Shown here in pieces: positions 1 to 32,000 of a DNA stretch of 32,000 nt. The DNA lies in NCBI RefSeq assembly GCF_029504745.1, contig NZ_JAQFIQ010000016.1, forward strand, positions 14,215 through 46,214. Reading direction: 5' to 3'. Below the pieces are notes generated by a model. It ran no database searches, was not told where the DNA came from, and worked only from the letters and a program-made list of their open reading frames with translations. This DNA is from Breznakia sp. PF5-3. GTDB taxonomy: Bacteria; Bacillota_I; Bacilli_A; Erysipelotrichales; Erysipelotrichaceae. Both the position numbers and the translations under genes were made by a program. Numbering within the stretch: the first letter of the stretch is position 1; every line of letters starts with the position of its first letter.

Positions 1-513
1 AATAATTGAGACGATGAGTGAAGGAAGAACAATTTCTACCGCACGTAAAATATTATACATAATAGTGCTCACACAAAAAAACAGATATGAAATACCTACA
101 ATTTTAAGATATTCACAACTCAATGTAATAAGTGTCTTATCAGTTGTTAAGATGCGCATAATTTCTTTGGGGAATATAAAGGTTATGAGTGAAATAATAC
201 ATCCAAATACCAATGTATTACGAAGTGTATATGCTAGGGTATGATGAATTGCATCATGATTATTTTCACCCCAAAATCTTGAAATCATAACATTACTTCC
301 TTCAGCTAATCCAGTAATTGCTAGATAGACTAGAAAGTATACTTGATTTGCAAGTGTTGCAGCAGATAAATGAATTCCACCTTGTAATCCTAAAATAAAG
401 ATTGATGACATATTTAAAAGAAAAACAATAAGATTTTGAAAGGTTATGGAAAAAGAAATCGTAGTAATTTCTTTTTTTACTAATTTTTTTGAAAATATAT
501 TTTCATTAGTCAT
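1..513 (-). CDS. MATE-family efflux transporter, N-terminal part (gene continues beyond the left window edge)
   Basis: Absent from the ORF track because no stop lies in the window. The reverse frame is open from ATG at 513-511 to position 1. My translation is MTNENIFSKKLVKKEITTISFSITFQNLIVFLLNMSSIFILGLQGG...GLAEGSNVMISRFWGENNHDAI..., which has the N-terminal layout I associate with MATE exporters. The + strand ORF 14..244 is antisense to it. Confidence 0.55.
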   Translation of the reverse strand, partial: MTNENIFSKKLVKKEITTISFSITFQNLIVFLLNMSSIFILGLQGGIHLSAATLANQVYFLVYLAITGLAEGSNVMISRFWGENNHDAIHHTLAYTLRNTLVFGCIISLITFIFPKEIMRILTTDKTLITLSCEYLKIVGISYLFFCVSTIMYNILRAVEIVLPSLIVSII

Positions 514-550
514 ATTTTATATAATTAATGTATTGATATAAAGTGTTCAT
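506..550 (-). CDS. Candidate 14-aa leader peptide/uORF (MNTLYQYINYIKYD) upstream of and overlapping the MATE start codon
   Basis: The reverse strand reads TAAGGAGGATAATGT-ATG AAC ACT TTA TAT CAA TAC ATT AAT TAT ATA AAA TAT GAC TAA. A near-consensus SD lies 7 nt before ATG 550-548. The stop at 508-506 lies 3 nt past the out-of-frame MATE ATG (513-511), which has no SD of its own. Confidence 0.3.
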   Translation of the reverse strand: MNTLYQYINYIKYD

Positions 551-715
551 ACATTATCCTCCTTATATCCATAACAGCAAAAACCATGCCATTATGGACA
601 TAGTTTTTTAAGACGATGAATACTAGTAGATTTAGATTCTTTCTTTTTTTATTTCGACACTATTTATAGGATTTTCAACACTGACATGAATTCTATAATA
701 CATAATGTTCTTATT

Positions 716-764
716 CTCATAAAGAAAAGCCCTTTCCTAGGTTTTCAAGGATCAGGGCATTTTC
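716..764 (-). terminator. Putative intrinsic terminator after cutC
   Basis: Arms GAAAAGCCCT (724-733) and AGGGCATTTTC (754-764) pair with one bulge. On the minus strand the stem is followed by TTTATGAG. Confidence 0.45.
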
Positions 765-774
765 TTTATAAAGG

Positions 775-1512
775 CTATTTTGATAATGCATTTTTTAAGG
801 CTTTTACTTTATGGTAACTAACAATATCATAATCATTGTTGTTTAAAAATTGATAACTTACTAATTTCGTACTTGTTGTAGGATCTGTTTTATAAGCTTT
901 ACATGATGAATGAACCTGAGTGATTTGGGTATACTCTATCAGGGATTCTACATTGCGTTCATTGATCCCAGAACCCATTACAATTTCAATTTTATCACCG
1001 TATTTTCTTTGAATACTTTGTAGTACGGTTTTTCCATCCTCTGCATTTGCATGGGAACCACTAGTAAGAATGCGATCACATCCTAGTTTGATTAAACACT
1101 CTATGGCTCCATCAATATCTAAACAAATATCAATTGCACGATGGAAAACAGCTTCTTTTCCATAGGAATGAATGAGTTCAATCATTTTTTTAGTAGCAGG
1201 TTTATCAATCGTTTTATCTTCGTTTAGAAAACCAAAAGCTATACCATCAGCATGCTGATCTAATAACATTTTAGCGTCAAAAAACATTGTTTTTTGATCT
1301 TCGTGGTCGTAGCAGAAACCACCTGCTCGTGGACGAACCATGCAAATGGTTTTCACATTTGTATGTTCCTTGGTTTCAACAAGGGAACCAATGGAAGGTG
1401 TAAGTCCACCTAAAAACAGTGCACTATTAAGTTCAATTCGATCTGCACCAGCTTGGGCTGCATGAAATGCATCGTAAAAGCTACCACAACATACTTCTAA
1501 AAGGTTATTCAT
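775..1512 (-). CDS. cutC: CutC-family protein (copper homeostasis protein CutC, PF03932-type TIM barrel)
   Basis: LEVCCGSFYDAFHAAQAGADRIELNSALFLGGLTPSIG matches the CutC N-terminal signature. The likely start is the internal Met (MNNLLEV) at 1512, not the track start at 1542. It overlaps the upstream gene end (1505) by 8 nt. Confidence 0.8.
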   Translation of the reverse strand: MNNLLEVCCGSFYDAFHAAQAGADRIELNSALFLGGLTPSIGSLVETKEHTNVKTICMVRPRAGGFCYDHEDQKTMFFDAKMLLDQHADGIAFGFLNEDKTIDKPATKKMIELIHSYGKEAVFHRAIDICLDIDGAIECLIKLGCDRILTSGSHANAEDGKTVLQSIQRKYGDKIEIVMGSGINERNVESLIEYTQITQVHSSCKAYKTDPTTSTKLVSYQFLNNNDYDIVSYHKVKALKNALSK

Positions 1513-2026
1513 ATAGCATCCTCCCTTTTCCATCAATTGCAACAGTCACAGGAAAATCAACAACTTCTAAGCGTTGAATTGCTTCTGTTCCTAAATCTTC
1601 AAAAGCAATGACTTCTGCATGTTTAACACATTTTCCAAGCAAAGCTCCTGCGCCACCGATGGCAACCATATAAAGTGCATTATTTTTTATGATTGCATCT
1701 TGCACTGCTTTACTTCGATAACCTTTTCCAATTGTAACACTGACACCTAAATCATATAACTTTCCAGCATAAGTGTCCATTCGTGCACTTGTAGTTGGTC
1801 CTGCACTACCGAACGTTTTATTTGGTGGGGTTGGTGTAGGGCCAACATAGTATATCGTTGCATCTTTAAGATCAAAGGGTAATTCAATTCCTTGGTTAAT
1901 CATTTCAGTCAATCGTTTATGTGCAGCATCGCGAGCGGTATATATTGTACCTGTAATGTAAACCAAATCACCAACCTGTAATGTTTCACATAGTTTTTTG
2001 GTGATAGGTGTAGTAACTTTTATCAT
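1505..2026 (-). CDS. Fe-S hydro-lyase beta subunit, class I fumarate hydratase (tartrate/fumarate subfamily)
   Basis: 173 aa with YTARDAAHKR and GGAGALL motifs typical of the beta (C-terminal) region of class I fumarase/tartrate dehydratase. 4-nt overlap with the alpha subunit gene. Confidence 0.8.
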   Translation of the reverse strand: MIKVTTPITKKLCETLQVGDLVYITGTIYTARDAAHKRLTEMINQGIELPFDLKDATIYYVGPTPTPPNKTFGSAGPTTSARMDTYAGKLYDLGVSVTIGKGYRSKAVQDAIIKNNALYMVAIGGAGALLGKCVKHAEVIAFEDLGTEAIQRLEVVDFPVTVAIDGKGRMLYE

Positions 2027-2871
2027 TGGATGACCTCCTTAGCATGACGAGTAATGTGACAAGAAATATTTACAGCAACTGGTAATCCAGCAATATGTGT
2101 AGGAAAATATTCAATATTAATCGCCAATACCGTAGTATCTCCTTTAAATCCTTGAGGCCCAATATTTAACTTATTTGCCTCAGTTAATAAAGTTTTTTCT
2201 AATTGTGCATATTTAGGGTTTGGATTTGCCATAGTAGCATCACGTAGGGTTGCCTTTTTTGCTAATACAGCAGCATAATCAAAACTACCACCAATGCCGA
2301 CTCCTACCACCATTGGTGGACAAGCATTTGGTCCTGCCTGCTTTATTGCATTTAGTACTGTGTCTATAACACCTTGCTCTCCTTGAGCAGGTTTAAGCAT
2401 TTGTAACATTGACATGTTTTCACTACCAAATCCTTTTGTTCCAATTTCGATTTCTACTTGTTCACCATCAACTATTTCACTATATATGATACAAGGCGTA
2501 TTATCTTTGGTGTTGATTCTTTCATAAAGTGGATCATCAACAATTGATTTTCGTAAGTACCCTTGCTCATAACCTTGTCGAACACCCTCGTTTATAGCTT
2601 CATTTAAACTACCATCAATAAGTTGAACATTTTGTCCAATTTTTAAAAAGACGATAACCATTCCTGTGTCTTGGCAAACAGGAATATGTTCTTTTGCTGC
2701 AATATCAGCATTCTCTTGTAAGAGTTTTAATGTGGTTTTTCCTAAAGGGTTTCTTTCATTGTGAGTTGCTTCATCTAAGAGAAATCGGATATCTTTTGGA
2801 TAGTTAAAATTTATATCTTGTACCATTGTACAAACTTTATCACGAATGATATTTACACTGATTGGTTTCAT
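2023..2871 (-). CDS. Fe-S hydro-lyase alpha subunit, class I fumarate hydratase
   Basis: 282 aa with the PVCQDTGMV cluster-ligand motif and GVGIGGSFD. 4-nt overlaps on both sides. The adjacent malic enzyme favours fumarase over L-tartrate dehydratase, but the sequence alone does not settle this. Confidence 0.8.
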   Translation of the reverse strand: MKPISVNIIRDKVCTMVQDINFNYPKDIRFLLDEATHNERNPLGKTTLKLLQENADIAAKEHIPVCQDTGMVIVFLKIGQNVQLIDGSLNEAINEGVRQGYEQGYLRKSIVDDPLYERINTKDNTPCIIYSEIVDGEQVEIEIGTKGFGSENMSMLQMLKPAQGEQGVIDTVLNAIKQAGPNACPPMVVGVGIGGSFDYAAVLAKKATLRDATMANPNPKYAQLEKTLLTEANKLNIGPQGFKGDTTVLAINIEYFPTHIAGLPVAVNISCHITRHAKEVIQ

Positions 2872-4040
2872 TTTTTCACCAACTTGCTTTTTTCTGCAAC
2901 ATCTTGTACTGCTTTTGCAACTACGTTTACGACATTATTATTAAATGCATCAGGAATAATATAATCATCTCGTAAGTCTTTTTCATCAATTACAGAAGCA
3001 ATTGCATATGCTGCAGCAACTTTCATATCTTCATTAATTTTGGTTGCCTTTGCATCTAACGCTCCGCGAAAAATTCCAGGAAAGACTAAAACATTATTAA
3101 TCTGGTTAGGGAAATCACTTCGCCCTGTAGCAACTACTCTCGCGCCACCCTTCTTTGCATCATCTGGCATGATTTCAGGAATAGGGTTAGCCATAGCGAA
3201 GATGATTGCATCCTTGTTCATTGAACTAACCATTTCAGAATTTAAAATGTTTGGGGCACTAACACCAATAAAAACATCCTTGTTTTTTATAATAGTTTCC
3301 AAGTTGCCTCGTTGTTGTTTGGGGTTTGTGATTTCAGCTATTTCTTTTTGTACATCGTTCATCCATGGTTCACCAGGACATAAAGCGCCTTGTAAATCAA
3401 CAAGCGTAATATCACAGAATCCAATCTTTTGTAATAATCGGCAAATGCTAATACCAGCACTACCTGCTCCATTGATTACAACACGAACGTTTTTTAAATC
3501 TTTGTTTACAAGTTTTAGTGCATTTAATAATCCTGCACTAACAACAATAGCGGTTCCATGTTGGTCATCATGGAAAACAGGAATATCTAGTTCATCAATT
3601 AAACGTTTTTCAATTTCAAAGCATCGAGGAGCACTAATGTCTTCAAGATTAATTCCGCCAAATGTTGGAGCTAAATATTTTACTGTTTTGATGATTTCTT
3701 CAACATCTTGAGTATCTAAGCAAATGGGAAAGGCATCAATATCAGCAAATTCTTTAAAGAGAATCGCTTTTCCTTCCATTACAGGTAGAGCGGCTTCAGC
3801 TTTAATATTACCTAATCCTAGTACTGCACTTCCATCACTTACTACAGCAACCAAATTACCTTTGCTCGTATATTTATAAACATTACTTTTATCTTTTACT
3901 ATTTCTCTACATGGCTGGGCTACACCAGGTGTATACGCTAAGGAAAGGTCTTCCATAGTATTGACTTCTACTTTCGATACTACTTCGATTTTTCCATGAT
4001 TTTTTTTATGTAAAGCTAATGACTTTTCATACACATCCAT
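2868..4040 (-). CDS. NAD(P)-dependent malic enzyme (short bacterial type)
   Basis: 390 aa. [30 protein letters not shown] and the Rossmann motif VINGAGSAG are typical of short malic enzymes. Confidence 0.85.
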
Positions 4041-4066
4041 AAAAACACACTCCTTTTTATCTTTTT

Positions 4067-4075
4067 ATTATAGCA
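4067..4075 (-). promoter_or_regulatory. Extended -10 promoter element for the malic enzyme-fumarase-cutC operon
   Basis: The minus strand reads TGCTATAAT (TGnTATAAT) about 27 nt upstream of ATG 4040, followed by the SD AAAAGGAG. Confidence 0.45.
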
Positions 4076-4110
4076 CGAGATACTTTTAGAAAACGATTAA
4101 ATATAAAGCA

Positions 4111-4148
4111 AACTTATAAAAAGTATCAGTTTAAACGACTGATACTTT
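4111..4148 (-). terminator. Putative intrinsic terminator overlapping the VanZ-like stop codon
   Basis: Perfect 11-bp arms AAAGTATCAGT (4120-4130) and ACTGATACTTT (4138-4148) with a 7-nt loop. On the minus strand the stem runs into TTATAAGTTT. Confidence 0.45.
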
Positions 4149-4599
4149 CTTTAATTATTTTAAATATACGATACATGAGATAGCCTATGATAATACTTCC
4201 TACATTTAAAATAATATCATCAATATCAAAGCGACCCAAATTTGTCAGAAGTTGAAATACCTCAAATGATGAAGAGATAAGAAAACTTAATAAAGCTGTT
4301 TTGATAAATGAATATTTATATAGATAACCAAGAAAGAAACCAAGGGGTAAAAAAGCGATTGTATTTCCTACAAGATTAAAAAAAGCATTTCCATAAAAAC
4401 CATATTGTATAGCTGAAAAGTTAGCTTGAATTGTTTCAAAAGGTACTAGATTTACTCTTAATGATATATTTGGATCAAAAATATTAAAGAGATTTATTCC
4501 TCTAAGACCATTATCAATCTTGATAATCACAAAGAGAAAAAGAAAAAGCATGTATATCATAAAAAGTATTTTCATTGGTTGGTTTGTCACTTTTTTCAT
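4126..4599 (-). CDS. VanZ-like family membrane protein
   Basis: 157 aa with about 4 TM segments, the NLVPFETI motif and a C-terminal FDIDDIILNVGS motif, both typical of the VanZ-like family. Confidence 0.65.
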   Translation of the reverse strand: MKKVTNQPMKILFMIYMLFLFLFVIIKIDNGLRGINLFNIFDPNISLRVNLVPFETIQANFSAIQYGFYGNAFFNLVGNTIAFLPLGFFLGYLYKYSFIKTALLSFLISSSFEVFQLLTNLGRFDIDDIILNVGSIIIGYLMYRIFKIIKESISRLN

Positions 4600-4654
4600 A
4601 AACCTACTATATCATATATTGATTAATTAATACCTTAATATTTTCTTAAGATAT

Positions 4655-4685
4655 TATAAAATAAAAACTCCTTTTTACAGGAGTT
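4655..4685 (-). terminator. Intrinsic terminator after the ECF S-component gene
   Basis: Arms AACTCCT (4666-4672) and AGGAGTT (4679-4685). On the minus strand the stem is followed by TTTTTATTTTATA. Overlaps the stop codon. Confidence 0.55.
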
Positions 4686-5229
4686 AACTAATTGCTGTTT
4701 GCGTAGCTTTTGCTGGTTTAGCAATTGCTTGATACACAACTTTAGCGATAAAAAAGTCGACCATACTATGAACAATTGTACCAATCCCTACTAAAACAAT
4801 TACCGAGTAGAAAAAGTTTGATGTATCTGCTCCATTGAAGAAGAATGGCATTACAACTGCAACTTCACATATCGCATGGATAATCGACAAAACAAAAGTA
4901 AAGACAGTAAACTGTTTTATATTTGTCAATAGACTTGGTTTTTTCATGATAGCATAACTACCAATGGTAGCAAACACAAGATGCGATGCTGCACGAGCTA
5001 CAACCGTGATTGGGAAACCTCCGAAAAAGAATCCAATGGTAGTACCAATACATACGGTTATTGTAATTCCAGGTGATAAGAACATTGCAATCATAATCGC
5101 TACATGACTTGCTAACGTGAAAGAAGCCGGTTCGATTACAACTTTAATTGGTGAGAACATTGGAATAATAATTCCAACAGCACATAACATACTTGCTAAC
5201 ATCATTTGATATATTTTATTATTACGCAT
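4684..5229 (-). CDS. niaX: ECF-transporter substrate-specific (S) component-like membrane protein, possibly niacin transporter NiaX
   Basis: 181 aa with 5-6 TM helices and no signal peptide. Size and topology fit stand-alone ECF S components. The NiaX suggestion rests mainly on the NiaR-like palindrome in its promoter (5264-5275). No ECF A/T genes are nearby. Confidence 0.45.
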   Translation of the reverse strand: MRNNKIYQMMLASMLCAVGIIIPMFSPIKVVIEPASFTLASHVAIMIAMFLSPGITITVCIGTTIGFFFGGFPITVVARAASHLVFATIGSYAIMKKPSLLTNIKQFTVFTFVLSIIHAICEVAVVMPFFFNGADTSNFFYSVIVLVGIGTIVHSMVDFFIAKVVYQAIAKPAKATQTAIS

Positions 5230-5263
5230 ACAATTTTCCCCATTTCACACACTATCTTTACAA

Positions 5264-5281
5264 GTGTCATGACACATTATA
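5264..5281 (-). promoter_or_regulatory. -10 box (TATAAT, 5281-5276 on minus) abutting a perfect 12-bp palindrome GTGTCATGACAC; candidate NiaR-type operator
   Basis: The minus strand reads TAGTATAAT-GTGTCATGACAC-TTGTAAAG, about 35 nt upstream of ATG 5229. The GTGT-N4-ACAC core and the right flank resemble the NiaR operator consensus as I recall it from streptococci. Confidence 0.4.
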
Positions 5282-5339
5282 CTAAATATTATGTATTCAT
5301 GCAAGATAAGAAGTAATATTTGGAAATTAGTTTCACTAA

Positions 5340-5365
5340 GAAAAAAAAGGAGTTAATACTCCTTA
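5340..5365 (-). terminator. Intrinsic terminator after the PRD-regulator gene
   Basis: Arms AAGGAGT (5348-5354) and ACTCCTT (5359-5365) with loop TAAT. On the minus strand the stem is followed by T8. Confidence 0.65.
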
Positions 5366-7279
5366 AGGTTCTCTTACAAAGGATACGAGAAGTTCTATGA
5401 ATTCCTCATAGTCCCTAGCTGTTATGATACGTTTGATATTATCATTATCAGTTAGAATCATCGTCAATGTATCAAAGATTTCATTGAAAATATAACGTTC
5501 ATTTTTATTGAAAGCTAGCATCAAGACTAAATTTACAAGTTGTCCATCCCAATCAATTCCTTTATCGCTTATCATGATATTCATACTAGTTTTATTGGCA
5601 TTCATCTTTAATGCATGAGGAACTGCAAATGAATTAAAGGCGGTTGTAGCCATGCTTTCACGATCGCGAATCTCTTGTTCGAAACTTTCATCGACACAAT
5701 CTAGTTTCACCAGTTTTGAACACATATAGTGAATGGTTTCATCTTGGGTTTCTAAGGTTGAGTTTTTTTCAAACAAATCAGGCCAAGTTAATAAATGTAG
5801 ATGCTTTTTAAGCATTTGTTTTTTCTTTTCAATTTTGATTTCATCAATTTTATTGCGAATTGCATAAATGTCTTTATCATTTAATAAAAAGCTTACTGTA
5901 ATAGTTGGTATTGGCAATACAGAACTAATTGGAATTGTTGAAATAATCAAATCATAATTTGAAAGGTTTTCAAACTCTGTTTCGTCAGTGATAACGTTTT
6001 TCACAAGAATACTCGACGAAAAGTTTGTATTGATTGTGCTGATTAACTTTTTATTCATATCATAATAATTGGGACAATAAAGTACAGCATTGATTTTTGA
6101 ATGTAGTGCTTGTTGTGTTTCAAGAGCACTTCCAATATGAAATGCAATATAAGCAATTTCATCATCATTGATATACAATCCAGTTCGCTGTTCAATGCTG
6201 TGTGCCAAATTTAAAGCTGCATCATAAATAAGTGGACAAGATTGTTGAATCCCATTGGACAAAGGGTTTTTACTAGAATAATTATATTTGCTTCGCACTA
6301 AAAGGTTACGGATATGTAAAGCAAAACGTGTTAAAAATTCAGGTTCTGAAAGATTGATATAGTAATAAGAGTTTACTTCGTTTACTAACTCATTTACTAA
6401 TGTCATACATTCTTTTCCAACTAAATTTTCTAGATTTGCTTCTTTCACATTATTATAATCAGTCGCATTTGCATGAGAAATCAATAATAATGTAAGTTCA
6501 TATAATTCCCCTTCGTTGTATTCAATATCAAAATGTTTTTCTAAACGATCAACAACGTTTTTAGCTAATTCAAATTCATGAAGTTTCACCATTGGTTTTT
6601 CACCTTCACTGACAAAGCTTGTATAGTTATGTTTGATTCGGTCAATTGCTATAGTTATATGCAGCACAAGATTTGTCAGTGAATAGTCATTTACGAAGTA
6701 ATGGTATTCTTCGAAGGTTTCCATTACGACGTTTTTGATATATTCGATATCGATATCTGCGAAAGCACTTTGAACAGTTTTTAAATTTACAAAGTTTACG
6801 CTTGATTCATCATAAAGAATAGAACTCATTAGTTTACGCTTGTTCTTCTCAATTCCCTCTAAAGATAATTGATCATTATTATTAATAAGTTTTAAATCGA
6901 ACTTTGCAACTTTACGTTTTACTTTTTTAAGTTCATTTTTTAATGTTGACATGCTGATATATAGTTCATCACAAAGATCAAAAGCGTCAACAGAATCATT
7001 TTCTTTGACGAGACTATTAATAATGAAATCAACACGATCTTGAGAAGATTGTGGGAGGTTGTCTTTATTTTCATCTAATATTTTTCCAGCTTTTTCTAAA
7101 TCAATTCGATACCCTTCGCGTGAAGATATAATCGGATCTTGATAAAGTTGATTGATTTCAGAAATATAGTTTTTTACACTACGTGAAGAAACATCTAAAA
7201 TACTAGCTAAATTATTTGCTGTAACCCAACCACTACTATCCATGAGCGTTTTTACTAAAATTAAATATTTATCCTTCAT
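5363..7279 (-). CDS. PRD-domain transcriptional activator of the LicR/MtlR class (HTH - PRD1 - PRD2 - EIIB-like - EIIA-like)
   Basis: 638 aa. N-terminal wHTH (WVTANNLASILDVSSRSVKNYISEIN). PRD-type helices with conserved His (LVLHITIAIDRIKHN, FALHIRNLLVR, IAFHIGSALE). C-terminal EIIA(Mtl/Fru)-like segment FAVPHALK...LVLMLAF. Divergent from the PTS operon. Confidence 0.8.
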   Translation of the reverse strand: MKDKYLILVKTLMDSSGWVTANNLASILDVSSRSVKNYISEINQLYQDPIISSREGYRIDLEKAGKILDENKDNLPQSSQDRVDFIINSLVKENDSVDAFDLCDELYISMSTLKNELKKVKRKVAKFDLKLINNNDQLSLEGIEKNKRKLMSSILYDESSVNFVNLKTVQSAFADIDIEYIKNVVMETFEEYHYFVNDYSLTNLVLHITIAIDRIKHNYTSFVSEGEKPMVKLHEFELAKNVVDRLEKHFDIEYNEGELYELTLLLISHANATDYNNVKEANLENLVGKECMTLVNELVNEVNSYYYINLSEPEFLTRFALHIRNLLVRSKYNYSSKNPLSNGIQQSCPLIYDAALNLAHSIEQRTGLYINDDEIAYIAFHIGSALETQQALHSKINAVLYCPNYYDMNKKLISTINTNFSSSILVKNVITDETEFENLSNYDLIISTIPISSVLPIPTITVSFLLNDKDIYAIRNKIDEIKIEKKKQMLKKHLHLLTWPDLFEKNSTLETQDETIHYMCSKLVKLDCVDESFEQEIRDRESMATTAFNSFAVPHALKMNANKTSMNIMISDKGIDWDGQLVNLVLMLAFNKNERYIFNEIFDTLTMILTDNDNIKRIITARDYEEFIELLVSFVREP

Positions 7280-7346
7280 AATCCAACACCTTTATTGAGT
7301 AACTATCTTTATTATAACGTTCATTTGTTATTTTTCCTAACAATTA

Positions 7347-7394
7347 TTTTCACTATAAGAGTGAAAGTAATTGTTTTCACTTTGATGGTGAAAA
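7347..7394. promoter_or_regulatory. Two tandem palindromes TTTTCAC-N7-GTGAAA(G/A); candidate operator for the PRD activator
   Basis: TTTTCAC(7347-7353)-TATAAGA-GTGAAAG(7361-7367) and TTTTCAC(7374-7380)-TTTGATG-GTGAAAA(7388-7394). Spacing is 27 bp start to start. The array ends 7 bp upstream of a putative -35. Confidence 0.5.
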
Positions 7395-7401
7395 AGTGTA
7401 G

Positions 7402-7430
7402 TTGCGAGAAAAATTGAGTTGTTTGATAAT
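7402..7430 (+). promoter_or_regulatory. Putative sigma-A promoter of the PTS/GH1 operon
   Basis: TTGCGA (7402-7407), a 17-nt spacer, then GATAAT (7425-7430). SD AAAGGAGAA follows before ATG 7466. Confidence 0.45.
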
Positions 7431-7465
7431 GTTAGTAGAGAAACCGGTTTTAAAGGAGAATTAAT

Positions 7466-7780
7466 ATGAAAAAATTGAGTGTATTATTAGTGTGTGGTTC
7501 AGGAGCAAGTTCTGGATTTATGGCTGCTAACATGAGAAAGGCAGCTTCAAAACAAGGATTAGAAATTGATATTAAAGCAAGAAGTGAATCTGAGATCGAA
7601 AACTATATTGATGAAATTGATGCTTTGATGGTTGGACCTCATTTGGCTTATATTCTTGATGAAGTAGAAGATTATATTCACGATCACCCAGTAAAAGTAA
7701 TTTTGATGAGTGGAGAATATTACGCTACGTTAGATGGAGATAAAGCAATTACACATTTAATGGAGGAAATGAAAAAATAG
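7466..7780 (+). CDS. PTS lactose/cellobiose-family EIIB component
   Basis: 104 aa. LLVCGSGASSGFMA carries the phosphorylatable Cys in the usual position for EIIB(Cel/Lic). Confidence 0.85.
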   Translation: MKKLSVLLVCGSGASSGFMAANMRKAASKQGLEIDIKARSESEIENYIDEIDALMVGPHLAYILDEVEDYIHDHPVKVILMSGEYYATLDGDKAITHLMEEMKK

Positions 7781-7817
7781 ATTATTCAAGTTGAGAAAAT
7801 AAAAAAAGGAGAACAAA

Positions 7818-9077
7818 ATGCAAAAATTAATAGATTGGCTAGAAAATAGTTTCGCGCCAAAAATGAACAAGATTAACCATAATGTATGGGTAGTCACTTT
7901 AAAAGACTCTGTTATGCAGATTTTACCATTTATTTTATTGGGATCATTATTCTGTGTTGGAGCGGTTGTAGAGAATTATGTTGACCTTCCATTTTCATTC
8001 TGGACACCATTTGGGTGGACGATGGGAATGGTATCATTATTGGTAGCTTTCTTAATTCCATTCAACTTTTGTGAGAAAAAACGTTTAAGAAAACAAAGAT
8101 TAATCGCAGGATCAAGTGGAATTATTTTATTCTTAATTTCAATTACACCAGAAGTAGTTGCAGAAGGTGCACCAGGATTTGGATCTAGTGCATTGGGTGC
8201 AGGGGGAATGTTCTGTGCAATTGTAACAGGGATTTTAACTTGTATTGTATTTAACTTATTTGGAAAGTTTTCATTCTTTAAAGAAGATAGTGCGATTCCT
8301 GATTTTGTACGTCAATGGTTTGATTCTTTATTGCCAATATTTATTATTATTTTTGGTGGATTTATCTTAGTACAAGTAGCAGGTGTAAACTTATATGGAA
8401 TTGTAACTTCATTCTTCGAACCTTTAGGTGCGATGTGTAATACATGGTATGGATTTATTTTGATGAACTTCATCACGTGTTTCATTTACTCAATGGGTAT
8501 TTCAAGTTGGGTATTGACACCAGCAACAGAGCCAGTAAAATTGGCAAGTATTGCAGCAAACATTGCTATGGTTAGTGCAGGGACAGCAACCGTTGCTAAC
8601 TTGAATATGTATACTGAGACATTGGTTTATACATGTTATATGTGGATTGGTGGGATTGCATGTACGTTCCCATTAGTTCTGTTCTTGATGAGATCAAAAT
8701 CTAAAAAATTAAGTGCTTTAGGAAAAGCATGTTTAGGACCAGCAATCTTTAATATCAATGAACCAGTTGTATTTGGTTGTATTGCATGGAACCCTATTAT
8801 GATGTTACCAATGTGGATTATTGGTTTGGTAATCCCAGCGATTACTTGGATTGGATGTAAGGTAATTGCCTTTGCACCAATTCCTACAATTCAGTTTGAT
8901 TTGTGGTACTGTCCATATCCAATTTCTACATGGATTTCATCACAAGGATCGATTGCAGCGGTTATATTCGTTATTATAACGTTTGTTGTTGCAGCATTGA
9001 TTTGGTACCCATTCTTTAAAGCATATGAAAAACAATGTGTGGAAGAAGAGATGGCAGCTTTAGAACAAAAAAAATAA
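7818..9077 (+). CDS. PTS lactose/cellobiose-family EIIC permease
   Basis: 419 aa polytopic membrane protein. The N-terminus LENSFAPKMNKINHNVWVVTLKDSVMQILPFILLGSLF is typical of CelB/LicC-type EIIC. Confidence 0.85.
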   Translation: MQKLIDWLENSFAPKMNKINHNVWVVTLKDSVMQILPFILLGSLFCVGAVVENYVDLPFSFWTPFGWTMGMVSLLVAFLIPFNFCEKKRLRKQRLIAGSSGIILFLISITPEVVAEGAPGFGSSALGAGGMFCAIVTGILTCIVFNLFGKFSFFKEDSAIPDFVRQWFDSLLPIFIIIFGGFILVQVAGVNLYGIVTSFFEPLGAMCNTWYGFILMNFITCFIYSMGISSWVLTPATEPVKLASIAANIAMVSAGTATVANLNMYTETLVYTCYMWIGGIACTFPLVLFLMRSKSKKLSALGKACLGPAIFNINEPVVFGCIAWNPIMMLPMWIIGLVIPAITWIGCKVIAFAPIPTIQFDLWYCPYPISTWISSQGSIAAVIFVIITFVVAALIWYPFFKAYEKQCVEEEMAALEQKK

Positions 9078-9098
9078 AGAGAAGGAGCGTGACTTATT

Positions 9099-9437
9099 AT
9101 GATGAGTGAAACAGTAATGAACTCAGCGATGCAGATTATATTGCATGCTGGTGATGCAAGAGTATCATGTAAACAAGCACTAGATGCAATTGCCGCAGCT
9201 GATTTTAGTACAGCGGAAGAAAAAATGAAAGAAGCGCAAGACAAAATCACGCTAGCTCATAAAGTTCAAACAGACGCAATTCAGGAGGAAACACGGGGAG
9301 AAGAATCTGAATATTCTCTATTGTTTGCTCATGCTCAAGATACGCTAATGACAATTTATAGCGAAATCAATATAGCAAAGCAGTTACTGAAAATATTTAC
9401 AGTATATGACAAAAGAATTGCTGCTTTAGAAAAATAA
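9099..9437 (+). CDS. PTS lactose/cellobiose-family EIIA component
   Basis: 112 aa three-helix type with AGDAR, AHKVQT and LLFAHAQDTLMT motifs (HAQD histidine region). Confidence 0.85.
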   Translation: MMSETVMNSAMQIILHAGDARVSCKQALDAIAAADFSTAEEKMKEAQDKITLAHKVQTDAIQEETRGEESEYSLLFAHAQDTLMTIYSEINIAKQLLKIFTVYDKRIAALEK

Positions 9438-9442
9438 TTACT

Positions 9443-9473
9443 AAGGATTTCAGCAATGAAATCCTTTTATTAA
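9443..9473 (+). terminator. Intra-operon terminator-like hairpin between EIIA and the GH1 genes
   Basis: Perfect 9-bp arms AAGGATTTC (9443-9451) and GAAATCCTT (9458-9466) with loop AGCAAT, followed by TTATTAA. Only about 26 nt remain before the next start codon, leaving no room for a new promoter. Confidence 0.5.
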
Positions 9474-9492
9474 CTAAGTTATGGAGGTATAG

Positions 9493-13837
<4,345 letters not shown>

Positions 13838-13839
13838 GA

Positions 13840-14439
13840 ATGTCAAAGACGATAAAAACAATCCTTGGTTTGTTCGTTGCGATAAATTTGACTGGATTAG
13901 GTGTAGCATTGTTTGTTGGAGTAAATCTGGGATCGGATACCATTACGGTTTTGGTAGATGGTATTCATCAAACCTTTGATATGAGTTATGGAGCTGCATC
14001 GAGAGTTTATAATATTATCATGTTGATGATTGCACTAGCAGTAGCACGTAAAAGTATTGGATGGACGACCGTTGTTTATGCATTAAGCGTAGGTTTTTCC
14101 ATGGATTTCTTTAACGAGGTGTTATCTATATTTGCAATGAATGACTTTTCATTAATTGCGAAAGTATTATGTATTATATTAGGTCAATTATGTTTTGGTA
14201 TGGCCTATGCATTGTTAATTATCTTTCGTAAAGGAATGAATCAAGCGGATGCGATATCCTATTATATTGCGGATAAAATACATACAAAATATGTTTATGT
14301 AAGAACTACCATGGATATCATGATGATTGTTGTCGGATATCTATTGGGAGGTATTGTAGGTATTGGTTCTATTATTGCAATGTGTACAACAGGGATATTT
14401 GTAAATATGTTTTTAAAAATTATGCATTATGAGCAGTAG
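13840..14439 (+). CDS. YczE/YyaS/YitT-like small polytopic membrane protein, copy 1
   Basis: 199 aa with about 5-6 TM segments. GLFVAINLTGLGVALFV..LGSDTITV is the N-terminal pattern I associate with the YczE/YitT group. It starts 2 nt after the GH1-3 stop with no clear SD, suggesting coupled translation. Confidence 0.55.
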   Translation: MSKTIKTILGLFVAINLTGLGVALFVGVNLGSDTITVLVDGIHQTFDMSYGAASRVYNIIMLMIALAVARKSIGWTTVVYALSVGFSMDFFNEVLSIFAMNDFSLIAKVLCIILGQLCFGMAYALLIIFRKGMNQADAISYYIADKIHTKYVYVRTTMDIMMIVVGYLLGGIVGIGSIIAMCTTGIFVNMFLKIMHYEQ

Positions 14440-14460
14440 TTAAGACTACTGCTTTTTATA
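14433..14460 (+). terminator. Intrinsic terminator between the two YczE-like genes
   Basis: Arms GCAGTAG (14433-14439, includes the stop codon) and CTACTGC (14446-14452) with loop TTAAGA, followed by TTTTTAT. Confidence 0.6.
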
Positions 14461-14471
14461 TGTTTTAAACA

Positions 14472-14480
14472 TGCTATAAT
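14472..14480 (+). promoter_or_regulatory. Extended -10 element (TGCTATAAT) for YczE-like copy 2
   Basis: Perfect TGnTATAAT 26 nt upstream of ATG 14506, followed by the SD AGGGGGAG. Confidence 0.5.
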
Positions 14481-14505
14481 AGCAATGTTGATTTAGGGGG
14501 AGTAT

Positions 14506-15105
14506 ATGAAAAATAAATTTATAAGAACAATACTTGGTTTATTTGTAGCCGTTAATTTAGCAGGTTTTGGTGCAGCTATCATGGTTCAAAGTGGTTTGGG
14601 TAGTGATCCGATTACCGTTTTTATTGATGGTTTACATCATACATTAGGAATCTCACTTGGCTGGGGGTCAAGAATGTATAGTGTTATAACATTGCTAATC
14701 GCTTTTATGATTGCTCGTAAAGATATAGGGTGGACGACAATTGTATTTACATTGAGTGTGGGCTTTACAATTGATTTCTATGATATTCTTTTGAAAAATT
14801 TTCCTATTGCAGATGTTGCATTTGGTTATCGTCTTCTATGCGTGTGTTTAGGCCAGGTGTGTTTGGGTGTTGCCTATGCGATACTGATTCTTTTCCGTAA
14901 TGGAATGAATCAATTGGAAGCGATATCCTATTATGTCAGTGATAAGCTAAATACTAAATTTGTTTATGTGAGAACAACTTTTGATGTCATCTTTTTAATA
15001 ATTGGAAAATTGCTTGGAGGTATAGTAGGTATAGGGTCTATCATTGCAATGTGTACAACCGGCTTTATTGTGAATATGATTTTAAAAATTATGCATTACG
15101 AATAA
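14506..15105 (+). CDS. YczE/YyaS/YitT-like small polytopic membrane protein, copy 2
   Basis: 199 aa, colinear with copy 1 over its full length. The last ~30 residues are almost identical (LLGGIVGIGSIIAMCTTG..VNM.LKIMHYE). Confidence 0.55.
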   Translation: MKNKFIRTILGLFVAVNLAGFGAAIMVQSGLGSDPITVFIDGLHHTLGISLGWGSRMYSVITLLIAFMIARKDIGWTTIVFTLSVGFTIDFYDILLKNFPIADVAFGYRLLCVCLGQVCLGVAYAILILFRNGMNQLEAISYYVSDKLNTKFVYVRTTFDVIFLIIGKLLGGIVGIGSIIAMCTTGFIVNMILKIMHYE

Positions 15106-15142
15106 AAATAACAATAATTGAATATATTGTTATTTTTATTTT
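15105..15142 (+). terminator. Intrinsic terminator ending the PTS/GH1/YczE locus
   Basis: Perfect 12-bp AT-rich arms AAAATAACAATA (15105-15116) and TATTGTTATTTT (15125-15136), followed by TATTTT. Confidence 0.55.
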
Positions 15143-15249
15143 ATAAAAGAGGGTTCTCTTTATTGGTATTTCTAATAAGAAAGAAGTTGGGTAAAAGAAG
15201 AGGAATGTTTAAATTTATTACTTTATAAAATGTTGTATAATATAATCAT

Positions 15250-16755
15250 ATGAAATTAGTAAATGCAAAACAAATGCGTCAAATTGATGAAGCTGCAATT
15301 CATAAATATCAAATACCAAGTTTAGAATTGATGGAAAATGCTGGACAGCAAGTGTACGAATCCATTATTCAACTTGTGAGTAAGAAGGACTTCATAGGTA
15401 TTGTTTGTGGAATTGGAAACAATGCTGGTGATGGTTTTGTTGTCGCTAGAAAACTATATGATGATGGATATAATGTTGAGATATTATCTATTGGTGAAGA
15501 AGCGAATATGAGTTTAGATTGTAAAGTGAATTACAACAAATGTACTACCTTAAGAATACCTTTTGTAGATTGTATGCAATCATGGGATGTTGTAATAGAT
15601 GCTATTTTTGGTACAGGTCTATCAAGAAATGTAGAAGGAGCGTATGCTTCGATTATTGAAAAGATAAATGCTTTATCAACAAAGGTGATAAGTATTGATA
15701 TCGCTAGTGGTATTGATGCCGCTACTGGTCACATATTAGGGAGTGTTATAAAAGCAGATTATACATTGACTTTACAAACCGGAAAAATTGGATTGTATAT
15801 GTATCCTGGAAGAATATATAGTGGACATGTAGAAGTATTGGATATTGGGATTCCACAACAGTTAATTGATGAAATGGATAGTACAATATATTTAATTGAG
15901 AAAAAAGATATGAAGTCATTACTACCAAGCCGTAGCATTCATTCTAATAAAGGCACCTATGGGAAAGTATTGTGTGTAGGCGGAAGTATGGAGATGAGTG
16001 GTGCTATTTCTTTGGCAGCACTTGCTGCGCTTCGCAGTGGTTGTGGAATGATTACTTGTGCAGTTCCAAAATGTATAAAAGATGTTGTTGCATGCAATGT
16101 GTTAGAAAGCATGAGAATTATTTTAAGTGATATAAATGGCCATATAGATAAACAAGCAGTAATAGAATTAAAGCCTAGACTATCTGCTTACAGTTGTTTG
16201 TTGATAGGTTGTGGTATAGGAAGAAGTAAAGATATAGAAGCAGTTTTAGAAGTACTACTAGATAGTGAACTTCCTTTAGTAATAGATGCAGATGGAATTT
16301 TCGCATTGAAATCTTTATTACCTAAATATAAAGAACGAAAAAATATAATTATTACACCACATCTGATGGAGTTTGCTAGACTTGTAGATAAGGATATACA
16401 AGAAATTATTGATAATCCAATTCAAGAGGCACTTGCCTTCACTGAAAGATATCCCTATATTACACTTGTTCTAAAGAGTGAAACATCTTTAGTTGTTCAA
16501 AATAGAAAAGTTTATGTAAATACTTATGGAAACAATGGACTAGCAAAAGGTGGTAGTGGAGATGTGTTAGCAGGAATAATTACAGGTCTTTATGCACAGA
16601 ATAAGGATGCGTTAGCAGCGGCTACTCTAGGTGTTTTCCTACATGCGTATAGTGCGGATGTTTTACTGAATGAAAAAACCCTCTATAGTATGATTCCAAG
16701 TGATATATTTATGCAAATTGATGATATAATAAAATCATTAGAGGAAGATTTATGA
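15250..16755 (+). CDS. nnr: Bifunctional NAD(P)H-hydrate repair enzyme Nnr (epimerase + ADP-dependent dehydratase)
   Basis: 501 aa. N-terminal YjeF_N pattern (MRQIDEAAI..IPSLELMENAG..CGIGNNAGDGFV) and C-terminal carbohydrate-kinase-like dehydratase (HSNKGTYGKVLCVGGS...GGSGDVLAGII). Confidence 0.9.
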   Translation: MKLVNAKQMRQIDEAAIHKYQIPSLELMENAGQQVYESIIQLVSKKDFIGIVCGIGNNAGDGFVVARKLYDDGYNVEILSIGEEANMSLDCKVNYNKCTTLRIPFVDCMQSWDVVIDAIFGTGLSRNVEGAYASIIEKINALSTKVISIDIASGIDAATGHILGSVIKADYTLTLQTGKIGLYMYPGRIYSGHVEVLDIGIPQQLIDEMDSTIYLIEKKDMKSLLPSRSIHSNKGTYGKVLCVGGSMEMSGAISLAALAALRSGCGMITCAVPKCIKDVVACNVLESMRIILSDINGHIDKQAVIELKPRLSAYSCLLIGCGIGRSKDIEAVLEVLLDSELPLVIDADGIFALKSLLPKYKERKNIIITPHLMEFARLVDKDIQEIIDNPIQEALAFTERYPYITLVLKSETSLVVQNRKVYVNTYGNNGLAKGGSGDVLAGIITGLYAQNKDALAAATLGVFLHAYSADVLLNEKTLYSMIPSDIFMQIDDIIKSLEEDL

Positions 16756-17654
16756 TTCATATTATTGCAATGGTACCATATCTAGATAAAATTGAACGAG
16801 GTAAGGTTGATGAAAATCAACATTTTCATTTGCAATATACAACTTATCGTTTATCTAATGATGGATTACAAGTAGGACGTTATTTAAATACTCTAGGTGT
16901 TGATTATCAAGCATATGGTATAGTTGGAAAACAAGCATTAAAGTTTAAAGAGGATGATATGCATGCAATACAGATGGATGTTGAAAATGGAATGCGGATA
17001 TCATTTTACCAAGATGAAGAGTTGTGGCAACGTTTATATGATCCTCAACCTAGTTTAAGTGAAGATCAGTTAATGTTATATAAAACAATTGTAGGAAGTA
17101 GTATTCATCAAGGGGATTTACTAGTGTTTGCAGATATGTTAGATACGTTATCTTTTGCTCAAGCAAAAGCCCTATATTGTGATTTACGAAATAAAGCAAA
17201 GCTTTCTATATGGGCATTACCACCGATGTATTTATCAATGTTGAAAGATGCACCTTGTAATGTACTTGTTCAAGATCTTCAAAGTTTAAAGAAACATTTT
17301 AAGATTCAAAAAGAATTAAACCTTGTGGAAACGATACATCTTGTGAAACAAGAATTGTTATCGTTATCGAAAATTGTAATCTTAGGTGTTCGTAGTAATA
17401 AAATTTTAATTTTTGTTGGTGAAGATATATATAGCGCAGATTACAAAGTAGATGATCCAAAAGATAATGTTTATTATGCAGCAATGATAAGTGGGGTACT
17501 ATATTGTCATATCCAAAATGGTGACATAAAATGTTTGCTTGAAGAAGTACTTAGCTTAAGTGTTGGAGCAAGCTTATCTGGTGATTTGTATATACCTGAA
17601 AAGGAAGTTATAGCTAAGATTAAAGAAAAGATGGTGATTTCAAAATTGGTATAG
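16752..17654 (+). CDS. PfkB/ribokinase-fold-like protein with degenerate catalytic motifs
   Basis: 300 aa. The N-terminus aligns by eye with 1-phosphofructokinase-type PfkB proteins (MIHIIAMVPYLDKI...LNTLGVDYQAYGIVGK), but the GG dipeptide position reads ND. The C-terminal GAGD anion-hole/catalytic motif position reads YYAAM. ATGA overlap with nnr. Confidence 0.45.
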   Translation: MIHIIAMVPYLDKIERGKVDENQHFHLQYTTYRLSNDGLQVGRYLNTLGVDYQAYGIVGKQALKFKEDDMHAIQMDVENGMRISFYQDEELWQRLYDPQPSLSEDQLMLYKTIVGSSIHQGDLLVFADMLDTLSFAQAKALYCDLRNKAKLSIWALPPMYLSMLKDAPCNVLVQDLQSLKKHFKIQKELNLVETIHLVKQELLSLSKIVILGVRSNKILIFVGEDIYSADYKVDDPKDNVYYAAMISGVLYCHIQNGDIKCLLEEVLSLSVGASLSGDLYIPEKEVIAKIKEKMVISKLV

Positions 17655-17705
17655 AGGGAGAATGTGATACGTAATAAAATAGTATGCATAAGGAGGGGCT
17701 TTTAA

Positions 17706-18050
17706 ATGACGAATCAACGAATTGAACATTCTATGAAAATTTTATTGTTGGCAGGAGATGCTAGAGCAAAGTGCATGGAAGCACTAAGTGCAATTTCAAA
17801 TCAAGAAATTGATTACGCAAAAAAACTATTAAATGAGGCACAGGAAATTATAACAAATGCTCATAAAGTACAAACAGAAATTATACAAGAAGAAATATGT
17901 AAAGAATACAATGAGTATTCACTTTTATTTTCGCACGCACAAGATACATTGATGACAATTTGTAGTGAGATTAATATTGCGAAACAATTGATAAAGATAT
18001 TCACACAATATAATCAACGCTTGTGTGAGTTAGAAAAAGTACATATATAA
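17706..18050 (+). CDS. Orphan PTS lactose/cellobiose-family EIIA paralogue
   Basis: 114 aa, colinear with the EIIA at 9099..9437 (AGDARAKC, NAHKVQTEIIQEE, LLFSHAQDTLMTICSEINIAKQLIKIF). No EIIB or EIIC is adjacent. SD AAGGAGGGG. Confidence 0.85.
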   Translation: MTNQRIEHSMKILLLAGDARAKCMEALSAISNQEIDYAKKLLNEAQEIITNAHKVQTEIIQEEICKEYNEYSLLFSHAQDTLMTICSEINIAKQLIKIFTQYNQRLCELEKVHI

Positions 18051-18055
18051 AAAAT

Positions 18056-18082
18056 CAAACAAGATAATTGTTTGTTTTTTTT
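18056..18082 (+). terminator. Intrinsic terminator after the nnr / pfkB-like / EIIA operon
   Basis: Arms CAAACAA (18056-18062) and TTGTTTG (18068-18074) with loop GATAA, followed by T8. Confidence 0.65.
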
Positions 18083-18220
18083 ATTACCATGTCTATAAAA
18101 TTATAATATATCATCTTAATAATGATTAAAACACTAACAGCATTTCGCTTTAAGAGAGAATTTGTGTTTCATTCATCATGATAATGTGATAAAATATAAA
18201 TAAAATTAGGAGGGGGGAGC

Positions 18221-18643
18221 ATGGAAGAACAATTTAGAAGACAACTGTTTTTACTTGAAAACCAATTGGATGATACATATAGATTATTGAGAAGTAGCCA
18301 ACAAAAGATTGAAGATATAGAACAATTTATGATGTATTATCAAAGCAAAAGGGTTCATATTCTGCAAGGAATAGATCAAAAGCGAATAAAGCTTTCAAAT
18401 TACTATGATATATTTGAAAATGGAATAGCAACAAGAAACTATTCTGCATATATGCAGAATTTTTTGTGTGGTCAAAAAGGAGCTATAATCAACTTGGAAA
18501 GTGATAAAGCAGAAGATGAAATGAGACGAAAAAAAGCCCAATTACAAAATCAATTCTTGGATATAGAATGCAATATAAGATCATTGAATAACCAGTATGA
18601 AACAGTACAATGGGATTTAAGAAGGTATTTATCCGATAAATAA
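18221..18643 (+). CDS. Small coiled-coil protein, YwqH/DUF5082-like (T7SS toxin partner-like), first gene of the hydrolase operon
   Basis: 140 aa, heptad-rich and Pro-free, with two long helical stretches split by a central Gly-containing segment (ENGIATRNY...CGQKGA). Very strong SD AGGAGGGGGG. The layout resembles small helical partners encoded with LXG/T7SSb toxins. The family assignment is from memory only. Confidence 0.45.
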   Translation: MEEQFRRQLFLLENQLDDTYRLLRSSQQKIEDIEQFMMYYQSKRVHILQGIDQKRIKLSNYYDIFENGIATRNYSAYMQNFLCGQKGAIINLESDKAEDEMRRKKAQLQNQFLDIECNIRSLNNQYETVQWDLRRYLSDK

Positions 18644-18684
18644 AAGGATAAAAGATATTTAGTAAAGAGATAGGAGAAATAAGG

Positions 18685-19017
18685 ATGGATGAATTAAAAA
18701 TAAAAGATAATGATTTTAATCAAGTAGAAGATTATATAAATCAATTTATGAATGAACTAAAGGAGATATCGAAGCTGTATTTTGATAACATACATGTTAT
18801 TTATGAGTATGGATTACAAGATAGCGCTATGCAAGAAGTTATTTATGATAAGATTTACGCTCTTGTATATTTCACTTCAAGAGAGATTCAATCGGAAGTG
18901 GGGATGGAGAAAGATTATCATCCATTGCAAAAAGCAGTAAATGAATATAGTTTTACGCATAATGAATTGAATGCGTTTGTTTCAGAAATTGATGAAATTG
19001 ATTCAATATTATATTAG
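18685..19017 (+). CDS. Small helical protein (helix-turn-helix hairpin size), candidate T7SS targeting partner
   Basis: 110 aa, acidic, no signal peptide, with a central turn around EYGLQDSAMQ. SD TAGGAGAAA. Confidence 0.4.
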   Translation: MDELKIKDNDFNQVEDYINQFMNELKEISKLYFDNIHVIYEYGLQDSAMQEVIYDKIYALVYFTSREIQSEVGMEKDYHPLQKAVNEYSFTHNELNAFVSEIDEIDSILY

Positions 19018-19028
19018 GGAGAAAGAAT

Positions 19029-19322
19029 ATGGGAAAGACATTAATAATAAAACCAATCATATGTATGGACGCTTTACTTAAAATGAGAAAAGCAGCGGAA
19101 CAGATATTAAAAATGTATGAACATGATCTTGATGATTTATTAGCAAATAGTACAGGGAAATCAGTTGAGGAATTGAAAGTGATGGTTATGGAAATGCATG
19201 GATTGAAAACAGAACTGTATGATTTAATGAAAGAATTATCAGATGAAATTGATAGTTATTTGAAAGAACATATTGAGTTAGATGAAAAAACAGCATTGAA
19301 AATAAGAACCCAAAGGGAGTGA
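19029..19322 (+). CDS. Small helical protein of WXG100-like size, candidate T7SS targeting partner
   Basis: 97 aa with two predicted helices around a central NSTGKSVEEL turn and no signal peptide. Begins 11 nt after the previous gene; SD GGGAGAAAG. Confidence 0.4.
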   Translation: MGKTLIIKPIICMDALLKMRKAAEQILKMYEHDLDDLLANSTGKSVEELKVMVMEMHGLKTELYDLMKELSDEIDSYLKEHIELDEKTALKIRTQRE

Positions 19323-19324
19323 AT

Positions 19325-20086
19325 ATGAAAAAGCGGATAGTAATAGTCATATTAAATGTTTTCATTCTTAGTGGATGTAGATATATGAATGAAGATAGAA
19401 GCTTTACCAAAGAAGAAATAGAAGAGTCAATTTTGACGTATATGGAAGATAAATATGGAGAAAAGTTTACGATAGAAAATATTGGGTATAGTGCACCATT
19501 GGGGAATGCTGTAGAAGCATTTGTTATTTCAGAGGAAGATGAGCGAAAAAATGAAATACAAGTGAATTGGCGATATGAAGATGGGAAAGAATTAATAGAT
19601 GATAATTATACACATCTACTTTATAAAAAAGAAGCAAATGAGTTGATGGATCCATTAATTGAAGATGGGTTTAAAGAGTTTGAGTACGCAGCGTATAGTA
19701 GAATCAGTGATGATGTTCCGATTGAAAAATATGATAAGAATATATCTTTTAAAAAGATAGCGAAAACTAAGAAGGTTGGTATAGAAGTTGTTATTTTACT
19801 AAATGAGAATACAGTGGGTGAAGAAGAGAAAATTAAAGAAAAGATTCTTCAATTATATGAAGATACAAAGGATAAGACTACAGATGAAGTGCATTTTAAT
19901 ATAACTGTTTATGTTTGTGGGAATAATAATTTTTATGAGAATCAACCACTTATGCAACAGTTTAAAGAATTATATTCTTTGGATATAGGTGAAATTCCTT
20001 TCACTTTTTATGGGGCTGAGAAAGATGTAATTATTGAGTTTTTATTTAGTTCTAACGATATAGAGGAAGGGGTAGAGGAATTATGA
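19325..20086 (+). CDS. Lipoprotein, candidate immunity protein for the downstream hydrolase
   Basis: MKKRIVIVILNVFILSGC is a signal peptide with the lipobox L-S-G-C. The mature part is acidic and soluble. I prefer ATG 19325 (5 nt after GGGAG) over the track's GTG at 19319. Its stop overlaps the hydrolase start (ATGA at 20083-20086). Confidence 0.6.
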   Translation: MKKRIVIVILNVFILSGCRYMNEDRSFTKEEIEESILTYMEDKYGEKFTIENIGYSAPLGNAVEAFVISEEDERKNEIQVNWRYEDGKELIDDNYTHLLYKKEANELMDPLIEDGFKEFEYAAYSRISDDVPIEKYDKNISFKKIAKTKKVGIEVVILLNENTVGEEEKIKEKILQLYEDTKDKTTDEVHFNITVYVCGNNNFYENQPLMQQFKELYSLDIGEIPFTFYGAEKDVIIEFLFSSNDIEEGVEEL

Positions 20087-21630
20087 GTATTGAAGAAGTA
20101 CTATTGATATTGAATGCTTTGGTTTATTCAAATGGAGTCAATGAAAAAAGCATGGAAAAAAATGTATATGATTTAGTTGAAGATGGATTATTAAAACCAG
20201 ACGATGCAATTGCAACTAAAGAAGAATGGAATGCTTTGATTCGTACGATAAAACAAAATGAAACTTATTTCTCTAAAGTTAAATTGGTAGATATTGAAAG
20301 TAAAAAAGAAGCACAGAAGAATGTTACGTTTATAAATGAAAATGTTAATGCAGATAGAAAACAAGAAGTATATGTAGTTTTCAAAGGAACAGGATCATTA
20401 GAATGGCATGATAATGCGAAAGGTGCTTTGTTGATGGTACCACTTACTCCACAACAACAAAATGCTTTGAATTATGCAAATAGAATAGCTAAAGATTATA
20501 GTCAATATGATTTTATAGTCAGTGGTCATTCTAAGGGTGGAAATAAAGCACAAGTGGTTACACTTTTATGTGATAAAGTAAAAGCAGGATATTCTTTTGA
20601 TGGACAAGGAATGGGAAAAGGGTTCATGATTAAATATCGATTACAAATAGAACAAAACCAACATAAACTTGTTTCTATTTCAAATCGAAGTGATTTTGTG
20701 AATTCATTATTTAAGTCAGTAGCAGGAAAGGTGAAGTTTACGAATAATACTGGAAACTTGTTGGATTGGCTTATGAGTGGGGATAAGGATATAGCGATGC
20801 ATCAACATTCTCCATTGGCAATGTTTGAGATAAAGGATGGATATTTGCGAATGTTTGATACAAAAGGGATAAAGCAGGATTCAACTTCTTTATTTTTAGG
20901 GAATATGGTGGATTATTTTCGTGAGCATATGAGTGAAGATGATTTTGAAACGTTTGCAAATCTAGTGATGCATATGTTTGAGACTGGAGGATGTGGAGAT
21001 AAGCATTTTGATATTAAAAACATAGATCCAGAGTTTTGGGTACGATTAATAAATCATATATTGAAGTATGGAGAAGAATTAGGGATGAAGGAAAACGATA
21101 TGCTATTATTGTTGAGTAATCTATCAATCTTTATACCAGATGATAGTGTATGGGGTTATGTATTAGAAGCAATTAAGTTATTCAGAAATCCAGGAGGGAT
21201 TTTAGCAGATGCGATTATTGCAGATGAAACACCAAGACGGTTGAATGAAATAATGGTTGAGTATAATAGCAAATATAGTGAAGTGATGAAAAAGAAAGAA
21301 ATAATTCGAGATTTTAGTAGTGAAGCACAGGAAGCGATGCGAGATAGTTTGGCATGTGAAATAGATCGTTCGCAATTATCAATGGAATCAACACCAGGGT
21401 GGGGATATGTAGCAGAAATCTTATCGGATACAGGAGTGTTGGAAAGTCATCACAAAGTAGAGGAGTTATGCAATGAGTTATTGGACACATGTGAGGTAAC
21501 AGAAGCAAAGTATAATAAAATTATAGAAGAAGTATATGCGAAGGATCATGAGTTTGCACAGAGATTGAAGAAGAAAACAGATAGGATAAGAGATTATCGA
21601 GCAGTTATAAGAAAAGCGAGAAATAAATAA
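20083..21630 (+). CDS. Alpha/beta-hydrolase (lipase-like, DUF2974/Mbeg1-like GHSKGG type) with long C-terminal helical domain; candidate reverse-architecture T7SS lipase toxin
   Basis: 515 aa with no signal peptide or TM segment. N-terminal half: VVFKGTGSLEWHDN ... QQQNALNYA ... FIVSGHSKGGNKAQ (nucleophile elbow G-H-S-K-G, Ser150, codon 20530-20532) ... YSFDGQG. Residues ~270-515 are helix-rich and charged. Confidence 0.55.
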   Translation: MSIEEVLLILNALVYSNGVNEKSMEKNVYDLVEDGLLKPDDAIATKEEWNALIRTIKQNETYFSKVKLVDIESKKEAQKNVTFINENVNADRKQEVYVVFKGTGSLEWHDNAKGALLMVPLTPQQQNALNYANRIAKDYSQYDFIVSGHSKGGNKAQVVTLLCDKVKAGYSFDGQGMGKGFMIKYRLQIEQNQHKLVSISNRSDFVNSLFKSVAGKVKFTNNTGNLLDWLMSGDKDIAMHQHSPLAMFEIKDGYLRMFDTKGIKQDSTSLFLGNMVDYFREHMSEDDFETFANLVMHMFETGGCGDKHFDIKNIDPEFWVRLINHILKYGEELGMKENDMLLLLSNLSIFIPDDSVWGYVLEAIKLFRNPGGILADAIIADETPRRLNEIMVEYNSKYSEVMKKKEIIRDFSSEAQEAMRDSLACEIDRSQLSMESTPGWGYVAEILSDTGVLESHHKVEELCNELLDTCEVTEAKYNKIIEEVYAKDHEFAQRLKKKTDRIRDYRAVIRKARNK

Positions 21631-21705
21631 AAACAAAAATAAAACAATGTTTTACACATTAAATTATGATACGATATATCCTGTAAATATACTGGAGGAC
21701 GATGT

Positions 21706-22542
21706 ATGTTGAAAGTATTTATTGGTGGTATTGCTGTAGGATTGGCAAATATCATTCCCGGAGTTAGTGGTGGAACAATGATGGTTATTCTGGGGATGTT
21801 TAATCGTGTAATGAGTAGTATCGATGGTTTATTTCGCAGAAAGAATGATCATCGTTTACAAGATTTTACATTTTTATGTGTATTAGGTGTTGGAGCAGTG
21901 TTAGGATTAGTAGTGTTTGCGAAAGTCTTAGAGGTTTGTTTTACAAATTATCCTACGCAAACAATGTTTTGTTTTGTAGGAATGGTTGCTTTTTCAATCC
22001 CTACGCTTGTAAAGAAAGAAATGAAACATGATAAATTTAATATTATTCCCTTTGCTATTGGGTGCATTGTTATTTTTGGTTTGATGTTTTTTGCACCAGA
22101 ACAAAAAGATTTGGTACTAACAAGTTTTCCTGATTTAGATATTGGCTATTTATGCTTAATGGTTGTACTTGGTTTTATTGCAGGTGGTGCAATGTTTATG
22201 CCTGGTGTTAGTGGGTCAATGATATTGTTGATTTTAGGATATTACTATTTATTTAAAAGTTTGTTAGCAAATGTTACTAGTTTTCAAATGGATGTTATTA
22301 TTCCGTTAGGATTTATGGGAATTGGAATCGTGTTAGGAATTGTTTTGTGTGGTAAACTAATGAAATTCTGTTTGGATAAATTTCATGGAGTATCAATGAA
22401 TTTTATCTTAGGACTGGTAGTGGCAAGTACAATTGTATTAATTCCGATTCATGCAGAATATGATGTGTTTGTAATCGTTACATCGATTGCAGGATTATTA
22501 TTAGGTGGCGTACTTGTATTTGCATTAGAAAAATTAACATAA
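21706..22542 (+). CDS. popT: DUF368-family membrane protein (PopT-type polyprenyl-phosphate translocase family)
   Basis: 278 aa polytopic protein with duplicated IPGVSGGTMMVILG / MPGVSGSMILLILG motifs characteristic of DUF368. Confidence 0.75.
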   Translation: MLKVFIGGIAVGLANIIPGVSGGTMMVILGMFNRVMSSIDGLFRRKNDHRLQDFTFLCVLGVGAVLGLVVFAKVLEVCFTNYPTQTMFCFVGMVAFSIPTLVKKEMKHDKFNIIPFAIGCIVIFGLMFFAPEQKDLVLTSFPDLDIGYLCLMVVLGFIAGGAMFMPGVSGSMILLILGYYYLFKSLLANVTSFQMDVIIPLGFMGIGIVLGIVLCGKLMKFCLDKFHGVSMNFILGLVVASTIVLIPIHAEYDVFVIVTSIAGLLLGGVLVFALEKLT

Positions 22543-22548
22543 TGAAAA

Positions 22549-22571
22549 GCTGGAGCTAATCCAGTTTTTTT
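22549..22571 (+). terminator. Putative intrinsic terminator after the DUF368 gene
   Basis: Short stem CTGGA (22550-22554) / TCCAG (22560-22564) with loop GCTAA, followed by T7. Confidence 0.45.
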
Positions 22572-22741
22572 ATGCTTTCTTTGAAATGAATTATTCTAAA
22601 AATAAGACAAAAAGGGGAGAGTGTATCCATAAGATAGTAAATGCTAAATAAAGTGAAAGGTAAGGGAAGTAATGTTTTGAATTCATATCATAAACAACAT
22701 AGATATATGAAAAAAATCAATATCTATATATTTGACAAAAA

Positions 22742-22750
22742 TGATATAAT
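22742..22750 (+). promoter_or_regulatory. Extended -10 element (TGATATAAT) upstream of PFOR
   Basis: Perfect TGnTATAAT about 140 nt upstream of ATG 22891. An alternative weaker promoter is TTTCAT-N16-TATAAT with its -10 at 22846-22851. I cannot tell which is used. Confidence 0.35.
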
Positions 22751-22890
22751 AATTGAGGAAGAGGGTTCATGAAAAAATGAGACATATTTTTGGTTAAAAA
22801 AACGTAATTTTATTAGAAATCGCTTTCATTTGCTGGTAAATAGGTCTATAATAGGAATGTTAGAGAAAACATAAAGGAGGACATTTTTAA

Positions 22891-25800
22891 ATGGCAAAAA
22901 AATTCATGTCTATGGATGGTAATACGGCAGCTGCATATAGTTCATATGCACTAACTGAAGTAGCGGGTATATATCCAATTACCCCATCTTCGCCAATGGC
23001 TGAAGTTACCGATACATGGTCAACACAGGGGAGAGAAAATGTTTTTGGGCAACAAGTAAAGGTGAGCGAGTTGCAATCAGAAGCAGGAGCTGCAGGTGCA
23101 GTTCATGGTGCCCTTCAAGGAGGAACATTAGCAACGACGTATACAGCGTCTCAAGGATTGCTTTTAATGATTCCAAATATTTATAAAATGTCTGGTGAAT
23201 TATTACCAGGTGTAATTCATGTTGCTGCACGTGCGTTAGCAAGTAGAGCACTTAATATTTTTGGGGATCATGAAGATATTTATGCATGTCGCCAAACAGG
23301 AGCATGTATGATTGCTTCACATTCAGTGCAAGAAGCAATGGATTTGGGTGGAGTTGCGCATTTAGCTGCAATTAAAGGTAGCGTGCCATTCATACATTTC
23401 TTTGATGGTTTTAGAACATCACATGAAATTCAAAAAATTGAAACAATGGATTATGATTTCTTAAAATCACAATTGGATATGGAGGCTTTGGAAAAATTTA
23501 GAGCAAACGCTTTAAATCCTCATACAAATCCAGTAACTCGTGGTGGTGCTGAAAATGATGATATCTTCTTCCAAGGAAGAGAAGCACAAAACGAACATTA
23601 TGCAAAAGTTCCAGATATGGTTAATGACTATATGGAAGCTGTATCAAAACACACTGGAAGAAACTATGCTCCATTTACATATTATGGAGATGCAGATGCA
23701 GAAAGAATTATCATTGCGATGGGTTCTGTAACAGAAACAATCCAAGAAACAATTGATGCAATGTGTGCAGCTGGAGAAAAGGTTGGTTTAATTAAAGTTC
23801 ATTTATACCGTCCATTCTCAGCTAAATACTTATTGAGAGTATTGCCTTCAACAGTTAAGAAAATTGCTGTTTTAGACCGTACAAAAGAAATGGGTGCTAG
23901 AGAACCACTTTATTTAGATGTATTATCAGTATTAAAAGATAAAGATATTGAAATTATTGGTGGACGTTATGGATTAGGTTCAAAGGATACAACAGCTGGA
24001 CAAATTAAAGCAGTTTATGATGAACTTAAAAAAGATGCACCAAAACCTGAATTTACAATTGGTATTGAAGATGATGTAACAAATTTATCATTATCAGAAG
24101 ATAAAGACTTTAAAGTTACAAGTGATTATACTTCATGTTTGTTCTGGGGATTAGGTTCTGATGGAACCGTATCAGCAAACAAAAATGCTATTAAGATCAT
24201 TGGTGATAACACAGACTTATATGCACAAGCATATTTTGCATATGACTCTAAAAAAGCTGGTGGGGTAACACGTTCTCACTTGCGTTTTGGTAAGTCACCA
24301 ATTCGTTCAACATATTACATCAACAATGCAGACTTTATTTCATGTTCATTAGATGCATATATGTTTAAATATGATTTATTAAAATCTTTAAAAGATGGTG
24401 GAACGTTCTTGCTTAATACAACGTTCTCAAAAGATGAAATTGTTAAGCAAATGCCAAATAGAATTAAAGCTAGATTGGCAAAAAGTAATGCTAAGTTCTA
24501 TATCATTGATGCTACAGATATAGCTTCTAAAATTGGTATGGGACGTAGAACAAATACAATTCTACAATCTGCATTCTTTGCCCTTAATGAGCAAATCATG
24601 CCTTATGATAAAGCGGTTGATTTAATGAAAGAAGCAGCGAAAAAATCATATGGTAAAAAAGGTGATGATGTAGTTGAAATGAACTATAAAGCAATCGATG
24701 AAGGAAAAGCAGGACTTGTAGAAGTAAATGTTGATCCAGCATGGGCTGACTTGAAATATGATGAATTAGGTAAGACTACAGGTGACGAATACTTTGATAA
24801 ACATGTTGAACCAATCAACATGCAAATGGGAAATGATTTACCTGTTTCTGCATTCACAAAATATAACTTATTAGATGGATCAATGAGAAACAATGTAGCA
24901 TTCAAAGAAAAACGTGAAATAGCTACAGAAGTTCCAACATGGCATCCTGAAAACTGTATTCAATGTGGGTTCTGTTCATTTGTATGTCCACATGCTACAG
25001 TACGTCAATTTATGTTGACAGATGAAGAAATTGAAAAGGCACCACAAGAGTTTGAAACAATTCAAGCGATGGGTAAAGGTTGTGAAGACTTTAAATATCG
25101 TATTCAAGTTTCACCAGACAACTGTGTAGGCTGTGGACTTTGTGTTGTTGAATGTCCAGGTAAGGCTGGTAATAAAGCTCTTGAAATGGTAGAAATTCAC
25201 GAAATGATCGATGAAGCTCCATTGGCTGATTACTTATATAAAGAAACAGAACCAAAACTTGGTTACCATACTGCAAATGTTGTAAAAGAATCACAATTTA
25301 TGACACCTTACTTTGAAGTGAGTGGAGCATGTCCAGGTTGTGGGGAAACACCTTACTACCGTTTAGCTTCTCAATTATTTGGAAAAGATATGATGGTTGC
25401 AAATGCAACTGGATGTTCTTCTATCTATTGTGGTTCAACACCATCAACACCATTTATCACAGATAAGAATGGTGAAGGGGTTGCTTGGGCTAACTCATTG
25501 TTTGAAGACAATGCAGAATATGGATATGGAATGGCTTTAGCACAAACATTTAAAGAAGCTACACTTCTTGATATTATGGAACGCAACATGGATTCTGTAG
25601 AACCAGAATTAAAAGATGTATTCCAAAAATACATTGATGCAAATGGAAACCGTGATGCACAAAGAGCAGTAAAAGATGATATTATTTCTTTAGTAAAAGC
25701 ATCTAAAAATGATGATGTGAAGAAATTATTAGATTATGAACGTGACCTTGTAGGTAAGTCTGTATGGATCGTCGGTGGAGACGGATGGGCATATGATATT

Positions 25801-26400
25801 GGATATGGTGGACTTGACCATGTTCTTGCAAATGACTTAAACGTAAACATCTTAGTATTAGATACAGAAGTATACTCAAATACAGGTGGACAATCATCAA
25901 AAGCATCACAAGCAGCTAGTATTGCTAAGTTTGCTGCTGGTGGTAAAGCAACTTCTAAGAAAGACCTTGGACAAATTGCAATGGCTTATGGTCATGTATA
26001 TGTTGCAAGTATTTCAATGGGAGCAAATCGTATTCAAACATTGAAAGCATTCAAAGAAGCAGAAAGCTATGATGGACCATCATTGATTATTGCTTATGCA
26101 CCATGTATTGAACATGGAATCAAAGGTGGATTATCAAATCATCAAAAAACACAAAAAGCCGCTGTTGAATGTGGATATTGGACATTGTATCGCTATGATC
26201 CACGTAATGAAGAAAAACCTCTTACAATTGATTCAAAAGCACCAGATTTCGATAAATTCCAAGACTTTATCTTGAACGAAACACGTTATAGTCAATTAGT
26301 TAAGATTAAAGGTGAAACAGCATACAATAGCTTTGCGAAAACAAAAGCAGATGCTGAAAAACGTTATAACCGTTTATCAAAATTAGCAGAAGTGGAATAA
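22891..26400 (+). CDS. nifJ: Pyruvate:ferredoxin (flavodoxin) oxidoreductase, single-polypeptide PFOR
   Basis: 1169 aa. Two ferredoxin-type motifs (CIQCGFCSFVCP, CVGCGLCVVECP), the TPP-binding GGDGWAYDIGYGGLDH motif and a typical N-terminus MDGNTAAAY..YPITPSS. Confidence 0.95.
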   Translation: MAKKFMSMDGNTAAAYSSYALTEVAGIYPITPSSPMAEVTDTWSTQGRENVFGQQVKVSELQSEAGAAGAVHGALQGGTLATTYTASQGLLLMIPNIYKMSGELLPGVIHVAARALASRALNIFGDHEDIYACRQTGACMIASHSVQEAMDLGGVAHLAAIKGSVPFIHFFDGFRTSHEIQKIETMDYDFLKSQLDMEALEKFRANALNPHTNPVTRGGAENDDIFFQGREAQNEHYAKVPDMVNDYMEAVSKHTGRNYAPFTYYGDADAERIIIAMGSVTETIQETIDAMCAAGEKVGLIKVHLYRPFSAKYLLRVLPSTVKKIAVLDRTKEMGAREPLYLDVLSVLKDKDIEIIGGRYGLGSKDTTAGQIKAVYDELKKDAPKPEFTIGIEDDVTNLSLSEDKDFKVTSDYTSCLFWGLGSDGTVSANKNAIKIIGDNTDLYAQAYFAYDSKKAGGVTRSHLRFGKSPIRSTYYINNADFISCSLDAYMFKYDLLKSLKDGGTFLLNTTFSKDEIVKQMPNRIKARLAKSNAKFYIIDATDIASKIGMGRRTNTILQSAFFALNEQIMPYDKAVDLMKEAAKKSYGKKGDDVVEMNYKAIDEGKAGLVEVNVDPAWADLKYDELGKTTGDEYFDKHVEPINMQMGNDLPVSAFTKYNLLDGSMRNNVAFKEKREIATEVPTWHPENCIQCGFCSFVCPHATVRQFMLTDEEIEKAPQEFETIQAMGKGCEDFKYRIQVSPDNCVGCGLCVVECPGKAGNKALEMVEIHEMIDEAPLADYLYKETEPKLGYHTANVVKESQFMTPYFEVSGACPGCGETPYYRLASQLFGKDMMVANATGCSSIYCGSTPSTPFITDKNGEGVAWANSLFEDNAEYGYGMALAQTFKEATLLDIMERNMDSVEPELKDVFQKYIDANGNRDAQRAVKDDIISLVKASKNDDVKKLLDYERDLVGKSVWIVGGDGWAYDIGYGGLDHVLANDLNVNILVLDTEVYSNTGGQSSKASQAASIAKFAAGGKATSKKDLGQIAMAYGHVYVASISMGANRIQTLKAFKEAESYDGPSLIIAYAPCIEHGIKGGLSNHQKTQKAAVECGYWTLYRYDPRNEEKPLTIDSKAPDFDKFQDFILNETRYSQLVKIKGETAYNSFAKTKADAEKRYNRLSKLAEVE

Positions 26401-26410
26401 AATAAAATCT

Positions 26411-26441
26411 TCCTGAGATGAACTTCGTCTCAGGATTTTTT
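26411..26441 (+). terminator. Intrinsic terminator after PFOR
   Basis: Perfect 8-bp arms TCCTGAGA (26411-26418) and TCTCAGGA (26428-26435), followed by T6. Confidence 0.75.
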
Positions 26442-26532
26442 AATATATGTAACTTTTTAAATGCTTTTTGAGCATTCAGTGATAAGTTTAGAATATAAAT
26501 ATTTGTTATTATTTTTGATAGGAGGTGTTAAA

Positions 26533-26997
26533 ATGGCACAAATATCAAAAGTATATATAAAAGAAAAAGCAGAATGCATTACACTGACAATGCGAAAAAC
26601 AATAGATTTTATGAAAGAATATAGTGATTTTGTTGAAGAGGTTGTTGAAATACTTGAACAATATGCAGAGCAAAAGAATATTCTATTTTCTAGTGGTCTT
26701 ATGACGTGTTTTCATAATATGGAACTTGAAGCATTGGATGTTGAAATTGGATGGGAAATTCCAAAGGAAATCGAAGAAAGTGGGAATATTAAGGTGAATA
26801 GAATTTCGGCAACCAAAATTATAACTGCGATTGATCAGGGGCCATATGAAAAACAAGACCCAACATTAGAAGCTCTGTTTTCTTTTCTAAATGACATGCA
26901 GATGGTAATGAAAGGACCAATTTACTATTACTATCTTAATGGGATTGAGCAAAAACCTGAAGCTTATCTTACTGAGATGATGATTCCTATATTATAA
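26533..26997 (+). CDS. GyrI-like (SbmC/BmrR-type) small-molecule-binding domain protein
   Basis: 154 aa from ATG 26533, preceded by the SD GGAGGTG. The track's longer form from 26461 lacks an SD. The pattern is a two-repeat beta-alpha-beta-beta type with a C-terminal GPIYYYYLNG...YLTEMMIPI, typical of stand-alone GyrI-like proteins. Confidence 0.55.
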   Translation: MAQISKVYIKEKAECITLTMRKTIDFMKEYSDFVEEVVEILEQYAEQKNILFSSGLMTCFHNMELEALDVEIGWEIPKEIEESGNIKVNRISATKIITAIDQGPYEKQDPTLEALFSFLNDMQMVMKGPIYYYYLNGIEQKPEAYLTEMMIPIL

Positions 26998-27090
26998 TTT
27001 GGTATATTTATAGTAATTGATAATATTGGACAAGAAAAATCAAGAATAAGAAGTGATATTTCTTTAAAATAGCAAGTGAAAGGAGAGCTT

Positions 27091-27962
27091 ATGAATTGGA
27101 TAAATCAAATTAATGAAGTAGTGGCATATATCGAGCAAAATCTTGATGGAGAAATTGATAATCACCAAATCGAAAAATAGCCAATTGTTCTATTTATAAT
27201 TTCCAAAGATTATTCTCATATATTGCAAATCAATCACTTGCTAGTTATATTCGCGATCGACGATTAACGTTAGCAGCTTATGAAATTTTAAAGGGGGAGA
27301 GGAATATTCTTGAGGTTGCCATACTTTATGGATATTCATCTAACGAATCCTTTGCACGTGCATTTCATAAGTTTCATGGTGTATTACCATCAAAAGTGAA
27401 AGTAGAAAGAGTACAGTTGAATTCAATACCTAAGATCTTCTTTCAATTAAATATTAAAGGAGATATACAGATGAAATACACAATTGAAGATTGGCCAGCA
27501 TTTGAAGTGTCTGGCTTTAAAGAAAGCATTGTGGTAGAGGAATCATTTCAAAAGATTCCTGTATTATGGGATGAAGCATTAAAAAGTAATAGATTTAAAG
27601 AACTTATTGATTTATGGAAAAGAGCAGATATGCGTCCAGTTGGTGTATTAGGAGTAGCCTATGGAGTAGAAGGCTCAGCAACGTCAATGATGGATTATAT
27701 TCTAGGTGTTACAACCTATGTTGATGTTGTAGAATGTTCAAGAATGGAAATTCCTAAAATGATGCAAACAATTAAAATTCCAAAGGCAAAATGGATTGTT
27801 ATTCAAGCTGATGGGGATGCAGCTGAAGCTGTTCAAGAGGTTTACAAAACCTTTTATTCTCAGTGGTTACCAAATTCAGGATATCAACTAGCAGATTTAC
27901 CTGTAGTTGAATGTTATAAACAAAATGGACATCAAGAAGTTTGGATTGCTATTCAAAAATAA
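27091..27962 (+). pseudogene. AraC-family regulator with C-terminal GyrI-like effector domain, interrupted by a 1-nt frameshift
   Basis: Frame 1: MNWINQINEVVAYIEQNLDGEIDNHQIEK* with the stop at 27178-27180. The next frame, open from 27162, continues KIANCSIYNFQRLFSYIANQSLASYIRDRRLTLAAYEIL...YGYSSNESFARAFHKFHGVLPS (the two AraC HTH motifs) and runs into the track ORF 27396..27962 (GyrI-like). Adding one A to the A5 run at 27173-27177 restores a single 290-aa ORF. Confidence 0.8.
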
Positions 27963-27983
27963 GAAGAGTGTTATGACACTTTT

Positions 27984-28005
27984 CTTTTTCTTTGCAAAGA
28001 AAAAA
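27984..28005. repeat. Perfect 22-bp palindrome CTTTTTCTTTG/CAAAGAAAAAG
   Basis: Read directly from the sequence. It lies 22 nt after the AraC-like stop and is followed by TTTGG. It could be a terminator hairpin or a protein-binding site. Confidence 0.4.
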
Positions 28006-28085
28006 GTTTGGAAAAGGAAAAAATGGAGTTTGTTTTTAAGAATATAAAGAAAGAAAGTAACAGTTGATAATGGGATATGATAGAA

Positions 28086-28094
28086 TGTTATAAT
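28086..28094 (+). promoter_or_regulatory. Extended -10 element (TGTTATAAT) upstream of the HAD phosphatase gene
   Basis: Perfect TGnTATAAT 59 nt upstream of ATG 28153. SD AAGGAG at 28145-28150. Confidence 0.45.
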
Positions 28095-28152
28095 GTGGAG
28101 GATTTAAGATGCAGTATAAAAAAGATGTAGTGTGTTTATATAATCAAGGAGT

Positions 28153-28950
28153 ATGGATATGATAAAGTTGGTTTTATGTGACATGGATGGAACGCTTTTA
28201 CATGATGATAAAAGTTTGCCAAAAGATATCTATGAGATATATCGTAAGTTATTGGATAAGAATGTGTACTGTGGAATTGCAACTGGGAGATCTTTGTTAT
28301 CAATACAAAGAGACTTTGCATCATTAAAAGATGAATTGATTTTTATAATTGAGAATGGTGCAGCAGCATATTATAAGGGAGAGGTTCTTTATCGGACAAT
28401 AATGGATAAAAAATTTATTCATAAGGTGATTGATGAAAGTCAAAAAATAAATGATATTCAATTAATTTTGGCTGGTGAAACACAAACGTATTGTGAAGCA
28501 TGTAGTGAGGAAGAATTAGAATTGTTTAAGATTTATTATCCAAAGATTCAAGTTGTAGAATCACTTTATGATGTGGATGCTGATATTATGAAGATGACGG
28601 TTTTTAATAAGCGTAATCAAGCAGAAGAAAATTATCCTTTTTTCTTACAATTTAAAGAGCAGGCGAATATTATTACATCAGGAAAAGAATGGATTGATAT
28701 CTCTGTGTTAGGTGCAAATAAAGGAAAAGGAGTAAAGGTAATTCAAGAGAAGTTTCATTTAAAAAAGGAAGAATGTATGGCTTTTGGTGATTATATGAAT
28801 GATTATGAAATGATGCTAAATGTAGGAGCATCATATGCGATGGGAAATGGACATCCTAAAATCAAAGAAATAAGCAAACATATAATTGGTACTAATGAAG
28901 AAGAAGCAGTACTTCAAACATTGCGAAAAGAATTCAAACTAGAAGATTAA
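28153..28950 (+). CDS. Cof-type HAD-IIB family sugar-phosphate phosphatase
   Basis: 265 aa. Motif I LCDMDGTLL, motif II ATGRS and motif IV FGDYMNDYEM, with the Cof/YidA-type cap length. Confidence 0.8.
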   Translation: MDMIKLVLCDMDGTLLHDDKSLPKDIYEIYRKLLDKNVYCGIATGRSLLSIQRDFASLKDELIFIIENGAAAYYKGEVLYRTIMDKKFIHKVIDESQKINDIQLILAGETQTYCEACSEEELELFKIYYPKIQVVESLYDVDADIMKMTVFNKRNQAEENYPFFLQFKEQANIITSGKEWIDISVLGANKGKGVKVIQEKFHLKKEECMAFGDYMNDYEMMLNVGASYAMGNGHPKIKEISKHIIGTNEEEAVLQTLRKEFKLED

Positions 28951-29043
28951 AAGAGCTTATATATATGAGCTTTTAATCGTTTATTTTTATTCCGCTTTTA
29001 TATAAAGTATTGTATAATGATATAACATAAGGAGATAATTAAT

Positions 29044-30006
29044 ATGGAAATGATTAAATTGAAACCAGCATACAAAGATTATCTGTGGGGTGGAACCAAA
29101 TTAAAAGATATTTATGGTATGAAAACAGATTTAGATATTGTTGCTGAAGCGTGGGAGTTAAGTGCTCATCCAGATGGTCCAGCTACAGTTGAAAACGGAT
29201 CTTATGCTGGTAAACTATTTACAGAATATCTACAAGGTATGGGAAAAGCTGTTTGGGGTAAAAATGCACAACATTTTGAACAATTTCCTATTTTGATTAA
29301 GTTTATTGATGCAAAGCAAGCATTATCAATTCAAGTACATCCAGATGATGAGTACGCACTTCGTGTTGAACATGAATATGGAAAAAATGAAATGTGGTAT
29401 ATTGTTGATTGTGAGCCAGGATCATTTTTATATTATGGAGTAAATCAAAATTTGACGAAAGAAGAATTTAGAGCTCATATTGAGAATGACACAATATTGG
29501 ATGTACTTAATAAAGTGGAAGTAAAAAAAGGAGATTGTTTCTTTATTAAATCGGGGACAATTCATGCGATTGGAGCAGGATGTTTGATTTGTGAAATCCA
29601 ACAAAACTCTAACTCTACGTATCGTGTTTATGATTTTGATCGTGTTGGTGTAGATGGAAAACCTCGTGAGTTGCATATCCAAAAAGCAGTAGATGTAAGC
29701 CAATTAACACCGAGTGCAAAAAATGGTGAACCAGAAGGTAAAAAAGAAAGCTTTGATGGTTACAGTGATACTTTGCTTGCTGCAAGTGAATATTTTACAA
29801 CTAATGAATATGAAGTTGAAAAAGAAGTAGCACTTCGTGCAGATGAAACAAGTTTTCAATCGATTATTATCCTACATGGAGAAGGTAAAGTTGTATCTGA
29901 AAAACAAACACTTGATTTTAAAATGGGTGATAGTATCTTTGTTCCTGCAGGATTTGGTGATTTCAAGGTGATTGGTAAATGTAGTTTTATCAAGACGAAT
30001 CTATAG
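29044..30006 (+). CDS. manA: Mannose-6-phosphate isomerase, class I (Firmicute type)
   Basis: 320 aa. KPAYKDYLWGGTKL, LSIQVHPDD, NEMWYI and GTIHAIGAG motifs (cupin metal ligands). Confidence 0.85.
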   Translation: MEMIKLKPAYKDYLWGGTKLKDIYGMKTDLDIVAEAWELSAHPDGPATVENGSYAGKLFTEYLQGMGKAVWGKNAQHFEQFPILIKFIDAKQALSIQVHPDDEYALRVEHEYGKNEMWYIVDCEPGSFLYYGVNQNLTKEEFRAHIENDTILDVLNKVEVKKGDCFFIKSGTIHAIGAGCLICEIQQNSNSTYRVYDFDRVGVDGKPRELHIQKAVDVSQLTPSAKNGEPEGKKESFDGYSDTLLAASEYFTTNEYEVEKEVALRADETSFQSIIILHGEGKVVSEKQTLDFKMGDSIFVPAGFGDFKVIGKCSFIKTNL

Positions 30007-30013
30007 GTGACAT

Positions 30014-30442
30014 ATGATTGTAAAGAAAGAATTACATGTAAGTGACAAGGAATTTTTTGATTATATTTTGAATAATTTACATAAAGAATTAAAACGTATT
30101 GTATCACGCAATATAAAGAGAAGTGATATTAAAGAAGGGTATACTTTTGTGAAACGGTATAAGCAGGGAAATGCTACCATAGAAATTGATTGTAAGATTG
30201 AAGAGTTAGATATTCCCAAAGCTTATAAATTAGTAATGAGTACACCAAAAACGGATCAGATTATTGCACATCGTGTTACTAAAATCGATGATGATCATAT
30301 TGAGCTAGAATATGAAGAAGATGTGATTAGCAAAAGTTTATATGTGAAGTTGAATAAGTTTTTCAAAGGCTCTAGTGCTCGAAAGAAGATGGAAAAGACT
30401 TTAGATATGCTTGAGTTTGAAATTATTAGTAAGAAGAAATAA
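30014..30442 (+). CDS. DUF3284-like small protein (often linked to sugar/PTS loci in Firmicutes)
   Basis: 142 aa. The N-terminus MIVKKELHVSDKEFFDYILNNLHKEL and overall size resemble DUF3284 proteins as I recall them. It begins 7 nt after manA. Confidence 0.45.
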   Translation: MIVKKELHVSDKEFFDYILNNLHKELKRIVSRNIKRSDIKEGYTFVKRYKQGNATIEIDCKIEELDIPKAYKLVMSTPKTDQIIAHRVTKIDDDHIELEYEEDVISKSLYVKLNKFFKGSSARKKMEKTLDMLEFEIISKKK

Positions 30443-30497
30443 GGGGTATATAATATCTCTTATTTTATTTTTATTTATAATGTGGTAGGATGAAAAT

Positions 30498-30956
30498 ATG
30501 AAAAAAATAATATTAGGATTACTTGTATGCTTTTTATTTGCCTGTGGGAATGGAAGTAAAGAGAAAGATGAAGTAAAGATTAAATTGAATGAGAATAAGG
30601 GTGAAGTTGTAGCATTGACGCTGGATGAACTAATAACCAAAATGGAAAATGAGGAAAGCTTTGTCTTTTTGTTTTCGCAAACATACTGTGGATCATGTAT
30701 GAGTTTTTTTGCTGAAAGCGATGAATACACAAAAGAAATTGGATTGACGTTGTATGATGTAACTTTGGATAGTGAAAAGAAAACGGAGGCGGAACAGCAA
30801 GCGATATTTGATAAACACTTTAGTGATTTTTCAGCAACACCAACTATATATTTTGTGAGTAATGGAGAAGTGAAAGATTCATTAAATTCAAGTGAAGAAG
30901 ATGTATCATTGGATAGTTATAAGAAATTTTTAAAGGAAAATAAAGTAATTAAATAA
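30498..30956 (+). CDS. Thioredoxin-fold lipoprotein with CxxC motif
   Basis: MKKIILGLLVCFLFACG is a signal peptide with the lipobox L-F-A-C. FVFLFSQTYCGSCMSF places a C-G-S-C motif after a beta-strand, as in thioredoxin-like proteins. ATPTIYFVSNGE resembles the cis-Pro strand region. Confidence 0.6.
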   Translation: MKKIILGLLVCFLFACGNGSKEKDEVKIKLNENKGEVVALTLDELITKMENEESFVFLFSQTYCGSCMSFFAESDEYTKEIGLTLYDVTLDSEKKTEAEQQAIFDKHFSDFSATPTIYFVSNGEVKDSLNSSEEDVSLDSYKKFLKENKVIK

Positions 30957-31041
30957 TTAAAAAGTGCAAGGGAAATGCAAATTAATGTAAATACAAACTT
31001 CTTGAATAAAGATTATAATATGCTTAGAAGAGGTGGCAGAT

Positions 31042-31524
31042 ATGAAAAAGAAATTGGGGATTATCTTATTAAGTGGAGCATTTTTATTTTCTGGATGTAG
31101 TTCAGAAGAAAAGGCTGATAAAGTTATGACTTGTTATATGATGACAACAGTGGAAGATTCAACTTATACTTCACTTATTGAAATTGAATATAATGAGGAT
31201 TCTAAAAAAGTTATAAAAGGGAGTGTAGACAATAACTATACAGATTTGAAGAAAACAGATACGAATGGAAGCATCTTACAAGATTTATCAGAACTTCAAA
31301 CAGCACATGATGCGATTGAGGGTGTAAGTGTCACACTTGATGTAACAGAGAGTGAATTTGCTTATAAAGAGGAATGGGATTATCTAGCATTAGATATGAA
31401 GGAAGTCTTGGAAGCTGATAAGGATTTGGAAAGATTTATTAGCAAAGATTCATTTTCACTTAAGAAGCTAAAAGAAGTATATACGCGAGAAGGATATTCT
31501 TGCACAGAAGAAGATAAAAAGTAG
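31042..31524 (+). CDS. Lipoprotein, possibly YehR/DUF1307-like
   Basis: MKKKLGIILLSGAFLFSGC has the lipobox F-S-G-C. I prefer ATG 31042 (SD GAGGTGG 7 nt upstream) over the track's GTG at 31033. The family guess is tentative. Confidence 0.55.
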   Translation: MKKKLGIILLSGAFLFSGCSSEEKADKVMTCYMMTTVEDSTYTSLIEIEYNEDSKKVIKGSVDNNYTDLKKTDTNGSILQDLSELQTAHDAIEGVSVTLDVTESEFAYKEEWDYLALDMKEVLEADKDLERFISKDSFSLKKLKEVYTREGYSCTEEDKK

Positions 31525-31527
31525 AAA

Positions 31528-32000
31528 TGAAGTGACCCCAATAAGTTGGAAGTAATGTCATTGGTGTAATTGAAGGACTTGAGTTCTGTAAGCTACAGGA
31601 CTCAGTCCTTTTAATTTTACTTTAATGCGTTTAACGTTATAGTACTCAATATATTCTGTTATTGCTTTCCTTAGCTCTTGTAGATTCTTAAATGTGTGTT
31701 CTTCTCCATAAAACATTTCTGATTTCAATATCCCAAAGAAACTCTCCATCATCCCATTATCCATACTATTTCCTTTCCTTGACATACTTTGTTGAATTCC
31801 TTTTTCTTTTAATTCATGGATATAACTGAAGTGTTGATATTGCCATCCCTGATCGCTATGAAAGATTAAACCTGTGACTACTGGATTCCTTTCAAAAGCA
31901 TCTTTAAGCATCTCTTTGATTTGTTTTAAGTTTGGCGATATGGATAGATTAAATGAAACTACTTCGCCATTGAACCCATCTAGAATAGGTGATAAGTATA
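31528..32000 (-). mobile_element. IS3-family insertion sequence, terminal part (continues past the right window edge)
   Basis: The + strand from 31528 reads TGAAGTGACCCCAATAAGTTGGAAG, a TG-initiated terminal inverted repeat of the type seen in IS3/IS150-group elements. The transposase ORF ends 30 nt inside it. The element begins 3 nt after the lipoprotein stop codon (31522-31524). Confidence 0.7.
31558..32000 (-). CDS. IS3-family transposase OrfB (rve integrase core), C-terminal part
   Basis: The track ORF 31558..31911 is only the part after an internal Met. The frame stays open to 32000 (…YLSPILDGFNGEVVSFNLSISPNLKQIKEMLKDAF…). It has the HSDQGWQY (DDE region), MSRKGNSMDNGMMESFFGILKSE and C-terminal KLKGLSPVAYR motifs, which are classic for IS3 OrfB. 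Confidence 0.85.
   Translation of the reverse strand, partial: YLSPILDGFNGEVVSFNLSISPNLKQIKEMLKDAFERNPVVTGLIFHSDQGWQYQHFSYIHELKEKGIQQSMSRKGNSMDNGMMESFFGILKSEMFYGEEHTFKNLQELRKAITEYIEYYNVKRIKVKLKGLSPVAYRTQVLQLHQ

Follow-up and report, generated by a model that had tools for sequence, protein, structure and literature searches.

The locus described here, from the gut bacterium Breznakia sp. PF5-3, is one member of a recurrent operon family of the Erysipelotrichaceae, not a one-off. The core of this family, shared across Bacillota, Actinomycetota, and Chloroflexota, is a regulator, the phosphotransferase (PTS) proteins EIIB, EIIC, and EIIA, and a GH1 glycosidase with Gln at the acid/base position (Gln-type); the Erysipelotrichaceae version regularly carries its own small YczE-like membrane protein. 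With dozens of independent contigs showing the same gene combination, it lies far beyond what chance would give. The initial annotation had called the architecture unusual, which does not hold if rarity is meant: the core is widespread in three phyla, and gut Erysipelotrichaceae operons typically have two to four GH1 genes with YczE-like genes interspersed among them. It had also recognized no described catabolic system, and our literature search likewise found no published account of the system; the family is widespread and apparently new to the literature. We give about an even chance to its being an inducible beta-glucoside PTS operon, with acid-less GH1 enzymes for activated aglycones and a dedicated YczE-like aglycone transporter.

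Gene content and transcription signals

The window (the whole 32,000-nucleotide stretch analyzed) holds nine genes in this locus rather than the ten first counted, as the other ORFs of at least 60 amino acids in the interval are only antisense overlaps. Domain profiles placed the LicR-type activator, the Lac/Cel PTS, the three Gln-variant GH1 genes, and the two YczE-like genes exactly where they had been predicted:

5363..7279, minus strand: PRD activator of the LicR/MtlR type (Pfam HTH_11, Mga, two PRD, C-terminal EIIA_2)
7348..7366, strand not assigned: operator-like palindrome 1, TTTCAC-N7-GTGAAA (pattern scan)
7375..7393, strand not assigned: operator-like palindrome 2, TTTCAC-N7-GTGAAA, 27 bp after palindrome 1
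7402..7430, plus strand: promoter-like site TTGCGA, 17 nt, GATAAT (consensus match only), just downstream of both palindromes
7466..7780, plus strand: PTS EIIB, Lac/Cel family (PF02302, 55.8 bits; under NCBIfam substrate-specific cut-offs)
7818..9077, plus strand: PTS EIIC, diverged subfamily of the Lac/Cel family (PF02378)
9099..9437, plus strand: PTS EIIA, Lac/Cel family (PF02255, 101 bits)
9443..9466, plus strand: hairpin with UUUUAUU after it, in the gap from EIIA to GH1a (-12 kcal/mol, z = -2.3)
9493..10926, plus strand: GH1a, Gln-type, "a" orthologue group (PF00232; 79-81% identity to the "a" genes of L085, L090, and L098)
10938..12389, plus strand: GH1b, Gln-type, "b" orthologue group (PF00232; 83-87% identity to the "b" genes of L085, L087, L090, and L098)
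12395..13837, plus strand: GH1c, Gln-type, "c" orthologue group (PF00232; 74-80% identity to the first GH1 of the examined Erysipelotrichaceae operons)
13840..14439, plus strand: YczE-like (DUF6198) protein 1, 199 amino acids (NCBIfam YczE, Pfam DUF6198)
14431..14454, plus strand: hairpin plus U-run, terminator-like, overlapping the YczE-like 1 stop (-13.5 kcal/mol, z = -3.8)
14472..14480, plus strand: putative extended -10 element, TGcTATAAT (sequence read)
14496-14502, plus strand: RBS GGGGGAG ahead of YczE-like 2 (sequence read)
14506..15105, plus strand: YczE-like (DUF6198) protein 2, 199 amino acids (60% identity to copy 1)
15100..15141, plus strand: AT-rich terminator-like hairpin closing the locus (-13.5 kcal/mol, z = -5.2)

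The layout resembles the LicR/CelR-controlled Lac/Cel operons (B. subtilis licRBCAH, S. mutans cel) in its PRD activator with a C-terminal EIIA domain, its separate EIIB, EIIC, and EIIA (TC 4.A.3), its phospho-glycosidase, and its palindromic operator upstream of the promoter. It differs in that its EIIC, EIIB, and EIIA fall under the cellobiose, lactose, and chitobiose equivalog cut-offs, in having three Gln-type GH1 genes where licH is a GH4 and the S. mutans enzyme a Glu-type GH1, and in the added DUF6198 membrane proteins. The EIIC scores 155 bits against TIGR00410 (cut-off 236), among PDB entries it is related only to B. cereus ChbC (3QNQ, E = 4e-26), and its 48-member orthologue cluster co-occurs with Gln-type GH1. 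Overall, the Lac/Cel PTS triad is present in 39 of 52 Gln-type loci versus 2 of 28 Glu-only loci (Fisher p = 3e-9).

In NCBIfam the activator matches AcpB/EbpR/MafR (143 bits; cut-off 130), and regulator homologues lie beside 36/52 Gln-type GH1 loci. The palindrome is conserved upstream across the operon family as TTKCAC-N7-GTGMAA. A scan of 2.07 Mb of sequence (the loci and the window) gave 26 matches to T[TC][GT]CAC-N7-GTG[CAT]A[AG]; of these, 19 were measured at 13-141 bp upstream of an EIIB start, and called-gene coordinates place four more ~130 bp upstream of EIIB. The palindrome is almost confined to the upstream regions of Gln-type GH1/PTS operons. The position of the promoter-like site fits an activator-dependent promoter, and the hairpin at 9443-9466 is a possible partial terminator or processing site. 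YczE-like 2 is probably a separate transcription unit with its own promoter, since a terminator-like hairpin precedes it and it has its own extended -10 element.

The Gln-type GH1 enzymes

The three GH1 proteins match PF00232 with E about 1e-115 to 1e-118, and the "c" group of GH1c is a near-universal member of these Erysipelotrichaceae operons. Aligning them with the solved 6-phospho-beta-glucosidases 6WGD, 8YSV, and 3QOM bore out the earlier view that all three share one catalytic-residue variant: the acid/base motif is N-Q-I-N in each, versus N-E-I-N in the solved relatives, and the Arg of FYHRY is Thr, with the nucleophile motif E-N-G and the 6-phosphate pocket intact. In fold, length, and coding within PTS operons they are like other GH1 6-phospho-beta-glucosidases (E. 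coli BglA/AscB, L. plantarum Pbg1 3QOM, S. mutans Bgl 4F66, PDB 6WGD), and they share the ENG nucleophile, the phosphate-binding Ser/Lys/Tyr, and the glycone residues; about half of their residues are identical to those of the solved enzymes, and related Glu-type GH1 average 46%. Unlike these enzymes, they have the two substitutions, which run throughout the monophyletic Gln-type clade, and they score under the curated NCBIfam cut-offs (about 510-546 bits versus 623-639). None of their close PDB matches belongs to the Gln-type clade. Residues S436, K444, Y446, H145, N190, Y323, W429, and E382 are invariant in Gln-type and Glu-type sequences alike; definitions of the Lys in the phosphate site and of the catalytic Glu residues have been published (PMC3605045).

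Gln was present in 120/120 best database homologues, and a neighbor-joining tree of 109 GH1 sequences (80 genomes) groups the 55 Gln-type sequences in a single pure clade, whose members come from Bacillota, Actinomycetota, and Chloroflexota, Listeria monocytogenes among them. Mean identity is 56% inside the clade and 46% to Glu-type sequences; together with the purity of the clade, this implies that Gln has been retained by long-term selection. The types are separated by Q191, T83, L88, and L194, and most Gln-type sequences have a three-residue gap (GH1b 333-335).

Plant myrosinases (e.g., that of Sinapis alba) are GH1 thioglucosidases that likewise have Gln for the acid/base Glu and retain the Glu nucleophile; they cleave glucosides whose aglycone requires no protonation. 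They are secreted, eukaryotic enzymes acting on non-phosphorylated glucosinolates with ascorbate as a cofactor, whereas the enzymes of the locus are cytoplasmic and PTS-coupled and have a 6-phosphate pocket, their thioglucosidase activity being putative. Judged by sequence, the Gln-type GH1 arose within the bacterial 6-phospho-beta-glucosidase branch, independently of plant myrosinases.

It is very improbable that the Gln-type proteins are non-hydrolases, i.e., transglycosidases or phosphorylases with an anionic acceptor, or dead sensor or binding proteins. Removal of the acid/base carboxylate is the route by which thioglycoligases are engineered, and it lowers the repulsion of anionic acceptors. 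However, the nucleophile and the entire -1 subsite are invariant, and most loci have no glycosidase in the PTS operon besides the Gln-type GH1, which must therefore yield a metabolizable product.

A candidate pathway for activated glucosides

The activator probably binds both TTTCAC-N7-GTGAAA palindromes, just upstream of the -35, and would drive a single unit comprising EIIB, EIIC, EIIA, GH1a, GH1b, GH1c, and YczE-like 1. The glycoside would be taken up and O6-phosphorylated by the Lac/Cel-type EIICBA. As the 6-phosphate pocket, glycone-binding residues, and nucleophile are all kept, the three paralogues most likely bind and cleave 6-phospho-beta-glucosides. The missing general acid/base (Gln191, coupled with Thr83 for the FYHRY Arg) suggests that they would work best on aglycones that depart unprotonated, as from thio-, aryl-, enol-, or acyl-glucosides. 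The a, b, and c groups may each handle different aglycones, and the earlier proposal of several related substrates entering through one permease fits, the three paralogues representing orthologue groups conserved across genera.

Such a route has parallels in published work. Companilactobacillus farciminis degrades sinigrin with the PttS PTS and the 6-phospho-beta-glucosidase PbgS, so that, much as proposed here, a plant glucoside with an activated aglycone is taken up and phosphorylated by a PTS and then cleaved by a cytoplasmic GH1; PttS, however, is a fused Glc-family EIIABC, unlike the Lac/Cel type here, and neither a Gln variant nor a membrane partner was reported for that system (PMC8660893). 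A PTS plus 6-phospho-beta-glucosidase route has been proposed for glucosinolate breakdown in Gram-positive bacteria; sinigrin is degraded by L. monocytogenes and Enterococcus casseliflavus, myrosinase activity was scored as absent in E. casseliflavus CP1 and further strains tested, and cell-free extracts of L. agilis R16 gave no demonstrable activity (PMC8660893, PMC6767122). Besides gut bacteria, the Gln-type clade includes bacteria of marine sediment and soil (Pelolinea, Vallitalea, Neobacillus), so that a plant-specific substrate such as a glucosinolate cannot explain the whole clade.

The breadth of habitats, marine sediment included, suggests a ubiquitous substrate for the core operon, which would suit a PTS operon of the ordinary kind, for cellobiose or beta-glucan oligosaccharides. 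The GH1 proteins would then be normal disaccharide 6-phospho-beta-glucosidases in which another carboxylate compensates for Gln (E198 and/or E273 in GH1b and GH1c, E199 in GH1a), and the YczE-like protein would handle a free sugar, e.g., released glucose. Glu occupies both 198 and 273 in 168/240 Gln-type sequences, GH1b and GH1c among them; these residues are predicted to line the aglycone site and could be a relocated acid. An acidic residue is found at 198, 199, or 273 in 201 of the 240, the LpPbg1 counterpart of position 273 is the aglycone-binding Arg267, and a YczE gene was speculated to encode a fructose or mannitol permease in Oenococcus (PMC5131533). Against this, 39/240 sequences have no acid at any of the three positions, including a conserved "d" paralogue (NQVNLxPxVQF), and a Glu-type GH1 adjoins a Gln-type GH1 in ten loci, suggesting that the types are non-redundant. 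Furthermore, Gln191 is invariant at 56% mean identity and coupled to the absence of the conserved Arg beside the nucleophile, which looks like a changed mechanism and not drift. We consider an ordinary disaccharide operon unlikely, though a serious candidate.

The YczE-like proteins

Both YczE-like proteins have YczE (NF052291) as their best NCBIfam match (77-79 bits; cut-off 205) and PF19700/DUF6198 as their precomputed Pfam assignment. They share with the B. subtilis YczE/YitT family (COG2364, DUF161, DUF6198) one superfamily of small polytopic membrane proteins that lack a C-terminal DUF2179; this family has no member with a demonstrated function. YczE proper differs in context, lying beside MocR-type regulators or lipopeptide clusters and not in GH1/PTS operons (PMC4944035). 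An AlphaFold2 model of YczE-like 1 (pLDDT 90) has two repeats of a transmembrane helix, a short helix, and two transmembrane helices; a Foldseek comparison with PDB folds gave no match (best E = 0.46).

Co-occurrence of YczE-like and Gln-type GH1 genes, which the initial annotation had offered as a test of its reading, proved non-random. Among the 35 metagenome loci retrieved with the YczE-like profile, the gene abuts a GH1, nearly always Gln-type, in 33; the contigs of the remaining two do not extend far enough for a call. Of six homologues placed in context (identity as low as about 40%), five are encoded within regulator/EIIB/EIIC/EIIA/Gln-type GH1 operons, and the sixth is beside a Glu-type GH1 with a BglP-type PTS; relatives at 31% and 26% identity occur in unrelated contexts with no GH1 linkage. 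Chance adjacency, which has in its favor only the general abundance of genes for small membrane proteins, has a negligible probability and is refuted by adjacency in essentially every informative locus of the subfamily. The 2-nt gap noted earlier between GH1c (stop at 13837) and YczE-like 1 (start at 13840) was read from the sequence, and start-stop overlaps in homologous operons, taken with this gap, suggest that YczE-like translation is coupled to the flanking GH1.

From the other direction, the GH1-side search found YczE-like genes in 8/80 loci from several families, and they occur in only 7/52 Gln-type loci outside the Erysipelotrichaceae-focused searches, which marks the protein as an accessory part. 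We infer that it is a small six-helix transporter dedicated to the pathway and that, as an exporter, it most likely clears released aglycone or unmetabolized product from the cytoplasm, YczE-like 2 probably being expressed from its own promoter. That the aglycones are toxic or reactive, with the YczE-like protein as their exporter, is speculative.

Two other roles would also make use of a transporter. Import of a small-molecule general base replacing the lost carboxylate (cf. ascorbate), or auxiliary glycoside uptake, has a precedent in the plant myrosinases and would suit the tight, apparently translational, coupling to Gln-type GH1 genes. We rate it as having a slim chance, however, because the 45 Gln-type operons of 52 without a YczE-like gene show that Gln-type enzymes do not generally need one, and YczE-like genes also accompany Glu-type GH1 (L075, L086; they flank one in L104). 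Alternatively, by analogy with the SgrS/YigL sugar-phosphate stress response of E. coli, the protein might be a relief valve that, with a sugar-phosphate phosphatase, expels dephosphorylated glycoside when phospho-glycoside builds up (inducer expulsion). Cof-type HAD phosphatase genes (PF08282) directly follow GH1/YczE in L001, L009, L084, L085, and L124, and the window has a HAD homologue at 28153-28950, 13 kb downstream. The linkage is nonetheless sporadic (GH1-adjacent in 4/81, 1/7, and 2/34 across locus sets; E < 1e-10), and the operon in the window and its immediate neighbors have no HAD gene, making a relief valve improbable.

A tandem YczE-like pair is also seen in L117, and the YczE slot is filled by other small membrane proteins in some loci, EamA in L002 and L005 and YgjV in L087.

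Gene content and control of the locus

The interval 5363-15105 comprises nine genes, one fewer than the ten counted in the initial annotation, whose coordinates and components were otherwise correct. The three glycoside hydrolase family 1 (GH1) paralogues, here called GH1a, GH1b and GH1c, are 53-62% identical to one another, and the two membrane proteins encoded 3' of GH1c (YczE-like 1 and 2) share 60% identity.

Genes of the interval 5363-15105
5363-7279 (-), regulator; HTH_11, Mga, two PRD domains, C-terminal EIIA_2
7466-7780 (+), EIIB, Lac/Cel-type; PF02302
7818-9077 (+), EIIC, Lac/Cel-type; PF02378
9099-9437 (+), EIIA, Lac/Cel-type; PF02255
9493-10926 (+), GH1a; PF00232
10938-12389 (+), GH1b; PF00232
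12395-13837 (+), GH1c; PF00232
13840-14439 (+), YczE-like 1, 199 aa; weak NCBIfam YczE match, precomputed PF19700/DUF6198
14506-15105 (+), YczE-like 2, 199 aa; weak NCBIfam YczE match, precomputed PF19700/DUF6198

By its separate PF02302, PF02378 and PF02255 proteins, the PTS belongs to the Lac/Cel family (TC 4.A.3). No PTS component reached an NCBIfam equivalog cut-off defined by substrate (cellobiose, lactose or chitobiose), and all fell well below; EIIC, for example, scored 155 bits against cut-offs of 434, 614 and 760, respectively. The regulator has the domain order of the LicR/MtlR type, i.e., HTH_11, Mga, PRD (in two stretches) and PTS_EIIA_2 at residues 501-631; residues ~390-500, between PRD2 and EIIA, where an EIIB(Gat)-like domain was sought, had no Pfam match.

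Two TTTCAC-N7-GTGAAA palindromes (7348-7366 and 7375-7393) lie directly 5' of a promoter-like TTGCGA-17-GATAAT (7402-7430). The generalized motif T[TC][GT]CAC-N7-GTG[CAT]A[AG] occurred 26 times in all in the window plus 2.07 Mb of fetched loci; 19 of these copies were measured at 13-141 bp 5' of the EIIB start in homologous operons of Bacillota and Collinsella, and four more (loci L081-L083 and L087) lie ~130 bp 5' of EIIB by called-gene coordinates. The palindrome resembles operators of MtlR/LicR-type regulators and is a good candidate for the site bound by the PRD activator, and a conserved, putative operator motif is now defined for the activators associated with these operons. Within the operon, the gap between EIIA and GH1a contains a hairpin followed by UUUUAUU (9443-9466 (+); -12 kcal/mol, z = -2.3), which may act as an attenuator within the operon or as a site of RNA processing, splitting transporter from hydrolase expression. 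A stronger hairpin (14431-14454; -13.5 kcal/mol, z = -3.8) spans the YczE-like 1 stop codon and is followed by an extended -10 sequence, TGcTATAAT (14472-14480), and a strong ribosome-binding site; YczE-like 2 is therefore probably transcribed separately. An Rfam scan of the whole window matched no family, neither riboswitch nor RAT element.

The neighbors of the operon are unrelated to it: malic enzyme, fumarase and VanZ genes upstream and NAD(P)HX repair downstream. The fumarate hydratase alpha and beta subunit genes (1505-2871 (-)) are ~2.5 kb upstream on the opposite strand, and in two Lacrimispora loci (L015 and L016, 12507-13958) such genes lie just downstream of a homologous operon, a proximity that is probably coincidental. 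An orphan Lac/Cel-type EIIA gene (17706-18050 (+); PF02255, 95 bits) has no adjacent EIIB or EIIC and precedes three ORFs without a Pfam match (18221-20086) and a gene for an Mbeg1-like protein (20083-21630). A gene for a Cof-type HAD phosphatase (PF08282; 28153-28950 (+)) is followed by one for mannose-6-phosphate isomerase (29044-30006 (+)). This HAD shares a BLAST cluster with HAD genes situated directly 3' of GH1 or YczE genes in two homologous loci (L001 and L009), and HAD genes of the same Pfam family have the same placement in three others (L084, L085 and L124). The operon may have a distant functional partner in this phosphatase; the linkage is sporadic, which rules out an obligatory partnership.

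A GH1 clade with glutamine at the acid/base position

All three GH1 proteins match PF00232 (386-395 bits), the (beta/alpha)8 domain of the family. The nucleophile motif is kept as ISENG, IAENG and ITENG, with E382 (GH1b numbering throughout) invariant. Aligned to 6WGD, 8YSV and LpPbg1 (3QOM), a glutamine sits exactly on the acid/base glutamate, and N-E-I-N has become N-Q-I-N; the usual N-E-(I/P) is absent from the three window proteins and from all 120 closest homologues. These 120, the best database matches to GH1b (down to 63% identity), came from sources including Holdemania, Breznakia, Bacillus haynesii, Enterococcus, Vallitalea, Clostridium and Pelolinea. Below, GH1 proteins with Gln or Glu at this position are called Gln-type and Glu-type. 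The 6-phosphate pocket residues S436, K444 and Y446 (a Ser/Lys/Tyr set near the C-terminus that includes Lys438 in LpPbg1; PMC3605045) do not vary in either type, nor do those that bind the glycone, so the window GH1 proteins are predicted to be built for binding 6-phospho-beta-glucosides. Their best NCBIfam scores were 541, 546 and 513 bits, and none reached the cut-offs (623-639) of the curated 6-phospho-beta-glucosidase subfamilies; Gln-type homologues are named merely "glycoside hydrolase family 1 protein" in NCBI or source records.

The glutamine is characteristic of a clade. Scanning one genome for each GTDB species yielded 80 loci with 116 GH1 genes, and in a neighbor-joining tree of the 109 full-length sequences, all 55 Gln-type sequences formed a single pure clade, with a mean identity of 56% internally and 46% to the Glu-type. 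Positions Q191, T83, L88 and L194 separate the two types cleanly, and most Gln-type sequences have a three-residue gap at 333-335, where Glu-type sequences have residues. In the F-Y-H-R-Y motif, T83 stands in place of an Arg or His; this Arg contacts the nucleophile in GH1 enzymes. That the Glu-to-Gln and Arg-to-Thr substitutions are coupled and have been kept over such divergence points to a catalytic center that is altered yet functional.

A relocated acid/base residue was considered as an alternative. Glutamates at 198 and 273, both expected to line the aglycone site, occur in many clade members, GH1b and GH1c included, and Arg267, which binds the aglycone in LpPbg1, is the counterpart of position 273. 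In 39 of 240 clade members, however, none of positions 198, 199 and 273 is acidic, and relocation to E198, E199 or E273 is thus ruled out as a general solution, although it may apply to GH1b and GH1c. Plant myrosinases (EC 3.2.1.147) resemble the window proteins in having Gln at the acid/base position and a retained nucleophile, but the Gln-type clade nests with bacterial 6-phospho-beta-glucosidases and does not share its descent with the plant branch; the best PDB matches are all bacterial 6-phospho enzymes. A feature so far tied to plant myrosinases is found in a large, monophyletic and evidently selected bacterial GH1 clade without the general acid/base. This clade occurs in bacteria that are abundant in the human gut (Holdemanella, Faecalicoccus, Holdemania relatives and Collinsella), in enterococci and in Listeria monocytogenes. 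In the last, a Gln-type GH1 (proteins P0217 and P0218; KYWIVINQIN, FYHTY and IIAENG) is found on at least 1000 contigs, in a locus (L033 and L034) ordered EIIB-EIIC-EIIA-GH1-regulator and then an ABC ATPase gene; this GH1 is probably lmo0917, and the locus probably the lmo0914-0918 PTS locus. lmo0915 is reported to be induced in infected mice and lmo0917 in soil extract (PMC2679221, PMC3179493).

Conservation of the operon and its YczE-like partner

The initial annotation regarded the architecture of the locus as unusual, a view that was not borne out: it belongs to a recurrent operon family. The canonical module in the 80 genome loci consists of a regulator, either divergent upstream or downstream, with EIIB, EIIC, EIIA and a Gln-type GH1. 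A homologous PTS triad accompanied 39 of 52 Gln-type loci versus 2 of 28 Glu-only loci (Fisher p = 3e-9); Glu-type genes from the same scan were instead partnered by BglP-type EIIBCA and BglG antiterminators. The earlier proposal that the locus is a functional unit is strongly supported. The family is built on a known system, the PRD-activator-controlled Lac/Cel PTS beta-glucoside operon, but the acid/base-less GH1 clade and its dedicated DUF6198 partner both appear undescribed; our literature search turned up neither a description of such a bacterial Gln-type clade nor a function for DUF6198. Ten loci also hold a Glu-type GH1, mostly as the immediate neighbor of the Gln-type gene. In L029-L032, L040, L042, L046 and L067, the two adjoin or have one gene between them in the same PTS operon; such mixed operons were found in Lachnospiraceae, Clostridiaceae, Erysipelotrichaceae and Enterococcus, which suggests a division of labor between catalytic types.

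The GH1 paralogue groups are kept across genera, with identities of 74-80% to GH1c in the "c" group, ~80% in "a" and 83-87% in "b". The "c" group is nearly always present and first in the operon, and a fourth type, "d" (NQVN...), is absent from the window. The usual gene order is c, [a, b], YczE, d; that of the window is a, b, c, YczE, YczE.

Both YczE-like proteins fall in the DUF6198 (YczE-YyaS-YitT) superfamily, being ~200 aa and polytopic without a DUF2179 domain, and scored 77 and 79 bits against the 205-bit cut-off of the YczE equivalog NF052291. Precomputed Pfam assignments gave PF19700 (listed as PF19700.6) for the window protein and all 95 matches; a local Pfam-A search gave no PF19700 match for either copy, only a weak PF02588 (E = 0.01-0.07), a discrepancy that looks like one of library versions. 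A confident AlphaFold2 model built from 46 sequences (pLDDT 90, pTM 0.84) contains two repeats, each made of a transmembrane helix, a short helix and two further transmembrane helices, which gives six transmembrane and two short helices in total. Conserved polar motifs, G-S-D and G-M-N-Q-x-D, precede the respective short helices, and Arg155 and Asp159 are conserved as well. A PDB sequence search found nothing, and Foldseek comparison of the model with the PDB yielded no relative (best E = 0.46, TM below 0.3); the fold therefore gives no hint to function, and neither an ECF S-component nor an MFS-like fold is supported. The modeled architecture would be as expected of a small secondary transporter or channel. 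The sole bioinformatic study of YczE describes its function as unknown and suggests metabolite transport (PMC4944035).

Viewed from the GH1 side, 8 of the 80 genome loci had a DUF6198 gene within the operon (Lactiplantibacillus, Enterococcus, Paenibacillus, Pelagirhabdus, Lachnospiraceae and Clostridiaceae), with just 18-26% identity to the window protein, and its preference for Gln-type over Glu-type GH1 in this genome set was not significant (7/52 versus 1/28, p = 0.25). The closest homologues of the YczE-like protein itself are those of Holdemanella biformis and Faecalicoccus pleomorphus (55-57%) and of two further genomes (54% and 45%); a homologue with 37-41% identity was examined as well. 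All five sit within regulator/EIIB/EIIC/EIIA/Gln-type GH1 operons, often with start/stop overlap with the flanking GH1 gene; a sixth homologue is 3' of a Glu-type GH1 with a BglP-type PTS and a BglG antiterminator. Scanning metagenomes with a subfamily profile gave 35 loci, in 33 of which the YczE-like gene abuts a GH1 gene, nearly always Gln-type; the remaining two lie on contigs of 1.1 and 1.6 kb, which are too short to judge. The linkage to GH1 is non-random, and inclusion of the membrane proteins in the locus, as first annotated, is strongly supported. Relatives with 31% and 26% identity are found beside a methionine ABC transporter and beside a nucleoside transporter and phosphorylase gene, and the GH1 link therefore belongs to the YczE-like subfamily and not to DUF6198 overall. 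One subfamily of the uncharacterized DUF6198/YczE family thereby gains a strong and testable functional context.

Possible substrates and pathway

In the mechanism we propose, the PTS would take up and phosphorylate a glucoside, and the GH1 enzymes would then split the 6-phospho-beta-glucosides. As enzymes that presumably cannot protonate the leaving group, they would be expected, like myrosinase, to favor activated aglycones; the paralogue groups may differ in aglycone range, and the YczE-like protein may remove the aglycone or a by-product. Taken to its fullest, this would unite the Gln-type GH1 clade, the Lac/Cel PTS dedicated to it and the DUF6198 protein (the last in Erysipelotrichaceae) in a bacterial "phospho-myrosinase-like" system, a reading that we consider unlikely. 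It would entail PTS uptake of glucosides with self-leaving, often toxic aglycones (glucosinolates or other thio-, aryl- or acyl-glucosides), cleavage without a general acid, and aglycone export.

A PTS together with a 6-phospho-beta-glucosidase has been proposed as the glucosinolate route of Gram-positive bacteria, and both L. monocytogenes and E. casseliflavus are recorded as degrading sinigrin. Three strains (E. casseliflavus CP1, L. agilis R16 and E. coli VL8) were scored as without myrosinase activity, and cell-free extracts of L. agilis R16 could not be shown to have it (PMC8660893, PMC6767122). This literature fits the proposal but proves nothing for the Gln-type clade, and the marine and soil members of the clade argue against a Brassicaceae-specific substrate. 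If true, the phospho-myrosinase-like reading would account for the "myrosinase-like" activity long known from Gram-positive bacteria of the gut and of food (Listeria, Enterococcus and lactobacilli), which, according to reviews, could not be recovered from cell-free extracts of some strains, and it would provide the first function for the DUF6198/YczE family. The operons supply concrete candidate genes for the conversion of dietary plant glucosides, glucosinolates included, by Gram-positive gut bacteria.

The position of the YczE-like gene is taken by other small membrane proteins in some loci, i.e., EamA/DMT in L002 (11553-12428) and L005 (11422-12300) and Imp-YgjV in L087 (10124-10660); unrelated membrane proteins in one slot hint that a small permease of some kind is needed repeatedly. 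Distant DUF6198 proteins are also encoded in other small-molecule settings, at L123 (7001-7642) and L125 (7001-7603): one gene is divergent from a MetNIQ-type ABC transporter, and the other is 3' of a nucleoside (Bmp) ABC transporter, a purine nucleoside phosphorylase gene and a GntR regulator. These contexts are possible leads to further substrates of the DUF6198 family.

Follow-up and report, generated by a model that had tools for sequence, protein, structure and literature searches.

Described systems related to the cassette

Both of the reverse T7SS toxins characterised so far are phospholipases (PMC10730906, PMC13560087). They are TslA of S. aureus, which belongs to the Tsl1 system together with TlaA1/TlaA2 and the lipoprotein TilA (Garrett et al. 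2023, PMC10730906), and TslM of S. aureus, which forms Tsl2 with TlaM and TilM (Higginson et al. 2026, PMC13560087). Other "reverse" lipase toxins were mentioned for the T7SSe of Neobacillus and the T7SSg of Paenibacillus aquistagni (Garrett et al. 2024, PMC11217815). With Tsl2/TslM and these lipases published, the reversed architecture is no longer as unusual as the first-pass annotation of the present locus had assumed. LXG toxins, for example TelA of S. intermedius, are accompanied by the targeting factors Lap3 (DUF5344) and Lap4 (DUF5082) (Klein et al. 2024, PMC10801868). As for the hydrolase itself, Mbeg1 of Gemella sanguinis founded the Pfam family PF11187 (PMC6867899), DUF2974 has been listed as an effector domain for type IV secretion systems that kill bacteria (PMC6536674), and a paper on the Bacteroides T6SS secretome mentions it (PMC11854122).

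Here, an operon of five genes was analysed in Breznakia sp. PF5-3, a bacterium of the insect gut, within a stretch of 32,000 nucleotides (32 kb) that is called the window below. From its gene content, homologies and genomic associations, we infer that it is probably a T7SSb toxin-immunity-chaperone cassette, the lipase-like, antibacterial toxin of which would be secreted and would be countered by the lipoprotein encoded next to it.

Organization of the operon

The features of the operon, all on the forward strand, are as follows.

18056..18082, forward: terminator-like hairpin CAAACAA-GATAA-TTGTTTG followed by a run of 8 T (from sequence and folding energy)
18178..18206, forward: promoter-like site, ATGATA, 17-nt spacer, TAAAAT (9 of 12 matches)
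18208..18217, forward: Shine-Dalgarno sequence AGGAGGGGGG of p1, 3 nt before the ATG
18221..18643, forward: p1, coiled-coil partner of 140 aa (ORF, family HMM)
18685..19017, forward: p2, helical partner of 110 aa with the C-terminus ...IDEIDSILY (ORF, family HMM)
19029..19322, forward: p3, partner of 97 aa (ORF, hhalign of the family)
19325..20086, forward: lipoprotein of 253 aa (from ATG) with an LSGC lipobox, stop codon overlapping the toxin start (ORF)
20083..21630, forward: hydrolase (toxin) gene, 515 aa, stop codon included (ORF)
20083..21177, forward: toxin residues 1-365, Mbeg1-like/DUF2974 alpha/beta-hydrolase domain (PF11187, AF2, Foldseek)
21298..21630, forward: toxin residues 406-515 and stop codon, modular helical domain starting at an RDFS motif

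All five ORFs are intact. Re-derivation of the coordinates gave the same genes, sizes and Shine-Dalgarno sequence of the first gene as annotated before, with intergenic gaps of 41, 11 and 2 nt in order and an ATGA overlap between the lipoprotein stop and the toxin start. The hairpin ends the upstream PTS-IIA gene and sets the 5' boundary of the operon, but to call it a strong terminator was an overstatement: its AT-rich stem of 7 bp includes 2 G-C pairs, the folding energy is -7 kcal/mol (z = -2.0), and it was not among the reports of a consensus terminator scan. It is thus a modest terminator, although a plausible one given the 30% GC of the genome. The promoter-like site is a weak candidate for the operon promoter, because the region shows no enrichment of such sites. 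No terminator was found 3' of the last operon gene, which is separated by 75 nt from a DUF368-type gene. The earlier suggestion of an accessory insertion is borne out in part: in B. pachnodae the same cassette is flanked by neighbour genes different from those in the window, but the GC content of the operon (28-33%) is only slightly lower than that of its flanks (30-37%), and no flanking repeats were found around it.

The hydrolase domain

The N-terminal domain of the toxin matched the Mbeg1-like family PF11187 with 43 bits (Pfam threshold 21.1; E = 4.8e-11), in agreement with the DUF2974/Mbeg1-like type to which it had been assigned, and the AF2 model has pLDDT values of mostly 80-96 across residues 1-365. 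The GHSKGG motif carries Ser150 (codon 20530-20532), and S150, D204 and H242 show no variation across 22 homologs; we propose Ser150-Asp204-His242 as a candidate catalytic triad. The toxin N-terminus is acidic and corresponds to the first conserved helix of the domain, not to a signal peptide. These results agree with the initial description of a 515-aa alpha/beta-hydrolase with GHSKGG, a helical C-terminus and no signal peptide. The Foldseek check that had been proposed for the toxin returned a lipase-like fold: the top PDB matches were Rhizomucor lipase 6qpp, Yarrowia Lip2 3o0d and feruloyl esterase A, the T6SS lipase effector 9cys stood at rank 11, and feruloyl esterases, PETases and cutinases were found besides lipases among the other structural neighbours. 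The predicted fold is nearest to class-3 lipases. We know of no Mbeg1-like protein that has been biochemically defined or assigned a substrate.

The toxin resembles TslA in its N-terminal, lipase-type alpha/beta-hydrolase with a GxSxG elbow, its C-terminal helical domain and the absence of a signal peptide, and Yarrowia Lip2 3o0d, a Foldseek match here, was the template for the TslA model. In both cases the operon of the toxin includes small helical partners, a lipoprotein gene (here for a putative immunity protein) lies directly 5' of the toxin gene, and the cassettes occur both at T7SS loci and away from them. However, membership in Tsl1/TslA by sequence is ruled out, there being no family-level relationship. 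TslA did not match PF11187, its BLASTP similarity to the toxin (E = 0.12) covers the nucleophile-elbow region only, hhalign gave a probability of 26% over the core, and the C-terminal domains of the two are unrelated. In addition, two partners lie downstream of TslA whereas three lie upstream here, and the lipoprotein here is not of the DUF576 type. The first-pass annotation had already set the operon apart from TslA, and these results agree with it.

Tsl2 is likewise a paralogous, polymorphic family carried on islands, but TslM has a single WXG100 partner instead of three, a long disordered linker, and as its immunity protein a divergently encoded, membrane-anchored DUF1433 protein, whereas the lipoprotein of this cassette is co-directional, translationally coupled and without a DUF1433 match. 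We regard the cassette as a third, uncharacterised family of the known reverse-toxin kind, set apart from Tsl2 by description. With Mbeg1/DUF2974 proteins it shares a hydrolase family whose domain is found repeatedly in effectors of secretion systems that are directed at other bacteria or at hosts; those proteins have other export routes or none defined, and are without the C-terminal domain, p1-p3 and lipoprotein described here. Four Paenibacillus loci (L029, L038, L042 and L083) contain EssC, WXG100, this lipoprotein family and an Mbeg1-like hydrolase of 611-835 aa, without the C-terminal domain of the window toxin and without p1-p3. These hydrolases may be the proteins mentioned in PMC11217815.

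Partner proteins and lipoprotein

For comparison across the family, 80 species-level loci were collected by the hydrolase profile, and their neighbouring genes were scored by HMMs. The window's own p1, p2 and p3 gave no significant match in Pfam. The p1 protein has an ortholog with 48% identity in B. pachnodae, and its family HMM matched in 12 of the 80 loci. The p3 family aligned with neighbouring WXG100 proteins in hhalign with a probability of 93.6% (E = 2e-7, 98 columns), and a [YF]xxx[DE] motif occurs within the last 30 aa of 17 of 23 p3 proteins. DUF5344, which is Lap3 (PMC10801868), was matched full length by five of ten p3 members (E = 5e-5 to 2e-3, below the Pfam cut-off), and the YwqH-like PF16888 by three of ten p1 members, two of them near full length (E = 6e-5 to 1e-3), so that the links to Lap3 and Lap4 rest on sub-threshold matches of family members other than those in the window. 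Judged by these profiles, p3 is a probable WXG100-superfamily protein of Lap3 (DUF5344)-like type, and p1 might, more weakly, be a Lap4/YwqH-like targeting factor.

The p2 family is present in 26 of the 80 loci and matched no Pfam family; hhalign against p3 gave a probability of 61% (E = 8e-5). All 28 members have DxxxY in the last 30 aa, at most three residues from the C-terminus in 24 of them, and this motif is missing from p3 (0/23) and WXG100 (0/23) proteins. The p2 proteins form a new, unannotated family with an invariant C-terminal DxxxY.

Like LXG loci, the cassette has small alpha-helical partner genes 5' of the toxin, DUF5344- and PF16888-like partner families (all matches below Pfam thresholds), an FxxxD-type motif in many p3 proteins, and a third small gene between the partner pair, as at telA/telB (PMC10765036). 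It differs in that the C-terminal domain of the toxin had no LXG match in Pfam and comprises about 110 aa instead of about 200 aa, in the C-terminal position of that domain in the window toxin, and in the gene order, the immunity gene separating those of the partners from that of the toxin.

The lipoprotein, called as such before, begins with MKKRIVIVILNVFILSGC, which comprises a signal peptide and its LSGC lipobox; the protein is 100% identical to one recorded as hypothetical in Breznakia sp. PF5-3. Its family lies directly 5' of the hydrolase in 42 of the 80 loci, and among the 52 members nearly all combine a signal peptide with a following Cys; no family was found for it in Pfam and NCBIfam, neither DUF576 nor DUF1433. 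Two or more copies of the gene are present in L001, L013, L018, L029 and other loci. In B. pachnodae, a 42-aa remnant of the toxin N-terminus is located between two lipoprotein copies, an arrangement that, by analogy, looks like that of known toxin/immunity islands. We propose that the lipoprotein is an extracellular immunity protein.

The modular C-terminal domain

The C-terminal part of the toxin is predicted to be helical, and the AF2 model of its terminal domain alone contains a helix of 62 residues (mean pLDDT 81). A profile built from 11 C-terminal domains recovered 597 representative clusters. Among the best 150 hits of these, 118 proteins were at least 250 aa long. Of these, 69 carry the domain at the C-terminus, and 59 of the 69 have GHSxGG; another 41, all of them non-hydrolase proteins without GHSxGG, carry it at the N-terminus, and in the remaining eight it is internal. 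It has the same sequence direction at either end of its carriers. This situation is different from that of TslA, the targeting domain of which has been described as a mirrored LXG that carries a GxL motif. The C-terminal regions of the 41 N-terminal carriers fell into 16 unrelated clusters, a polymorphic-toxin pattern. N-terminal carriers show the canonical order of Laps, toxin and immunity genes, and in L013 and L031 they stand after p1-p2-p3 or p2-p3 genes. The domain profile showed no similarity to WXG100, p1-p3 or the TslA C-terminus, and no PDB relatives were found by sequence or by fold. We propose that these C-terminal residues, about 110 in number, form a T7SS targeting domain.

Association with type VII secretion genes

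In 16 of the 80 loci, an EssC of 1200 aa or more is encoded within 10 kb of the hydrolase, and 25 have EssC or WXG100 in this range; 55 have neither. By estimate, a random gene would be that near essC in fewer than about 1% of genomes. Relatives keep the order p1-p2-p3-lipoprotein-hydrolase, and the cassettes adjoin essB, essC or esaA-like genes in L007, L013, L018, L028, L031 and others; on the metagenome contig L007, the order is EssB(YukC)-EssC-EsaA-like (772 aa)-p1-p2-p3-lipoprotein-hydrolase. In L003, L004 and L005 a WXG100 gene lies immediately 5' of p1, and L005 also has DUF4176 downstream. The cassette family is widespread and unstudied, and often stands beside type VII secretion genes. 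At the level of the family, the linkage, partners, lipoprotein and modular domain support the initial reading of the operon as a T7SSb reverse lipase-toxin module.

In the 32-kb window, HMMs for EssB, EssC, EsaA-like and WXG100 proteins gave zero matches, as expected from the first reading, which had seen no secretion apparatus. The upstream WXG100 gene of Enterococcus-type cassettes is missing from both Breznakia cassettes. In B. blatticola, genes for EssC, an EsaA-like protein of 737 aa and a WXG100 protein lie on one contig; the genus-level evidence for a T7SS comes from this congener only, PF5-3 being viewed through the window. The whole cassette is found in two Breznakia species with 45-56% protein identity, which points to purifying selection on every gene.

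Alternative explanations

The lack of T7SS genes in the window, the missing WXG100 genes and the toxin remnant of B. pachnodae would also suit an orphan or decaying cassette of T7SS descent, without a working T7SS or export and kept mainly for its immunity lipoprotein, which would guard against the toxins of neighbours. Loci of this kind often contain orphan immunity genes (PMC13560087). We regard this explanation as unlikely, because all five ORFs are undamaged and closely coupled, the catalytic residues are kept, both Breznakia cassettes are whole and under purifying selection, and a congener has EssC, EsaA-like and WXG100 proteins. That the hydrolase complex is cytoplasmic or membrane-associated and unrelated to secretion, with structural coiled-coil subunits and a lipoprotein that are near T7SS genes by chance, is highly improbable. 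Such a complex would agree with a C-terminal domain without detectable LXG/WXG100 similarity and with the 55 loci that have neither EssC nor WXG100 nearby, but the linkage to EssC and the adjacency in L007, L013, L018, L028 and L031 are far above chance, p3 is WXG100/Lap3-like, and the domain stands at the N-terminus of 41 proteins whose C-terminal regions are polymorphic. Furthermore, pairing an exported lipoprotein with a cytoplasmic enzyme would have no functional rationale unless the enzyme were exported too.

The toxin might instead be a T7SS effector that has this architecture but a target other than bacterial membrane lipid, acting as a wall-polymer esterase (e.g., on O-acetyl or D-alanyl esters) or on the insect host. 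The Mbeg1 clone of Gemella sanguinis was isolated for NF-kB induction in human cells (PMC6867899), lipases are joined by feruloyl esterases, PETases and cutinases among the structural neighbours, and Mbeg1-like enzymes have no defined substrate. Nevertheless, we consider this improbable: the coupled extracellular lipoprotein in 42 of the 80 loci favours self-protection against an activity on bacterial surfaces, the best folds are triacylglycerol lipases, with the T6SS antibacterial effector among the matches, and phospholipase activity is common to both characterised reverse toxins.

Proposed function of the cassette

As an antibacterial T7SSb cassette, the operon would work as follows, with export modelled on experiments with LXG toxins and Lap proteins and with TslA and TlaA1/TlaA2. 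[quoted passage not shown] Once outside, the hydrolase would act on Gram-positive neighbours by attacking their envelope, most likely at acyl esters of membrane lipids. Shielding the producer would be the task of the lipoprotein, the gene of which is translationally coupled to that of the toxin; anchored in the membrane and facing outwards, the lipoprotein would bind the hydrolase domain and block it. Because the same domain, in the same direction, heads other polymorphic proteins, one export domain would work from either end of its substrate; this occurrence at either protein end is the new point of the present analysis.

Organization of the operon and its surroundings

The five genes attributed to the operon by the first-pass annotation are all present at the coordinates claimed and run in one direction. 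They encode three small helical proteins proposed as partners (p1, p2 and p3), a lipoprotein proposed as the immunity protein, and a hydrolase, the putative toxin; this p1-p2-p3-lipoprotein-hydrolase unit is called the cassette below.

Co-directional open-reading frames of the operon in the window
18221-18643: p1, 140 aa
18685-19017: p2, 110 aa
19029-19322: p3, 97 aa
19325-20086: lipoprotein, 253 aa, N-terminus MKKRIVIVILNVFILSGC
20083-21630: toxin, 515 aa

The tight packing and the strong Shine-Dalgarno sequence described for these genes were also recovered, with spacers of 41, 11 and 2 nt followed by an ATGA overlap, and with the ribosome-binding site AGGAGGGGGG of the first gene at 18208-18217. 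Of the "strong terminator" placed at 18056-18082, the hairpin exists (a 7-bp stem with two G-C pairs, then a run of eight T), but its strength is modest (-7 kcal/mol, z = -2.0) and the consensus scan did not report it. The sole terminator-like site that the scan reported in the operon lies in the p1 coding region, at 18441-18460, where a perfect 8-bp palindrome (ATTCTGCATATATGCAGAAT) is followed by TTTTTT (folding energy -8.9 kcal/mol, z = -3.25); it may act as a transcriptional attenuator or simply be a by-product of the coding sequence.

Both flanks are occupied by housekeeping genes, as had been noted: those for an NAD(P)HX repair enzyme and a PTS IIA component upstream, and those for a DUF368/VCA0040-like membrane protein and pyruvate:ferredoxin oxidoreductase downstream. 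Because of these neighbors, a phage or plasmid element was ruled out. No repeats flanking the operon and no clear GC anomaly over it were found, and an Rfam search of the window gave zero matches. Upstream of the nnr gene (13840-15105), two DUF6198-family paralogs of 199 aa each are arranged in tandem.

The putative toxin has a hydrolase domain with a predicted lipase-like fold

Residues 62-188 of the toxin match the Pfam family PF11187, Mbeg1-like (DUF2974), with 43.0 bits against a gathering cut-off of 21.1 (E-value = 4.8e-11), in agreement with the hydrolase type first assigned to it. The GHSKGGNK elbow containing Ser150, the SFDGQG motif, Asp204 and His242 are invariant in 22 aligned homologs, and from the lipase-3 topology we infer that Ser150, Asp204 and His242 form the putative catalytic triad. 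An AlphaFold2 model of the toxin is confident across residues 1-365, and its best PDB matches in Foldseek are class-3 lipases, namely, Rhizomucor lipase and Yarrowia Lip2 (3o0d), the latter being the structure on which the lipase domain of S. aureus TslA was modelled by its authors (PMC10730906). The top matches further include feruloyl esterase A, and a T6SS lipase effector complexed with its immunity protein ranks 11th. The toxin has no signal peptide, and a Sec-exported enzyme was therefore ruled out. Judging from this cassette, many DUF2974/Mbeg1-like proteins of Gram-positive bacteria are likely to be secreted antibacterial esterases.

In RefSeq, the corresponding entry, named "Mbeg1-like protein [unclassified Breznakia]" by NCBI, has 398 aa and is identical to the toxin from Met118 of the 515-aa ORF onward. 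The deposited gene model is probably too short, because the first 117 residues that it omits (20083-20433) are kept in all homologs, and because the start of the 515-aa ORF, unlike that of the RefSeq model, overlaps the lipoprotein stop codon (ATGA).

Proposed partner proteins and lipoprotein

In profile-profile comparison (hhalign), the p3 family is related to neighboring WXG100 proteins with a probability of 93.6% (E-value = 2e-7). Over the full length, and in every case below the gathering score, five of ten p3 family members match DUF5344, the family known as Lap3 among the targeting factors of LXG toxins (PMC10801868). Near the C-terminus, 17 of 23 p3 proteins have a [YF]xxx[DE] motif. 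Three of ten p1 family members match YwqH-like PF16888, again below the gathering score; from the adjacent accession number (PF16887 is DUF5081), we take PF16888 to be the former DUF5082, that is, Lap4. The window p1 and p3 themselves have no Lap3/Lap4-type Pfam match.

The p2 family matches no Pfam family, and its profile gave nothing specific against Pfam and the PDB; it is weakly related to p3 (hhalign probability 61%). Its C-terminal end reads F[IL]xx[IV]DxxDxF[LI]Y, with Asp106 and Tyr110 invariant. DxxxY occurs in all 28 p2 members and in none of the p3 or WXG100 proteins compared; in sequence, it reads as the classical YxxxD/E motif reversed. The lipoprotein has 100% identity to a protein of Breznakia sp. 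PF5-3 (locus tag M2475_001086). A search with it returned two near-identical Breznakia proteins only, and its Pfam scan gave no DUF576, no DUF1433 and no other match.

The cassette in other genomes and its linkage to type VII secretion genes

The same cassette, with 45-56% protein identity and with other neighbors, was found in B. pachnodae. There (locus L001, 8268-10004; L-numbers denote loci with hydrolase homologs), two copies of the lipoprotein gene are separated by a 42-aa ORF that is 60% identical to residues 1-39 of the window toxin and appears to be a toxin remnant beside an extra immunity gene, as expected of recombination at toxin/immunity islands. In Enterococcus sp. BWT-B8, Candidatus Enterococcus clewellii and one metagenome contig, the order is WXG100-p1-p2-p3-lipoprotein-hydrolase, with a DUF4176 gene downstream in the metagenome contig, and in another metagenome contig (L007) it is YukC/EssB-EssC-772 aa-p1-p2-p3-lipoprotein-hydrolase. 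HMMs for the cassette and T7SS genes were built from the first modules and run on 80 loci, which came from a hydrolase-profile scan with one genome per species.

Genes detected by HMM at the 80 hydrolase loci
Lipoprotein family directly upstream of the hydrolase: 42 loci
p2: 26 loci
p3: 22 loci
p1: 12 loci
EssC of at least 1200 aa within 10 kb: 16 loci
EssC or WXG100 within 10 kb: 25 loci

Where the lipoprotein is missing (38 loci), the hydrolases are mostly shorter, about 375-470 aa, as in Parvimonas, and only five of these loci have a T7SS marker nearby. Genetic linkage to ess genes or WXG100 holds at the family level. The short Mbeg1-like proteins of Parvimonas (L019, L020, L026, L044 and L076), mostly about 375-383 aa (the ORF call of L044 is 469 aa), form a large group that is very abundant in metagenomes; no partner, lipoprotein or T7SS genes are found near these five loci, and several of the proteins match DUF6792.

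In the 32-kb window itself, our own HMMs found no T7SS genes. The congener B. blatticola carries EssC, a 737-aa EsaA-like protein and a WXG100 protein, all on one contig. The EssC relatives nearest to the B. blatticola protein (P0143 and P0144; P-numbers denote individual proteins) come from other samples, the 90% clusters of its EsxA and EsaA-like protein have zero other members, and a literature search gave no paper connecting Breznakia with type VII secretion.

The cassette family is spread over the Erysipelotrichales (within which Breznakia is a genus of the Erysipelotrichaceae), Enterococcus, Clostridia, Lachnospiraceae and some Actinomycetota. Relatives in the last group, which could reflect horizontal transfer or mis-binning, occur in assemblies of a Propionibacteriaceae MAG (L025), Olsenella (L066), an Atopobiaceae MAG (L087) and a Coriobacteriaceae MAG (L057). 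L025 has p1, p2 and p3, together with a lipoprotein-family match on an oversized 474-aa stop-to-stop ORF overlapping them, and L087 has EssC fragments, WXG100 and p2.

One C-terminal domain at either end of proteins

An HMM of the toxin C-termini matched the first 110 or so residues of two non-hydrolase proteins. One of these N-terminal carriers (504 aa) is encoded at L013 (12741-14255), downstream of the lipase cassette, where it follows a second p1-p2-p3 set and precedes a tandem run of five paralogs, each about 220-246 aa, the whole stretch spanning 11713-17724; the protein and the five paralogs look like a canonical toxin and immunity array of an undescribed family. In front of the other (375 aa; L031, 11680-12807) lie p2 and a 94-aa ORF. 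Searched exhaustively with a profile of the domain, 1.84 billion representative proteins yielded 597 clusters at E-values up to 1e-3.

Position of the domain in the 118 proteins of at least 250 aa among the best 150 of the 597 hits
C-terminus: 69 proteins, GHSxGG in 59
Extreme N-terminus: 41 proteins, GHSxGG in none
Internal: 8 proteins, GHSxGG in all 8

The sequence direction of the domain is the same at the N-terminal and C-terminal positions. The 41 N-terminal carriers differ in their C-terminal regions, which sort into 16 mutually unrelated clusters and in which a Pfam scan, run on 16 of the carriers, found no family. Polymorphic toxin domains that share a conserved trafficking domain show this pattern. 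The eight internal carriers (P0277, P0278, P0282, P0286, P0299, P0305, P0328 and P0371; 598-879 aa) have the hydrolase motif, then the domain in mid-protein, then 200-490 further unannotated residues, and the four scanned with Pfam were all Mbeg1-like; they may be toxins in which a single trafficking domain is placed between two effector domains.

LXG (PF04740) was matched neither by the toxin, at E-values up to 1, nor by the 16 N-terminal carriers scanned. No similarity of the C-terminal domain to WXG100, p1, p2, p3 or the TslA C-terminus was detected by hhalign, and the domain profile matched only generic coiled coils among PDB sequences. Modelled alone, the domain is mostly one 62-residue helix, and this model gave no Foldseek match. 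We tentatively propose that the RDF...WDxW...YYxKxID domain (about 110 residues) and p1-p2-p3 would constitute an unrecognized, non-LXG T7SS targeting system working in either orientation, that the identical, unmirrored domain would export many polymorphic toxins from the N-terminus and Mbeg1-like lipases from the C-terminus, and that the invariant DxxxY of p2 would be part of the export signal; taken jointly, these points are possible, though somewhat short of probable.

Relation to known reverse lipases

The known systems compared were Tsl1 (S. aureus TslA, with TlaA1/TlaA2 and TilA; PMC10730906), represented by the allele WP_000750587.1 from the source data of the TslA paper, and Tsl2 (S. 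aureus TslM, with TlaM and TilM; PMC13560087). The toxin shares the TslA architecture of an N-terminal lipase domain and a C-terminal helical domain, here proposed to serve in targeting, and likewise has no signal peptide. By analogy, the cassette would work like Tsl1 and Tsl2; as far as compared, it belongs to neither, because the TslA allele has no PF11187 match, because BLASTP aligned it with the toxin over only 28 residues, at the nucleophile elbow (E-value = 0.12), and because the cassette lipoprotein matches neither the DUF576 tandem-type lipoprotein of Tsl1 immunity nor the DUF1433 membrane protein of Tsl2 immunity. The hhalign probability between toxin and TslA is 26%, and their C-terminal domains are unrelated. 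By gene position, the Tla1/Tla2 partners are encoded downstream, whereas the p1-p3 genes lie upstream of the toxin. Tsl2, compared here on its published description, has one WXG100 partner instead of three. The first-pass annotation was right that the operon departs in detail from the TslA module, in its three partners, its single upstream lipoprotein coupled to the toxin (ATGA) and its Mbeg1-like hydrolase.

Eleven Paenibacillus loci (L023, L027, L029, L036, L038, L042, L047, L053, L063, L078 and L083) also combine a lipoprotein of this family with an Mbeg1-like hydrolase. Their hydrolases are 611-835 aa, have a different, longer C-terminal region, and are not accompanied by p1-p3; at four loci, a WXG100 gene and a shorter EssC (about 1300 aa) lie no more than 10 kb away. 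The trafficking part of these hydrolases thus seems to have been exchanged between T7SS subtypes. "Reverse lipases" have been noted at other T7SS loci (PMC11217815), to which the Paenibacillus loci may correspond.

Significance

The reading of the operon as a T7SSb reverse lipase-toxin module is supported at the family level by the conservation of the cassette and its linkage to EssC/WXG100, with partner binding, secretion, substrate, toxicity and immunity being what we infer. To our knowledge, only two type VII toxin families with a C-terminal export domain have been characterized, both from Staphylococcus aureus. The cassette appears, on sequence grounds, to represent a third family of reverse T7SS lipases, one that spreads much more widely than those two and has its own putative immunity lipoprotein family and three partners, one of them from an unannotated family. 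Since the same domain is naturally N-terminal in some proteins and C-terminal in others, matched substrates that already exist in nature, in place of engineered constructs, can serve to examine how the secretion machine recognizes a signal at one or the other substrate end. The point of wider interest is the use of one proposed targeting domain at either end of T7SS substrates.

Follow-up and report, generated by a model that had tools for sequence, protein, structure and literature searches.

What does a lipase-like hydrolase with no export signal and a long helical tail do when its gene directly follows that of a lipoprotein? The question is posed by a 515-aa protein encoded on the + strand at 20083..21630 of the window, by which we mean the whole 32-kb stretch of Breznakia sp. 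PF5-3 DNA that was analysed. A first-pass annotation of the same DNA had suggested that the protein is a secreted effector whose targeting information is C-terminal. Our analysis points in the same direction and goes further: from its sequence and that of its relatives, the hydrolase is quite probably an antibacterial T7SSb lipase toxin with reverse domain order, encoded in a five-gene module (18221-21630).

The hydrolase domain

Every motif that the first-pass annotation had named was found at its residues. Specifically, residues 100-111 read FKGTGSLEWHDN, followed by GHSKGG at 148-153 (nt 20524-20541), FDGQG at 172-176, SDFV at 203-206, and MHQHS at 239-243, and the C-terminal residues 501-515 read RIRDYRAVIRKARNK. 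A Pfam profile search matched PF11187 (Mbeg1-like) over residues 62-188 (E 4.8e-11, 43 bits; gathering cutoff 21.1 bits), which places the N-terminal half among hydrolases and not in a non-hydrolase fold, and all 13 of 13 full-length homologues matched the same family. In a 37-sequence alignment of homologues, S150, D204, and H242 are invariant, and so are the surrounding GHSKGGNK, SF.GQG, and GT..W.DN motifs. This invariance agrees with the proposal that SDFV and MHQHS hold the catalytic Asp and His, and because H242 is the residue kept in all 37 sequences, we assign the catalytic His to the second His of MHQHS.

The AlphaFold2 model of the 515-aa protein (pLDDT 82.4, pTM 0.73) has a confidently modelled alpha/beta fold at residues ~1-260, with S150 placed after strand 143-149 and before helix 151-162; residues 267-514 form only helices, including a 63-residue terminal helix. 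When the N-terminal half was compared by Foldseek, the matches were class-3 lipases, feruloyl esterase A, and the T6SS lipase effector 9cys; a search of the toxin sequence against the PDB gave no match. By profile, conservation, and model, the N-terminal half is thus confirmed as a Mbeg1-like/DUF2974 lipase-like hydrolase with a candidate Ser-Asp-His triad, as the first-pass annotation had proposed. Its lipid specificity is putative, because the papers searched describe no PF11187 member with a defined substrate and because the best Foldseek match is a feruloyl esterase.

The N-terminus (MSIEEVLLILNALVYSNG) is acidic and forms a conserved helix of the domain instead of a signal peptide, in keeping with the earlier reading of no export signal. 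A Sec-secreted lipase was rejected on the same ground.

The cassette, its partner proteins, and the lipoprotein

The lipase gene closes a cassette of five tightly packed genes; it is preceded by three genes for small helical proteins (A, B, and C) and by the lipoprotein gene (Table 1). All five ORFs are intact and translationally coupled. The leader in front of gene A, likely the promoter region, contains a weak sigma-70-like match at 18178-18206; a scan for promoters and terminators detected no terminator downstream of the lipase gene, and its promoter-like sites were outnumbered by those in shuffled sequences.

Table 1. Features of the cassette, in window positions
Feature	Position	Strand	Remarks
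Intergenic leader	18051..18220	+	Gene A is directly preceded by a strong ribosome-binding site, AGGAGGGGGGAG
Gene A	18221..18643	+	140-aa coiled-coil partner, YwqH-like / Lap4-type family
Gene B	18685..19017	+	110-aa WXG100-like helical hairpin, C-terminus IDEIDSILY-COOH; candidate export-motif carrier
Gene C	19029..19322	+	97-aa WXG100-superfamily hairpin, S-x-G turn, DUF5344 / Lap3-type family
Lipoprotein gene	19319..20086	+	255 aa from GTG (or 253 aa from ATG at 19325); candidate immunity protein
Toxin N-terminal domain, residues 1-261	20083..20865	+	Lipase-like alpha/beta-hydrolase; PF11187, invariant triad, AF2, Foldseek
Candidate catalytic Ser150	20530-20532	+	Invariance
Candidate catalytic Asp204	20692-20694	+	Invariance
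Candidate catalytic His242	20806-20808	+	Invariance
Toxin helical middle region, residues ~262-408	20866..21306	+	AF2 helices; kept only among close relatives
Toxin C-terminal ~110-aa "RDF domain", residues 409-515	21307..21627	+	Candidate T7SS targeting domain

None of the five cassette proteins matched NCBIfam, and none of A, B, and C from the window reached a Pfam or NCBIfam threshold; they were assigned only through iterated family HMMs that we built for this analysis. Orthologues of gene A occupy the same position in cassettes of Breznakia, Enterococcus, and metagenomes. PF16888 (YwqH-like) is matched by 6 of 27 A-family members, with a best E of 1.8e-14, and the window copy falls below the Pfam threshold. 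In B. subtilis, ywqH is the first gene of the LXG toxin operon ywqH-ywqI-ywqJ-ywqK (PMC8321402).

The B family has no Pfam match and aligns with WXG100 by hhalign at 80% probability over 81 columns. Its members end in the consensus FIxxIDExDxFLY at the extreme C-terminus (family alignment A6), in which D106 is invariant and D103 and Y110 are more than 90% conserved. For the C family, the hhalign probability with WXG100 is 93% over 93 columns, 5 of 28 members match PF17279 (DUF5344), and the profile matches the solved EsxB structure 4iyh over its full length (E 1.4e-4); G43 is more than 90% conserved. At the level of family profiles, these comparisons show that A, B, and C are homologous to the Lap3/Lap4/WXG100 families. 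The families DUF5344 and DUF5082 correspond to Lap3 and Lap4, which the LXG toxin TelA requires and which are exported together with it (PMC10801868).

The lipoprotein carries the lipobox L-S-G-C20 at nt 19367-19378, and all 35 homologues keep the lipobox Cys, with more than 90% conservation at the Gly before it. Its gene does lie directly upstream of the lipase gene, as annotated at first pass, with its stop overlapping the lipase start (ATGA), and members of its family hold this position in 45 of 80 species-level loci. Breznakia pachnodae has duplicate lipoprotein genes around what is left of a lipase N-terminus (42 aa), and another locus (L015) has up to four or five lipoprotein copies. The family matches nothing in Pfam, DUF1433 included, and its profile aligns with that of DUF576/TilA over the signal peptide only; a match to the solved hypothetical protein 4gl6_A was obtained at E 3e-7. 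From its sequence and gene position, the upstream lipoprotein is best read as an immunity protein.

The RDF domain and linkage to type VII secretion

The first-pass annotation had described a ~250-aa helical tail, and residues 267-514 are indeed modelled only as helices. The tail divides into a helical middle (about 262-405), with low column conservation in a 29-sequence cassette-type alignment, and a ~110-aa domain at 409-515, for which we coined the label "RDF domain". Its landmarks are RDFS at 409-412, a GWGYV turn at 439-443, and the long terminal helix at 452-514, and its conserved motifs are RDF, WD.WY, Y..K.ID.N, and IF..V...D...A. The window protein, like its two nearest relatives, is off consensus at the turn (GWGYV/GWDYV vs WDVWY).

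No Pfam family matches the RDF domain, and hhalign found no profile similarity of the C-terminal region to WXG100 profiles or to the C-terminus of the S. aureus lipase TslA. No enzymatic or wall-binding domain was matched in the C-terminus by Pfam, in the window protein or its homologues, or by Foldseek of the isolated C-terminal model. Modelled in isolation, the C-terminal region is helical (pLDDT 72, pTM 0.47). Because Foldseek of this model found no match in the PDB (best E 1.2), an LXG-like fold is not demonstrated for the domain. In sister lipases that come with the same lipoprotein, Pfam does detect a C-terminal WXG100 domain (L038).

A search of 1.84 billion representatives with the RDF-domain profile returned 596 matches. 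Among the best 150 of these, the domain is C-terminal in 72 lipases and lies at the extreme N-terminus of 40 non-lipase proteins, none of which has a lipase domain. An apparent "N-terminal RDF domain plus lipase" arrangement in P0486 and P0502 was rejected: the full-length profile had produced it artefactually, and both proteins lack GxSxG. The proteins with an N-terminal RDF domain are preceded by the A-B-C trio. One of them directly follows YukD-EssC-WXG100, and its trio is matched at E 5.5e-33 (A), 2.9e-20 (B), and 8e-17 (C). The domain is also present in an island where a PF11187 lipase cassette lies together with a canonical LXG toxin, and forward-type cassettes can stand alone as well (L151).

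The cassette recurs across Bacillota. The order A-B-C-lipoprotein-lipase was found in B. pachnodae (56% identity), in two Enterococcus species, and in metagenome contigs, and when 185,579 species-representative genomes were scanned by pattern, at least 560 confirmed relatives came up. The family is spread over Bacillota of gut and environmental origin and reaches a few Actinomycetota. An essC gene lies within 10 kb in 19 of the 80 species-representative loci overall, in 11 of 27 loci with B and C, and in 16 of 45 with the lipoprotein; the remaining 16 B-and-C loci sit on short contigs or at a distance of over 10 kb from essC. Where both lipoprotein and B are missing (30 of the 80 related loci, which encode short proteins of ~375-470 aa, e.g., in Parvimonas), essC was within 10 kb only once. 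At individual loci, a 32%-identical homologue directly follows YukC/EssB-EssC (L007), a WXG100 gene comes first in the cassette (the Enterococcus loci and L005), DUF4176 follows the lipase (L005), cassettes stand in tandem (L010), and cassettes co-occur with LXG/Imm33 polymorphic toxin islands. In other species, then, the cassette shows genetic linkage to T7SSb genes; these counts come from homologous loci and not from the window, in which we found neither a T7SS core gene nor a Pfam-level WXG100 gene. The T7SSb of the genus was seen in the congener Breznakia blatticola, where adjacent genes code for EssC, a 737-aa membrane protein, and WXG100.

The T7SSb-linked cassettes of other species, and the RDF domain heading toxin-like proteins at T7SS loci, support the proposal of a secreted effector with C-terminal targeting, and the same comparisons support type VII (T7SSb) specifically as the probable export route. 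We propose that the 515-aa protein, lacking a Sec signal, would be synthesised in the cytoplasm, and that its C-terminal helical RDF domain would be bound by A (a YwqH/Lap4-like coiled coil), B (WXG100-like, ending D-x-[FYI]-[IL]-[YF]), and C (DUF5344/Lap3/WXG100-like). The four would assemble into a long bundle of helices, and the EssC ATPase would recognise this bundle as a composite export signal. Outside the cell, the class-3-lipase-like domain (Ser150-Asp204-His242) may hydrolyse membrane lipids of neighbouring bacteria, while the lipoprotein, anchored at the external face of the membrane and predicted to bind and block the lipase domain, would shield the producer and its kin. The complex and its secretion, the substrate (phospholipid or some other ester), bacteria as the target, protection by the lipoprotein, and a T7SSb in this genome are all inferred here.

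Known effector families and alternative readings

Reverse T7SS substrates were first described in 2023, with the experimentally shown T7SSb phospholipase A TslA of S. aureus (Garrett et al. 2023, PMC10730906). TslM, also of S. aureus, is an experimentally shown lipase of a second reverse family (Higginson et al. 2026, PMC13560087), and as of August 2026 the known reverse families are Tsl1 and Tsl2 only, both from S. aureus (PMC13560087). The same work reports that Tsl2 homologues are widespread in Bacillota and that no lipase was found in forward LXG orientation (PMC13560087).

The window protein resembles TslA in its N-terminal class-3-lipase-like Ser-Asp-His domain, its all-helical C-terminal region, here a candidate for targeting, and its lack of a signal peptide. 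The surroundings are alike as well, with an overlapping or co-transcribed lipoprotein gene immediately upstream (TilA, the immunity protein of TslA), small helical partners in the cassette, and cassettes both inside and away from T7SS loci. However, BLASTP similarity is limited to the nucleophile elbow (E 0.1), and against TslA the window-family profile gives a probability of 38%, confined to the hydrolase core, with nothing for the C-terminus. TslA has no PF11187 match, the lipoprotein is unrelated to DUF576/TilA beyond the signal peptide, and TslA has two partners downstream (TlaA1 and TlaA2) where the window has three upstream. Consequently, membership in Tsl1 was rejected, there being no full-length TslA homology, no DUF576 (Til1) immunity protein, and no downstream Tla1/Tla2.

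The window cassette is like TslM and Tsl2 in combining a reverse lipase toxin, whose helical C-terminal domain is here a candidate for targeting, with a partner of WXG100 type. In contrast, Tsl2 has a divergent, membrane-anchored DUF1433 immunity protein (Til2) instead of a co-directional lipoprotein of ~250 aa without a Pfam family, and one WXG100 partner instead of three partner genes. Putative Tsl2-type lipases (402-403 aa; L110, L129, and L135), which came from a metagenome scan and were called Tsl2 by their DUF1433 neighbours, not from published accessions, were unmatched by the window-family HMM (E >10), had no PF11187 match, and aligned with the window family at 2.6% hhalign probability. 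Tsl2 membership was rejected on the lack of DUF1433, the three partners, and the lack of homology to these putative Tsl2 lipases. The contexts of one abundant DUF1433 protein were all toxin-less lplIII loci, and a viral-contig scan with DUF1433 found nothing.

Lipase family, partner proteins, and immunity protein all differ from those of Tsl1 and Tsl2. We lean towards the view that the PF11187 lipases with this cassette make up a third, uncharacterised reverse family of T7SS lipase toxins, possibly the most widespread. On this comparison of sequences, they would be exported by an unannotated RDF domain with a fixed A-B-C trio that works at either end of the substrate, N-terminal in diverse non-lipase toxins and C-terminal in lipases, and they would be protected against by a new lipoprotein immunity family. 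If so, the third reverse family would have its own lipase family, immunity family, and three-protein partner set, and uncharacterised PF11187, named after Mbeg1, would gain a concrete secretion route and a candidate role. Because the same domain, with the same trio, occurs at opposite ends of non-lipase toxins and lipases, the family would also be a natural experiment on how EssC recognises signals at either substrate end. That 0 of the 40 N-terminal-RDF proteins have a lipase domain supports the published reverse-only occurrence of lipases.

LXG toxins with Lap3/Lap4, such as TelA of Streptococcus intermedius (PMC10801868) and the YwqJ operon of B. subtilis (PMC8321402), share with the window cassette the YwqH-like and DUF5344 partner families, the position of the partners upstream of the toxin, and the pairing of a polymorphic toxin with an immunity protein. 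They differ in that the candidate targeting domain is C-terminal in the window protein and is not Pfam LXG (PF04740 had no match in it or in 12 homologues), in the third partner B with its conserved C-terminal D-x-F-L-Y, and in the lipase as toxin domain. The T6SS lipase effectors (Tle) likewise set a GxSxG lipase against an extracytoplasmic (periplasmic or lipoprotein) immunity protein, and the Foldseek match 9cys is an effector-immunity complex; their secretion system is another one, whereas the window protein has a Gram-positive context and no T6SS adaptor domain. One family member weakly matches the Tle1 catalytic-domain profile.

The founding member of PF11187 is Mbeg1 of Gemella sanguinis, a proposed microbiome effector which, in the accessible part of its report, is described only by an NF-kB reporter phenotype, with no secretion route, partners, or immunity protein given there (PMC6867899). 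The window protein shares family membership with Mbeg1, and since Mbeg1 was found by an NF-kB-inducing, host-directed activity, isolated through NF-kB induction in human cells (PMC6867899), the target may not be bacterial. The protein could then be a T7SS effector aimed at a eukaryotic host, e.g., insect or animal gut epithelium, with the lipoprotein as a self-protection or maturation factor and not an immunity protein in the classical sense. Host targets are possible for T7SS effectors, and the closest named relative is from the insect-gut genus Breznakia, both of which count for this reading. We nevertheless consider it unlikely, because the lipoprotein genes duplicated around a toxin remnant, the multi-copy arrays, the tandem cassettes, and the co-occurrence with LXG/Imm33 islands are hallmarks of interbacterial toxin-immunity systems. 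In addition, the functional analogues TslA and TslM are antibacterial, and TslA is dispensable in a mouse abscess model (PMC10730906). Host-directed and antibacterial roles are not mutually exclusive.

It is distinctly unlikely that the cassette is an orphan or silent remnant, with no functional T7SS or a toxin that has lost its export, so that the lipase would stay cytoplasmic and inactive or have been co-opted for a different role. Such a state would fit the lack of T7SS genes within 32 kb, the deviating C-terminal turn motif, and the housekeeping-flanked sites, which differ between this organism (sugar-PTS/GH1, YjeF, PFOR, and other housekeeping genes) and B. pachnodae, as for a mobile accessory module. 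Yet the ORFs are intact and coupled, the catalytic and RDF-domain motifs are kept, 16 of 27 B-and-C cassettes of other species likewise lie far from essC or on short contigs, stand-alone cassettes of the forward type occur, and the congener has an EssC-WXG100 locus.

Finally, an ordinary cytoplasmic or Sec-independent housekeeping esterase or lipase, with a tail for oligomerisation or membrane association and unrelated neighbours, would suit the missing signal peptide, the functionally uncharacterised PF11187, and the 30 loci without lipoprotein and B, but is very improbable, as the first-pass annotation had argued from the poor fit to housekeeping metabolism: the window protein belongs to the T7SS-linked subfamily with lipoprotein and A-B-C trio, its tail carries the domain found at the N-terminus of toxins at T7SS loci, and its cassette moves as a unit between genomic sites.

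Cassette layout and the lipase domain

The 515-aa lipase is encoded by the fifth and last gene of a same-strand cassette, in which genes for three small helical proteins (A, B, and C) and a lipoprotein precede it and adjacent genes either are spaced by 12-42 nt or overlap by 4 nt. Ahead of gene A is a leader of 170 nt that contains a strong ribosome-binding site.

Genes of the cassette (window positions) and features of the lipase (residues)
Feature	Position	Strand	Basis
Gene A	18221-18643	+	140-aa ORF
Gene B	18685-19017	+	110-aa ORF
Gene C	19029-19322	+	97-aa ORF
Lipoprotein gene	19319-20086	+	255-aa ORF, lipobox LSGC20
Lipase toxin gene (putative)	20083-21630	+	515-aa ORF
FKGTGSLEWHDN motif	residues 100-111	+	ORF translation
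GHSKGG	residues 148-153 (nt 20524-20541)	+	translation
FDGQG	residues 172-176	+	translation
SDFV	residues 203-206	+	translation
MHQHS	residues 239-243	+	translation
RDF domain	residues 409-515	+	A9 profile, shared motifs
Basic tail	residues 501-515	+	translation

Translation of the ORF places each listed motif at the residues reported in the first-pass annotation, whose assignment to Mbeg1-like hydrolases was likewise borne out. In Pfam, PF11187 (Mbeg1-like) matched residues 62-188 above its cutoff (E 4.8e-11, 43 bits, cutoff 21.1), and Lipase_3 and DUF6792 gave sub-threshold matches only. The Foldseek neighbors of the N-terminal half were fungal class-3 lipases, feruloyl esterase A, and a T6SS lipase effector. 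The triad residues S150, D204, and H242 were unchanged across alignments of 13 and 37 homologues, in which GHSKGGNK, SF.GQG, and GT..W.DN were also invariant. The proposed order, with the enzyme domain first, a helical part last, and no export signal, agrees with the AlphaFold2 model (pLDDT 82.4, pTM 0.73), which is alpha/beta to about residue 260 and exclusively helical beyond; no signal peptide was found on the 515-aa protein.

The flanks of the cassette are housekeeping genes: a cellobiose-type PTS, three GH1 genes, YjeF, and an extra PTS-IIA gene upstream, and a VCA0040-like membrane protein and PFOR downstream. The nearest named homologue (56% identity) is from Breznakia pachnodae (Erysipelotrichales), which has the same cassette among wholly different genes. 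Since the flanks differ entirely between the two, the cassette behaves as a mobile module.

Several further features of the window were recorded. The extra PTS-IIA gene (17706-18050), a second, stand-alone lactose/cellobiose type, abuts the cassette on its 5' side, and between it and the main PTS operon (7466-9437) lie the three GH1 paralogues in tandem (477, 483, and 480 aa; 9493-13837), then a pair of DUF6198 paralogues of 199 aa, likewise in tandem (13840-15105), as well as YjeF and a 300-aa family-less ORF. The GC skew flips from negative to positive at ~7000-7500, exactly where gene orientation switches between a PRD/Mga-type regulator (-) and the PTS operon (+), and this may be a strand effect alone or a switch related to replication. 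An IS-element integrase core fragment (rve_2/rve_3) lies at the right end (31558-31911, -). The sole terminator-like site of the cassette, a palindrome with a perfect 8-bp stem (ATTCTGCATATATGCAGAAT) and a T-run after it, falls inside gene A (18441-18460) and could be a transcription attenuator or could have arisen by chance.

Partner proteins and the RDF domain

For the cassette proteins, we built family HMMs iteratively and also made alignments (A5-A7). The window's own A, B, and C fell below Pfam and NCBIfam thresholds. Protein A is a coiled coil, and 6 of the 27 members of its family match PF16888 (YwqH-like; best E 1.8e-14), which we take to be the former DUF5082. The C profile matches EsxB (4iyh) across its full length and aligns with WXG100 proteins of the same loci at 93% probability (hhalign), and 5 of 28 C-family members match PF17279 (DUF5344); by profile comparison, C is a WXG100-superfamily hairpin. 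B, at 80% hhalign probability against WXG100, is a more distant WXG100-like hairpin. No Pfam family was matched by the B family, whose extreme C-terminus is strongly conserved (FIxxIDExDxFLY-COOH; IDEIDSILY in the window, with D106 invariant). An LXG toxin operon of B. subtilis is headed by ywqH (PMC8321402), and the LXG toxin TelA needs both of the targeting factors Lap3 (DUF5344) and Lap4 (DUF5082), with which it is exported together (PMC10801868).

Profiles of lipase residues 262-515 or 380-515 detected no similarity to WXG100 proteins or to the C-terminus of TslA, a known reverse-order T7SSb lipase toxin, and residues 262-515 modeled separately (pLDDT 72, pTM 0.47) had no Foldseek match; we therefore do not term this half LXG-like structurally. 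Sister lipases with the same upstream lipoprotein do end in a WXG100 domain, at residues 379-473 in L038 (E 3.6e-9 with our profile, 4.9e-5 with Pfam WXG100) and also in L081 and L066.

We refer to the last ~110 residues of the toxin as the RDF domain. Searching 1.84 billion representatives with a profile built from the C-terminal ~140 residues (A9) gave 596 matches, and the best 150 of these were re-scored. The domain was at the C-terminus of the lipase in 72, internal in longer lipases in 8, and at residue 1 of proteins of 290-630 aa without a lipase domain in 40; another 6 were proteins of 215-273 aa with a C-terminal RDF domain and no lipase core, probably partial, and 24 were short fragments (under 200 aa). 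Among these 150, the C-terminal position is restricted to lipases, the short sequences without a lipase core being probably partial. The N-terminal group opens with M-x-RDFSE...KW.DFTDW.GDRWYDF...YHKKVIDKNN...IF..V and the lipase tail reads RDFS...WD.WY...Y..K.ID.N...IF..V...D...A, so that, judged by these motifs, the two are clearly the same domain. The RDF domain matched no Pfam family.

The genomic contexts of three proteins of the N-terminal group point to shared partners. P0413 is preceded by YukD, EssC, WXG100, and then proteins of 139, 95, and 92 aa, which are true A, B, and C members (E 5.5e-33, 2.9e-20, and 8e-17); P0427 lies in a stand-alone 141-95-87-toxin-148 cassette amid housekeeping genes; and the P0457 island also has an LXG/GH-E toxin with Imm33 and a PF11187 lipase cassette. 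Because of these contexts, we conclude that one domain and one partner trio serve both orientations.

The proteins with the domain at residue 1 (L150:8001-9473, L151:7001-8266, L153:7001-8323, and about 37 more within P0413-P0507) have highly variable C-terminal regions that match no Pfam family, one with a hydrophobic glycine/alanine-rich end. They have the look of forward-order polymorphic toxins of the T7SS, forming a class not yet annotated and using the same A-B-C trio.

Type VII linkage and the candidate immunity lipoprotein

Scanning species-representative genomes by pattern yielded at least 560 relatives. Analysis covered the best 80 loci among them, with an essC homologue within 10 kb taken as T7SS linkage. 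Such linkage was found at 19 of the 80 loci, including 16 of the 45 with a lipoprotein gene directly 5' of the lipase, 11 of the 27 with B and C, and 1 of the 30 without the lipoprotein and without B; we infer that chance would give about 1% for a single-copy gene in a several-megabase genome. One 32%-identical relative has the cassette directly 3' of YukC/EssB, EssC, and a 772-aa protein. A WXG100 gene opens homologous cassettes in two Enterococcus species and on one metagenome contig; on the latter, the lipase also has a DUF4176 gene after it.

We consider it probable that the lipase is a T7SSb-exported reverse-order toxin, with an export signal to which A-B-C contribute and a lipoprotein neutralizer. 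A, B, and C would bind the RDF domain to form a composite export signal, and from the outside the lipase domain would attack membrane lipids, to be neutralized at the producer surface by the lipoprotein. As speculation, EssC might recognize the conserved C-terminal motif of B and the conserved V-Y-x-x-[DE] in the terminal helix of the toxin. Given the T7SSb gene linkage and the shared RDF domain, the earlier suggestion of a secreted effector with C-terminal targeting was essentially right.

The lipoprotein family matches no Pfam family, and its lipobox Cys is unchanged in 35 homologues. Its sole solved relative, PDB 4gl6_A (E 3e-7, profile positions 36-211), was deposited merely as "hypothetical protein" and is a possible template for docking the candidate immunity protein onto the lipase domain. 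In B. pachnodae (L001:8259-10004, JAUSUR010000001.1), two paralogous genes for lipoproteins that share ~48-50% identity with the window's lie on either side of an ORF of 42 codons whose product has 60% identity with the first 40 lipase residues, and this block stands 5' of an intact lipoprotein-lipase pair; the arrangement resembles a toxin gene in decay whose orphan immunity gene has been kept. Four or five paralogues precede one lipase in Clostridium sp. UBA10317 (L015). Polymorphic-toxin immunity genes behave in this way, which suggests an immunity function, and by analogy with TilA (the TslA immunity protein), the extracytoplasmic anchor would sit where protection from a secreted membrane-lipid hydrolase is needed. 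Beside this pattern, an effector directed at a host seems unlikely.

That the cassette, set here among housekeeping genes, is orphan or silent is somewhat less likely still; the genus possesses a T7SS machine, as shown for the congener Breznakia blatticola, where EssC, a 737-aa membrane protein, and WXG100 are consecutive. A housekeeping esterase is highly improbable.

Relation to known reverse-order lipase toxins

TslA, a phospholipase A secreted by the T7SS, has its domains in reverse order; a lipoprotein immunity gene lies upstream of it and two partners downstream (PMC10730906). Compared with the TslA sequence from the source data of that study, the window lipase shares the nucleophile elbow alone and differs in having PF11187; the lipoprotein aligns with the TilA family (DUF576) only within the signal peptide. 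Tsl2 (TslM, SAR1895) has one WXG100 partner, and its immunity proteins are DUF1433 membrane proteins encoded in divergent orientation (PMC13560087). Metagenome contigs yielded putative lipases of Tsl2 type, assigned by context (402-403 aa, with DUF1433 genes in divergent orientation and a gene of ~105 aa after them); they lack PF11187, were not detected by the HMM of the window family, and gave 2.6% in hhalign. Accordingly, the window family was assigned neither to Tsl1 nor, on comparison with these context-assigned lipases, to Tsl2, and a test for membership in the canonical LXG toxins also failed. By analogy, it would nonetheless work like all three. We propose the window family as a candidate third family of T7SS lipase toxins in reverse order; new in it are the targeting domain and the candidate lipoprotein immunity family, and its partners number three. 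Uncharacterized reverse lipases have been mentioned at Paenibacillus and Neobacillus T7SS loci (WP_139829221.1, WP_085499087.1, and WP_284036497.1; PMC11217815) and may belong to it, because several Paenibacillus loci here adjoin essC.

At about 30 of the 80 related loci, including L016, L017, L023, L034, and L045 (Parvimonas, Clostridium), the PF11187 protein is shorter (375-470 aa) and the lipoprotein and B genes are absent, with T7SS genes near one only; this branch probably has a different biology. Two Paenibacillus loci (L026/L035) carry two lipoprotein-lipase pairs, with lipases of 665-835 aa that have an additional C-terminal extension beyond an internal RDF domain. Lipases with upstream B and C also occur in a Propionibacteriaceae MAG (L022), Olsenella sp. 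(L063), and an Atopobiaceae MAG (L084), the first two with gene A as well and the third adjoining a split essC-like gene; since these are Actinomycetota, the module extends beyond Bacillota. In an uncultured Clostridia MAG (L010), two complete lipase cassettes, arranged in tandem, come after EssB-EssC-WXG100.
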